Of a stretch of 64,000 bases of DNA, positions 1-64,000 are shown piece after piece. The notes beneath the pieces are model-generated. The model was not told the origin of the DNA. It saw only the letters and a program-made list of their open reading frames with translations, and made no database searches. A program made the translations under genes and the position numbers. Position 1 is the first letter of the stretch. Every line of letters begins with the position of its first letter. The DNA comes from Massalongia carnosa (lineage: Eukaryota), in the NCBI GenBank assembly GCA_965645245.1, contig OZ287086.1, positions 1,178,001-1,242,000 of the forward strand. Reading direction: 5' to 3'.

Positions 1-2142
1 CGTCGTTTCGTCAGAGGATTCTCTGAAATAGCCTCCCCACTGATCAAGTTGACGCGAAAGAACACTGTCTTTGCCTGGAATCAGGAGTGCGAGAAAGCCT
101 TTCAGGCCCTAAAGGATGCTTTTGCCAGCGATCAGGTCTTGATGCATTTTGACCCAGAGAAGAAAATTATAGTTGAAGTCGATGCCTCCGACTGGGTAGT
201 TGGGGAGTTCTGTCACAGTACGATGATGAGGGAGTATTGAGGCCGGTAGCCTTTTTCTCCAAGAAACATTCCCCTGCAGAAATCAATTATGAAATCTATG
301 ACAGAGGACTCATGGCTATCGTTCGTGCTTTTGAGGAATGGCGATCAGAGCTCGAAGGGGCTGCCTTTCCCATTCATGTCATTTCGGATCACAAGAAGCT
401 AGAGTACTTCATGACAACCCAGCAGCTAAGTCGCCGTCAAGCTCGTTGGTCAGAGTATCTTTCTCGTTTCGACTTCAAGATCGTGTACCGCTCAGGAAAG
501 AGTGGAGGAAAGCCAGACGCACTGACTAGAAGGTCTCAAGACCTACCTGAAGGGGAGGATGACTCTCGACTGAAAGTTCAACATCAAGTGGTCTTGAAAC
601 CTCGGAGTCTGAACTTCTGAGCAATAGTGTAGACAACGCTAGTCAAGTTGACAGCCGACAAACGGAGCGGGAGGAGGCCGAACGGACTCTGGAAGAACTC
701 TGGACGGAAGGCCTTCAGGTCGATCCCTTTCCAACGAAGATTCTGGGACTATTGCGAGACAAAGTAAGCCACTCGAAGGAATCTCCCTGGCGGAGTGCGA
801 AGAAATCAATGGTTAACTGCATTATCGAGGGAAGATGTACGTCCCGGACTCACATGCACCGAAAATGAAGCTCTGTAGAATAATGCACGATAGTCCAGTG
901 GCGGGACACCTAGGGAGAGCGAAAACTTTTGATCTTATGCAACGTCAGTACTATTGGCCTCGATTTTAGCAGTTCATAGCCAAGTATGTGAAGCACTGCC
1001 ATGTTTGCACTTGAAGTAAGACCTCTCGTCAAGGAAAGATAGGAGTTCTCAGACCCCTACCAGTACCAGAACAACGCTGGCAGGATATTTCAGTGGACTT
1101 CGTCACCGTTCTGCCCGAGAGCAAGGGATACGATGCGATCATGGTAGTGGTTGACCGTCTTTCCAAGAGACGTCACTTTTCGCCATGCCTCACCACTCTC
1201 GATGTCGAGGGCCTCGCCGCACTGTTCTTGAGGGATATATGGAAATTACACGGACTGCCTCGGACAATCATCTCGGATCGAGGAGTGCTTTTCGTCGCGG
1301 ACTTCTGGAAATCATTGTGCAAACGTTTGGGAACTCAAGGTCTTCTGTCTACAGCCTTTCACCCGGAAACCGACGGGCAGACGGAGCGAGTCAATTCCTC
1401 CATGGAACAATATCTGCGGATGCACTCCGATGACTTACAGGATGATTGGGTTGACTGGTTGCCGCTGGTAGAGTTCACGGGCAATAACACGACCTCGGAA
1501 ACCACTGGCTTCAGCCCCTTCTTTGCCGAAATGGGATTTCACCCTCGTATGGGTTTCGAATCTGTAGAACAAGTATAGTCAACCGCCAGTCTCAACGCTG
1601 AGAGCTTCGTCACCAGAATGCAGGAAATAAGCAGAAAGCTTCAAGAAGAAATGCAATTTTCGCAGGCAAAATATGAGTCGAATGCCGATGAACATCGAAT
1701 CCCCGCTCCGGTTTATAAAGTAGGAGACACCGTATGGCTAAATGCTAAAAACATACGTACTCAGAGACCTACTCGCAAACTGGACTGGAAGAAGCCCGGT
1801 CCCGTCAGAGTGTCCCAAGTCGTCAGCAAATACGCGTATCGCCTCGACCTTCCTTCCGGTATGAAAATCCATCCAGTGTTCCATGTCTCACCCCTGACCC
1901 CTGTTCCTCTTGACCCGCACCCTGGCCATATTCCTTCAGCTCCCCCAGCAGTCCTCGTCGAGGGCGAGAAAGAATATGAAGTGGAGGAAATTCTCGATTC
2001 CAAGCTTATACGAAAACGCCTCAAGTATTCTGTGCAGTGGATAGGATGGAACGATCATACCTGGGAGTACACCGAGCACGTTAGCAACGCAACCGCTAGA
2101 GTGAAGGAGTTCCACAGACGTTATCCAGGTAAGCCCCAGTGA
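1..2142 (+). pseudogene. pol: Gypsy/chromovirus pol, 3' part (RT connection, RNase H, integrase, chromodomain), disrupted
   Basis: ORF fragments with [44 protein letters not shown] and EYEVEEILDS (chromodomain); several stops and frameshifts. Confidence 0.93.
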
Positions 2143-2200
2143 TTCACACCATCTGTCATCATTAGCCTGCGGAGAATCAGGCCTTAAACGAGGAAGCTAC

Positions 2201-2491
2201 TGTCATTGTGTGAACTGAACACCTGAAGGTTCATTGAACTTCGGTCGCACGGATCAGCTCGGTAGCATCTTCCGCGCTTCGGCGGTCTAACCACATCGGT
2301 TACTTAAGTCTTTTAGAGGAGGATTAAGTAACCAATGCAGTTAGACTGCGAGCTTACCGCATTGAGCTTAGGTTGTCATCCAAGAGGCATATAGGAAATC
2401 TCTGCAAGCAAGCAATGTTTTTCTCTTCGTGTTGTTCGTCTTGTTTGACTATCATGTAGTATAGTCCACAGTAAAGCATAGTTCCACCACA
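2201..2491 (+). repeat. 3' LTR of the Gypsy element (right end approximate)
   Basis: Purine-rich tract ending GAGGAAGCTAC, then TGTCA at 2201, the same PPT/LTR junction as at 36134; CA end at 2470 or 2491. Confidence 0.6.
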
Positions 2492-2803
2492 TGGATAGGA
2501 CTATTGTTGATGTTAGCCTGTATTAGTCTAACTAGATTGTGGTTAGGCAGTTGGTGGCTGCGATTACCCAATTAGGCTAGCTTTCATTTTAGGAGTTTAG
2601 GTAAAATCTCTGCAGATAGTAAACGAATGAACTATCCCGTCCAAATAACGTATTTTATCACCGGATGAACTTTATCACCGGATAAACACCCCTCCACAAA
2701 TGGTAATTACGACCTAAACTAGTCTCGATGAACAATGAATATAAAGCTATAAAAATCATATGAAAGGGTAAATAGCATTGTACGAACACGATACAGCTAT
2801 TTT

Positions 2804-4722
2804 CTACTCCTTAAACTTAGAAGGAACCACTACAGTGCGCCCGCTACGAGCTACTCTCGTGTCGGGCAGTTTCGGCTCTATAGGAGGTGGATCCTCCAGT
2901 TTTCGCTTTCTAGCTATAGCAGCTTGCTTCTTTTGATCCTTTTCTGACTGCTCTTCAAGCCTAAGCTGCTTGTTAAGCTCCTTCTGCTTCGTACGAGCTT
3001 CTTTTTCACGCTGCTTCTGCTCCAGCTTTTCAGCCAGAGTCTTCTGCCTAGTTTCGCGCCGTTCCTGAGCTTCCTGAGCTTTGCGCTCCCTCTCAGCAGC
3101 CCGATTTTGACGCTCTACTTCCTTTTCAAGCTTGTCCTGTTCTTTCTGAGCCTCGAGCTCCTCTTGACGGGTCCGAACCGCAGCAATTTTAGCTGGAGAA
3201 AAGAACATAGCCTGCCCGGGCTCATCTTTGACAAATAGACCCATCGGTTTCCCCTTTCTCCGGCGTTTTTTTTTCGTCTACTAGTGCTGTACGAAGCCCA
3301 ATAATCTCGTGTTCCAGTATATCATTTTTAATTGCTAGTTTCTCGCTTGCTCGAATCATCAAATCCAGTCCTGCAGCTATGTCGGTCGTTTCGGATCGAA
3401 TTGCTTTGACTGCTCTTCGTACACCTCGTACGGAGCAAGGAGTCTTTTTCTTAGATTCGCTATCGCTTTGAATTGGTGATGGAGTCTTCCTTTTGAGCTG
3501 GTTTATAACTTTTTCGGGGCATAGTGGGTAAACCGCAGTGGCAGCGAAAGCTGAGCGTATATTTTCGAAGCTTAGGGCTGTTTTCCATGCCGTACGGAAT
3601 ATAGACCAAAAGCTACGCTTAGTAACTCGAGAGAAGCCCTGGTTCGACTGGATCAAATTGCCAATTTGGTTCGAATAGGCGGTAGAGAGCGGTGAGAAGA
3701 TTCCAACATCCAGGGGCTGTAACCGATGTGTAAAATGCGGGGGCAAAATAGCTAAAATAATACTATGATTATCGCATAACTCGATAAACTTCATGCTTAC
3801 ATGGCTCGAATGACCATCCATAATCAATAGACGCCTAGCGTTACCTGCCTATTTGCGCGTAATCGGTTCGAAAAGCTTTGAAAGCCAGGAAAGCCCCAGT
3901 TCTTCATTGGTCCAGCCCTTTTTGGATACAGCAAAGTAAGCTTCATTTGATGAGCAGTCATAATCTTCGAGCCAGGTATCTTGTAGATCGTACGAATCCC
4001 CCTGATAGATCAAAGCTGGTGTTAGAGCGCTACCGTCGGCGCAAATCGTAGCCAAAAGGGAGATGAACTCGAGAGATCCGTCCTGACTCGAACCAAGTAT
4101 CTTTTTGCTTCGAAGGTGATCAATCGGTACGATACGCTTCATAGTACGACATATACCCATTAGGAAGCCTTTTTCATCAAAGTTGTATATGTTCGAGGGC
4201 TTCATGTGGTATTTTTCGATCTTCTCCTGGAGCTAGGGGGTCTAGGGTCAGTTCAGTGGCATAAGTATAGGTTATAGGGAAATGAGGGAAAGTGGGCTAG
4301 TACGACTGCAAAGTAATGTTCTAAATGCTCAGATTTATCCGCAATATGCCTAGATTGGTCGATAGTGCGTAGATATACGCTTGTAAGCTCATTTTCGTAG
4401 CACTCTAGAAATCGATAGACCCAGCACTTCCCGACGTGCTTTCTCACGAACTCCATAACCAGATTTTCGAGTATTTGAGGAGTGCGATGTATACCCCGGT
4501 CCGAAAGCTTTCGAATATGCTCAATGAGGACCGATTCTTGAGCATTGGTCAGGAGCTTATGATGTCTAGAGTAAGCTTCGGCGCTCGAGACGGTCTCGCC
4601 TTTGAAGCGACGCGTTAAGGTCAAACGAGGTACGCTATGCTTTTAGCAATAGCAGCAAAATTAGGAGCTTTCTGGGATTTTAAATCAATAATCGCTTCCA
4701 GAATAGTTGCTTCGTCGACCAT
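2804..4722 (-). pseudogene. pogo/Fot1 DDE transposase (HTH/CENP-B-like + DDE_1), frameshifted
   Basis: IYNFDEKGF, GWTNEELGLSWL, IMDGHSSH, HRLQPLDVGIF, spread over several ORFs. Confidence 0.9.
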
Positions 4723-4973
4723 TTTAGACCAATTGGAATATTGTGGGTTAATTGTGATAGGTATGTTCATCCGGTGATAAGATATTAGCGTATGTAAAGT
4801 GTTTTGCAATTTCGCTTATGAAAACACATACCACCAACATGACCCTACTATTCAAACTCCAAAATCTTAATTTTCCTAGATATTCCCTACACCAAAATCC
4901 TAACATATTTTTATAATTTGGTAGACATATATATATATTAACCGTCAATATAGTCGAATCCCTTCCTCTATCC

Positions 4974-6472
4974 ATGCGATCGCGAATCATTCGATATTTA
5001 TTCCTTCATTGGCGACCGGATGCCATAGCCAAAGAGCTTCATTGCGGTCTCCGAACTATCTATAATTTCCAAGGGAATTTATTCATGTATGGTAGCATAT
5101 CCGCTCCTCGATGACGTCATCTAGGTCGCGCATGCAAAATTACTAAAGCCGCCGGCGACTCCTTGATCGAATATCTAAATCGTCAGCCATGGTCCCAACA
5201 AAAGGAGATGGTCTGGTTTTTTTGGGAGGAGTGGGGTATATTCGTGCATCAATCAACCGTTTCTAGGGAAATAAAGAAACGGCGATGGAGTCAAAAGAAA
5301 AGTCAAAGACATGGGCGTAGGAACGACGAATTGAGGGAAAATTGGCATGCTAGCATGCTTAATATGACTGCAAAGCAGTTGGTTCTCGTTGATGAAACAG
5401 TATTCAATGAGATGACCGGTTGGAGGATGAGGCCAATTGGCCAACCGGCTCGATACAAGGGGGACATTAGGAGGGGTCATCATTGGACCGTTCTTCCTGC
5501 ATATAATGTTGATAGCTATCTGCCATGTACGAGCATTCGGGAGGGGTGGTTTAATGCAGATAGTTTCTTTCAATAGATAACCGACGAATTACTTCCATAT
5601 TGCACCCCTTATCCAGGCCCCCGAAGCGTTATAGTCATGGATAATGCCGCTATCCATTGCAACCCACGTATTGAGGAGTCCATTCGTGGACACGGTTGCG
5701 AAGTACGATATCTGCCCCCCTATTCACCGGATTTCAATCCAATCGAGTTGAGTTTTAGTGTATTTGTAATAGAGTAGGCCTAGTATGCGTTCGTTGAACG
5801 TAAGTCTGGCCTATGTGGCTATGTGGGATACGTACAGCCAAAACAACCACCAAGACAATAAGGTCCCGCCTAACCCAGTTAGGCACAGTGTGGGGACTTA
5901 ACTTATTATGGAGGTGTTTTCGTAGTACACGAAGTATCCCCTCGCCTCGCCTCACCTCCCCTAGCTCACCTGCCTAGTCTTATCTACCCGTGTCTTTCGG
6001 TCTCCGAAGTATTTCAGAGTCCGAAAATACCAGGTAGTATAGGCAAGGTATGGAAGAAGAGCTTAGGTTATAGATTGTCCAATCCTATATAGATCAATGA
6101 TCAAGCACTTCAAAAGGGTAGCATTTAGTCTACCCTTTGACCCAACCCTACCTATTTGTACCTCTATTGTGACCATCACGTTGTGTAGCCCCTGTGAATC
6201 CCGTCTTCCAGTAGTGAATGCCTGCTGGGAGAAGGTATCCCCGTTTCAGTATTAAAGGCTTGGTTTAGAACCCATTATACCTCAATTCGCTCTGAATTTG
6301 AGGGCACCTTCGGCGGTTTAATTCGATACGCCATCGACAGGAGCCATTGTGACCGTTTCGCTAAAGAGCACTTTCGTCATAGTGGTGGGGGTGGGGGGCA
6401 TATATTCGAGGCCGACATCATTGAATTGGAAAGGGAGCTATATGGAGTGAGGCGCAAATAGATTTTGATTGA
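4974..6472 (+). pseudogene. IS630/Tc1-like (DDE_3) transposase, interrupted by a solo LTR
   Basis: LVLVDET, IVMDNAAIH, YLPPYSPDFNPIELSFSV|LKAWF; frame restored when the LTR 5765-6248 and one TSD copy are removed. Confidence 0.88.
5765..6248 (+). repeat. Solo LTR, family A, copy 1
   Basis: TGTAA...TTTCA, 5-bp TSD GTATT; near-identical to 7304, 12438 and 36732. Confidence 0.92.
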
Positions 6473-6914
6473 ATTATTCAATCTGGACCAGATCTGGACC
6501 AGATTTTGGGCTAGATTTTACATCTGACCTACATCTAGGCTAGAACCCCTGAATCCGGAAATCTTTGATTAAATTAATCACTCCTGAATCTCCTCCATTA
6601 CACGATCGAACTGAGCATATTGAGAAGATCTATTGATCATTTATAATGTTTATAAATATTGATTACATGATTACAGAATCGAGAAAAAATACTTCATTTG
6701 CATGTAAACTAATTAGTAAAACCTCACCCAAAACAGGTGTTTTTGCATAGTGTGATGCCATTCGGCTGTTAGAATTACGAGTGTAGATTTATGCAAATGT
6801 TCCATCATATTATAAGCATGAAAAAAGATATCGATTATCCCCGAATATCCATAAACGCATAATCCTTCCAACCCTTCCAACCCTACCTATATAGCCAATT
6901 ATTCCCTCCTCTTC

Positions 6915-9281
6915 CTATGGTACATCTACCTCATCAACTCCATGTCGCCATTGCGGTTTGAATGTACGGAGATCAGTTCTGAATGCTCGTGCCCCTCCAT
7001 CAGGTATGCCCAGTTGAATAGCCCGTTTATATATATGTGAGCTCGTTTCTGACATATCTCTCAAATCCTCCAAAGACCATATCTCGTTTTAAACAATCTC
7101 CTTAACCCCATTCCATCTATCCTTGGCTCTTTGACTCTGCAATGCCTCCCCTTTCCAATTGAGGAAATCCTCCATAGCAAACTCCTCAGCCTCGGGGTTG
7201 CATATGGGGCTTGACCTAGTCAACGGTTTCGAGCGAGGCCTTGGTGCCGCCAGGGGTGGGGGGATGATGGGTTCGGGGACCGAAGAAGATGATAGTTGAG
7301 AATTATAATAGGGTAGGCCTAGTATGCGTTCGTTGAACGTAATACTGGCCTATGTGGCTATATGGGATACGTACAGCTAATACAACCACCAAGACAATAA
7401 GGTCCCGCCTAACCCATTTAGGCCTCGTATAGGGACTTAACTTATTATGGAGGTGTTTTCGTAGTACACGAAGTATCCCATCGCCTCGCCTCACCTCCCC
7501 TAGCTCGCCTGCCTAGTCTCATCTACCCGAGTATTTCGGTGATCGAAGTATTTCGGTGACCGAAAATACCAGGTAGTATGGGCAAGGTACGGAAGAAGAG
7601 CTTAGGTTGTGGATTGTCCTATTCTATATAGATCAATGATCAAGCACTTCAAAAGGGTAGCATTTAGTCTACCCTTTGACCCAACCCTACCTATTTTGTA
7701 CCTCTATTGTGACCATCACGTTGTGTAGCCCCTGTGGATCCTATCTTCCAGTAGTGCATGCCTGCTGGGAGAAGGTCTCCCCGTTTCAAGAATAAACAGG
7801 AGGGGGAGGGGGGCGACGAACATTACTCATTCTTTCACCCATTCTTTCCATTTGGTCCATCATCGATTCCTGCATACGCATTTCCATCGATTGCTTTGTG
7901 AATTTCACCCATGAAGCTTTTCGTCTCATCGCGATCTTTTCTGGAATCCTCCCGTCCTTCCTGTATTCTCGTCTTCCTAGAGTTGAGACCCACCGGCCCC
8001 TGTCGTAGTATGAACCTATACAATGTTGGTGGTGGATTATCTAGGGAAGCACTGATGTCGCCGCGAGCGAGAGCCTTAGCCCAATCTCTTTACAATATAT
8101 GAGAAAGATTATAATGAAGCCCATCTTCATCAACGAAACAGAAGTTATTTTGATTCGTACATCGAGCATCGTGACCAACCCATCGATTCACCAATTGTCT
8201 ATCAAAATCACCTGCATTAATAAGGATCTCACCTTGATCTCGTTGACGTTCTAATAATTGATGAGTTCTAGTCCTTCGGCCGGTAGGTGTAGTAATAATA
8301 GTAGATGATTCAGTTGCATCTAGTAATATGTCAGGGGGATTTGATTGCTTCGGTTCTTCCATCGAAATTTCGATCTTAATAGTGATATCTAGCTTCCATT
8401 TACGAAATTCATCATCAATGACAATTAGAATCTTTTCCCATTCAGTCTCAGTATAATTATCAATGGTTTGATTGACATTCCTGGCCCGACTATGAATGGC
8501 CTTAATAATGACGACGATGGAGGTCGTCGTTCATCCTTTAGTATGCCCGTTCCTTTTCTCAATCTCAGTCTCCAATGTCTGTTCGAAATCCCATATACTG
8601 AAAACGCATCGTTTTTTAGAACCTAGCGATGAGGTCCATATAACTCTACCATTGACACGAAGTCTAGCATGAACGGTCAACATAGGATCTGATACTAGAT
8701 CTTCGGCCTCATCTTCCTCAATGTCCGACGTAGTCAATTTGTCTAATTCTTTATTAACCTCTATTTCTTCCAGTCGTCGTCGTCGGGCTTCCGGTTCCCC
8801 GAATTGATTGACCTCCGCTTCCCATTCTTCATCCTCCCTATCTCGTCTCGCTCTTGCTCGCACGGCGGCCTCCTTGCTTCTCTCCAACTGTGCACGCCAT
8901 AACACACGCTCCGCCTTCCCCTCGCGAGTATTGCCGGGAATCTTGGGCGTTTTCATTGTGAATACCGGTGTATAGTCGTCACGCGCACTCGGGCGGCGTG
9001 GAACCGGGGGTGGGTCGAGGTCGAGCATCTAAGGGAGGAAACAATGGAGGGGCTGGAAGACGGGCGCCGACAGGAGGAGAAGAAGGAGAGTTAGGAGGAT
9101 TAGGAGGAGGGCTATCATGGGGACGGCGTGCACCCTGGAGCGGGGTTTGAGGGTTAGGACCAAGAGGGGTGGGCGAGCTTCGTAGGCGAGCAGGAACTTG
9201 GCGGCGACGACCCCCCCGAGTCGGCGCCGGCGGCAAAACTTGGTTAACTGGTCCCTTTTTACTCCGTATATTTGAAGGCAT
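6915..9281 (-). pseudogene. Accessory gene of unknown function inside the TIR element (Pro-rich N-terminus, C-x-N-x3-C-F-V-D..HY motif, helical C-terminus)
   Basis: ORFs 9281-8979, 9028-8531, 8362-8090 and 8023-7835 are collinear and continue past the LTR at 7304-7788; resembles the ORF at 28261/43612-44400. Confidence 0.65.
7304..7788 (+). repeat. Solo LTR, family A, copy 2
   Basis: TATAA (TG mutated to TA)...TTTCA, TSD AGAAT. Confidence 0.92.
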
Positions 9282-9579
9282 AATAATTTCTATAGATGTC
9301 TACCAAATTATAAAAATATGTTAGGATTTTGGTGTAGGGAATATCTAGGAAAATTAAGACTTTGTTGTTTGAATGGTGGGGTCATGTTGGTGGTATGTGT
9401 TTTCATAAGCGAAATTGCAAATCATTTTGCATACACTAATACGTTATTCGTATCATGCACCAAGATAATCAATCCTCCCTCAAATAACCATGACCTAACT
9501 ACCGGGATAATTTTCGCCACTTGATTTTTCTTTCAAAACTCAATCCGAATATCAAAAATCGTAGACTTCGCCAAAAACG

Positions 9580-10326
9580 TGTCACGGTTCAACCATATCT
9601 ACCCAAGGCCAATCAAAGAAAAGTATGGCATGTGCCGTTGCACTAACCGCTTCCGTTACTCAACCCTTTTAGCTGTAATAGAGTGATTGGACGCCTGCCA
9701 GTTATTTCATTGAATCAACCTCAAACAAAGCTGCTTGGACGAAGCACTAGCGGGCTAGCCGATCCGAAAGGAACTAAGCTTAATCCGGTTCAGTGAGGGC
9801 CAAGGTAAGTGTTCCGAATGTTAATAGTATAATGGCGATAGTTTAATGCCAAGGACTTGGGGGAAATTGGATCAACGGCTGGATTGGGACTAGTTCTATT
9901 CGCCAGAGTCTTATACTCGCCTACGTTGGATTTTTTGTTTCTTTCCTCCTTGTCGAACGTCTTGTCTACCTAGCTAGACAATTAAGTATTACGTTTGTAC
10001 CATCCGAATTTTTACCTGACCTCGTACCGTGACATTAGCAATCATAGGGGCAATCAACGGATGTCTGAAAGGACTAAAAGGGACGCATCGGAATGACCTT
10101 CAAAAGCAGACACAAATAGATGAAAGGGATAAAGGACAGAAAGACTGTTTGAATAAACTGTTCACTAATTGATGAAGACACAAGCAGCTGGATCGGGCCT
10201 AGCGATTATCTATATAGACTCCTAGAGAGGGCACCATTTGCTTGTTTCCTTTCTGCATCTTTGATATTTTCTAGTGCATAGCTTCCCAGTAGATAGTAAA
10301 TTCCACACCCTAGTTGAACCGTCCTA
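9580..10326 (+). repeat. Solo LTR, family B (same family as the LTRs of Gypsy 19688-25442)
   Basis: Matches the reverse complement of 25071-25442; TSD AAACG; contains a nested LTR. Confidence 0.9.
9674..10034. repeat. Solo LTR, family C, nested in LTR B
   Basis: TGTAA...TGACA, TSD TTAGC; LTR B sequence resumes afterwards. Confidence 0.88.
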
Positions 10327-12437
10327 AAACGGATTGAGTTTTCAGTAGAGGAACCCGACCCGTTGCGTGACGTATCTGCGGAATAAGTATTGTGTCTTTA
10401 GATTGAGGACAAGATGACGCAATAATAGAAATTAGTGTATTATCTCACTTCTTGATATTTAATCGATAATATCATTAAAATATAAATTTATAATTATTAT
10501 CATCTTATAAAAAACTTGAGGTATTAATATTAAAATAATTATTATCAAGTCTCAGCTCGAGTTACTTGAAAAACCTAAATGAAATGATATGAAATGTTCT
10601 CTTAACGCGTTCTTATTTAGTTCAATATTATCTATACTTTAAGTCATTCTTATTACTGCACCTTCTGTGTTTAAAGAAGTACTCGGCATGGTAACCTTGA
10701 CCTTCAAATTATGAAATATAGATTTAATTTATAGGTATAATAGTATAAGTGTTATTGAAGGTGTGGATTATATATAAGCTATCTACTTTATTATATAACA
10801 GTCACACTGGATACCTTTCGGCGACCCTTTTCATAAGGAGTCAGCCGGTCAACTGTATCTCAGTCCCCGGAGGTCACTTCGGCCCCCGAAGTAGAGTTAC
10901 CGAAGATAAACACTAGATTAATGCCTATAATAGTAGTTTAGCTGTCTAACACTTACAATATAACAATTAGATAGATATTAGATCTTAGTCCTTACAATCT
11001 AATACAAATAAAAGTTCTTTCTATCTTTATGTGACGTCGTATCATAAGTGACAGCCGTACATTCTGTATCAAACATAGCGTTGTCACGTGGAGAATCATG
11101 ATAATATTTGGCACACGCCTCGATGCAATCAATAAACCTTTAGGTGAAAAACGAGATGTAATTCCCTCCTGGATAATCGATTCCGTAGCTAATGTCAAAT
11201 ATTTGGCTGTAATAGGATATATAGGGGTTCTGAACTGTATGACAGTCGCCGACTTGGCTGGGCGATGACTCAGGAATAGCAATAGGCGTGGGGGAGGTAG
11301 CTAGGGGTAGGGATTCAGGGGGCGGTAGGGCGACAAATAACGATGAAGCGACGGATGACGATAAAGAGTAAGACGTAGGTGAGGAGGTAGATAGTGATGA
11401 GAACGAGTAGATTCGGGACAGGACCCCTCGTAAAGTTCTACTGCTTATTAGGATTAGCTTTAGCCTCACCCTCATACTAAATTAGCAGTCTATCTACTAA
11501 TGCAACATCCCCTCGCAAGCTTTATATACCCAGTCACTTGAAAATTACTTATTATTATAGCCAATTTAAACATCACACGTAGCTAGCCTTTGATTATTTG
11601 ATGAGGGGTAATCATCCCATATACCCAACGTTTATTATCTTTTCGATTATCCCTCTCGCTGGCACGAACGCATCACCCTCCCCTATTAGTGTTTAACTGC
11701 ATCACACTAGTAAATAAGATAGCTCTATAAGCCGACTAATCCCCTCCGGGTCAGCCTACTTCGGTAAGCCCCTTCGGGTTAGCGGCCCTTTAGCTCACTA
11801 CACATGCTACGGGCGGCACGTCTGAGCGCAAAACTATGTATTTTTGTCAGATCCGGCTTGGCTTATTTTGGTGCGCGCTCATACAAATTTCTTGCTTAAC
11901 CTCAAAAATAATCGAGAATCAAGTTGACGGCGGATTCAACAACGCGTAACGACATTTCATAAATTATGTAGTAATAGAAATGATGCTTTGATATATATTT
12001 TTTCGATTAATTTATATTTTAATTATATATCGATGTAGAATTGAGTCGCAATATCGATCCCGCGACGAGGACTAGACTTTGACTCGAAATCTCGACACTA
12101 CCACAGCTGACTCAACGGGTCACTAGCTCCAGTTTTTTATTGTCGGCGATTCTGATCATTAATCTGATCCTCCGAGCGTTGTTTTCGAAAGCCTAAAATC
12201 GTTAAATGTGATGAAAATGCTTGATGTGCGTTTTACGGGCTAAGAATCCAACTTACGAATCGTCAAATATCGCTCGCAAACACATCTAATTAGACGATCT
12301 TATAGCGTCGATAACTCGCGAGCAGGTGACGACCGTGATTTTAAGTAGATTCGGCTTTTCTCCAAAGAATGAGTAAGTTGACGATATCATAACTTTGCAC
12401 AGGATCAAAGTATTCGATATTTAATGCCAAGACTGAA

Positions 12438-12916
12438 TGAAACGGGAGACATTCTCTTAGTAGGCATTCACTACTGGAAGACGGGATCCATAGGGGTAAC
12501 ACAACGTGATGATCACAATAGAGGTACATAATAGGTTGGGTCGGGTCAAAGGAAGACTAAATACTACCTTTTTGAAGTGCTTGATTATTGATCTATATAG
12601 GATAGAACAATCTACAACCTAAGCTCTTCTTCCATACCTTGCCCGTACTACCTGGTATTTTCGGACTCCGAAATACATCGGTCACCGAAACACTCGGGTA
12701 GATGAGACCAGGCGAGCTAGGGGAGGTGAGGCGAGGCGAGGGGACACTTCGTGTACTACGGAAATACCTCTATAATAAGTCAAGTCCCCACACTATGCCT
12801 AACTGGGTTAGGTGGGACCGTATTGTCTTTGTGGTTGATTTGGCTGTACGTATTCCACATAGCTATATATGCCAGTATTACGTTCAAAGAACGTATACTA
12901 GGCCTACCCTATTACA
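12438..12916 (-). repeat. Solo LTR, family A, copy 3 (inverted), inserted in helicase motif I
   Basis: Reverse complement of family A; TSD CTGAA/CTAAA. Confidence 0.9.
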
Positions 12917-13673
12917 CTAAATTTGGAAAGAGTATTATCTTTCAAGCTATGCCGTTAATATTCTCTTTTCTTAAGATCGCTTCAATTTTCAAGCCTCTTA
13001 AGAACTTAGAATCTTAACAATGCAAGAGATTGAGCGTTACCGAGAGATACAAGCCTTTTGCGTTGGACGGTATAGTAATAATGCTTCTAATTTAAGTTAT
13101 TTCGTGAAAACGATTATACGCATTGTGTGTATTCAAATAATGATTGAGATAAATATAAAAACTTACTCTTTAATATGAATAGTTTTTACTAACCCAAAGA
13201 TAGCGACGTCAAAGCTGTTTAATCAGGAGGTTATGAGGTATCCAAGTTTCATCTTGAATTTATGTCTTTTCACTCTTGATAAGATGCATCTTATACCCGA
13301 ATGGCGAGGTATCCGGCCCGAATACTTCAATCTCGGTCTGCTTCGTACACGATTACCAGACGGTATTCCTTTTCTGGGTGCGTCTGCAACGCTGGATCCA
13401 AAAACCCTAGAGAGCGTTAAAGATCGCTGTGACTTTGATAACGAAAGTACTGTTATTCAAATAGCGCTTGATTGTCCAGAGATATACATACAGCTAAGCA
13501 ATTTACAGAGGCCTATAAACAGCATGATCGATCATCAACATCTTTTACCAACACGGGCTGAGAGTCCTTTTGATATTCCGAAAACGATTATCTTCACGAA
13601 TTAAATTTCATCTATCAAAAAGGCGTGTGCGCTAATGAAAGTATGGATGAATCAATTGTCCCATCCAATTGAT

Positions 13674-14314
13674 TATTGTTTTTTATTAATTCATTAAGCG
13701 TATGCATCCTAAGGATATGACGCTGTGACTGCTATTTATATACATAAACAACAGTCAGGAAGTGGAAACCTGGCCCCCAGGATAAAACCACTCTCTTGTT
13801 CCATGTTGAACGCAACGAGACCGTCCTTCTTTTACGCGGTGCATACACCCAGATCTTCAAGCGCTAGGAATCCTATAGACTCGATGAACTAGACAGTGTA
13901 TTTTCACACGTTCGACGTACGTTCTCTCTCTTTAAACGTTTTGATTCAATGGAGGAAAGACTGGCCGTGATCGAGGGCAGATCATGGTGTCGTATAAATG
14001 AAGGTGTGTAAGTGTGGCAATTCTAAATGAATGGGCTTTTTCGATGTGGTGAAAGGCTTCCGCCTGAGGGGTGTGGCCATTCCGAATGAATGGGCTTTTT
14101 TGATGAGGTGAAAGGCTTCCGCCTGAGTGGTGTGGCCATTCCGAATGAATAGGCTTTGTATGTGTGCCTTCGAGGTGACGAATGATCAGTAGAGACGTTG
14201 ATCGTTCAAATGGCCACCGAGGTGGACTTCCGCGTTGGCGATGATCAGATATTGGCCACCTCCGAGGAGGTGTTGATAGCCTGCACCACGTAGGGGTTTC
14301 TGACCCAGCAGACC
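13674..14314 (-). mobile_element. SINE-like non-coding retroposon, copy 1 (ribozyme-headed)
   Basis: Reverse complement of 59760-60337 with the same 5' start and an A-rich tail; removal rejoins helicase ..HPID|LVASWIVHFF.. Confidence 0.82.
14243..14314 (-). ncRNA. Predicted HDV-like self-cleaving ribozyme
   Basis: GGUCUGC UG GGUCAGAA ACC CCUACGU GGU GCAGGCU AU CAA CACCUCC UC GGAGGUG G C CAA UAUCUGAUC fits the P1-P2-P3-L3-P3'-P1'-P1.1-P4-J4/2-P2' order. Confidence 0.72.
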
Positions 14315-15571
14315 TTAGTCGCTAGTTGGATCGTGCATTTCTTTTCTGACATGGCCACCCAAGACAAAGAAAGGATTGCGGCTCGCATTGAAATGCCCCC
14401 GGATCAATGTAAATTTCCTCGAATCCTGATCGCAACGGATGCGTACGGGCTTGGTATTGAATATGTTGACGTTATGAGAGTTACGCATTCGTTGTTACCC
14501 TCGTCAATGGCGAAGCTATATCAACGTTTAGTCGTGCTTTGCGTTGCGGTCGAGGACAAGCGTATTTTACTCTATTGCATCCTTCTTGATGCATAGGTCT
14601 AAGAAGCGGATCAAAAATGAACGAACAGGACGGATCGGATGACGCGGGAATCGAGATTGAATCCAATGCCAGTAAACGCTAAATTAATCAAAAGGACACT
14701 GATCGGCGACGAGATATGCTATCGGGTCTTTGGGAGATAATAAATGTGCATTCAGATTGTTGCGTTCGAGGTATTTGCTTGAATTTCTTCAATAATAACG
14801 TGTATCTAACGTCAGCCTATGTTAAGCCGCAAGCTTGCAGTTCAATTTGCGATCCAAGTTTTCAGACATCAACAGCTGCCAATGAGATGTTAAATAGAAC
14901 GGCCGAGCGTGACTCGTCTAGGCGGCCGTGGTTAATCCTTCAACTTCGAGAATAGAGGGAGGCTAAGGCATAGGAAAAGTTCCCAAATTTACATATACGA
15001 TACTTCCAATCATTGTTAATGCCCGATAAGGTACCGAATTCTTTGACAACTTGGGCGGATCAGATTGTGAACGAGCCTACCATGCGGGCAATGAATTGGT
15101 AACACATGGGCTGGTATTAGGCCCTACGGCATCGAGCTTTTAGAAATTTTAAAGCGGGGTCAAGTGATGAGATTAGACGTGGGATACATGTCCGAGGAAT
15201 TGAAACGACACAACAATATAAAGCGAAATCGATTACCTAGCTTAACATGCAACTCCGCTAGTATTGAATTTGAGGAACGGAGGAAAAACTGGATGATCAA
15301 ACAAGGTATCAGCCAATTTAGTGGTCAAGCAGTAAGCGATATGTAGCTCGGATACGGTAATCTATTAACCGAATCTCAACATTCCATTAGAGAATTGGGG
15401 AAAATCCTTTCAATGCAAGCAATCATCAAATCAATTCTAAGTTTCTATCTAAAACGTAAATTATTCTCCAATCACCAAGAGCTTAGATCAATAAATCAAG
15501 TTCAATACAAGGATATATATCGAGAAAGGTTTTTTAAAAGCGAAATCCGGTCAAGAAGAAAGTCTCGAAGA

Positions 15572-15738
15572 TGTAACGGTTCGACCAAGCGTGGTGCGGA
15601 CGGCAGGACCTACAGCGAACTAGCAGGAGTCCTAGTTATAGTAGAATAGAGCTTGGTGTGCGGACTAATTGTACCTTTTTGTCGGGAAGGACAGGTGGCG
15701 CAATGGTAGAAATCTATTTACTATCTCGCTTCGTCACA
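15572..15738. repeat. Short solo LTR, family E, copy 1
   Basis: TGTAACG...CGTCACA, TSD GAAGA/GAATA; repeated at 17072. Confidence 0.8.
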
Positions 15739-15743
15739 GAATA

Positions 15744-17073
15744 CAGTCCCCTGCCAAAAGTCTGCGGCCCAACCCGTGATTTTCGTGATTTCGCGTTTTC
15801 AACTCATCAACCCCCCATCTTCCACCTCATCATTTCGCCATGCTTCGTGCTTCTTTGACCCCCATAAGTGGTATTCGGCCTCGTAACTCTGGATTGACGC
15901 CATATCAACGTGGTATAACTGTTGGGGCCCAGGCGTTCGGGCACACACCGACCGAGATTGGGAAGACTCTTAATTTCGCTAAATCGACCGTGCAGAGTAC
16001 CGCTCAGAAGCACTCAATTCGCAACGATAGCGTGTCTTAATCACGTTCTGGACGGCCTGAAGTGCTGTCAGAACGCGATCGACGTTATATCATCAAGCAT
16101 GCACGAATCAATCCACGAATTACTTAAACAGAAATCAAACTAGAAGTGGGGCTCGGCTGCAGTCGTACGACCATTTATCGGGAACTCAAACTGTATTGTT
16201 TGACCAACTGGGTAGCTAAAAAACGACCTTTATTGACGCCCGATATGGCCAAGAAACGATTGGATTGGTGCTTGCTGCGGTGTGAGTGGACTGTTGAGCA
16301 GTGGTCAAGAGTTATATGGTCAGATGAGTGCTTGTAGAAAAGGTGTCAGAAAAACAGCGTCAGTGGGTATTCAGATTGCCGAAAGAAAAATGGAATAAAG
16401 AGATGATACAACCTGTCCCCAAAGGCAAAGGAGACAGTGTCATGGTCTGGGCAGCTTTTTGGGGAGATGACAGGTCAGATCTTTACAGATAAGCTCGTGA
16501 TTTTGCTGCGAAGAAGATGGGGTACTCGGCGAACTCATATATGGAATTATTGAACGATAATCTGCTTGAAATTTGGCAACCGGGCCTTATTTTAATGCAG
16601 GATAACGCACCGATACATAAGGCCGATGGAATGGTTCAATGAGAACGGTATATAGAGGTCATCAATTGGCCCCCCTATTCACCTGATTTTAATCCCAACG
16701 AGCACGTTTGGTATGTGCTCAAAAAGCTCGTCTATCAAGTCAACCAGAACATTGATTTGGTAATCGGCAGTGATAAAACTGTTCGTGAGGTACTTCGGAA
16801 AGCGTTAGAAGAAATCTAGACGTTGATAGATGTGAAAATAATGAGGAGGTTAATAGAGAGCATAAATAGGATGATAAAAGCGTATATAGCGTCGGAATGA
16901 TGGTATACTAAATATTATAAATCAATTTTTGGGGAATTCTTGTTTAGTATGTATGTAATCATTATGCAAAGTTTCAAGACATTTCAGCAATCGTGACGTG
17001 GTTGATTGTTGATTGAATAGAATAATTGAAATGTTGGTGTGGTGCGGGGCCGCAAACTTTTGGCCTAGTACTG
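15744..17073 (+). mobile_element. Tc1/impala-like transposon with a degenerate transposase (15840-~16919)
   Basis: TA+CAGTCCCCTGCCAAAAGTCTGCGGCCC / GGGCCGCAAACTTTTGGCCTAGTACTG+TA; VIWSDEC, MQDNAPIH, WPPYSPDFNPNEHVW. Confidence 0.9.
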
Positions 17074-17230
17074 TAACGGTTCGACCATGCGTGGTACGGA
17101 CGGCAGGACCTACAGCGAACATAGCAGGAGTCCCAGTTATAGTAGAATAGAGCTTGGTCTGCGTGCCTTTTTGTCGGGAAGGACAGGTGGCGCAATGGTA
17201 GAAATCTATTCACTTTCTCGCTTCGTCACA
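17072..17230. repeat. Short LTR, family E, copy 2
   Basis: Direct repeat of 15572-15738; abuts Tc1 termini on both sides; no TSD. Confidence 0.75.
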
Positions 17231-18928
17231 CACTGCGGCTGACAAAAAAACCGGTACATCAAAATTTTCACCCTACCAAAATCTACCCCTTATTTTCACT
17301 TTGCTACGTACAGTTACCATGCCATCAAATCAATAATCAATAACCAGTCATCTGTCAGGACCTGCCATAGAGACTACGGAGAATAATACGGGAAAGGGGC
17401 ATCAGCCTGGACTCGGCCGCCGAACCCGGCCCGACCCTAATGGGCTGATTCCGCTGTCGGCCACATGCCGTCTCAGGGGGACGGCTGGCGAGGGGGACGG
17501 CTGGAAACCCGTGTCGGATGGCACTAACCACCCAAAGGGGCCGGGACCCATTTGGACCAATCAGATAGCTGGGGGCTATCCGATAAGGGAGTCTTAGGGG
17601 TAGACACGTCTGTAGGATAAAGAGGTCGATGCCCACCTTATTCTAAGGGCATAGATCAATAACATACATTATTGAGACACCCCCTTCACGTGACCAACAC
17701 GCTCTCTGAGTAGAAGCATACGTCTTACAATCTTGCCTTCATCTCGAATCACCGCCTCTAGTAGATCGGGTATACTAGCTACTTTCTCATTGATAAAACT
17801 CTGAGAATCGTGGCTTCAATCGTTATAGATCAGCCCTTTTATGGTCTCATCGTCCCAATGAGGATATTTGTAGAGCCCCTGCTTGACCGGCTGCTAGCAA
17901 TTTTCAATGGGCGATAAATCAGAAGATGAAAGGCAGTTAAAATAAATTTCGAGCCTATGCTCCTCCTTCCAACGTACGATGTTTGATTTGCCTAGCTCAC
18001 GCCTTGAATCACTATCTTCCTCCAACACGAAATTATGCCCCTGATCAAGCCACGGTTTGACTATAGTATCTAAAATTTGATCAATATAAACACGTTGACT
18101 CATTTTTCCATTCTTATTGCCCGAGACGTCGTAAAAATGAATGAAAGACTTTAAATCAGGCCCTGCGGCCGCCCAGTCATTATGCCTTTTTTTATTCTTC
18201 TCATCCGGCATGTGCTCCTCTTGTACGCAATCTTGGCAGTATCGTTGGCCCGGCTTACGAATGATTGGTAGCTTGCCTTTTGAACTGCATCCAAAATGCA
18301 CTTCATCACTAAATCTGACTCGATACCAGTCCTCCTTTTCAGGATAGTTATTCAACATGAATGTGGTCCATTTAACTCTTTAGCTGCTGTTCGCTCATTG
18401 ACCCAGCCCTTCTTACAAGACACGCACTTATAATAATCGATTGTCCCTATTGCTCTTTATATCGTAAGGCCACTGCAATCTAGCCCAACTTCGTAGCCTA
18501 ACTACTGTCACGTTAAAGAGCGAGCTTCAATGTCTTCTTCTTCTAAAATTCTTTCCATCTCTCGAATTATGACGGAAGAAATCAGGGATTTTCTTCCTCT
18601 AGTCTCCTTGTGATCAGGATTATTGTGTAGTTGGCGAGAAGAAGAGTCCTCATTTCGAAGCATTTCATAGCCACTTGTGCGACTAACGTTGAATGTTCGA
18701 AAAGCATCCTCCTTATAGTACGGTAATTTCATACGATCGGCGAAATAAACCGCTGCCCGAACTGATGCCTTGGTGGGAGTAGAAAAATGAGCTAATAGAG
18801 CTCGAGTTTCAATGTTTGAAGTATGTGGGTGTGAGTCATCCATGATTGAGATATTCAAGATATGGAGAAAAGGGTAGATTTTGGTGGGGTGAGAATTTTG
18901 GTGTCCCGGTTTTTTTGTCAGCCGCGTG
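17231..18928 (-). mobile_element. Tc1/mariner-like transposon with a degenerate transposase (18858-17337)
   Basis: ~55-bp TIRs CACTGCGGCTGACAAAAAAACCGG...; VRFSDEVHF, LEED, SSDLSPIENC; C-terminus ..DEGKMTGY* split by an LTR. Confidence 0.87.
17353..17729. repeat. Solo LTR, family D
   Basis: TGTCAGGAC...GTCTTACA interrupting the transposase 3' end; only a partial duplication (ATC). Confidence 0.75.
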
Positions 18929-19121
18929 AATGGGTCTTTACTACTAATATTCTAGCTGAAAGATTAACCAAAGCCCTTCTGCCTCAGCGTCACAAAGACT
19001 TCTTACGACTACTAGGCCTAGAAATGGAAAAAGTTGATGAAGATTCTAAGACCTTCATCAAGGGGTGTGTCGGACTAACGGCAGAGATTATGTAATAAGC
19101 GATATAAGCTCATACAAAATT
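18929..19121 (+). mobile_element. Copia 3' remnant: RNase H end, PPT and start of the 3' LTR (LTR continues at 25573-25664)
   Basis: TNILAERLTKALLPQRHKDFLRLLGL; AAGGGGTG then TGTCGGA at 19068; inverse end TCTGAC near 25663. Confidence 0.7.
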
Positions 19122-20173
19122 TAGCCTCCGCACCTCAGACGTGCGTGGGCTCTAGGAGCCGTTTAAGCCCCTCCGGGTTAGCATATTCCGCTAAGCTTCT
19201 TCGGATTAGCGTCCCAGCTGACTAACGTGGCTGCGATAGTACGTCTGATTGCAAAACTAAATATTACGGTTAGATATTCGTGATAAATCGTGTATTATTG
19301 CGATTTTTCGACATTTTGACGTCTTGCTTTATCGTTTGACACGGGCTATTTCTTCGTAAGAATTCAAGTAGAATTTATATAGAAAGTTTCCTGAAATTCC
19401 TGTTCGTTATAAAGTTCATGTGGGGCAATCTGATTGCACTTCGCATAGAAATCAAAAATCGACTTAACGAAAATAACATGATATATGTAAAATTGCTCTG
19501 CACGTTATAAACATAAATAAAGATTGAAATTTATAACGGAAAAATCAAAAATACATTGATCGTGATCATATCAAGCGACGACGACGTTACAAATATGAAA
19601 GCAATAAAGTTGTGACGTTGTTCTATAAGGTCGAAATCGTTCTTGTCATGATCGTTAAGCCATATCTGACCGTAATCTTGAGTTTTGTGCGACGGTTCGA
19701 CCAGGATGTGGAATTGACTATCTACTGGGAAGCTATGCACTAGAAAATATCAAAGATGCAGAAAGGAAACAAGCAAAAGGTGATCCCTCTAGGAGCCTAT
19801 ATAGATAATCGCTTTCCCCGATCCAGCTGTTTGTGTCTCCATCAATAAGTGAACAGTTTGGTCTAACAGTCTTTCTGCCCTTTGTCCCTTTCATCCATTT
19901 GTGTTTGCTTTAGAAGGTCGTTCCGATGCGTCCCTTTCAGTCCTTTCAGACCTCCGTTGATTGCCCCTATGATTGCTAAAAGGGTTGAGTAACGGAAGCG
20001 GTTAGTGCGCCGGCAGATGCGGTACTTTCCTTTGATTGGCCTTGGGTGGATGTGGTTGAATCGTGACATTACCCCCTTCTTAAGATCGCGAATCACCTGA
20101 TCGCGAAAGTTCGTCAGTTAGTGGAGGTTCATTGAACATACAATGTTTTTAGCACCAAAAGTGACTATCAAAA

Positions 20174-23100
20174 TCAGAAAATGCTCCATCGAGGCTTGTT
20201 AGGGTGTCGAAGATAGAAGTCTTCTACAATGTCCTTAGCATTTTCGAAGCCAGTTGCGTCGTACCATTGTCTATCTTCATCATGATCCTTCCATTTGACT
20301 TTGAATTGGACTTTTCGATAGTACCTCCGAGCGTCCAGTATGTCATCCACCTCCCATTCTTCCTTGTTGTCTACTATTACCGGAGGAGGTGGTTCATTTA
20401 CTTGTCCGGGTAGAGGGTCGTCAGCTGTTTTTCTCAATAAGCTGGTATGAAAGACGTCATGAATTTTCATGGAGGCTGGTAACTTTAATTGACATGCGGA
20501 TCCGATGAGTTCTTCCACTCGGTATGGTCCAATCATTTTATGGTCCAGCTTTTTGGAGCTTCTTTCGGTTTTGATGTTTTTGGTGGATAACCAGACCATG
20601 TCTCCTTCCTCATAAGTGACTTCGTTTCGGTGCCGGTCCGCGGCGGTCCTTTGTCTTTCCTGAGCTTTGGTCATGCTGTTTCGGACGAAGTCCCAAACTT
20701 TCTCCATGTCCTCGGTGATGTCCTTGGCTTTTTCGTTGGCGAGTCTTTGACGGGTGGTGTCGGCCGACAAGTCGGTCAAACTAAAACTCATCCTTGGTTC
20801 ATAACCTCGATTGGCCATAAAAGGTGAAAGATGGGTGGTTTCTTGATTCCCCGGAGTTCGTCGCAAACTCGGCCATTGGCAATAGTTCAACCCAGTTGTC
20901 CTGAAAGTAATTGGTGAAACTCTGAAGGTGTCGTTCCATTTCTTGATTGGCTATTTCGCTTTGGCCGTCTGTTTCAGGATGAAATGCGGTGGAAAGCTTT
21001 GCGGTGATTCCTAGGATTTAACACATGCCCTTCCAGGTGTCGGAAACGAACTGCGGTCCTCGATCAGAAATCATACTGGTTGGGAGGCCGTGATACCTCC
21101 AAACATTCCCAATTAGCAGTTTAGCGGTGGCTTCAGCGGTTGTTCCCTCGTCCTTAGCCGTGCATGGAATGTAGTGGCGTTCCTTTGACAATCGGTCGAC
21201 TACCATCAAAATTGCATTGTGACCATTTTGGGATTCTGGAAGTCCAGTTACATAATCCAACGAAATGTCTGTCCATGGTCTTTCAGGAACTGGCAGGGGT
21301 TTCAGTACTCCATTGTATTTGTCCCTGGGTGCTTTGGCTCGTTTGCACACATGGCAATTTCTGACATAACGCCGAATGGAATTCAACATGCCTGGCCAAT
21401 AGTAGTCCCTGGCGATTGTTCGTTGTGTTTTTGCCATTCCAGGGTGTCCGACTGCTACTTGATCATGAATTTGTCAAATTACATTGAGGATCAAATCATC
21501 CTTAGCGGGAACCCATAAGCGTTCGGCTTTATAGAGGTGGCCTTCCTTGATTACACAATCCTTGATGCTGGGGAGCGGGTCTAGTTCCGGTGACTCTTCA
21601 TAGTCCTCTTCGGTCAGCTTACTCCTCATTCGGTTGCAGGTCTCATCTGAAATGCAGGTCTCATCTGAAAGATTCTATGTTTGATCTTTTCTGCGAGGGT
21701 AAGGTCTTCATCGATGATCTCGATTGGTTGAAGGTCTAGTCTATTCGAAGTCAACACCGTTTGTAATTGATTCTTTTGTCTTTCATCTTGGTCATCCTGT
21801 AGCTTGTCGTTCGGACGACGTGTAAGAGCATCAGCTTTTTCATTTTGCTTGCCCGTCCTATAGGTGATGACAAAGTTGAACTCTGAGAGGAACTCGGCCC
21901 ATCGGGCCTGTCGTCTGGTGAGTTTCTTTGTGGTCATGAAATATTCCAGGCTTTTATGGTCGGTGAAGATTTTAACGGGTAGCTCGGTGCTTTCCAATTC
22001 GGGCCTCCATTGTTCGAAACATCGGATAATAGCCAGCAGCTCCTTGTCATAGATTTCATAGTTGCATTCAGCGGGGTTGAGGTTCTTGGAGAAGAAGGCG
22101 ACTGGGTGCAACTCTCCATCCTCTCCGTTCTGAGACATTATTCCTCCATTGACGTGGTCTGACGAGTCCGTTTCCAGATAACATTGTTTCTTCGGATCAA
22201 AGTGAGCTAGGACTGGTGCTTCAATAACTCTCTGTTTCAATACTTGAAATGCTTGTTCACAGACTTCATTCCATTCGAATAATTTTCCCTTTTTCGCCAA
22301 AGCGTTCAGTGAACCAGCGATCTTGGAAAAGCCTCTTATGAAACGTCGATAAAAGTTACAGAATCCTATGAAAGATCGCACTTCACGAAGACAGATGGGG
22401 ACTTCCCAACTGACTATGGACTGAACCTTGGCTGGATCCATTTTTATTCCTTTCGTGGTGATGATTAACCCCAAGTACTTGACTTCAATAACATGAAATT
22501 CGCACTTGTCTACATCCACTTGAAGACCAGCTTCCTGAAGTTTGGTCAACACTTTTCGGACATGTTCTCGATGTTCTGTAATATTCTTGCTGTAGATCAA
22601 GATGTCGTCCAAGTAGGCCGAGCAGAATTTATCCAGGTACTCGAACAGAATGTCATTGATGAAATGCTGCCAGGAAGAAGGTCCTCCGGTCAGTCCGAAT
22701 GGTAACACCTTGTATTTGTACGCTCCAAAGCGGCAATTGAAGGTGGTAAGGTCTTCAGATTCACTGGCTATTCTCAGCTTGTGAAAGGCCTGTCGAATGT
22801 CCAGTTTGGAAAAAACTTTGGCTTCCTTCAACTGGGCTAGCGTTTCATCAATTAAGGGCAATGGATATCTATCTTTCTTGCTTAGTTGGTTCAACTTTCT
22901 GTAATCAACACGGAAACGGAGTCCTCCACCTGGTTTCTTGGCTAATAGGATCGGAGAAGAACATGCGGCATGACTGGCCTCGATGAACCCCTTTCTTAGA
23001 TTGTCCTCTAGATATTTCTTCACGAACTCCAATTCTATGCGGGACATACTCCTCAAATAGCTGTGTCCATGATCTTGATATCCGGTCAATAGGATCCTGT

Positions 23101-23962
23101 GATCGTATGGGCGATGAGGTGCTAGCTCATCTGATTCAGCTTTGGAGAATACCTTCAGAAAGTCATGATATTCTTCAGGAACTTTGGTCTTCGGGTCGGT
23201 AGGAGTCGAACTTTCCTTGTTTAGTTGATAGTCAATGTCCCTTAGAGATATTGCGAATAGTTGAACGTCTTTCTTCTTGGTCAGTGATTTGTAGGCCGCA
23301 GCCCCTATGAGGGCGCAGTCTATCGGCTTATCTTTGGCAGATGACTTTTGTGATAGTCTTTCTGATATTCCTTTTCCGATTTTCTTAAAAGGTACCGACA
23401 ATGGGGCGGATCGTTCCGTACAGGTTTCTTCCGGTCGGACCAGGATTTGTCGGACCGTTCGGGTCTGTTCTGGTTTGTTCGAAGCCGACGTTGTCTGCCT
23501 CATCATTTTCATTGGTGTTGGCAGTCCAGGGGCGCCAGGATGGGTGCAATGCCCAGGCCAGAACATGATCTTGTCGTCCTTCATGCCCAGGAGGAGTCCG
23601 TGCTTCCTCATCCAAGGTTTTCCTAGAATCATTCCGTGCTGTCCTAGTTTGGTGATCAGCAATGGTAATAAGTTCTCACGATGATCCTGCATCGTCATGG
23701 TGGGATAAATAGCATGGGTAATATTAGGGGCCCGTCGTCCATCAAATCCTCGCACCGGTTTGGGTTTCGTCAGTTTCTGGGGTTCGATTTGACGTTGTTC
23801 ACAAATAGAGCGCACCATTGATTCGTCGATAAAAGCATGTCCCGTAGCACCGGTGTCGAAAAGAGCATCAAGCTTTATCTCATTCCTATTACCTAACGTA
23901 CATGCATGAACAAAAGGTTCATCGGTGAACAAATCACCAGGTAAATAGGAAGAGGAAATCAA
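20174..23962 (-). pseudogene. pol: pol (protease, RT, RNase H, integrase, chromodomain) with stops and frameshifts
   Basis: LFDTGA, AYLDDILIYS, ETDSSD, ISDRGPQF, EEWEVDDILD. Confidence 0.93.
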
Positions 23963-23996
23963 TAGAGGTTCCTCCTCATCCGCGCCTCAGATGAGG

Positions 23997-24794
23997 TTAT
24001 TCTTTTCCCGTCTCGACGCTCATTTCGTGGATAGTGGCTTTGGAAGTTTTGCTACAGTCTTTTGCCAAATTTCCGATGGCCAGTTGCTTTTTCATGTCCA
24101 AGGAGAGCTTGTGAGTGAGTTCATCAATAAGGGTGGAGGGGCTATAATCTAACTCCGAAGATAGTCGTTGGAATTCGGACCAGAAAGAATTGAAGTCCTT
24201 ACTTCCCATGTGCAAGGCCCTTAATGCCTTCATAGCAGTGTGTTTTCGATTGGGGTCCCCATAAATTCGTTCCAATAATTCTAACATTTCCTCAGCGGTC
24301 TCGAAAGGTTTGGCGGCCCCTTTCCTCAGTCTGGCTTCCATGTGTCGCATGGCATCACCATTCACTCGGTTCTCTACATAGGCTTTTCGCAATATATCGG
24401 TTGGCATATGGTCCTCATTGGCCAACAAATTGCTTCGCATTTTGGCTAGCCAATGATCGATGTTCGGTTCCTTTCCGTCGGAAAATACCGGTGGGTCAGG
24501 AAGCTTCCTGGAACGTTTTTCCTTCTGACTGATGGTGGAAAAAGAGGTAGTAGCGACATCCGGTCGTCGCTCTTCGATCAATGTCAACCTAAGCTTTTCG
24601 ATTTCCTTTTGTAAGTAATTCACTACTCCTTCTTTTTGTTCCGTCAGAAAGAGGAGTCGGCTCGTGGTGTTCTTTCCTTTGGCCGCTTCAGCTTGGGCCT
24701 CTTCATAACTTTCCTTGATGGCTAGGATCATCTGTAACACTGCCTGCTCATCCTGGAGCATCCATGTCCTCAGATGTTCTATGGTCTGCATCAT
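23997..24794 (-). CDS. gag: Gypsy gag (probably partly deleted or degenerate)
   Basis: KLPDPPVFSDG, FNSFWSEFQRL; ends in G GGA AAA GAA TAA upstream of pol. Confidence 0.75.
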   Translation of the reverse strand: MMQTIEHLRTWMLQDEQAVLQMILAIKESYEEAQAEAAKGKNTTSRLLFLTEQKEGVVNYLQKEIEKLRLTLIEERRPDVATTSFSTISQKEKRSRKLPDPPVFSDGKEPNIDHWLAKMRSNLLANEDHMPTDILRKAYVENRVNGDAMRHMEARLRKGAAKPFETAEEMLELLERIYGDPNRKHTAMKALRALHMGSKDFNSFWSEFQRLSSELDYSPSTLIDELTHKLSLDMKKQLAIGNLAKDCSKTSKATIHEMSVETGKE

Positions 24795-25736
24795 GGAAGG
24801 TCTTCTGCTTCCAGTTGAGTTTCTTCTTCTAGCAGGGCTGGATAATGAACGGAGTCCTGTTCTGGTTCTAGTTCTGGTTCTTTTTCATGACGATTCGCCA
24901 TGGTCTCTAATTCTGGTCCTGGATCTAAATAGGGTTCTGGGTGCCACGCTGTAGGGGTGGGGGCCTTCTGCTTCTGGATCTATGGGGTGGTTCTGGTTCT
25001 GGATCTGTGGGGTGGGTTATTTTGTATCCTCCACGATGGATAGCAGGGTAAAAAGAGATCTTTGATATTATGTGACGGTTCGACCAGGATGTGGAATTGA
25101 CTATCTACTGGGAAGCTATGCACTAGAAAATATCAAAGATGCAGAAAGGAAACAAGCAAAAGGTGCTCTCTCTAGGAGTCTGTATAGATAATCGCTTTGC
25201 CCGATCCAGCTGTTTGTGTCTCCATCAATAAGTGAACAGTTTGGTCAAACAGTCTTTCTGCCCTTTGTCCCTTTCATCCATTTGTGTTTGCTTTAGAAGG
25301 TCGTTCCGATGCGTCCCTTTTAGTCCATTCAGACCTCCGTTGATTGCCCCTAAAAGGGTTGAGTAACGGAAGCGGTTAGTGCGCCGGCAGATGCCGTATT
25401 TTCCTTTGATTGGCCTTGGGTGGATGTGGTTGAATCGTGACATTTTGGGCTCAGACTTGCTACAGAAGTGCTGCGTAGTCAGCCTATTAATCCCGAAGAG
25501 GCTTATCGTTCTGTAAGGCTAACCCGAAGGGGCTTAGCCGGGCAAGTCTGAGGTACTGAGGCAAACAAAACTCTCTTCTTGTAAAATTTAGGCTTAGAGG
25601 ATTTATCATAAATCCATCAATAAATCAATCATCTATTTCACTATCAAGAGATATTCTTCTGACGTAAATATAAATTCATCACAGAGCTTATTGTTATCAT
25701 ACATTCAGCTCAACAATATTTGAAGCGGAAAGGATA

Positions 25737-28073
25737 ACGTAACTCACTGGGCAACGGGACAAACTGGGCAACGGGACTAAGTAATTCCGAAATTATCACT
25801 TTTTGACCACTCTAGATAATGAAGCCTTCATTACATACATTTTACATACAAATTCAGCTTCAGAAATCACAGTAGATTATATTCATCATTTTGAAACTTT
25901 ATAATCATGGGTGTAGGTAAAAAAACCACCTCCCACAAGACCTCCATTCCTTCATGTTTTCACCCCACCTCCACCTATCAACAACGATTACAGTCAGTCT
26001 TTTTGGCCTGGAAACAGGCCGATGGAGCTCTTTCCATTACGAAGGCAGCTTTTCTATATGATATTTCAAAGTCTACCCTTCATGCCCGCATTCAGGGTCG
26101 TCAATCACGATTTACGTCTGATCAAACTAAATAACTGCTGACCCCCGAGGAGGAAGACGCTTTGAAGAACTGGGTTTTACAACTGTACGCCTGGGGCTGG
26201 CCTGCTAAAATAGCTCAGCTACGTCAGATGGCCATAGAATTACTACGAGCAAGGGGGAATCATACTGTGCTAGGAGTCAATTGGCAACAGTATTTTTTAC
26301 ATCGTCATCCCGATCTGCAGGCTAAATACAGTCGCACACTAGATCAAGAACGATTATTCGCTGAGAATGAAGAGATATTTCAGCACTGGTTTGACCTTTT
26401 CCTCTCCATGAAAGAAAAACACGGAATTCTTGATGAAGACATCTACAAAATGGACGAAAAGGGATTCATGATGGGGGTAGCTGCTAGTGCTAAAGTAGTA
26501 ATTTCTAAGCACGAAAAGCAAGCCTTTTCAGCACAGTCAGGTAATCGAGAATAGGTGTCATTGATCGAGTCCATTTGTACTACCGGTCGAAGTTTACCTC
26601 TTTTCGTCATCTTCAAAGGAGTCAACAAGCAAAAGGCCTGGTACGATGCACTGGAGGACTTTGACACTGAAATAGCTACCAGCGAAAACGGATGGACAGA
26701 CAATGAACTAGGTCCTTATTGAGTGAAAAAGTGTTTTGAACCTGCTACTGCAAAATATCTACACGGTGAATATCGACTTCTTATAGTAGATGGTCATGCT
26801 TCCCATATTTCTACCGAATTCATCAGGTTTTGCAACGAAAAGAAAATCATTCTTTTGTGTCTACCTCAACATACTACCAATATGTTGCAACCTCTGGACG
26901 TGAGTATTTTTGGGCCCTTATCACGGGAATACAAAAAACAATTGGAGGTCGTCACCCGATTCAACGTCTGTTCAGTGGACAAGGTGGATTTTCTGAAGTT
27001 CATTCAAAAAGCAAGAAAAGAAGCAATCAACACAAAAAACGTGCTGACTGCATGGAGAGCAACCGGATTAGTACTATACAATCCGTCATCAGTTCTTCAA
27101 AAACTCACTAATAAACAATCGGTGTTGCGAAAGACTGATAGCATCATCACCACCACTACCACCACCACCACTACTACTACCACCACCACGAATATCACCT
27201 CCTCTCATCCTAACACTCCGACAACCCTTCGAAACTCTCACGAAATTGAAAAGACACCTGCAAATATCGATCAAATAAATCAACTGATTCGTCGAATTCG
27301 AAATGATGAAGAATCAGACTCGACTCCCGTTCGAGCGCTAAATAAATTGATAAAAGGCGCTAAATATGCCTTCGCAGACTCTACCTTGCTACGTATCACC
27401 AGCAACGAGCTTCTTCAGGCCAATGTACGGCGCCATCATCGAGCCAATCGTAGCGGGGCTCACTATGGAGGAAAGGCTCGATTTCTAAGCCTTGAAGACG
27501 TTCAACAAAGACAGCAATGGGCCAAAGATAAACAAAAGGTGAAAGACGAAAAAAAGAAGGCCGCTCAGCTAAAACGAGCTGAGCAGGACCTTATCAAAAC
27601 TTTCTGGGAAATGTGTCGATTTGGACCTGATTTACTAGGACAAACGTCTACTGCATCTTCGACGAAAAGTCCTCAGAAAAGTCCTCAGAAAGCACCTGAT
27701 AGTTCACAAAGTAAGCCTATTTGTTCTTTTCAAAGACGATTGCTACCTCCTCCCGTGCTTCAACCAATGACAAAAGAGGTAGAGGGGGTGGAAGAGGTGA
27801 AGGTGAGTGGGAGGGTAGAGGTGGAGGTGGAGGTGGTGGAAGAGGTGAAGAAGGTTCAAACTACCAGACGGGGTCGTATTGTACGTCAACCACGTAAAAT
27901 GTGATTAAGTTGCATGCAGACAAAATATCAATTTCACGTCTAATAGACATTGAAGCCGAATTTGTATGTAAAACGGGTGAGAGGGAGGCTGTAGAAATTA
28001 AGCGAAATTTAGTTAGTCCCGTTGCCCAGTGAGTTACGTTGCCCAGTGAGTTACGTTGCCCAGTGAGTTACGT
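25737..28073 (+). mobile_element. pogo/Fot1-type transposon; transposase 25907-27904 disrupted
   Basis: TA+ACGTAACTCACTGGGCAAC...GTTGCCCAGTGAGTTACGT+TA; MDEKGF, IVDGHASH, LQPLDVSIF. Confidence 0.93.
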
Positions 28074-28075
28074 TA

Positions 28076-28618
28076 GATAGCGAAGTAAAGGCGGCAACGG
28101 TAGATAAAACTTGGAGGATCAATCTTCTTTCTCTGCATAAACAACAGGAAGCGTTAGCCAGCACTCATGCCAATAGTAAAGGCTAGTCTTATCATAGAGT
28201 GTCTACTACCTTTACTATCGTTTAGAAGGCCATTAAAACGATGAAAAACATACTTCTTCCTTGCTCAAATATTCAGCCTATCAAACGTGTGCAAATGTAG
28301 AAGACAATCTTCATCAGCTTTATCATGATAACAAAAGAGGAATGAATGTAGAATATCTCTATAATTTTCCCCCTAGAAGCGATGGAATCGTTCTATTGAC
28401 GATTAATTCAGCTGTTGATGACGCTCCAGTCAATAATTCTCGAAATGAATCTGCTGCTGCTGTCATTGTTGCTGACGCTGTCGCTGGAGGAAAAGGCAGA
28501 AGCAAAAAGAGGACCCCAAAGACGGATAAACTGTTGGCTCAGCGAGAAGAGCGTGCAATTTTACGAGATGATCTGGATAAACGTCAGGAGGCCTTGCAAA
28601 GCATGTGATTATGCACAA
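28076..28618 (+). pseudogene. 5' part of an unknown accessory gene, continued at 43612
   Basis: ORF 28261-28608 ending ..RQEALQSM*LC runs into the pogo TIR; sequence after the TIR continues FNKGKYRWIDNEKHYPL. Confidence 0.5.
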
Positions 28619-29760
28619 ATCGTCTGCTAGTCTCTCACTTACCTCGGCCGACTCGAGGCGTTCGCTTCTAGTCGGGGAAAGCAAAGTTCGACTTAAAGCA
28701 AAGTTCGTCTTTCCGCAATTTTATTTCCATTCCAACAACAGGACGCATTTTACTACATTAACTATTTCATTATTGAGCATCATTATAATCATGAATTGTA
28801 ATAATACTCACGCGTCTGAATGATATTAAGCAGTTTCTAATAGAAGATCTACTTGATAGCAAGATATGCGCTACTCAAATATTTGAAATTCCTCGTACCA
28901 CTTTACAAATTTCACTTGCACAAAATAGCGCGTCGAACGAAGTCGAGAATAGAGGAGGACATAATAAAATATTAGAGAAGCATCAGATCATAGTAATACA
29001 TAAGTTCATTCGCTCGTTACTTACATATTGTGTTTAACCGACACATGAACTGATATTCAACCCGATCAAGAGTCTGAAGTAAAGTCAGAAAACTGATTAT
29101 AATAGTCCTACTAAGCGATGGTTTAAAACATGGTAGAAATCCAACCATTTACATAAGATTAAGACTAAACCGCTAGCAGTCGTTCGCTATACGACGGGAC
29201 AAGTGAAGGACGTTAAAGCATAGTTCTCTGATTATCGGGTGGTTCTTCGAGAGCTGAATATCAAGAATAAACGAAATATTATCAATTTTGATGAGACTGG
29301 TTTTCGAGTGGGCTGCATGAAGAGACATGAAATTTGGTTCCAACAGACGTAAATAATTGTTATTCTATTAGTCCTGAAAATTGAAAATCTATCACCATTT
29401 CCGAGAATATAACCGCCGCCGGGGATCATCCGCCACCTCATTTACTTGTCGAACAAGGTCTTGATATGATGAGCAATTGGTTTGCAGATGACCGGCCTAA
29501 AGGAACTCGAATTGTTTCGTCAGAAAATGGATTCACATCGGATAAAATAGCGATTGCATATCTGCAACATTATATTGAAAATTCTGATGCATGATCTGAG
29601 AGTGATTGGAAGTTGATAATCATGGATAATCACGGTAGTCATGTTAGTCCTGAATTTATCAAGCTTGCCAATGAAAACTAGATTCGTCCTTATCCTTTGA
29701 TACCACATTTGACGTATTGTATGCAACCGCTTGATGTAGGAATGTTTCAAACTTATAAAC

Positions 29761-29919
29761 TGTTGCGTCTAGGCAAGATTATACGAGTATTGAAAGATAT
29801 TGATTAAATGAGCAAGTCTGCTCGCCTATATAAGCTTAGAAAACGCTAGTCTCAATTGAGACTTCTCATAAAGGGAGCTACGACTATAGTTATAATACCA
29901 TAATACCATAGCTATAACA
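29761..29919. repeat. Short solo LTR (159 bp, Copia-like ends)
   Basis: TGTTG...TAACA, TSD TAAAC; removal restores FQTYKHWHD. Confidence 0.85.
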
Positions 29920-30452
29920 TAAACATTGGCATGATATAGCTATTTAAAATGCGATTGCGGAATTCAATTTAGAGTATGAAATAACTCGATTTTGTCAAGA
30001 TCTGTCATGAAATCGAACCAACCCGATCCAGAATCAATCCCGCAGATGAATCTGACTAAGCTCCCGTTCCTCTATTCAGCTTAGTCAGAATCTCATTAAC
30101 TAAATCGAGTTTAGACCCCTCTCAACGGCTTCAGGTCAAAGCTGTACCATCACCATCAAAGCGTACCAACGACAGGAGAACCTCATCTCCACCTTTTATC
30201 GTCAAACACCTCGTCAAACCTTCGTGCCGTACGTCTCCTAATAGGGGGAGATGAACACTGATCGAATCTTCATGCAAAGGGGTTCGAGACAAATATAAAA
30301 GGAAGGACAAGTTAATTAGATTGTTGACTCCTTGTCCGACGTCTTGTATAGCAATCCATCACCTAGCTATAGCCTTATTAATAAAGACATCTTGATCACC
30401 CAATCCAATTCCTAGGAACATTAGTTCAATCCCCTGCCCAGTCCTTGACATT

Positions 30453-30461
30453 ACGTCGGAC
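30453..30461 (+). promoter_or_regulatory. Self-complementary (Tf1-type) primer-binding site
   Basis: ACGTCGGAC is complementary to GTCCGACGT (30334-30342), about 35 nt downstream of TATAAAA in the LTR. Confidence 0.75.
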
Positions 30462-30520
30462 CTACATCGAAAGGTGCCTTTCATAGCACTAGCCCCTGTC
30501 CCCCCTCATATTCCACCATC

Positions 30521-31714
30521 ATGTCTTCGTCTTCAGAAGAGATGACCGTCCCCCAAAATCCTCTCATCGACGAGAACGTGAAGTTGTTTCAAAACCAGTT
30601 CCAAACCAATCCTGAAGCATTCGTCGCGGAAATACGACGACTTCAAGACGAGGTGGCCCGGTTGCAGGCCGCCCCAGCTCCCGACCCCCCTATACCCACT
30701 CCAGCATCAACCTCGTCTCCCTCGTCCGTTCCGGCAATGGACCCTCAGATAGCTGCCCTCCTGCAGCTCCTTTTGACCCGGAATTCCGAGTCCAAAACCG
30801 ATCTTCGTTCCGAAAAACTTCCCGACATCTCCGAGTACGATGGAGATGAAGCCAAGTTGGACTCCTGGGAACAGAGCCTGATTCAACGGATGCACGTTAA
30901 TCATGATCGATACTCCACCGATGCCTCCAAGATTGCATACGCGGAGAATCGGCTCACCATCGGGAAACGAGCTCACAACCTTATGAATGCGTATCGAGTG
31001 GATGGCATTTGTAGACTCACCACCTTCTCCGAATGGCGTTCTGCTCTTCGCCTAGCCTGCGGCAACCCCTTCGAACAAGAGGATGCCCGTAAGTACCTTC
31101 GAGAAACCCTCAAGCAGGGCTCTCTGAGTTTCGAAGAGTACAACACTCTCTTCTCTCAGAAAAAAGACCGATCCAGAATGGAAGACGCTTCGTTGATTGA
31201 TGCCATGAAGGCAAACATCAACTACTCCGTTCAAACAGCGGCCGTCCACTACCGAGTCCCCGGCACCAATCTGGAGCCAATCACCTTCGACGAGCACGTC
31301 GCAATGTGGTTAAGCACGGACCGGAAAATCCGTCAGATCCGTCATCTGGCACCCAAGGCCACGACTCCGGCCACATCAGCTCCCGCCAATCGAAGAAACG
31401 GCACCAACCTTCCTGCTGCCCCTTTCCCCCGCACTGTCGTCACGGGCACGGTCACCCCATTGATCCCAACCCCCGCCTTCCCCCCAGCTGGAGACCCCAT
31501 GGACCTAAGTCAGGCCATGGCGGCTGTCAAAGGTCAGTCGTTGAAAACCGAGGGAGTAAGGAAGATCTGCGAGAATTGGAACCTGTGCTTCTATTGCAAA
31601 TTGCAACACCTCGGGTCGGCCTCCGACTGTCCAAATAAGCCTACCAAACGCCTTCGCAACATGGAAGTCGTCTCGACCCTCACTCCCGAGACTGACGACT
31701 CGGGAAACGTCTAG
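30521..31714 (+). CDS. gag: Gag
   Basis: 397 aa; SEKLPDISEYDG, DPMDLS, CFYC..HLGSASDC zinc knuckle. Confidence 0.93.
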   Translation: MSSSSEEMTVPQNPLIDENVKLFQNQFQTNPEAFVAEIRRLQDEVARLQAAPAPDPPIPTPASTSSPSSVPAMDPQIAALLQLLLTRNSESKTDLRSEKLPDISEYDGDEAKLDSWEQSLIQRMHVNHDRYSTDASKIAYAENRLTIGKRAHNLMNAYRVDGICRLTTFSEWRSALRLACGNPFEQEDARKYLRETLKQGSLSFEEYNTLFSQKKDRSRMEDASLIDAMKANINYSVQTAAVHYRVPGTNLEPITFDEHVAMWLSTDRKIRQIRHLAPKATTPATSAPANRRNGTNLPAAPFPRTVVTGTVTPLIPTPAFPPAGDPMDLSQAMAAVKGQSLKTEGVRKICENWNLCFYCKLQHLGSASDCPNKPTKRLRNMEVVSTLTPETDDSGNV

Positions 31715-31739
31715 ACTCTGCGCATCGTCGCGCGCAGAG
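31702..31739 (+). promoter_or_regulatory. -1 programmed ribosomal frameshift signal
   Basis: In-frame G GGA AAC followed by the stem CTCTGCGC...GCGCAGAG; the -1 frame is open into pol. Confidence 0.8.
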
Positions 31740-34700
31740 CCCTATTTTAATTTCTTCTTGTCTGTTAGCCAACTCGTTTTCTCCCCCCCTTCAATCAAAC
31801 ACTCGTTTTTCCGCAGCCTCCGCTTTGGAGCTGTTTGAAACCGAAGAAGCGTTTCGAGATAGCCACCTAGTGGTATCATGTATCTTACGTTTAGGTAGAT
31901 CTCGAATTCAAGCTCTCAATCTGATTGATTGTGGTGCATCTGGCTATGCATTCATTGACAAGAAGTTTGCGCAAACTCACCAAATCCCCCTTCATCCCCT
32001 CAAATACGCCCGACGCCTTGAAGGCTTCGACGGTCAGCCGGCTCTGACTGGAAATATCACTCATGTGGCCGAGGTAATCATGGACTTAAACGGACATGTA
32101 GAAAGATTATTCCTTTTCGTAACAGGACTGAAAACCTACCCCATCGTCCTGGGACACCCGTGGTTGCGACGACATCAAGCTCTCGCTGATTTCGAGTCCA
32201 ACTCTCTCTCCCTGTCTTCCTCTTTCTGCCTGGCTCATTGTAGCCCTCATCCAGTCAAGGTGAAGGCCTACACGGGCGAGAAATTCCTATCTCCTGCGGA
32301 AAGTCAGGAAGTATGGGAATCGGAAAACTACTCGTCCAATAGTCAAATCCTGTCCGAAAAACCTGTCCTGTCCGATAAAACCACGCCGCGCGATAGTAAG
32401 ACAACTTCTCTCGAAAATCAGGACATCAGTCGTATCGAAAAAGCGATTGAACAGGGCGACTCACCGAAAATCCGATATCGAAGTCCGTCTTCGTATCGCA
32501 CCTCCACTCAGCGACATGCTGCCCAGCAGAATCGCAATCCTCCTGTTTTGGACGTCTGTGAAATCGGCGCCCTCAACTTCAACTATCTCGGACGAAAAAA
32601 GAGTCACGAGATGTTTGCTCTCTCCTTGAAAGAAATCGATCACTTTCTCGGCCTGACTCAACCTGAACCTAAGCCTGAACCCAAACCCGAATCTCGCCTT
32701 CGTCAAGAGACTGACTGGGCACACTCGAAACCAACCTACCAACCCAACCCCCGGTCCAGCCCTAGTGAAAAGAAATATCACTTAGCCCTGTTCCGTATGA
32801 ACCAGGCTCTGACACAGTTATGTTCAGTGACCGAACCCGAACCTCAACCCTTGACACTGCAATCATCAGTGACCGCCGAAGAACTGAACGCTTATCGTGA
32901 GCGAAAGAACGTCGACCCAGCCCCCCTTCTACCCAAACAGTATCACGACTTTCTGGATGTCTTCTCCAAAAAAGAATCGGACGTCCTGCCCGAACACCGA
33001 CCCTACGACCATGCCATAAAGCTAAAAGAAGGCTCTCCAATCCCGAATCAAGCTCTTTATGGCATGAGTCGAACCGAAATCGAAGAACTCCGACGCTACC
33101 TTGATGAGAACCTGTCGAAAGGCTTCATCCGAGCTAGTAAATCCCCCGCTGCCTCCCCAGTCATGTTCGTAAAGAAGCCAGGAGGAGGACTTCGCTTCTG
33201 TGTCGACTATCGAGGCCTCAATGCCATCACGATTAAGAATCGGTATCCGCTTCCCCTGATCACCGAAACCCTGAATCGCCTGAGTCGGGCTAAGATATTC
33301 ACCAAGCTGGACATTATTTCAGCGTTCAATCGGCTCCGCATCAAGGAAGGAGATGAAGAACTCACCGCATTCAGAACCCGTTTTGGCCTCTTCGAATCCC
33401 TGGTCCTACCATTCGGCCTCTGTAACGGCCCCGCCTCCTTTCAACACTTCATCAATGATACTCTTCGAGAGTATCTCGACGACTTTTGCACGGCCTATCT
33501 AGATGACATTCTCATCTACAGCGAAATTGAAAGCGAGCATGAAATCCACGTCAAACGTATCCTCATCAAGCTGAGAGAAGCCGGGCTGCAAGTAGACATC
33601 ACCAAATGCAAATTTCATGTCACAGAAGTTGCCTATCTCGGACTAATCGTAACCACCGAGGGAATCAAAATGGACCCCGCTAAAATCGAAACAGTAACTC
33701 ATTGGCCAATACCGATCAATATGAAAGATGTACAAAGCTTTCTGGGATTTGCTAACTTCTATAGACGATTCGTATACGGCTTTAGTAAGATAGCCGGCCC
33801 ACTGACGAATCTAACCAAAAAGGAGGTCAGCTTTCAATGGACTGACAAATGTCAACAGGCATTCGAAACTCTAAAAAAAGCTTTCACCTCGGAACTAATA
33901 CTGATGCATTTCGATCCCGATCGTCCTATCATCGTGGAAACCGATGCTTCGGACTACGTCTCTGGTGGTATCCTTTCTCAGTATGACAACGAGAACGTGC
34001 TTCGCCCCATCGCATACTTCTCCAAGAAACACAACCCGGCCGAATGCAATTATGAGATCTATGACAAGGAACTCATGGCCATCGTCCGATGCTTCGAAGA
34101 ATGGAGACCGGAATTGGAAGGTTCTGCTCACCCCATCAGCGTTATCTCAGATCATAAGAATTTGGAATACTTCGCTTCAACCAAACAACTCAGTCGTCGT
34201 CAAGCTCGCTGGTCCGAATTCTTATCCCGATTTGACTTTAAAATAGTCTATCGACCCGGAAAAGCTGGTGGAAAACCAGATGCACTGACTCGTCGCTCAG
34301 GAGACCTCCCTAAAGAGGGGGATGAAACTGATGAAAGACATAAACATCAGCATCAAACCATCCTGAAAACTCATAACCTGGACGACGAAGTGGCGAAAAG
34401 TTTCTTATCCACGATTATCCTAGCCCCCGCGTTCATCGAACAGGATCCCGAGTCCGTTGAACATGATCACGAGTTCATTGAACCTGAACCACAGCTGGAT
34501 CAGCCTGCCGACCAAACCAATCCTGGCCAAGACCCGACCGACGTCCCAACTCAGCTGTTATGGGAACAAGCTCTGGAACAGGATCAATTCTCTCTGAAAG
34601 TTCTAGACATGCTTCGCAATAATGTCAGATATCATAACGGCATTCAGCTAGCCGAATGTGAAGATAAAGAAGGGATTCTTTATTTTCGAAACCGTCGATA

Positions 34701-36093
34701 CGTCCCCAATTCGGATCGGCTCCGTCTCCGTCTCATTCAACAGGCACACGACAGCGTAGCAGGTGGCCATCCCGGTCGTTCCAAATGCTACGAACTAATG
34801 AATCGATCATACTGGTGGCCCAGTATGCATCAAACCGTCAAACGATTCATTCGTAACTGTCACACCTGTAGACGATCCAAACCATCCCGCCAACGATACC
34901 AAGGATGGCTACGCCCTCTGTCCCCACCCGAACGTCGATGGCGTGACGTTTCCATGGACTACGTAGGTCCGCTGCCTCCGAGCACCTTCATGGGTATAAC
35001 CTATCGTTATATCCTCGTCTTCATCGATCGCCTTTCCAAGATGCGACATTTCGTCCCCACCACCTCCATGGAGGTAGAAGAGGCTGCTAACTCCTTCTAC
35101 CAAAATGTATGGAAATTACACGGTCTCCCAGACGCCTTGATTTCGGATCGAGGCACCCAATTCACCTCCGATTTCTGGGACATCATGTGTAAACGGCTTA
35201 GAATTGATGCTAGGCTATCAACCAGTTTTCATCCCGAGACAGATGGCCAAACCGAGAGGGCTAATGCAACCATGGAGCACTATCTTCGGGCATACGTCAA
35301 TTACATGCAAGATGACTGGGCCCAGTACTTACCCGGTGCCGAATTCTCCAGCAATAACACCGACTCCTCTAGCATCCTCGCCTCTCCCTTCCTGGCTAAT
35401 TATGGACAACACCCCAGGGTAGGATTCGAACCCGAAGAGCCCCTTCCGCAAGACCTGACCGCCCAGGGAATCGCTAACCTGATCGCCGCCAATCGATTCG
35501 TAGACAAGATGCGAGACGTAGACACTCACCTACGAGAAGAGATGTTGATCGCGCAGGCCTCATACGAATCTTCCGCCAATGAGAACCGCCGTCCCTGTCC
35601 TCGTTATCTTGTAGGAGACATGGTATGGCTGAACACCCGAAATATCCAGACAGCCCGTCCGGCAGCCAAACTGGACGATCGAAATGTCGGTCCTTACCGA
35701 GTCTGTAAGGTGTTCGCCAACCCTCTTGTTGTTCAACTGGAACTCCCCGACACGGTTAAAATTCATCCGGTCTTTCATGTAAATCTGCTACAACACGACG
35801 CAGACGACCCCCTCCCAGGACAAATTCCCGAGCTTCGCGACCCAATAATAGCCGAAGATGGACAGCGAGAATGGTATGTCAACAGCATTCTGAACTCGAA
35901 ACTGGACAGACGTTATCAACCTCCGCTTCTCAAGTATTTCGTCAACTGGGAAGGACATACCCCCACCTGGGAGCCATTTCACCTACTAACCAACTGTCAA
36001 CAAGCTCTGGACGAATTCCACGAAGCCTATCCTGGTGCATCCGGCCCACATCTCACCCCCTGTTCCATTCCTCGATGTCGCTGTCATGAATAA
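31708..36093 (+). CDS. pol: Pol (protease, RT, RNase H, integrase, chromodomain), expressed as a Gag-Pol fusion
   Basis: LIDCGA, AYLDDILIYS, ETDASD, HHCC zinc motif, SDRG, ETDGQTE, EWYVNSILNS; no stops. Confidence 0.96.
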   Translation, partial: RLDSAHRRAQSPILISSCLLANSFSPPLQSNTRFSAASALELFETEEAFRDSHLVVSCILRLGRSRIQALNLIDCGASGYAFIDKKFAQTHQIPLHPLKYARRLEGFDGQPALTGNITHVAEVIMDLNGHVERLFLFVTGLKTYPIVLGHPWLRRHQALADFESNSLSLSSSFCLAHCSPHPVKVKAYTGEKFLSPAESQEVWESENYSSNSQILSEKPVLSDKTTPRDSKTTSLENQDISRIEKAIEQGDSPKIRYRSPSSYRTSTQRHAAQQNRNPPVLDVCEIGALNFNYLGRKKSHEMFALSLKEIDHFLGLTQPEPKPEPKPESRLRQETDWAHSKPTYQPNPRSSPSEKKYHLALFRMNQALTQLCSVTEPEPQPLTLQSSVTAEELNAYRERKNVDPAPLLPKQYHDFLDVFSKKESDVLPEHRPYDHAIKLKEGSPIPNQALYGMSRTEIEELRRYLDENLSKGFIRASKSPAASPVMFVKKPGGGLRFCVDYRGLNAITIKNRYPLPLITETLNRLSRAKIFTKLDIISAFNRLRIKEGDEELTAFRTRFGLFESLVLPFGLCNGPASFQHFINDTLREYLDDFCTAYLDDILIYSEIESEHEIHVKRILIKLREAGLQVDITKCKFHVTEVAYLGLIVTTEGIKMDPAKIETVTHWPIPINMKDVQSFLGFANFYRRFVYGFSKIAGPLTNLTKKEVSFQWTDKCQQAFETLKKAFTSELILMHFDPDRPIIVETDASDYVSGGILSQYDNENVLRPIAYFSKKHNPAECNYEIYDKELMAIVRCFEEWRPELEGSAHPISVISDHKNLEYFASTKQLSRRQARWSEFLSRFDFKIVYRPGKAGGKPDALTRRSGDLPKEGDETDERHKHQHQTILKTHNLDDEVAKSFLSTIILAPAFIEQDPESVEHDHEFIEPEPQLDQPADQTNPGQDPTDVPTQLLWEQALEQDQFSLKVLDMLRNNVRYHNGIQLAECEDKEGILYFRNRRYVPNSDRLRLRLIQQAHDSVAGGHPGRSKCYELMNRSYWWPSMHQTVKRFIRNCHTCRRSKPSRQRYQGWLRPLSPPERRWRDVSMDYVGPLPPSTFMGITYRYILVFIDRLSKMRHFVPTTSMEVEEAANSFYQNVWKLHGLPDALISDRGTQFTSDFWDIMCKRLRIDARLSTSFHPETDGQTERANATMEHYLRAYVNYMQDDWAQYLPGAEFSSNNTDSSSILASPFLANYGQHPRVGFEPEEPLPQDLTAQGIANLIAANRFVDKMRDVDTHLREEMLIAQASYESSANENRRPCPRYLVGDMVWLNTRNIQTARPAAKLDDRNVGPYRVCKVFANPLVVQLELPDTVKIHPVFHVNLLQHDADDPLPGQIPELRDPIIAEDGQREWYVNSILNSKLDRRYQPPLLKYFVNWEGHTPTWEPFHLLTNCQQALDEFHEAYPGASGPHLTPCSIPRCRCHE

Positions 36094-36731
36094 AACTGCT
36101 TCGCAGGAGCTCAGCTCTTGAAAGGGGAGCTACTGTCATGAAATCGAACCAACCCGATCCAGAATCAATCCCGCAGATGAATCTGACTAAGCTCCCGTTC
36201 CTCTATTCAGCTTAGTCAGAATCTCATTAACTAAATCGAGTTTAGACCCCTCTCAACGGCTTCAGGTCAAAGCTGTACCATCACCATCAAAGCGTACCAA
36301 CGACAGGAGAACCTCATCTCCACCTTTTATCGTCAAACACCTCGTCAAACCTTCGTGCCGTACGTCTCCTAATAGGGGGAGATGAACACTGATCGAATCT
36401 TCATGCAAAGGGGTTCGAGACAAATATAAAAGGAAGGACAAGTTAATTAGATTGTTGACTCCTTGTCCGACGTCTTGTATAGCAATCCATCACCTAGCTA
36501 TAGCCTTATTAATAAAGACATCTTGATCACCCAATCCAATTCCTAGGAACATTAGTTCAATCCCCTGCCCAGTCCTTGACAAGATCTCATCAAAATACGA
36601 GATAACAAATTCAAGAAATCCACCATTCAATCTGTCTTTGAGAAATCTGGAATGTAGCCTATTAATGAGAAGAAATGCACTGAACAACTAAAGAGGTTTG
36701 TACCTTCGCAAAGTGAGAGTAATTCTTCTTC

Positions 36732-37216
36732 TGTAATAGGGTAGGCCTAGTATGCGTTCGTTGAACGTAAGACTGGCCTATGTGGCTATGTGGGATACGT
36801 ACAGCCAAAACAACTACTAAGACAATAAGGTCCCGCCTAACCCAGTTAGGCATAGTGTGGGGACTTAACTTATTATGGAGGTGTTTTCGTAGTACACGAA
36901 GTATCCCCTCGCCTCGCCTCACCTCCCCTAGCTCGCCTGCCTAGTCTCATCTACCTGTGTCTTTCGGTGACCGAAGTATTTCGGAGACCGAAAATAGCAG
37001 GTAGTATGGGCAAGGTACGGAAGAAGAGCTTAGGTTGTGGATTGTCCTATTCTATATAGATCAATGATCAAGCACTTCAAAAGGGTAGCATTTAGTCTAC
37101 CCTTTGACCCGACCCTACCTATTTTGTTCCTCTATTGTGACCATCACGTTGTGTAGCCCCTGTGGATCCCATCTTCCAGTAGTGAATGCCTGCTGGGAGA
37201 AGGTCTCCCCGTTTCA
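36732..37216 (+). repeat. Solo LTR, family A, copy 4
   Basis: TGTAA...TTTCA, TSD TCTTC. Confidence 0.92.
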
Positions 37217-38190
37217 TCTTCTTTCTCAACATCATCTCTCCTAACATTGCAACGAATTCAACCTAAAACGTTTGATTATGTTGAAAGAGGATTACTTGAA
37301 TGGCTACCCAAAATTCTCGATAAAACACAATAGAGTGATTCAGTCCGGGAATAGGAGTAAGAGGAATTCGTGAGTAATACGATGGAAGTTGTTGCCAACT
37401 TGACGATTACGAACATCGACTTATCACTTCATCATGAGCGAAGAAGCAATGAATTACTACAAAGAGCAACTTCTCGGAAGCGATTAAGACCTAATTACTT
37501 GACAGACGGAGAATTAGGACTTACGAAGGAGGATGCGCAACGAGCAATTACTGAAAGACAGCGAAAAGATGAGCAGATGGAAAAGAAACGAGAACACAAC
37601 AACTTCATGAGAATATGGCAAATGAAAAGAGATAGTGTACACGCGGAAGGTGTTATCGCTCGAAAGAATGAAAAGATCAGAATAAAACATGTTAAAGACC
37701 CCTCAAAACAGAGAGTTAGCATATCCGATGAATTGTTGAATCCCACTGATGATCCTGAGGCCATTTGGAAAGCGAGCGATATTACTTGGCAGACGGAAGA
37801 GACCAAAAAAAGACGAAGAAAGAAATAATAGATACTCATATATTCAATGATGAAGAGGAAGAGACAGAGACTATCTTTATTATGGATACTGTAGGTGATC
37901 AAAACCTATGATTTGTAGTAAAGGTTATTGATGATGATGATGATAAATTTTTACACCGATATGTCACCGGCCGAAGGCCGGCCCATGCGGTCGTGGTTCT
38001 ATATGACTATTGTACATAGGAAAACCTTTTAAGGAATAAAAACCTAGTAACCAGAATTATCGCCTGCGGGATCCCCATGACCCCTCAGTGTACCTAATAA
38101 CGTGTGTCTGTGAGATCCTTGAAAGAAAAAGGAAAAGAACGAAAGAAATGGGGAAGAAGTCAAACATTTCAAATGCTGTGTCGACGGGAA

Positions 38191-41100
38191 CTATCCGTAC
38201 AGCATGGTCGCTGCAATTGAAAACTGTTTTAGTATATCTGCCCGCATTAACCATGCTGTCAGCTTTTTCAATTTTGCGGAATTTTCAATTATCGTGCGAT
38301 AATTGTTAGTTTTCACTTGCTTAAATAATTCATTTCTTCCGTCTATCAGCTGACAGTGCATGATGACGTGTTTGGCCGTCTGCCTTGGCCATCCACATAT
38401 GCACGCCGGTGAGTTTACATTGGTTACCCTTCGGTTGAAAAGAAAGTTGGCTAGCCCGATTTTCTCCGTGCGAATTTGCGTTGCTAGTGAACTCTCCGCT
38501 TTTGCCATATTGCTGTGAATTTTTTGTCTCTTTTTGTCAAGCGAAGCTTGTTGAGCCTCGGTGGGGAGTGGAATGCTATTTTGATAAGTCGCCCATGTTG
38601 ACTTCCATATTTTCATATGATGCTCCATGAGCCGCGTATGATGTGCCCGTTGGGCCGTTCGCGCTTCTCTCAGCTCCTTGAGATATTCTGGACTGGCCTC
38701 GTACCACGGGGGCGCGGAAGGCGGTAATCTGACGGCGGCCTCTCCATTTAACATTGCCTTGGCCCATGTGTGTTTCAGTTCTCCGGGTGTTGGCGGTGGA
38801 GTTTTTCTTCGACCCGCTCTTTCCCGTAGCTTATTAGCTATTATCTTGCATGCGGAGTTAGCGAGTGCTTTTTGCCCCGTGATTCGTAGTCGATATCTGG
38901 CTTTAGCCTGCAGTTGATCTAAATACACATCTATTGGGGCTATGTGTGTTTCTGCCTCCAGCACCGGTATCGGGGTAGCCTTGAACGCTCCGGCGACTGT
39001 GCGTAGGCATCTGTTCTGAATGACCGCCAATTTGGACGTTATGGATTTATTTCTATTTACCTCTTTCGGGGTGTGCCAGACGATTGAACCATATGTCATG
39101 GCCGGCCGCACCACCGCCATGTATACTTGCCTTGCCCTAGCGAACGAAGCTCCCCAGGTAGACGTGGAGATTTTTGTTAAGGCCATGCTCTGCTTGACCA
39201 TCTTCTCCTGCGTTTTCCGTATGTGAGCACCCCACTTAAGTTTGGTATCTATTTGAAGACCGAGTATTCTTATATCCGCTTTTGGTTTGATTAAGCTGTT
39301 TTCTATATTAATAGTAGCCGTCATTTCAAATTTCTTTGGATTTCTAGATAAATGAATAAGCTCGTACTTAGTCGGAGCAAATAAGGATCCGTGCCGTAGA
39401 GCCCATCTTTCACATTCTCTGTGAATTCTTTCTAGCGTTCTGCAATTTTCTTGCGTGCTTTTCCCATATGCTAGTACATTGATGTCATCGACGAATCCGA
39501 GTCCGCTCGTTTTCGTGCCGGGCCTGTTACATATGTCTAGTAAATCCGCATTGTAGAACAAATACAGAATGGGAGAGATGGGTGAACCTTGCGGAATTCC
39601 GTTTCTCGCATCAAACTCGTCGGTGGTTCGTCGGTTGATCGTAAGAGTAGTCCTTCTGTTTTTCAAAAAGCATTCTATCCAGTTGGTGACCCACTGTGGA
39701 ATTTTTCTTCTTCGAGGATTGTGGATCAGTCTTTGATGCGAAACCGTGTCGTACGCGCCGGCCACGTCCATGCTGAGCAGCGTGGCAACTTTATCATTAC
39801 CTTGACCCCACACTGTGTGAATCTGTTCGGTTAACAGCTCCAGTGCTGACTCGGTGGACCTTTCCCGTCTGGCTCCCATCTGGGTACCCGGTAGTAACTC
39901 GTGCTTTTCGGCATGTGAGTGATCTTGCTTGCCATGATGGCTTCCATCACCTTGCCTAGCGTATTCAGCAGTGCTATCGGGCGATAGGCCTTCGGTGTTT
40001 CGTAATTGTCTTTGCCCGCCTTTTTCAGCGTTATCGTGTGCGCTGTTCTGAATGCTCGCGGGTGATATCCCAGATTTACGCACGCCTGAAATAAACAACT
40101 CGGTCAGCGTCTCAGAGCACGCTTTGAGAACTCTGTTGGGTATACCATCCGGTCCAGGAGCCGTGTCGGGTTTGAGGCGTAGAATGTTCGTGAGCACCTC
40201 TTTCTTCGTTATGACTGTTGGGCACTCCGAGGCTGCCGGATAGACCGACCCGGGTATGTCCTGTAGATCCGCCGGAGGCGGAGCAGGAAAGAAGATGCCT
40301 TTCAACATTTCAGCCTTCTCTTCGAAGGTGTTCGCACTGTGATTGTTGAAGATCAGTGTTGGCATTTTTGGTGTTTCGCGCGCCTTGTGACTCTTGTCCT
40401 TTGCCCATTTCGCCAGCCGCCATATGCCCTGAGATGATTCAGACGCTTTACTGATCTCGTTTCTGAATGACAATGTTTTGGCTTTCATGATTATCTTTTG
40501 CTTTTTGTCATTCGATTTCATGTACGTTTTCCAGTCATTGAGATTTCGAGAGGCTGTCCAAATTTTTCGAATTCTGCGTGTTTCTCTCATGGCGTTGTTG
40601 CAGTCCTCGTTCCACAATGGTTTTGCATAAGCACTAGGCCTTGCCCATGGAACGGCCGCAGATATTATTTCATGTAAGAACTTTTGTATTTTATCCGTCT
40701 GTCGATCAATCTCCTCCACTGTGCGAGGAAGTGTTATCGGGGGAGCGTTGCATTCTGCTGTTCTCAACTTTTCCATGTTCAGCAGCTTCCAGGCTCTGCG
40801 TTTTATCTGTGTTAGCGTCTCACTTTCCAAAGAGATGCGGGAGGATATCGGAATGTGATCGGATGACTGATTGAGTTCTAGTCTTAACATGCAGTGAATT
40901 AGCCTCTCTGTTAGGAATTCTGACATGAAAACCAAATCGATGGTGCTGAATGAGTTCCGGGCTTCCCATGTGACGGTTCCATTGGGCAGGGTTAGCGACA
41001 GATTGGCTTCATCCACTATATCTAGCAGCTGATCCGCGGCTGCGTGTTGCGTGGGTCTGGTGGCTCCATTCCAGAAAGGATCGTGTAGATTGAAATCCCC

Positions 41101-41556
41101 GAGTAAGATGTGATGAGCGTCGGCGGAGAGCTGGCGTTGAGCATCTGGGAGGGTGGAGGGGCTGTCTCTTGAAGAATATGAGGTGGGTGATGGATTATAG
41201 ACGTTGTGAATGTGTATTTCCTTGTGGCTTCCGTCATTCTCGCGGGGGTGCAATATCAATGTGCATATGTCAGCGGTTGGAAATTTTACTTTCCGGCTTT
41301 CCGGATCTATTTTATCGTTGATGTAGAAGCACACTCTCGTGTCACCTCCTGGCCGATAGAGTAGATGAAAGCCGCTTTGATGCGGGCTGAGCGTGGTCGC
41401 AGCGTGGGGGTTGCGCCACGGCTCCTGGATTGCTATGATGTCGTAGTCCTGTATATTTGAATCCGCTAGCAATGGTATCATAGTACTTACGCGATCATTT
41501 CTGACATTGTACTGTAGGATGCTAATTGATTTTTTTTGTCCTTCATAAAGCTTCAT
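38191..41556 (-). CDS. LINE ORF2: AP endonuclease, reverse transcriptase, C-terminal CCHC (contains an internally frame-shifted block)
   Basis: LQYNV, IQEP, LGDFN, SDH, PQGSPISPILY, FVDD, CICG..QTAKHVIMHC. Confidence 0.9.
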   Translation of the reverse strand: MKLYEGQKKSISILQYNVRNDRVSTMIPLLADSNIQDYDIIAIQEPWRNPHAATTLSPHQSGFHLLYRPGGDTRVCFYINDKIDPESRKVKFPTADICTLILHPRENDGSHKEIHIHNVYNPSPTSYSSRDSPSTLPDAQRQLSADAHHILLGDFNLHDPFWNGATRPTQHAAADQLLDIVDEANLSLTLPNGTVTWEARNSFSTIDLVFMSEFLTERLIHCMLRLELNQSSDHIPISSRISLESETLTQIKRRAWKLLNMEKLRTAECNAPPITLPRTVEEIDRQTDKIQKFLHEIISAAVPWARPSAYAKPLWNEDCNNAMRETRRIRKIWTASRNLNDWKTYMKSNDKKQKIIMKAKTLSFRNEISKASESSQGIWRLAKWAKDKSHKARETPKMPTLIFNNHSANTFEEKAEMLKGIFFPAPPPADLQDIPGSVYPAASECPTVITKKEVLTNILRLKPDTAPGPDGIPNRVLKACSETLTELFISGVRKSGISPASIQNSAHDNAEKGGQRQLRNTEGLSPDSTAEYARQGDGSHHGKQDHSHAEKHELLPGTQMGARRERSTESALELLTEQIHTVWGQGNDKVATLLSMDVAGAYDTVSHQRLIHNPRRRKIPQWVTNWIECFLKNRRTTLTINRRTTDEFDARNGIPQGSPISPILYLFYNADLLDICNRPGTKTSGLGFVDDINVLAYGKSTQENCRTLERIHRECERWALRHGSLFAPTKYELIHLSRNPKKFEMTATINIENSLIKPKADIRILGLQIDTKLKWGAHIRKTQEKMVKQSMALTKISTSTWGASFARARQVYMAVVRPAMTYGSIVWHTPKEVNRNKSITSKLAVIQNRCLRTVAGAFKATPIPVLEAETHIAPIDVYLDQLQAKARYRLRITGQKALANSACKIIANKLRERAGRRKTPPPTPGELKHTWAKAMLNGEAAVRLPPSAPPWYEASPEYLKELREARTAQRAHHTRLMEHHMKIWKSTWATYQNSIPLPTEAQQASLDKKRQKIHSNMAKAESSLATQIRTEKIGLANFLFNRRVTNVNSPACICGWPRQTAKHVIMHCQLIDGRNELFKQVKTNNYRTIIENSAKLKKLTAWLMRADILKQFSIAATMLYG

Positions 41557-43188
41557 CCATGTCTCTCGAGGGAGTCGTTTTCGATTGGGTAGGGATTTGT
41601 ACTTCCAAATGGGCCCCTTGCGGAGCGGTCGCGGTGCGATGGTGGGTGGGGGGCGGAGCGGTTAGGGTGACTGCTGGTTTGGATGGGAGAGGGATGGGAG
41701 GAGATAGGGTAGTAGGGGGGCAGGGGGCACTATTGACAGCGTTGGGGGGTCTACCCAGAGTGGGCTTCGCCATCGCCCTTATTCTGTTTGCCGGGTTCAT
41801 GATCTCGATGTCCTTCCATGTGATTCCGGTCTCGGCACCTGGTAGGCTCCTCGGCTGATTCGCCTGTGTGGCGGATTGGGTTATTGTGCGCGATATTTTC
41901 CTTTTTTTCCCATTAATAAGACTCCATGTGGTAGGTAGGTCTTCCGTCCGTAAGTCTAGGTCTACCGTTGTAGTCCCTGCCTCTGCTGGGGGGTTGCTGG
42001 CGCCACCGCCAGCCCTTCAGCTTCGTATAGATGCGCTTTTCATTTCCTTGCGTCGTTTACTTTCTTCTTCTCCTTCGCTCGAACCACACACACAGGGGAC
42101 CACGCTGGGTGACCAGACTTCTCGCACGTGGCACACATGGGGTGGGCTCCGGTCGTCTCGGGATTGCACTCGTGCGTAGGATGTCCGCCGGCACAACGCC
42201 CACAGGCCGTGGGGTGTTTACACCATTTGCTGATATGCCCATACTTATAGCAGTTGAAGCATTGCACTAGTATGTTATTTTTGTGAAATATTTCACAGTG
42301 ATTGATCTCGTAGTCTACGAGCAGACCTTCGTTGATGAGCTGGTTGGCCATCGGTGCAGTTTCAACTTCCATGTGCAGCGTAGAGTGCACTTTTCCTTCT
42401 CTGATGGCCTTGTTGGACCAAGCGACCTTTACGATCTTCAGTCCCGCATGCAGTCGTGCATTAACGGCATGTAGGTACTCAATGGCTCTCGTCTGATTGG
42501 TGACGTCGATGTGTTGCATCCTGACGCCACGTACCTGTATGGCAAAGGTACGCCTTTGCACCGCTGCCGATGCGGCTACTTCACGCACCCAGCCCGTATT
42601 GTCATACAGAGACATCTTAATCGCTGCCGTTTCGGTGTGTATCCTAATGTCTCCACTGTTGAGACGCGATACTCCTATTATTCCTGCATTTCTCTTCTGT
42701 AGCGCCTCCACCAAGTCCTTTGTGGACGTTTGCTTTATTCTTTCTCGATCCTCGCTCTTCGTCACTCGTATGGTGAGTTCCCTTGCCCTTTTGATCATAC
42801 TTGGTGTTTGTTCCTTCGCTTTCTGCGTCTTTACGTTGTTTAGAGTGCTTCGAACCGGCACAGATCCGCCCTCATTGAGGTGTCCCGCCGCGGCGACGGC
42901 GGCATAGTTTCTTGCTGTTGGGATCTCCTTTCTGCTTTCAATTCTCTGTAGAGTGCTTTTGATATCATTTAGAGCAGATACCACGTGTGTGGTGTCGTGC
43001 GATTTTTTGTCTAATTGATTTTGTGCCTCCAGCACAATTCTCGATTCCTGCAAAATTTGCAACGCTACCGGGTCTCCTACTTTACCCACACGGTCAAGAT
43101 ACTCTTTGATTTTAATTACCAGAGACTCCTTCGCCTTTCTATGCTCACTTTCGCACTGTGCACTTCTTGGTACGAGATTTTCGTTCAT
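41543..43188 (-). pseudogene. LINE ORF1 (gag-like, three zinc knuckles), frameshifted near 42040
   Basis: QCFNCYKYGHISKWC, CGRCAGGH, CATCEKSGHPAWSPVC; 3' part lies in another frame overlapping the ORF2 start. Confidence 0.85.
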
Positions 43189-43349
43189 GGTCGCCCCTTC
43201 CGTTCGCAAGTACGTATCAACAATTAAGTGTAGTAAAGGTTATTCTATTCGTCTACAAAAAGACTTCGTTACATTTGAAATAGAAGAGGAAGTAGGCGAC
43301 GAAGTCGACGACACCGGCGAGGTTGATTTTCAGGAGCAGTTGGGTTATT

Positions 43350-43405
43350 TGATTTGAATTTGATTATTCTTACGCCGTTGTGTCACCGGCCAAAGGCCGA
43401 CTCAT
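43350..43405 (-). mobile_element. 56-bp 5'-truncated LINE insertion (3' end only)
   Basis: Similar to the LINE 3' end at 37950-37990; (TCAAA)n tail; 14-bp TSD GCAGTTGGGTTATT. Confidence 0.8.
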
Positions 43406-44420
43406 GCAGTTGGGTTATTATTAGTATAACTACTATTATAACTTTTTTCATGCTTGATCTTTGTAGAAAAAAAGTCCCATCGTTATTTGATTGGTTTTTT
43501 GCGTGTAAAAGTTGAAAAGACGAACTTTGCTATCCGCCGAACTTTGCTTTCCCCGACTAGAGGCGAACGCCTCGAGTCGGCCGAGGTAAGCGAGAGACTA
43601 GCCGACGATTAGTTCAACAAAGGCAAATATCGCTGGATTGACAATGAAAAGCATTATCCGCTGAATACAGCTCATATTAATCCTTGGACCCAAGCCATCG
43701 AGGAGGGAAATCCACTCATGAAAGGCCTCTACCGACTACATTAGAGGTTCTTTTTTCATCAAAACGAAAGGCCGATGCTCTCGAAAAGAAAGAGCAAAAA
43801 GCAATCGTTAAAGAATCCGTCCCTTCGGCAATATATTCGATGACTGCAGGTCCAGCATATCCACCTCCTTGTTATCCATTTTTATATCCATATCAACAAC
43901 CCTCAGCCTTATTGTATCCTTAACTATATTTTCCCCTTCCTTCCCCTTCCGTATATCAGAATATGCCTTCAGCACAGCCTATTCAGCAAGAAAAATGGGA
44001 GAAAGTGGAGAAGAAGGTAAAAGCAGAAGCATAAAAAGATGAAGAACTCATCTGAATTAACAACCGCTCTACCGTTAAGCTTCACCTCCGTTCCTATTCC
44101 AAGCAGTCCGGTGGAGCAAGGTGATTTGTATGATTATATTTTATGGCATATAAAAATCACACCTAGATTGAAGTTTCAATTTAGACACGCCTATAAAATA
44201 CTGGAGGATAAGTGTTATGATTTACAAACCATTCAGCAGTGGAAATGTACTGCTTATGAGGAAAAATGGGAGAAAACGGGAATCGAACCTGGCATCGGCA
44301 TACGTTTGGCCCACCATGTTAGCAAATTTGCTAGACAATTGAAGCAGCAATCATCCGAGCATGATTCTGAATCTATAATTGTTCCTCCTCCATCAGAATC
44401 ATGTTCCTCTAGTCAATCTC

Positions 44421-44860
44421 TATCAAAGAATTTCCGGCCAAACTTTAATGTTCGTCCGCTAACTAGTTCTACTAGGACTACACAAAAGGCTTTGCTAGTA
44501 AAGCGCAGCCACCTTGTGTTTATTGCTATTCTAGTCTTTGGGCAAAGTCCTGACCCTAGGGTGTGGCATGACACCGTTCGTGCGCCGTCCGCGCCGGGTA
44601 CGGAGCCGCAACGGGTAGGCTACGGGGTCCATGGACGCTGTAGATGCGAACCCTGGGGTCAAGACATACTCCATCTATCTAAGCGACAGACTGTGTAGGA
44701 GAGGGCGGGTGGGTGAAACAGCGAAACACGATTTTTGATGAGTGTTGATAAGGAGAGAGAGAAGAGATGGGAGGATGGAGGAGGTGAAGAGTTTTTCACC
44801 TCCCTGCTAGCGTCCGGCCCTATCCCGCTTACACGCCTGGTGCCGTCCGTCACGGTGACA
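44421..44860 (-). repeat. Probable solo LTR (left end uncertain)
   Basis: Minus strand starts TGTCACCGTG at 44860; AATAAA near 44520; no clean TSD. Confidence 0.45.
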
Positions 44861-44905
44861 ACTTCACTAGCCCCGGGCAAGCTTGTACGTAATGACGAGG
44901 ACGTA

Positions 44906-45053
44906 CGCCGCGCAACTGGTTCGGTTTCTCTACTGAAATCCCAACCCGTTTGTGGCGAACCCTATGATTTTTGGTGTCCGGGTTGAGTTTTGAAAGAAAA
45001 ACCCGGTGGCGAAAAAGCAAATTTGTGGTGAAAACTCAACCCGTTGCGCGGCG
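44906..45053. mobile_element. MITE (148 bp)
   Basis: TA+CGCCGCGCAAC...GTTGCGCGGCG+TA; homologous terminus at 9500-10372. Confidence 0.8.
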
Positions 45054-45185
45054 TACGAGGAGGGAGAGGAGAAGGAGGAGGACCTAGACGAGGAGGACGA
45101 GGAGGAGGAGGAGGAGGAAATTCAGGAGGACGAGGAGGACAAGGAGGATGATACGGAAGACAGTAGCTGATGAGGAAATTGATTT

Positions 45186-45665
45186 TTATGGATTATATTC
45201 AATACTAGACTGTCGAAACAATGCACCTGCATCATGTGAAACATTTTCACTTATAGCCTGCAGTGCATCTTCTAAAAATCTCCCAAATCCACCAGTTTCC
45301 TCTGTATATGAATCAATTAAACTGCTGTGACGTTTAATCCAGGCCTTTAGAATAGAGAATGAAGTCTTTATTGGATTAAAATCGGGTGAATACGGAGGCA
45401 AATGAACCAGCAAACATTTGCATCCTGACACATGATCCTCAATTCCTCACTCCAATGTATAGAGGCATTATCTATAATCAAAACCGAACGAGGACCATTA
45501 CCTCCAGCGCAGTATGGTAAAACCTTGAGCCTGACGAATTCATTCAGAATATCTGATGTTATAGAGCCATGATGCACCTCCCAAGCTATGAAACCGTCGA
45601 TGGTGAACGCTAGTAATATAATCCATCTCTTAGAACGTTTGAGCGCTTGAATCGTGGTCGGTTTG
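45186..45665 (-). pseudogene. IS630/Tc1-like (DDE_3) transposase, C-terminal half
   Basis: SVLIIDNASIH, HLPPYSPDFNPIKTSFSILKAWIKRH; same subfamily as 4974-6472. Confidence 0.85.
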
Positions 45666-45695
45666 ATTCATGATGCGGCCTATCCAAATCGACGA

Positions 45696-46880
45696 TCATC
45701 TAAAGTAACAACAACTAGTTAATGGCCCCCCCTGAGCCTTAATTACCATGTGACAACGTTTAGGCATACTCGCTATGCACTTCCGAAAGTCCCTCGCAGT
45801 CAACTTGTCCCATTCGTTCATCAATGCCTCCGTCATGGCCTCAACTGAATGAATTTGATAATGACGGGCACTGACTCGTATTTTGATGATACGCCACAGA
45901 TTCTCAATGGGGTTGAGGTCTGGTGATTGAGCCGGCCATTTCATGCGTAAAAGCCCTACCTCTCGTCCAAAATCAAGCACCTTCTTTGAAGTATGCTAAC
46001 CGGCCCCATCATCCATCCAAATCATCAGACCTCTCTTTGCCACGCATCTTTCATAAAAGGGCACTCCCAGCGGCTTTAGCACCTCCTCAATGTAGATTTC
46101 AGAGTTCATTCGTCTTCCTCTCGTCAAAACGAGCATCGGTCCCTTGATACTCAAAGTTATAGCTGCCCAAATGCCTATAGTGCTTCTTCCACTTTTGAAT
46201 GTAGGCTTTAAGTATCGAGCCTCAAATGCATTTCTTTTTCGGCGTGTAACATAGCAACTTCGAGAGTCTAAACCCGTTTCAAACGTAGCTTCATCTGTTC
46301 ATATAACACATAGCCAAACATTCATTGTCCATTCCTTGTACTCTCGAGCCCAGGCCAGCCTAGCCTTCTTGTGACGTTCATTTAGAAAGGGCTTCCTTCG
46401 AGCCTTAAGGCGTAAATAACCGGCCGCCTTCAGATACCTTCGTACGGTGGAGTGAGAGGTCTTCTGTCCCGTTTTAGAAGGGGTGGCCAAAGCCAGAAGA
46501 TTGTCGTGAGGAAAACTCTCCACATGACGAATTAATTGACGCCTGGCACGGGTATCAAGCTTGGGGGGACGACCGAATCGTTTTTTTTCTTAAGGGGATT
46601 TTTTTTTGAAGACCTGGTATGACGATGTATAATGGTGGTAACGGTCGATTTAGCTAATTTCAAATGGTCAGCTATTTGACCATGTGATTTTTTTAGCTGA
46701 TGTAGGGCAATGATGGTGGAAATGGTCTCGGCTGAATGTTCACGTCTTTTGGTCTTCGGTTTTGAAGGCATGAGGTAAATTAAGAAAAATGGTGGAGAAA
46801 TGGGAGGTGGAAAATGAGGGAGTTTATTTCGATGGGGTAAAATGACGTCAACGATCGGTGACTTTTGGTACCGATTTGTG
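45696..46880 (-). mobile_element. Tc1-like element with a disrupted transposase (46771-~45720); only one putative terminus evident
   Basis: HTH N-terminus, TDEATFE, WPAQSPDLNPIENLW. Confidence 0.83.
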
Positions 46881-47659
46881 CGTCTTCAAGGCTCAGTACT
46901 CGAGCCTTTCCACCATAGTGAGCGCTACGATTGGCTCGATGATGACGCCGTACATTGGCCTGAAGAAGTTCGGTGTTGGTAATTCGTAGCAAGGTAGAGT
47001 CGGCAATGGCATATTTGGCCCCTTTTATCAATTTATTTAAAGCTCGGGCGGGTGTCGAGTCCGAATTTTCATTCTTTCGAATTCGACAAACCAACTGATT
47101 TATTTGATTGATATTTGCAGGTGTCTTTTCTACTCCGATAATAGCTTCATGAGAGTTCTGAAGTGTTATCGGAGTACCAGGATGAGAAGCAGACGCGATC
47201 TCCGTATCAATTCCAACACTAGAGCTTCTTGTGACAGTGGTAGTGGTGATGATGGTGTTAATGCTATCAGTCTTTCGCAACACCGATTGTTTATTAGTCA
47301 GTTTCTGTAGCACCAATGACGGATTGAATGGTACTAATCCGGTAGTTCTCCATGCAGTGAGTACGTTTTTCTCGCTGATTGCTTCCTTTCTTGCCTCTTG
47401 AATGATCTTCAAAAAGTCTATCTTGTCAATCGAGCAGAGGTTGAACGGGGTGACGACCTCCAGTCGTTTTTTATACTCCCAGGACAGAGGCCCAAACACA
47501 CTTACATCTAGAGGTTGTAGCATATGTGTTGTATGAGGAGGTAAACATAGTAAAATGATTTTCTTTTCATTGCAGAACTTGATGAATTCGGTAGAAATAT
47601 GGGAAGCATGACCGTCAACCACAAGAAGTCGATATTCACCGTGTAAATATTTTTCAGTA

Positions 47660-49592
47660 ATCGTGCCAAAACACTAAACCCCAACCGAGTCAGGGTCTAG
47701 TGCCCGACGGTCTACTGACGCATACAGTCTACTGACGCACTTTTCCCATTTTCACTACCATTTCTGCTACAAATCAAGGACAACAACGGTTATGCAGAAA
47801 CTGATTAATTATGACGCTGGTAAAATAGCTTCGCTTGTCTGGGCATCGATCTGGCGATTCTTTTATACCTTTTGTCCAGGGCAATCTGCTTCTTTTCAGC
47901 AGCTAGTGTAGCACGTTCATAGGCCAGTCTGGTCTTTCCCACCTCGTTCTGACAACGTTTCGAGGTTTTGGCCCGTACATCTCCTACAGTTATGACCCCT
48001 CCCTTCTGGGCGACCTTTCCATCCAATTTTCTACGGGCCGCCTTCGCGATGGACTGTTGTTGACTGGCTCGAAGGTCCCGCTCAATAATCTGACGTGCAT
48101 ACGCATTGGAAATAGAGCCCTTCACAAATCGATTCACATGACAATCCCATTCATTGTCCAGCACGTTGTATTTCTTCAAACTCATTCGAAGGTGTAAGCC
48201 ATATTCAACCACCTCTTTAGTCGTACGGGGCGTTCTGGCGAGCAGAGGGGCTGACAAAGGTGGGGGCGGGGTAGCAGGTCTCCGAGTTTGAATTGCCTCC
48301 AGCTTTCGAATTATCACATTGGGGTTATAAGGCACCAGACCCGTGTTTCTGAATGACGATAATATGGTAGATGAGGTGAATGTTTGATTTCGCATGCGCT
48401 GAAAAATGGACAAAAAATCCAGTTTGTCGAAATCTGCCCCTCCGAGTCGCACCATTTCGTCAATGCCTTCGGAATGATAATGTTTGAACGGCTGAAAACA
48501 TCCTACATCCAATGGCTGAGTGAGATGTGTTGAATGAGAAGGCAAACGAAACAATTCAATGTGATTTCGTTTGGCATATGTAAAAAACTCATATGTCATA
48601 TGAGATCCATACCCGTCCATGATCAACATACGCCAGGCCCCTACCTGACCCTTTCGACTGTGTTTATCGAAATGTTTCAACCAATCAATAGCCAAATCAT
48701 CATTGGAATAGCCGGTAGGACTAGTAGTCAACAAAACATCGTCATTCAGATCGTTTTGTTGTGTCCACTTTTCGAGAATCAAAGCCCCCGCGATAATCAC
48801 CATGGGGGAATGTTTTGCCCCCCAGCACTAATACACTCACACGAGGTAACATATTCTCTATTATCTGGATCTGTCAATAGCAAGGGCTTTCTGGAGTGAG
48901 TTGATATAACCCAATGAGCCCTGCCACAGCCAATTCGAAAGCCCGTTTCATCCATGTTCCAAACGTCCTCGTCCGCTATTCCCCGCGTCTTTCGCGCAGT
49001 TCGATATGCTTCAAAATACTCGAGCATGTCCTTTGCATCGTGCGCGTGTTTTCGCTCAGCGGCCAGAGGTTTTTGTTTTCGCTTGAAAAATTGAGGATGA
49101 CGATTGAAGAAACGTTTGGTCCAGGCCTCGCTGACGTGAGGGGGGGGGATGGAGGCGTCTAAATGAGCTTCTCGAAGTAGATAATTAGCAGCCCCCCGAA
49201 CCATTGAAAACCTGGCTGATTGTTCGGCTTGATCGAGCATCACAATATATTCACAAAGGGCCAATTCTTGTTCATCAGATAAGGCCTTGTTGGGGCCAGA
49301 TCGACCGATGCGCGAACCCCCTCCAGCAAGTCGTCTTTGAAGCGTACGAATGTCGACATCGAAATCAATGGCTACTGCGCGTATACTTCGAAATTCACCC
49401 GTGTTCCACGCGTTAATAGCATCGACAATTTGATCCTCCTTATTAGAATATGAGTTAGGCATGGTGGTGGTAGATGAAAGACGTGGTGAAAATGGTAGTG
49501 AAATGGGAAAAGTGCGTCAGTAGACTGTATGCGTCAGTAGACCGTCGGGCACTAGACCCTGACTCGGTTGGGGTTTAGTGTTTTGGCACGAT
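47660..49592 (-). mobile_element. Young pogo/Fot1-type transposon (1.93 kb)
   Basis: ~90-bp TIRs, identical by eye, ATCGTGCCAAAACACTAAACCCC...; TA TSD. Confidence 0.95.
47805..49462 (-). pseudogene. pogo DDE transposase with a single 1-nt frameshift near 48805
   Basis: VWNMDETGF, IMDGYGSH, TQPLDVGCFQ; two ORFs join at a C homopolymer (NIPP|MVII). Confidence 0.88.
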
Positions 49593-50611
49593 TAGCAGGT
49601 TCAAAGCATTTTTTCAACCAATCAAGGCCTGTTCATTGTCGGTCCATCCATTTTCACTGGTAGCGATTTCACTTTTGACGTCATTCAAAACATCGTACCA
49701 GGCCTTCTGCTTGTTAACCCTTTTGAAAATGACGAAAAGTGGTAAACTTCGACCGGTGGTGCCAATTGCCTCAATTAATGACACCCATTCTCTGTTACCT
49801 GATTGTGCTGAAAAGGCTTGCTTTTCATGTTTAGAGATTACTACTTTTGCACTACCGGCTACTCCCATCATAAATCCCTTTTCGTCCATGTTGTAAATGT
49901 CTTCATCGAGAATTCCGTGTTTTTGTTTGGTAGAAAGAAAGAGGTCAAACCAATGCTGAAAAATCTCTTCATTCTCCGCGAATAAACGATCTTAATCCAA
50001 GGTGCGACTGTGTTTAGCCTGCAAATCGGAATGACGATTCAAAAAATGCTGTTGCCAATTGACCCCCAATGCAGTATGATTTCCCCTAGCTCTTAATAAC
50101 TCGATGGCCATCTGACGTAACTGAGCGATTTTAGCAGGCCAGCCCCAGGCACACAATTGAAGAAGCCAATTCTTCAAAGCGTTCTCCTCCTCGAATGTCA
50201 ACAGTTGTTTGATGTCCGAAGTAAATCGTGGTTGACGGCCATGAATGCGAGAATAGAGAGTAGTCTTCGAAACAGCGTATAAACTAGCTGTCTTTGAGAT
50301 GGAAAGAGCTCCATCAGCTTGTTTCAAAGCCAGAAGGGCTGATTGAACGCGTTGTTCATATGTGGAGGGGGTTGTGTGAGGTGGATTTTTTACAAACACC
50401 TATTATAGCAATCTTCAAATGATGAGTATGTTCAATTATGATGTTTAAAGCTAGATTTGTATGAAAAATGTATGCGGTGAAGGCTTCAGCATCTAAGGTG
50501 TTATGTTTTCGGAATTTCTTAGTTCCGTTGAACGGTTTGTTCCGTTGTCTAGTGAGTTACGTTAGTCGAATTACCTCGTAACGATGTCGACACGGAGCGA
50601 CTGTATCCAAT

Positions 50612-51748
50612 ATGAATACTATATTTCCTCCAATTGCCATTATTGGGGCAGGCCTCAGTGGGCTTACACTTGGGCTGGGTCTCAAGCATAGAGGAATAGC
50701 AGCTGTTGTATACGACCGCGCGACTTCAACACCTCGGAACAACTACGGCATATTACTGCACTCATCGACCTATAGACCACTCCTGAGCATTCTTCATATG
50801 GACAAAAAAACGTTTCGGGAAAAAGTAGCCGTCAATGCCCCACAGGGTGGCAGTGGAAGCCTCTCGGGGTCGAACAGTTTTGCACCCACCGACTCCTTTC
50901 GCTGTCACCGTGGCCGGCTCGAGGCTCTGCTCGGCAAGGATCTGTCAATCAGCTGGGATAAAAGATTGAATGACCTTCAGCTTACTTCGCAGCCCGAAAA
51001 GCTTACTGCTTCTTTTGATGACGGGTCTAGCCTGAGGACCAGTTGCCTAATTGGCTGCGACGGGCCTCACTCGATGACTCGTCAAAGCCTGAGTCCTACA
51101 ATGAAGTTGCAGGTTCTCCCATACGTTGTCTATAATGGCAAGCGAAGCATCTCTTACACCGAATATTTGGAAACCATGCATGACTACATGCAAAACGGTT
51201 TACTCACACAGGCGCTCGAAGGCGAGATTTTACTCCAGATATATTTGACCGATATCTCCGGATCACAAGTCATTATAGGCTACACTTACTCTCGCCCAGC
51301 CATTAAGAATAACGATCCTCTTCACAAACCGGACCGCCTCGTCCCTGGTGCAACTGACATTCCTGAAGAACTTTTTGAGGAGCTAGTATTGTTACAGAAT
51401 CTCGAGCCTCCGTTCAAGGTGATCTTTGACGCTGAAGAAGTACGGGGCGATCGACTCTTGCACTGGCTGATGCGAACCTTGATGCCAGACCCGAGCGAGG
51501 CGCAACGGCTTGCAAAACATGACGTGGTTCTCATAGGGGATGCGGTGCATACTACCCCCATACTGGGTGGTGAAGGTGCGAACATGGCCATAAGAGACGG
51601 CATCGATCTAGCACAACATATTGCCACGCATGGTACTAATGCCTTTGAAAACTTCTCGAAGTCTAAGTTCGAGGAGTGGAAAGAGTCTGTACATAACAGC
51701 AAGAAAATGATAGAGAATATGCATATGTCTAAGGGGTCCAATCTTTAG
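50612..51748 (+). CDS. FAD-dependent monooxygenase/oxidoreductase (group A flavin monooxygenase-like)
   Basis: 378-aa intact single-exon ORF; IAIIGAGLSG, LIGCDG, VLIGDAVH..P..GEGANMAIRDG. Confidence 0.9.
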   Translation: MNTIFPPIAIIGAGLSGLTLGLGLKHRGIAAVVYDRATSTPRNNYGILLHSSTYRPLLSILHMDKKTFREKVAVNAPQGGSGSLSGSNSFAPTDSFRCHRGRLEALLGKDLSISWDKRLNDLQLTSQPEKLTASFDDGSSLRTSCLIGCDGPHSMTRQSLSPTMKLQVLPYVVYNGKRSISYTEYLETMHDYMQNGLLTQALEGEILLQIYLTDISGSQVIIGYTYSRPAIKNNDPLHKPDRLVPGATDIPEELFEELVLLQNLEPPFKVIFDAEEVRGDRLLHWLMRTLMPDPSEAQRLAKHDVVLIGDAVHTTPILGGEGANMAIRDGIDLAQHIATHGTNAFENFSKSKFEEWKESVHNSKKMIENMHMSKGSNL

Positions 51749-54681
51749 CCGTTCTACCTACTAGGAAAATGAGGGCTACGTCATATCTTAGTTGCTGCGC
51801 GAGAGGTGGGAGGATCATGATTCAAGGAATTTTCAATCCTCGTCGTCAGCATTCAGAATTCCATGAATTATTCCTAGCGGATTGAGCTCTTCAGGCGAAG
51901 TGCTGGGATTTATTTCACTGTCAGACTATTTCTTACTTACGCTAACGTCATAGCACTTTCTATCGTTTGAGTTGGAGGTAGTAAAGATTAAGGAAATATT
52001 CGAAAGGTTAAAAGATTTATGTAGAATGAGATTAACTTCACCCTTCGAGCCGTTCTAATCCAGAGATCAATCAATATTCATTGCCGACTATTGGACTTAG
52101 GCTTTACAGTCCCGGAATCTATTCTTTCCTGATTGATCAGAACTCGGATATGTGCCTTGCCTCGTACGCTCGGATGATCATTCAACATATTCCACGAATG
52201 ATGAATGCCGATAGCAATCGAGTCCGCTGTAGATTAGAAACAATCCAGACAAGAACGCGGCACTTTTTTCAGATATGAATGATGATTATCATGAATCATT
52301 CAAGCGTAGTACTTGAGAATAGAAATGTAGCGTAAAGGACGTAGTGTTTCCAAGGCGCCTTGCAGTTTCAATCTCAAATGTCACTAGTTCTGTCATCAGT
52401 TCGATAATAGAATGACTGAATTTTTGAACTGAGAATATAAAACAAGGAACTCGCAACAGGTTTATGCAGAACCTGATTATCAATGTCTTTGTGGTACTGA
52501 TATCAGAACTCCTTGGTTTCAAATATGTCTCGACAAGATTTTAAAATTATAATCTAGCCTTCGCGAGGTGCTTAGGGACAGTCCCCCGCCGTCCGTCCCC
52601 CCTCCTGTGTAAATCTTTGCTAGTAAACAGCCCTTTCACTGCTTATCCAGGTTGCGTACAAGCTAGTAATGCAACTGCCAACAGCACATTAAACTCGTTT
52701 CGGTTTAAATCGTATGACGTGTTATTGCTACTAATAATTACCCTACTCGGTCTGATAAAGCATACCCCCTCACCCTCACCCTCACCCTCACTTACCATTT
52801 GCCCTTGCCCTTGTCCTAACCCTTTGCCCTCCCTAAATCTCCCCTTCCACTTATGCTATACCTCATATTATATATTTTACTACTCCGCATCGCGATGGAG
52901 TTCGTTCCCACTTCTTTGGATGCACGGAAGCAACATGCCATTGCCCTTCTACCCCCACCTCACCTCCTTCCTCCGCAAGAGAATGAGTTATTTTCGTCTT
53001 GAGAGGAGGCAAAGACTCGTCTTCAAGACTATGCCTTCACCCAAGGCTTCGCGTTGGTCACGGAAAGTCACGATAAGAAAACCATTTAATCGTATTAGAC
53101 TGCACACGCCACCACAAAAGAGTTAGAAACACTAGAAAAGTAGAGGAGGAAGACCGGGTGCGAGCCAATACCAAAGTTTCGTTCAATGAGTGCCCTTATC
53201 GCCTCCGTCTCAAAAAAAACAAAGAAAATGCATGGAAACTAATAGTTACTAACTCCGAGCACAATTATGAGATGGCCACTGATCCCTTTGCATTCAGAGA
53301 ACATCATAGTAGGGACCCTGATCGAACAGATCCCCTAGATCAATGGAAGAGTCTCCGTGCATCGTCAACCCAACATGGCCAAGCAGCGAGAATATTAGAA
53401 ATCCAAGGACCCCGTCTGTCGAGGAGCGATTATTATAATCTCGCTCATTCAGAAGGAGCTCACACGCCTGAAGAAGAGCTTCTTTTTGCCTTGGGCTCGT
53501 TGAAAGACAGGGGCTTTCATGTACGGTGTAAGGAAAAATATATTGTTAAGAATAATGTGCGTGAGAGACGGGTGATAGAACAATTTTTTTTGCAATGCAG
53601 AGTAAGTTAGGCTGGCTCGACGTCTCGTGGGTGGGTTTTTATTAGAAACGGATGCAACGTTCAATACTAATAAATTGAACTTGCCTTTATCCGTTTTTGT
53701 TGGAATCACTAACACCGACCTTTCGTTTCCCGTCGCTTATTGCTATATAACTTCCAAATCGGCCGAATGTTTCACTTTTATTATCGAATGTATGAAAGAG
53801 TTGATTTTTTATGATGATTGCCCAGGGCCTGGGGTGATTCTCGGGGATTTTGCAGCTGGATTGACTGTAGCCATGCAAAGAAAAGCTAAAGCTCCGGCAA
53901 TTGATCTCGATGCTGCATTGACCATTGCAAGAGAGGTCGCCAAAAATCTAAACCAATCAACGATGAAAGCGGGCGAGGAGAGATGCATTTTGCAGCTGTG
54001 AACGTGGCATGCGGCCGAGGCAATAAAAAAACGACTGATCAAGGCAGGAAAATATCCCCAAGAAGTGCGCAAAAAGCTGGAGACTCTGATTTGGGATTAT
54101 ATAAAATCCCTCACTATTGATGAGTTGGATGAGAGACGAAGAAAGTTGCTGAATGAACTTCATCCCGCAGAAAAGGTTAGTAGTGATATATCAAATTAAA
54201 TTTCAAGCGAGTTAGGGCTACTGCTAACGCTACCTCTTTCGCAGGATTATCTCATGAATTTCTATCAACATCAAGAAATTCAATTCATGCATGCATATAC
54301 TACTAAACTCCCTGATTTAGGCACACAGCGTTCAGAAGGTCTACATTCATTGGTTAAAAATGTGACCAATAGAAACACTCCTATAAGACAATCGGTGCAG
54401 AAAATATGTGATGAGGTGCGGAAAAAACAATTAGAACAGGAGAGTTTGTGCAATCAAGAGCGAATACGCAATCCTAGATTGATAGATAGAAATGCTTTTA
54501 GGCTACTCATTGGGAAAATTAAGCATCATGCCATTGGCCTCGTTTCAAGCGAACTCGATGCCGCCAAATCATTAGCTGAACGAACCCTTTCTATTGTCCC
54601 TGATGGTGGAAGCTGTGTTTATGATTGTGAATTGCCTTTAAGGTACGGTCTCCCATGCAAATGCTGATTGTATAAATGCAT

Positions 54682-57600
54682 CGAGAAGACTCGGGACAGT
54701 CCCCCCCCCACCGTCCCCCCAGCGAAAATCATTGCAAATTAGGACTAGCTACAAGCCACCTCCCCATACTAAATATGTGCACGTCCACCGTCTCTCCGCA
54801 AGCTTCCTCTAGCTGATTTAGCTTAGCCCCGCATTCTGAAAAATCCTCATCTATTCATACTACTACTATTACTACTACTCCTACCACTCATTGCGATGAT
54901 CTCAATTCTGAAAATGCATCACTCAATTGCGAAACATTATCCTTTCTAGGCTTCATAGTCTTAGCAACCTTTCTTGCAGCTGCGTTTTTCCTCTCCTCAG
55001 CCCTTGCTTGTTTGGCCGCTTGGTCGGCCCTCTGCTGAGACTCCAACTCCAACTGAGCCTTCGATTTTTTGGCTACCACACCCCGTGACCCTCGTGTTGT
55101 TGTTGCAGACGATGTGGATGGTAGCTGGCTAGCGCGGATGTTTTTTTGACTGAGGCTATAAAGGGAAGGAGCTTTTGGAGAGGGAACCGTTTGGGAAAGA
55201 GCCTTTTGGCTATGTTTCGCCAGCACTTCATCAATATCTTCAAATGAATCGGAAGCAGATGCCGGGGATGGAGGGATAAAATCATCATTCTCATTCAGAG
55301 AGAGTGGAGGATCGGGGGTAGGCTGAGTTGCTATATATTGCAGGGCATCGTCGTCAGATACGATGATAGCATCTCCGGAATCTATACCGAATATTAGCCG
55401 CGCTACATTGATCGATTTGCTGATATCGTGGGTTTTTTATCATCAATCATACCCTTGTCTTCACCGCCTGCCCGCAATTCATCCTCATGCCTTCTTCTCC
55501 TCCCTTCTTCAATCGAGTCCTTACGTTTAGCACGTCGCTGCTTAGCTTCATCTGCCTCAGCTGCCTCACGGCCAGTGTAAGCCCGCCGGCGACTCCCACT
55601 CTTTTTATACATGAGGTTGTCCTTCGGTCGGATTTCGTCGGGGAAAGTTGTAGGGATAAGTGGCCTCGCCAGCTCCTTATCCTGCCATTTTTTATTGAAA
55701 ATAGCAGTGAATTTGGCGAATCCACGAGCGTATCCCTCCCTTCTATGCACATTTTCTATTGATTTATGAAAATCAATTGATTGATGTGCGGCCGCATGCA
55801 GCAAATCAACACCCCCGCGACGAAATCTATCCCCAGTATTATTGTCAACTGCCTTCTCGATTTCCTCCTCCGGCTCAGATTCTTGACTTTGTTGAGCATT
55901 CCCCCCCTCATCCGCCTCCTCATCCTGCTCTTCTGTGGTCTTCCTGTGAGCTGCTCTCCGAAACATCTCAGCGAAATTTATGGTGGGGTCGAAAACCATG
56001 CTCCACGAGACCACAAAAGGCGGGCCATCGAAAAACCAGCGGGGATGAATGAGGGAGATAGGTATGGGGATAACATCAATGACGCAACGATACAACCAGC
56101 ATCTGCACGGAAGACCGTATCGTGGAGGCAAATCACAATCATACATACAATCCTCACCGGTTGGTTCGATTAATGCAGTCCCTTCAACTCCAAAAGAAAC
56201 CTGTTGATTGAAATCTTCGGCTAAAATTTTAGCTGCATCCAACTCTCTAGATATGAGGTCAATAGCATGATGAGTTATTAAACCTATAAGGTCTTTGAAC
56301 GCACTTCTATCCATTAGCCGGGGGTTGTTGATTCGTTGATGATTGGTTGATATTTCGTAGTCAACCTGAACCCTTTGCACTGTTTCGCATATTTTCCGCA
56401 CCGAGTCCTTAATAGGTGTATGCCTATTTGTCACATTCTTTACCAACGGATGCAAACCTTCCACCCTTTGTGTGCTATGTGCACCTAAATTAGGGAACTT
56501 TCTGGTGTATGCGGAAACAAACTGACACTCCTGACGTTGATAATAGCTAGTAAAATACTCCTGGAAATAGGAGTGAGTTAGCCCTTATTAACGTTTTTTG
56601 ATGGCTTCATACCTTTTCTGAAGCATGAAGCTTCAATATCAACGCGTTTCTCTTCTCATCCAGCTGTTCAACGGTAGGAGTTTTGATCCACTCCCATATC
56701 AATTCATGCAGTTCTTTCCGTACTTCTAAAGGATATGAACCCGCCCTGATCAGGCGTTTCTTGATTGCCTCCGCTGCGTGCCACGTGCATAATTGCAACA
56801 CACAATCAGGGTCGGTTTCGTGTATTGATTGGGCGACTTGCCATGCAACGGTCATTGCTGCATCCGGGTTTATTTCCTTAGCCCGTTTTTTATGCATCGC
56901 TGCAGTCAATCCAGCGGCGAAGTCTCCGAGGATGACCCTAGGACCAGGACATGTATCATGAAAAAAGAGATCTTTCATACAATCAAATAGAAACGTAAAG
57001 CACTCAGCCGATTCAGAAGTTATATAACAATAGGTCGCGGGGAAAGTCTGATTTATGTTGGTGATGCCAACCAATACCGATAGAGGTAAGTTCAACTGAT
57101 TTGTATTGAACGTAGCATCCGTTTCTATCAAAAATCCACTGACGAATCGTCTAGTCAGTCGGATCTGTTCAGCGTTACAGAAAAAGAAATGTTCAACAAC
57201 ACGTCTTCGGGGAGTATTGTTTTCAACGAGATATTTCTCCAAAGTCCGTACATGAAACCCTTCTTCTTCTAGAAATCCAAGTGCATAGATCAACTCTTCT
57301 TCAGGTGTATGTTTGCCCTGGGATCGAGCCAGGTTGTAATAGTCCTTCTTCGAAAGGCGCAGGCCAGTCATTCCCAAAACGCGAGATGCTTGACCGTATC
57401 TAGTTGATGCATCACGGAGACTTTTTGCTTGATCTAGGGCAGTTGCTCGATCGAGGTCTTGGCTACGATGCTCTTTGAAACCGAAGGGGTCTGTAGCCAT
57501 CTCGTGATTGTGATCAGGATTGGTGATGATTAATCTCCACGATTCGTCTTTGTTTTGCTTCAGTCTTAGTCGATATTTGCACTCGTTGAACGAGACCTTC

Positions 57601-58102
57601 GTGTTTTTTCGTACGCGGTCCTTCTCCTCTAGCTTTCTAGTGTTTCTTTCTCTTTTGTGATGACGGGTGCAATCTAGTATAACGAGATGATTCTTCTTAT
57701 CATTAGTCTCTGTGACCAATGCAAAGCCTTGAGTAAAGGCATAATTCTGAAGGCGGGTTTTTCCCTCCTCCCAGGAGATAAAGATTTCACTCTCACTCGG
57801 AGGAAGACGATGAGAAGACGGTAAACTCGCTATAGCCCTTTGCAAACGTGCATCCAGGGACGTTGATGTGAGGGCCATAGCAAAGAAAAAGATTAGGGAG
57901 AGAAGAAGTGCGGTCTACCTATCATAGTGATAAATTTATACAGAGGGTTGGCTGCCTATACCTATAATATTATTAATAGAGACGGTGAACGAGGTATATG
58001 CACCTAATTATTTAGTATGGGGAGGTGGCTTGTAGCTAGTCCCAACCCGGAATGATTTTCGCTGGGGGGACGGTGGGGGGGGGACTGTCCCGAGTCTTCT
58101 CG
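54682..58102 (-). mobile_element. Mutator-like element (inner, apparently intact)
   Basis: ~105-bp TIRs CGAGAAGACTCGGGACAGTCCC; 9-bp TSD TAAATGCAT. Confidence 0.95.
54888..57878 (-). CDS. MULE transposase, 3 exons (57878-56613, 56560-55453, 55381-54888), ~955 aa
   Basis: GT-AG introns with CTAAC/CTAAT branch sites give an open frame; FAR1-like C..H-N-H region, MULE DDE motifs, SWIM-like CDLP..YGLPCRCW. Confidence 0.85.
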
Positions 58103-59759
58103 TAAATGCATCATCGACTCGATCCCTATTCCCGTTTCCCTCATTCACCCCAGCTGGTTTTATGATGGCCCACCTTATGCGGTCTCTTGGCAAATGACCT
58201 TCGATTTCGCTCGCGGCTCGGAGCCCGAGGTCGAAAAGATCGTCGATGAGGTCGAAGGGACGGGAGAGACTGAGGCGGATAAGGATGAGGTCGAGCTCGA
58301 AGAAGGCGTGTAAGGTGAGGATAGATTTCGCCGCGGGGGCCTTGATTTGCTATATTCTGTGGCATATCAATCTATTGACCTGCATCAATCAATAGAAGAT
58401 TCTCATCGAAGGGAGGAGTACGCTAGCGAGCATGCTCACATCGTTGAAAAGTTCAATAAGAAATGGTAAAAGAAGGAGCTGGTAAGACCTCTCATCCCCA
58501 CCACATTCCTCGACGAAATTCGGCACAAAGAAAACCTCATGTATAAGAAAGGAGGGAGTCGTCGACGTGCCTACACTGGTCGCGAGGCAGCTGAGGCTAG
58601 AGAAACTGAACAGCGACGTACTAGGCGAAAGGACTCTATTGAACAAGGGAGGAGGCTTAGATATAATAGATTGCGTGCTGGGGGCGACGATGAGGTTGAA
58701 GGTGAAACAGTAGGTAAAATTCACGATGTTGCAAAGTTATTGCGCTCGGGTCGGCTAATATTGGGTACAATAGGTTTAGGAGAAAACTTAGTTATGGAGA
58801 GAATCGAAATAGCGTCTATCGTCTCCGAAGACGATGACGAGGTGCAGTATATAAGCACTCAGCCCATTCTCGGTCGTTCTATGGATCCTATACTTCCTTC
58901 GGATGATGATAATGATGTTATTCTTACATCAGAAACCTCGTCGGATTCGCTCGAAGATATTGACGATGTGCTTGCCAAGCATAGTCAAAAAGCCCTACCT
59001 AAGGCAGCGCCGCCTCCATCTCTTTATAGTCTTAGCCAAAACGTGCGCGCCAGTCAAATTCTCCCTACTTCCTCTGCAACAACGCGAAGGTCTCGGGGTG
59101 TGGCGAAGAAATCAAAGGCTCAGTTGGAGTTGGAATCTCAGCAAAGAGTCGAGAAATCAGTCAAACAGGCTAGAGCTCAAGCGAGAAAGGAAACGGCGAT
59201 GAGAAAGGTGGCTAAAACCATGAAGCCTAGAAAAGATGATGTATCGCAATTAGCTGACGAGTTTTTGGAGTTGAAGTCATCACAATCGGTAGATTTGTAG
59301 GTGTTTAATACACTTAGTCAGTAACAGCAACAGTATTAATACGTAGTGTAATTGCTAGCTTGTACGCACCCTGGATGAGTAGTAAAATGGCTATTTACTA
59401 GTAAAGATCTACACAAAGCAATTTGCATCTACACTCGGCAAGGAAAGACTTGTGGCGGTGGCAAATTTGTATGAAGTCAGAAAGCGCATCGGAAGAAGGA
59501 ACCGATGAGATGGAAATGGAAGCTTCTGGAATCGCTGGTGGACGGGCATAAATAGGAGCAGTTTTACCCTACGTAGTGGTAGGAAGTCAATCGTTTCTCC
59601 CAGTTTGTTTTGCATGTGCAAGAACTCGTTTGTCGAACTAGTCATATCAATTGCCCAGTGCTACCATTCCGCCTGTTGCAGTCACAGTTCCAAAATCAGG
59701 TAGGGAGGAGAGAAGACTGCATGAAGGTGTGTTCTATTGAGATCTGTCTACATGGCTAT

Positions 59760-59831
59760 GGCCTGCTGGGTCAAAAACCTCTACGTGGTGCAGGCTATCA
59801 ACACCTCCTCGGAGGTGGCCAATATCTGATC
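59760..59831 (+). ncRNA. Predicted HDV-like self-cleaving ribozyme
   Basis: P1 GGCCUGC/GCAGGCU with G1-U wobble; P3 ACC/GGU; L3 UCUACGU; P4 CACCUCC/GGAGGUG; J4/2 G-C(59819)-CAA; P2 GGUCA../..UGAUC. Confidence 0.75.
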
Positions 59832-60337
59832 ATCGCCAACGCGGAAGTCCACCTCGGTGGCCATTTGAACAATCAACGTCTCTACTGATCATTCGTCACC
59901 TCGAAGGCACACATACAAAGCCCATTCATTCGGAATGGCCACACCCCTCAGGCGGAAGCCTTTCACCACATCGAAAAAGCCCATTCATTAAGAATGGCCA
60001 CACTTACACACCTTCATTTATACGACACCACGATCTGCCCTCGATCACGGCCAGTCTTTCCTCCATTGAATCAAAACGTTTAAAGAGAGAGAACGTTCGT
60101 CGAACGTGTGAAAATACACTGTCTAGTTCATCGAGTCTATAGGATTCCTAGCGCTTGAAGATCTGGGTGTACGCACCGCGTGGTAGAAGGACGGTCTCGT
60201 TGCGTTCAACATGGAACAAGGGAGTGGTTTTACCCTGGGGGCCAGGTTTCCACTTCCTGAATGTTTTTTATGTACATAAATAGCAGTCACAGCGTCATAT
60301 CCTTAGGATGCATACGCTTAATGAATTAATAATAAAA
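59760..60337 (+). mobile_element. SINE-like non-coding retroposon, copy 2 (ribozyme-headed)
   Basis: 12-bp TSD CTACATGGCTAT (59748-59, 60338-49); AATAATAAAA tail; no TG..CA ends or TIRs; internal ~60-bp repeats. Confidence 0.87.
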
Positions 60338-60535
60338 CTACATGGCTATTATATACTGCCTAGCGCGCCAAGGCTCGTAGGGCTGCGCTACACCTATAAA
60401 GGGGTTTGGAGGATTATTTAACACTAGTTCATGTGACCTCGTATTGCTTCTATTTCTAAGGTTGGCGGAAACACAGCGATCTGCACCTCGCTAGCGCCGT
60501 CACTTTCGCCGGCGCCTCTACCGAGCGCCCCCTTT

Positions 60536-60727
60536 TGTCAAATATATAAGGGTCAAAAGGCATAATCAGGGAATTGGGTAGATGTTGATTGTATTGTGGA
60601 GGATGTGGAAAAGTGGGAATCTATCTAAGGGGGGAGGCCACGTGTCTAGTCGGGCCGGAATAACCCTTCGGATATATCATCCTGAGTTACCACTGATGTT
60701 TAGGATTAGTTATCCTATAATTTGACA
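60536..60727 (-). repeat. 3' LTR of the Copia element
   Basis: TGTCAAAT...ATTTGACA; PPT (GAGGGGGTG on -) at 60728-60736. Confidence 0.8.
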
Positions 60728-60753
60728 CACCCCCTCAGATCTAGAAACACCGT

Positions 60754-63700
60754 TTATAGATCTGGAATCAGTCCAGTATAATCCCTTATATTCCTCATCT
60801 TGATGCTTTGTCCTCCGAAACACGCCACCTGAACGCCCGATTGTGAATGCATTAGACGATTTTTCAAACTTTCCATCTTTCGTATCGAGTCCAATCTTTC
60901 CGATATGTTCACCAATCCTATCAATCTTATGAAATATCCTTGAGAACTTTTCCTATACTTGTTGTCCGCGAAGGACGCGTCGCTAGCACATAGGAACCCT
61001 TGTATCCCTTCCTCTTGTTTCCCTTCATATTGAATCGCCAGGGTTTTGGTGGCGTATAGGTATTCTAGGACTCGCATCGCTGCTTGGTGATGTTCATCGG
61101 AAGGATTTATGGAGAATTGGGATAGTTTGGACAACGTGAATGCGATATCTGGTCTGGTGGTTATGGCTGCGAATAGGGCTGTTCCTATCCTTTGGTGATA
61201 TAAGTGAATGGACTGATGGGAAGCTTTGTTTTCTGAGACTGTATATTGAGTTGATATCATAGGAGTATCTGCTAGTTTCTTATCTAGTTGAATATCGAAT
61301 TTATTAGCCATCTTATCAATATAGGCCTCTTGGGATAGCCATAGAAGTCGTTTAGACCTATCTCTTATGACTCTGATTCCTAAGAACCATTCGATTCCCC
61401 CCAGTGATTTCATGGTGTATATTGAACATAAATGCTCGATGGCTTTCAAGGCCTGACCCTCGATCGATTTGTGGTAACAAAATACCGTGTCATCCACATA
61501 ATAGAATACTAGGATTCCGCGTCTCATCATTATACATGATTCTTGAGGTATGGCCCTAAATTCCATGGATTGAAATGTTTTTTGACAGATGCTTCTGCCA
61601 TAGATATGGTGACCGTCTCAGGCCGTAGAGTGCTTTTCTCAGTCTTAACACATATTTTTGTTTTAGACCACATCTCTGATTTAACCTCTTCCACCTTTGA
61701 GCTTTACTGTCCGGGACTATACCGATTCAAGGGCGATCAGTCCTTGTCGACTAGTTCTCCACAATGGTTTCTTACCTAGACTGGCCGCGTTTTCTCTTGG
61801 GTGTGAAGGCCTTCCTTTTACAGAAGTCATCATTTCACCAGGGGTCGCCGCTGTTTGGTCTTCTGATAGAGTCGTCCTCTTTTCAGTGCCCGCCCGCTCG
61901 ACGGCGAATGCGAATGCCTACCTGTGAATGGATAATATGGTGGAATACGTATGTATACCACCTCGTCCAGCGGACAGTTGACAAATGCATTTACTGCATC
62001 GAGTTGTCTAGTTTCTAGATCATACTTCGCAACTAACGCCATCATGGACCTGAATGCTGAGCTGGCCAAAGTGGTCGCTCGTGTTGGTAGTTCCCCAACC
62101 TCTTGTTGATTCCCACATACTACTAATCTAGCTTTGCATTTTACCAAATAGCCATCACTGTCTGTCTTGTAGGTGAAAACCCACATGCAGTCCAGCACTT
62201 GATGTCTTATGGTATGCTTGCTTTCGACTAGTTCAAACGTCTCCATCTTCTCATGCTCACCGAGATGTTCTCTGATGGCATCGATGAAGTGAGACTCGAA
62301 CATGTGACCCTCCAGGTCACGTATGGTTTTGGGAGGTGGGGGTAGATTCAACTAATGGAACTTACTGAACAACCGACCAGCGGCAAATGCCCCGAGTTCT
62401 GATGTTTGGATGCGTGGTGCTTCTTTATTGATATAGATATTATCGTCGAAGTCACATTGAGAGCAGCTTGCCTCATGTATATCTTCAATTTCTAACCGAG
62501 CATGAAGTGCCATGGCTAATTCGTCATCCTCATCTGGTGGTGGTGTTGGTAATCCACGTTCTTGTTCCTCTGCTTGGCGTAGATCCTCGATCAATTTGTC
62601 TGGTCTATCAAGCCTATCGACGTCAGGTATATCCTCTGCTTCATCATTATGATACTCCAGTATCTCCACATCTTCCTCTAAGATGCCTTCATTTATTGCT
62701 TCAGCCACTGGCAACTCGATCCTATTTATGATGGTCTCTCTCTCTACTTCAGACGTTCCTTCTTCGGGTAACTGTCCTTCGTAGAATCTGGACTCATCGA
62801 ATATCACGTCTCGTGTAGAGATGACACCATGTCTTTCTGGTATCCACACTCTAAAGATATTCGTCTATCGGGATCCTACCAGGTATCCTATATATGCACG
62901 GGGTTGGAGTTTCTGTCGTCTGTTCTTATGAAGTTGAGCGTCCTCAGTCATCGCATATGCTCTGCAGCCATAGGCCTTTAAATGGGCCAATTGAGGTTTG
63001 GTTTTGTAGAATGTTTCGAACGGTGATTTCCTGGACTGAGCCTCTCTAGGAGTCCTATTATGTAAATACGTTGACGCATCTATTATCTCCTTCCAGAGAT
63101 TTGATGGTAACTTAGCTCCTATTGACATCGCCCTCGCCTTCGTCACTATCACACCCCCTGAACGTTCCGCTACACCATTTTGTGCTGCAGTTCTAGGAGC
63201 GGAAGGTTCGAATTCTATCCCTACCGATGACAACCACTTGTTGGTACGCTTTCTATTCAACTCCAAATCTGACCGTATCCTTTCTATCAGTAGGTTCCGT
63301 TGCTTGCACCAAGCCATTAGGTCTTTGAGAATCTTGAGGGTTTCTGACTCCTCTCCGTGTGTTGACATGAAATAAGGTATGACTAATCCAGTATATTTGT
63401 CTGTGATAAACATTGTTCGTATAAAACCATCCATGGCCTTATCGAAATCCGTCCAATCTATGTGCAGTTCCTGGAATAGCTTCGTTACTTTTCTATTTCC
63501 TGGCCGACGTGATATTTGTCTATGCATCTTTGCCAGACTACACGCCTCACACTGAGTGGTCGATGGCCCTAATAGTGTAATACCTAATGAGTTCTCTCCT
63601 AGTTTGTGAAGGCTTATTGGTCCAGGATGTTCCATACGACAATGCCAGATGAAGGCATCTCCCTTTGAGGAGGATCTAGGTTTTCCTGAACGACGACGAG

Positions 63701-64000
63701 GTATTGGAGTTATTAGCAATGCGGCCATACTAGATGAATCTGACCTTTGGAATGCAGGAAGTTCGTCAACTTGATGAATCAGACAAATTGTCCTTCGTCC
63801 TTTATTAGTCTTCTTGTATAGAACATTCCTTTCCGTGTCCCAGTATTTATCTCTCTTTCTTAGTTGTTGAAACGACACTAGATTTACCACGAAGTCCACA
63901 CAATATGCCACGTTCGATAGTCTCATCACCCCCTCAGATTTATCTTCTCGGAGTATAGGTATTGTGACACTACCGTAACCAAGGATTGGAATCCTTGATG
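60754..64000 (-). pseudogene. pol: Copia pol (GAG-pre-integrase, integrase, RT, truncated RNase H), degenerate; runs off the window
   Basis: WHCRMEHPG, QNGVAERSG, KCKARLVVCG, QLDAVNAF, YVDD, SDASFAD; integrase-before-RT order. Confidence 0.93.

What the first reader, a model, noticed from the sequence alone, without database searches (positions are those of the whole stretch)
59760..60337. Ribozyme-headed SINE-like retroposon: element starts exactly at an HDV-like ribozyme cleavage site
Seen: a ~580-bp non-coding element with a perfect 12-bp TSD and an A-rich tail. Its first 72 nt are GGCCUGC-UG-GGUCA(A/G)AA-ACC-UCUACGU-GGU-GCAGGCU-AU-CAA-CACCUCC-UC-GGAGGUG-G-C-CAA-UAUCUGAUC. Every element of the HDV double pseudoknot is present in order: 7-bp P1 with the G1-U wobble, P2, 3-bp P3, L3 with U..G in the HDV U20/G25 positions, a single-pair P1.1 (U-A, analogous to the single pair in CPEB3), a CAA linker, P4, the catalytic C and J4/2. 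Nucleotide 1 of the fold is nucleotide 1 after the TSD. Known: HDV-like ribozymes define the 5' ends of R2, L1Tc and other non-LTR elements and of their short derivatives. Inference: a fungal non-autonomous retroposon that cuts itself out of read-through transcripts instead of relying on a Pol III promoter, then borrows a LINE RT. I cannot tell from here whether the family has been described.
Basis: partly seen in the sequence, partly recalled or inferred. Interest (0 to 1): 0.9.

Follow-up and report, generated by a model that had tools for sequence, protein, structure and literature searches.

The report
Ribozyme-headed retroposon in an ascomycete fungus
A 578-base non-coding jumping element in a fungal genome begins exactly at the predicted cut site of a hepatitis-delta-type self-cutting RNA, a design known from animal and trypanosome retrotransposons but, as far as I could find, not described for fungi.

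Summary
Window 59760-60337 (+) is a 578-bp non-coding repeat with a perfect 12-bp target-site duplication and a TAA/A-rich tail. A second copy lies at 14314-13679 (-).

Its first 72 nt fold as an HDV-like nested double pseudoknot. Both Rfam HDV models match it end to end at that spot, but below gathering score (26.8 and 26.0 bits).

In contigs of four public runs under four organism labels, homology stops exactly at G59760. Two further complete copies have their own 13-bp duplications. None of the 40 best-supported variant sites lies in the first 83 nt.

The same catalytic core recurs in independent metagenomic ribozymes whose P1, P2 and P4 helices differ but still pair.

Best reading (0.72): a non-autonomous non-LTR retroposon whose RNA 5' end is made by self-cleavage from read-through transcripts, copied by a LINE enzyme that I could not identify. 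Cleavage, transcription and the partner are untested, because no RNA run and no whole genome were available.

This design is known from NARTc/L1Tc, R2 SIDEs and metazoan SINEs. HDV-type ribozymes are also known in ascomycetes, with no function assigned. I rate it a new member of a known kind, of moderate interest.

The parts
59748..59759 (.). Left copy of the 12-bp target-site duplication CTACATGGCTAT
   Evidence: D8, 100% identity to 60338-60349. Contigs of paralogous copies of the surrounding repeat in run X1 join 59751>60339 and 59753>60345 without the element, which amounts to empty sites (table 5).
59760..59831 (+). HDV-like self-cleaving ribozyme, with predicted cleavage 5' of G59760. 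P1 59760-66/59790-96; P2 59769-75/59825-31; P3 59777-79/59787-89; L3 59780-86; J1/4 59797-59801; P4 59802-17; J4/2 59818-24; candidate catalytic C at 59819.
   Evidence: Rfam RF02682 at 26.8 bits and RF00094 at 26.0 bits, both full-length and both below gathering. The MFE fold reproduces P1, P3 and P4. Own descriptor hit, against 0.675 expected per window. None of the 40 listed variant places in four runs lies in 59760-59842 (table 3; 15 further rows not shown).
59832..59907 (+). 5' body, including a second short hairpin followed by GGCCA (about 59848-59863) that resembles P4 plus J4/2
   Evidence: Sequence. TGGCCA occurs 4 times in the 578-bp element, against about 0.12 expected from the window's shuffle mean of 13.24 per 64 kb (the per-element figure is my arithmetic).
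59908..60025 (+). Two tandem 59-nt units, each with a CCAUUC/GAAUGG hairpin; copy B has three units
   Evidence: D1; 59-column gap; folds of the units.
60026..60325 (+). 3' body, non-coding, with predicted hairpins near the 3' end
   Evidence: fold of 60180-60337; no ORF of 40 aa or more.
60326..60337 (+). TAA/A-rich tail TTAATAATAAAA, whose length varies between copies
   Evidence: In one search table 7, the X6 copy continues with AATAATAATAAA before its duplication and the X7 copy has TAATAAAAA. Copy B has TAATAAAAAA.
60338..60349 (.). Right copy of the 12-bp target-site duplication
   Evidence: D8.
13679..14314 (-). Second, older copy (copy B); ribozyme at 14314-14243. It differs from copy A by 19 substitutions and one extra 59-nt unit, and has no clear target-site duplication.
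   Evidence: Rfam scores 18.9 and 18.3 bits. Its three changes in the ribozyme are C3>U (keeps a G.U pair in P1), A15>G (turns the P2 A.C mismatch into G-C) and U21>C (first base of L3).

Best explanation
Window 59760-60337 is one copy of a high-copy, non-coding, non-autonomous non-LTR retroposon of an ascomycete fungus.

The element has no Pol III promoter. The proposed cycle is as follows.
1. The element is transcribed as part of longer (read-through) transcripts.
2. The 72-nt HDV-like ribozyme at its head folds co-transcriptionally and cuts immediately 5' of G59760. This gives an RNA whose first base is the first base of the element.
3. A LINE-encoded endonuclease/reverse transcriptase, supplied in trans, copies that RNA into a new site by target-primed reverse transcription. 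This leaves a TAA/A-rich tail and a 12-13-bp target-site duplication.

Shown here:
- the anatomy of the element;
- the HDV-type fold at base 1;
- the shared 5' boundary in independent insertions;
- the duplications and tails;
- the lack of listed variation in the ribozyme.

Inferred:
- cleavage activity;
- the source of transcription;
- the use of a LINE enzyme.
For: 1. Fold. Both Rfam HDV models align end to end at the element's start. They also do so in copy B. The G1.U wobble, L3 U..G, the C in J4/2 followed by NAA, and P1/P2/P3/P4 are all present.

2. Boundary. Homology between copies A and B stops at G1. In contigs of 4 of 4 laid runs, unrelated sequence abuts 59760: loose ends 12, 5, 1 and 1, with agreement 0.41-0.52 where several are pooled (table 7).

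3. Retroposition. Copy A has a 12-bp duplication. The complete X6 copy (59760-60337, 7 differences) is flanked by TATTCACAATAGA on both sides. The X7 copy (59760-60335, 10 differences and 1 gap) is flanked by about AAATTACATCGGC. Each follows a tail of different length (tables 7 and 8). Empty-site joints were seen in paralogous host repeats (table 5).

4. Constraint. None of the 40 best-supported variant rows (36 distinct places inside the element) falls in 59760-59842, although depth there is as high as elsewhere. If variants were spread evenly, the chance of this is about 0.004 (my arithmetic).

5. Core is a real ribozyme core. A metagenome scan for the core motif gave 119 matches, of which 20 have a 7-bp P1. 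I estimate about 2.4 by chance. Of these 20, 16 have a P2 of 6 bp or more and 15 a P4 stem of 3 bp or more, although neither helix was required by the pattern. Among the 99 matches without P1 the figures are 6 and 10. Nine of the 20, from about 4 lineages, carry the same AU J1/4 as this element.

6. Precedent. L1TcRz cleaves in vitro with a single-pair P1.1, and NARTc, its non-coding derivative, cleaves at +1 (PMC3185411, passages read).

7. No Pol III A or B box and no ORF of 40 aa or more.
Against: - Rfam scores are far below the gathering thresholds (26.8 against 44; 26.0 against 50).
- P1.1 is a single U-A pair.
- P2 in copy A is 5 contiguous bp, or 7 with an A.C mismatch. A 5-bp P2 in that arrangement has about a 14% chance expectation (my arithmetic).
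- Within the family the ribozyme is invariant, so it shows no covariation. Copy A against copy B has 3 of 19 substitutions in the first 72 nt, where 2.4 are expected, so that pair shows no extra conservation.
- MFE z-scores are unremarkable.
- In copy A the base before the cut (U59759) could pair with A59797, extend P1 and compete with the lone P1.1 pair. The L1Tc paper describes this effect for some copies.
- A shared 5' end could equally come from an internal promoter that starts at +1, as in L1Tc Pr77.
- No autonomous partner was found. The only intact LINE in the window (37930-43228, -) has no ribozyme, a (TCA)n tail and no similarity to the element.
- Table 3 hides 15 weaker variant rows, and 161 loose-end rows are not shown.
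Confidence: 0.72

Rival explanations
1. The element is a retroposon, but its constant 5' end is set by an internal Pol II promoter that starts transcription at G1. On this view the HDV-like fold is an inactive relic, or has another role such as protecting the 5' end or binding protein.
For: Pr77 of L1Tc is both a promoter starting at +1 and a ribozyme (PMC3185411 and PMC3383444; passages, abstract). The weak points of the fold are the single-pair P1.1, the mismatch in P2 and the sub-threshold Rfam scores. Conservation of the first 83 nt would fit a promoter or a protein-binding site just as well.
Against: All catalytic-core positions are intact in the family majority sequence. The same core with AU J1/4 recurs in about 4 unrelated ribozyme lineages with well-paired helices. 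Nothing here tests promoter activity.
Confidence: 0.17
2. The unit propagates, at least partly, as head-to-tail tandem copies. Ribozymes in neighbouring units would then release unit-length RNA that could circularise, in the manner of a retrozyme or deltavirus.
For: One contig of run X1 joins 60330 back to 59760 ('goes back 571', side 66, table 5). L1Tc and NARTc also occur in tandem (PMC3185411).
Against: This rests on 1 contig, with 'between: not known'. It may be one copy inserted into the A-rich tail of another, or an assembly path through a repeat. Three dispersed copies have 12-13-bp duplications and A-rich tails, the signature of linear RNA copied by target-primed reverse transcription.
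Confidence: 0.06
3. The match to the HDV fold is a chance resemblance in an ordinary SINE-like repeat.
For: A loose descriptor finds 0.675 hits per shuffled window. One evident chance hit lies at 16903. Rfam scores are below gathering.
Against: Two independent HDV models align full-length. The hit starts exactly at base 1 of a repeat flanked by a target-site duplication. The 11-nt P3/L3 block CCUCUACGUGG equals the consensus of RF02682 (alignment). The head is invariant across four runs.
Confidence: 0.04

Closest known systems
NARTc / L1Tc of Trypanosoma cruzi, with RIME/ingi and SIDER of other trypanosomatids (PMC3185411, passages read; PMC4035085, abstract and outline read)
   Same: A short non-coding non-LTR retroposon whose first ~77 nt are an HDV-like ribozyme cutting at +1. 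P1.1 has a single base pair. The elements are dispersed and sometimes tandem, and the ribozyme frees the element RNA from longer transcripts.
   Different: In trypanosomes the non-autonomous element shares its ribozyme head with a known autonomous LINE (L1Tc), and that head is also a promoter. Here no partner is known and promoter activity is untested. The host is an ascomycete. There is no sequence relationship beyond the ribozyme class.
R2 SIDEs and R2/R1 hybrid SIDEs of Drosophila (PMC3414825, abstract read)
   Same: The architecture is a 5' HDV-like ribozyme joined to a short 3' end, with no coding capacity, mobilised in trans by target-primed reverse transcription. The hybrid SIDEs have 14-bp duplications.
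   Different: SIDEs insert site-specifically in rDNA and are visibly derived from R2 or R1. This element is dispersed at unrelated sites (different flanks) and no LINE-derived sequence can be recognised in it.
HDV-like ribozymes heading RTE, Baggins and other metazoan LINEs and SINEs (Ruminski et al. 2011, not held here; known to me only through the review PMC6765202, passages read)
   Same: Promoter-less elements that are transcribed as part of host or LTR transcripts and released by a 5' HDV-like ribozyme.
   Different: The review describes them in metazoans, and I could not read the primary paper.
Variant HDV ribozymes of ascomycetes (Li and Breaker 2017, PMC5640933; section 7 and one row of Table S1 read; Stockholm alignments not readable)
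   Same: These are HDV-class ribozymes in Ascomycota: 230 representatives in 26 species with 'widely variable gene associations', and two of them cleave in vitro. They have one extra unpaired nucleotide between P2 and P3, as here (A59776).
   Different: Those variants typically have C-G at the cleavage site and an E-loop in P4. This one has G.U and an ordinary P4. That paper assigns no function, and the word stem 'retrotranspos' does not occur in its main text. I could not compare sequences.
drz-Fpra type ribozyme (Rfam RF02682)
   Same: The P3/L3 block CCUCUACGUGG is identical, as are the CAAC and GGC.AA core positions (alignment).
   Different: It is bacterial and lies upstream of glmM (PMC6765202). 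Its J1/4 is AGG, giving a two-pair P1.1, against AU here. The score is below the family threshold.

Membership tests
HDV-like self-cleaving ribozyme (structural class) | Nested double pseudoknot: P1 (7 bp) directly continued by P3, with P2 closing over P4 | tested here: met
   P1 is 7 bp, P3 3 bp and P4 6 bp. P2 is 5 contiguous bp, or 7 with one A.C mismatch, and fully paired in copy B.
HDV-like self-cleaving ribozyme (structural class) | Catalytic C in J4/2 followed by N-A-A; G.U (or R-Y) pair at the cleavage site; U and G in L3 for the reverse wobble | tested here: met
   G59818-C59819-C-A-A, G59760.U59796, and U59780 with G59785 in L3 (aligned to model positions).
HDV-like self-cleaving ribozyme (structural class) | P1.1 of two base pairs between L3 and J1/4 | tested here: not met
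   Only U59782-A59797 can pair. L1TcRz cleaves with a single pair (PMC3185411), and 9 of 20 P1-forming metagenomic loci share AU. This weakens the claim but does not exclude it.
HDV-like self-cleaving ribozyme (structural class) | Score at or above Rfam gathering for an HDV family | tested here: not met
   26.8 against 44 (RF02682) and 26.0 against 50 (RF00094). Copy B scores 18.9 and 18.3.
HDV-like self-cleaving ribozyme (structural class) | Self-cleavage giving 5'-OH and 2',3'-cyclic phosphate ends | not testable with these tools
Non-autonomous non-LTR retroposon (SINE / SIDE in the broad sense) | Variable-sequence target-site duplications of about 7-20 bp and an A-rich or simple-repeat 3' tail | tested here: met
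   12 bp, and 13 bp and about 13 bp in the X6 and X7 copies, with tails of different length. Copy B has no clear duplication.
Non-autonomous non-LTR retroposon (SINE / SIDE in the broad sense) | Short, non-coding, many dispersed copies with unrelated flanks | tested here: met
   578-636 bp; longest ORF 38 aa. Contig pieces laid: 2174 in X1 and 145 in X5. These are pieces, not a copy number. Flanks are diverse at 59760 and 60337.
Canonical SINE | Internal Pol III promoter (A and B boxes) from a tRNA, 7SL or 5S head | tested here: not met
   No A or B box on either strand, even with loosened consensus (box consensus recalled from memory). No tRNA, 7SL or 5S match in the Rfam scans. It is therefore SINE-like, not a canonical SINE.
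NARTc / R2-SIDE type (derivative of an identified LINE) | Head and/or tail shared with an autonomous LINE in the same genome | tested here: inconclusive
   The only LINE in the window shares nothing with the element. No whole genome is held. The metagenome and viral scans for the family found nothing.
Retrozymes | Hammerhead ribozymes in flanking direct repeats, 4-bp duplications, circular RNA | tested here: not met
   No hammerhead match, a single HDV-type ribozyme, and 12-13-bp duplications.

The most novel reading that the evidence does not exclude
Ribozyme-headed retroposons may be the unrecognised setting of the 'orphan' HDV-class ribozymes of ascomycetes: 230 in 26 species with 'widely variable gene associations' (PMC5640933). 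This particular family has no Pol III promoter and no recognisable LINE-derived sequence. It occurs at 98-99% identity under four different organism labels, and a lichen metagenome run is among the listed holders. It may therefore be spreading between lichen-associated fungi, possibly by horizontal transfer or through unit-length or circular RNA from tandem copies.
Probability: 0.15. Interest if true: 0.7.

Novelty: new member of a known kind. Interest (0 to 1): 0.48.

Why it matters
Fungal SINE-like elements are usually explained by Pol III promoters. HDV-class ribozymes have been catalogued in ascomycetes without an assigned role. A fungal retroposon whose first base is the ribozyme's cut site would link the two. 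It would extend the strategy of cutting oneself out of a host transcript from animals and trypanosomes to fungi. It also suggests a simple annotation rule for fungal genomes: ribozyme at base 1, A-rich tail, 12-13-bp duplication. The family is compact and high-copy, so it is a convenient system for 5'-OH end mapping and for finding which LINE mobilises it. The principle itself is not new.

Tried and rejected
- Whole genome: none is held. No genome-wide census and no partner search were possible.
- RNA evidence: no RNA holder was listed, so expression and 5' ends were not examined.
- Family-specific scans: the metagenome pattern scan found 0 hits, and a viral-contig scan found 0 hits.
- LINE at 37930-43228 (-) as partner: rejected. 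It has no similarity to the element, no descriptor hit at its 5' end, and a (TCA)n tail rather than a TAA/A-rich tail.
- Descriptor hit at 16903-16979 (+): AT-rich, with no HDV model match. I take it as the expected chance hit.
- One search contained a mistake of mine: a core regex one base too short, which shifted P1 by one. Its table is void and was replaced.
- MFE z-scores are not significant and carry no weight.
- Copy A against copy B gives no signal of extra conservation in the ribozyme.
- Metagenomic family L036/L063/L073/L091/L101/L116: I asked whether it is a retroposon head. Its upstream ~130 nt are conserved too, and no tandem structure was seen, so it says nothing about retroposition.
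- Papers not held: Webb 2009, Ruminski 2011 and Webb and Luptak 2011. The Stockholm alignments of PMC5640933 could not be read, so no sequence comparison with the published fungal ribozymes was made.
- Earlier notes of this scan: nothing for this genome, this sequence or the word set. The 8 of 81 'HDV ribozyme' notes that were shown concern phages, an archaeal virus and a DNA transposon, and did not bear on this element.

Full report
OBSERVATION. A perfect 12-nt direct repeat, CTACATGGCTAT, lies at 59748-59759 and 60338-60349 (D8). It brackets a 578-bp segment that ends in TTAATAATAAAA. The segment has no ATG-to-stop ORF longer than 38 aa in either copy, and no Pol III A or B box on either strand (the box consensus is recalled from memory).

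A second copy lies on the minus strand at 14314-13679. It differs by 19 substitutions, 11 of them transitions, and by one extra 59-nt internal unit. Its homology to copy A stops at the same G, and I could not find a clear duplication around it.

THE FOLD. Read, the first 72 nt give these parts:
- P1 is 59760-66 with 59790-96: 7 bp, with G1.U37 at the cut site.
- P3 is 59777-79 with 59787-89.
- L3 is UCUACGU.
- J1/4 is AU followed by CAA.
- P4 is 59802-17.
- J4/2 is G-C-C-A-A, with the candidate catalytic C at 59819.
- P2 is 59769-75 with 59825-31.

P2 has 5 contiguous pairs. It has 7 if an A.C mismatch (59774 x 59826) is tolerated, and in copy B that position is G-C. One base, A59776, then remains unpaired between P2 and P3. 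P1.1 can form only one pair, U59782-A59797.

An Rfam scan of 4 kb lists the two HDV families at this spot, both aligned over the whole model. RF02682 scores 26.8 bits (E 0.044) and RF00094 scores 26.0 bits (E 0.84). Both are below gathering, which is 44 and 50. These E-values are already multiplied by 4227 families. Copy B scores 18.9 and 18.3 bits. In the whole-window scan only copy A is listed, with E 0.71.

A loose descriptor of my own hit three sites: 59760 (+), 14314 (-), and an AT-rich site at 16903 that no HDV model matches. Forty dinucleotide shuffles gave 0.675 hits per window. A hit alone is therefore common. The strength of the case lies in the hit starting at the first base after a target-site duplication. 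Free-energy z-scores are not significant.

THE FAMILY ELSEWHERE. No whole genome is held. A run search listed 22 runs. Eighteen of them hold part of the 1.3-kb stretch and none is on record as RNA. One holder is labelled a lichen metagenome.

I laid the contigs of four runs with four organism labels on 59660-60440:
- In all four, unrelated sequence abuts 59760. Loose ends 'before 59760' number 12, 5, 1 and 1, with agreement 0.41-0.52 where several are pooled.
- Loose ends 'behind 60337' appear in X1 (7) and X6 (1), and 'behind 60335' in X7 (1).
- X6 holds a complete copy with 7 differences, flanked on both sides by TATTCACAATAGA.
- X7 holds one with 10 differences and 1 gap, flanked by about AAATTACATCGGC.
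- Each of these two copies follows a tail of different length.
- Contigs of the repeat into which copy A is inserted join 59751 to 60339 and 59753 to 60345 without the element. These amount to empty sites.
- None of the 40 best-supported variant rows lies in 59760-59842, although depth there matches the rest. With 36 distinct places inside the element, this has a chance of about 0.004 if variants were spread evenly (my arithmetic).

Three caveats apply. Fifteen weaker variant rows and 161 loose-end rows are not shown. Contig pieces are not copy numbers. The organism labels are coded, so the four may be close relatives, or samples that share one fungus.

THE CORE IN OTHER RIBOZYMES. A family-specific metagenome scan found nothing. 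A second scan required only the P3/L3 block, CAAC and GGCCAA. It gave 117 loci with 119 matches. Twenty matches have a 7-bp P1 at the right place, where I estimate about 2.4 by chance.

Of these 20, 16 have a P2 of 6 bp or more and 15 have a P4 stem of 3 bp or more, although the pattern required neither helix. Among the 99 matches without P1 the figures are 6 and 10. Nine of the 20 carry the same AU J1/4 as this element: one AT-rich family of six loci, plus L031, L038 and L081. Their P1, P2 and P4 sequences are quite different.

So the core of this element, including its single-pair P1.1, is a recurrent natural HDV-type core. This is evidence for the class of ribozyme. It is not covariation within the family.

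CONTEXT AND PARTNER. The window is rich in transposons:
- Ty3-type elements at 21626-23962 (-) and 31825-36093 (+).
- MULE copies.
- Copia-type fragments at 60754-61566 and 62865-63929 (-).
- One apparently intact LINE at 37930-43228 (-).

The LINE has ORF1 (382 aa) and an endonuclease-RT ORF (1121 aa), a 16-bp duplication and a (TCA)n tail. It has no similarity to the element and no ribozyme-like head. It is therefore not an evident partner.

An FAD-binding ORF at 50612-51748 groups with ascomycete clusters.

MECHANISM. The most likely cycle has three steps. First, the element is transcribed from outside, as it has no Pol III promoter. Second, the ribozyme cleaves co-transcriptionally 5' of G59760. 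Third, a LINE enzyme acting in trans carries out target-primed reverse transcription.

Shown here are the anatomy, the boundary, the duplications and tails, and the invariance of the head. Cleavage, the transcript source and the enzyme are inferred.

The main rival is an internal promoter that starts at G1, with the fold inactive or doing something else, as in the dual Pr77/L1TcRz system. A single 'goes back' contig (60330 joined to 59760) leaves a small place for tandem copies and unit-length RNA.

COMPARISON WITH WHAT IS KNOWN.
- NARTc/L1Tc and other trypanosomatid elements have an HDV-like ribozyme in the first 77 nt, a single-pair P1.1, and in vitro cleavage at +1 (PMC3185411, passages; PMC4035085, abstract).
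- R2 SIDEs and R2/R1 hybrid SIDEs consist of a ribozyme joined to a 3' end (PMC3414825, abstract).
- A review states that LINEs and non-autonomous SINEs with hammerhead or HDV-like ribozymes are known in diverse metazoans, and that RTE and Baggins lack promoters of their own (PMC6765202, passages).
- HDV-class ribozymes are known in ascomycetes. There are 230 variant representatives in 26 species with 'widely variable gene associations', and two cleave in vitro. Eleven further examples conform to the general consensus (PMC5640933, section 7). That paper's main text never uses the word stem 'retrotranspos'.
- My searches for a fungal ribozyme-headed retroposon found none. Repbase, Dfam and the unread papers and alignments may hold one.

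VERDICT. It is a new member of a known kind, of moderate interest.

Noticed in passing
window 37930-43228 (-), duplications at 37914-37929 and 43229-43244: An apparently intact LINE: ORF1 of 382 aa (42040-43188) and an endonuclease-RT ORF of 1121 aa (38191-41556), a perfect 16-bp target-site duplication, a (TCA)n tail and a G+C-rich hairpin before the tail. It looks recently active. It has no ribozyme head.
   Followed up: partly
window 43350-43405 (-), duplications at 43336-43349 and 43406-43419: A 56-bp fragment of the same LINE's 3' end (hairpin plus tail), flanked by a perfect 14-bp duplication directly upstream of the full copy. This is an extreme 5' truncation.
   Followed up: partly
window about 59695-59759 and 60338-60406: The DNA into which copy A is inserted is itself a high-copy repeat in runs X1 and X5. 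Its depth is comparable to the element's, with loose ends at 59693/59695 and about 60406, and versions without the insertion exist. I did not work out what it is. It lies between a MULE end (about 59415) and a copia-type RT/RNase H fragment (60754-61566, -).
   Followed up: no
run X1, joint 60330 to 59760 (table 5): One contig joins the 3' end of the element to its 5' start, head to tail. It could be a tandem pair, an insertion into another copy's tail, or an assembly path.
   Followed up: no
window 59816, 59858, 59936, 59995; copy B 14074, 14133, 14211, 14253: The palindrome TGGCCA, each time just 3' of a short hairpin, occurs 4 times in the 578-bp element, where about 0.12 is expected. The window as a whole has 30 matches, against 13.24 in shuffles. 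It may be a repeated protein-binding module. The second occurrence looks like a partial duplicate of P4 plus J4/2.
   Followed up: no
loci L036, L063, L073, L091, L101, L116 (metagenome contigs, G+C 24-31%): A well-formed HDV-type ribozyme family. It has C-G at the cut site, one C between P2 and P3, an irregular P4 and the same AU J1/4. The first two features match the published fungal variant type (PMC5640933). It is always preceded by A10, and both ~130 nt upstream and ~200 nt downstream are conserved. Host and function are unknown.
   Followed up: partly
locus L030 (- strand), the 10 nt before its ribozyme: The 10 nt upstream of this unrelated, F. prausnitzii-type ribozyme are identical to the 10 nt upstream of copy A (ACATGGCTAT). 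The identity does not extend further, and the string occurs once in about 1 Mb of fetched loci. It is probably coincidence, since in the window these bases are duplicated target DNA.
   Followed up: partly
window 61187-61240 (+): A sub-threshold match to a C/D-box snoRNA model (SNORD75, 24 bits, gathering 50, E 0.0033 in the 4-kb scan) inside the copia-type fragment. It is probably chance.
   Followed up: no
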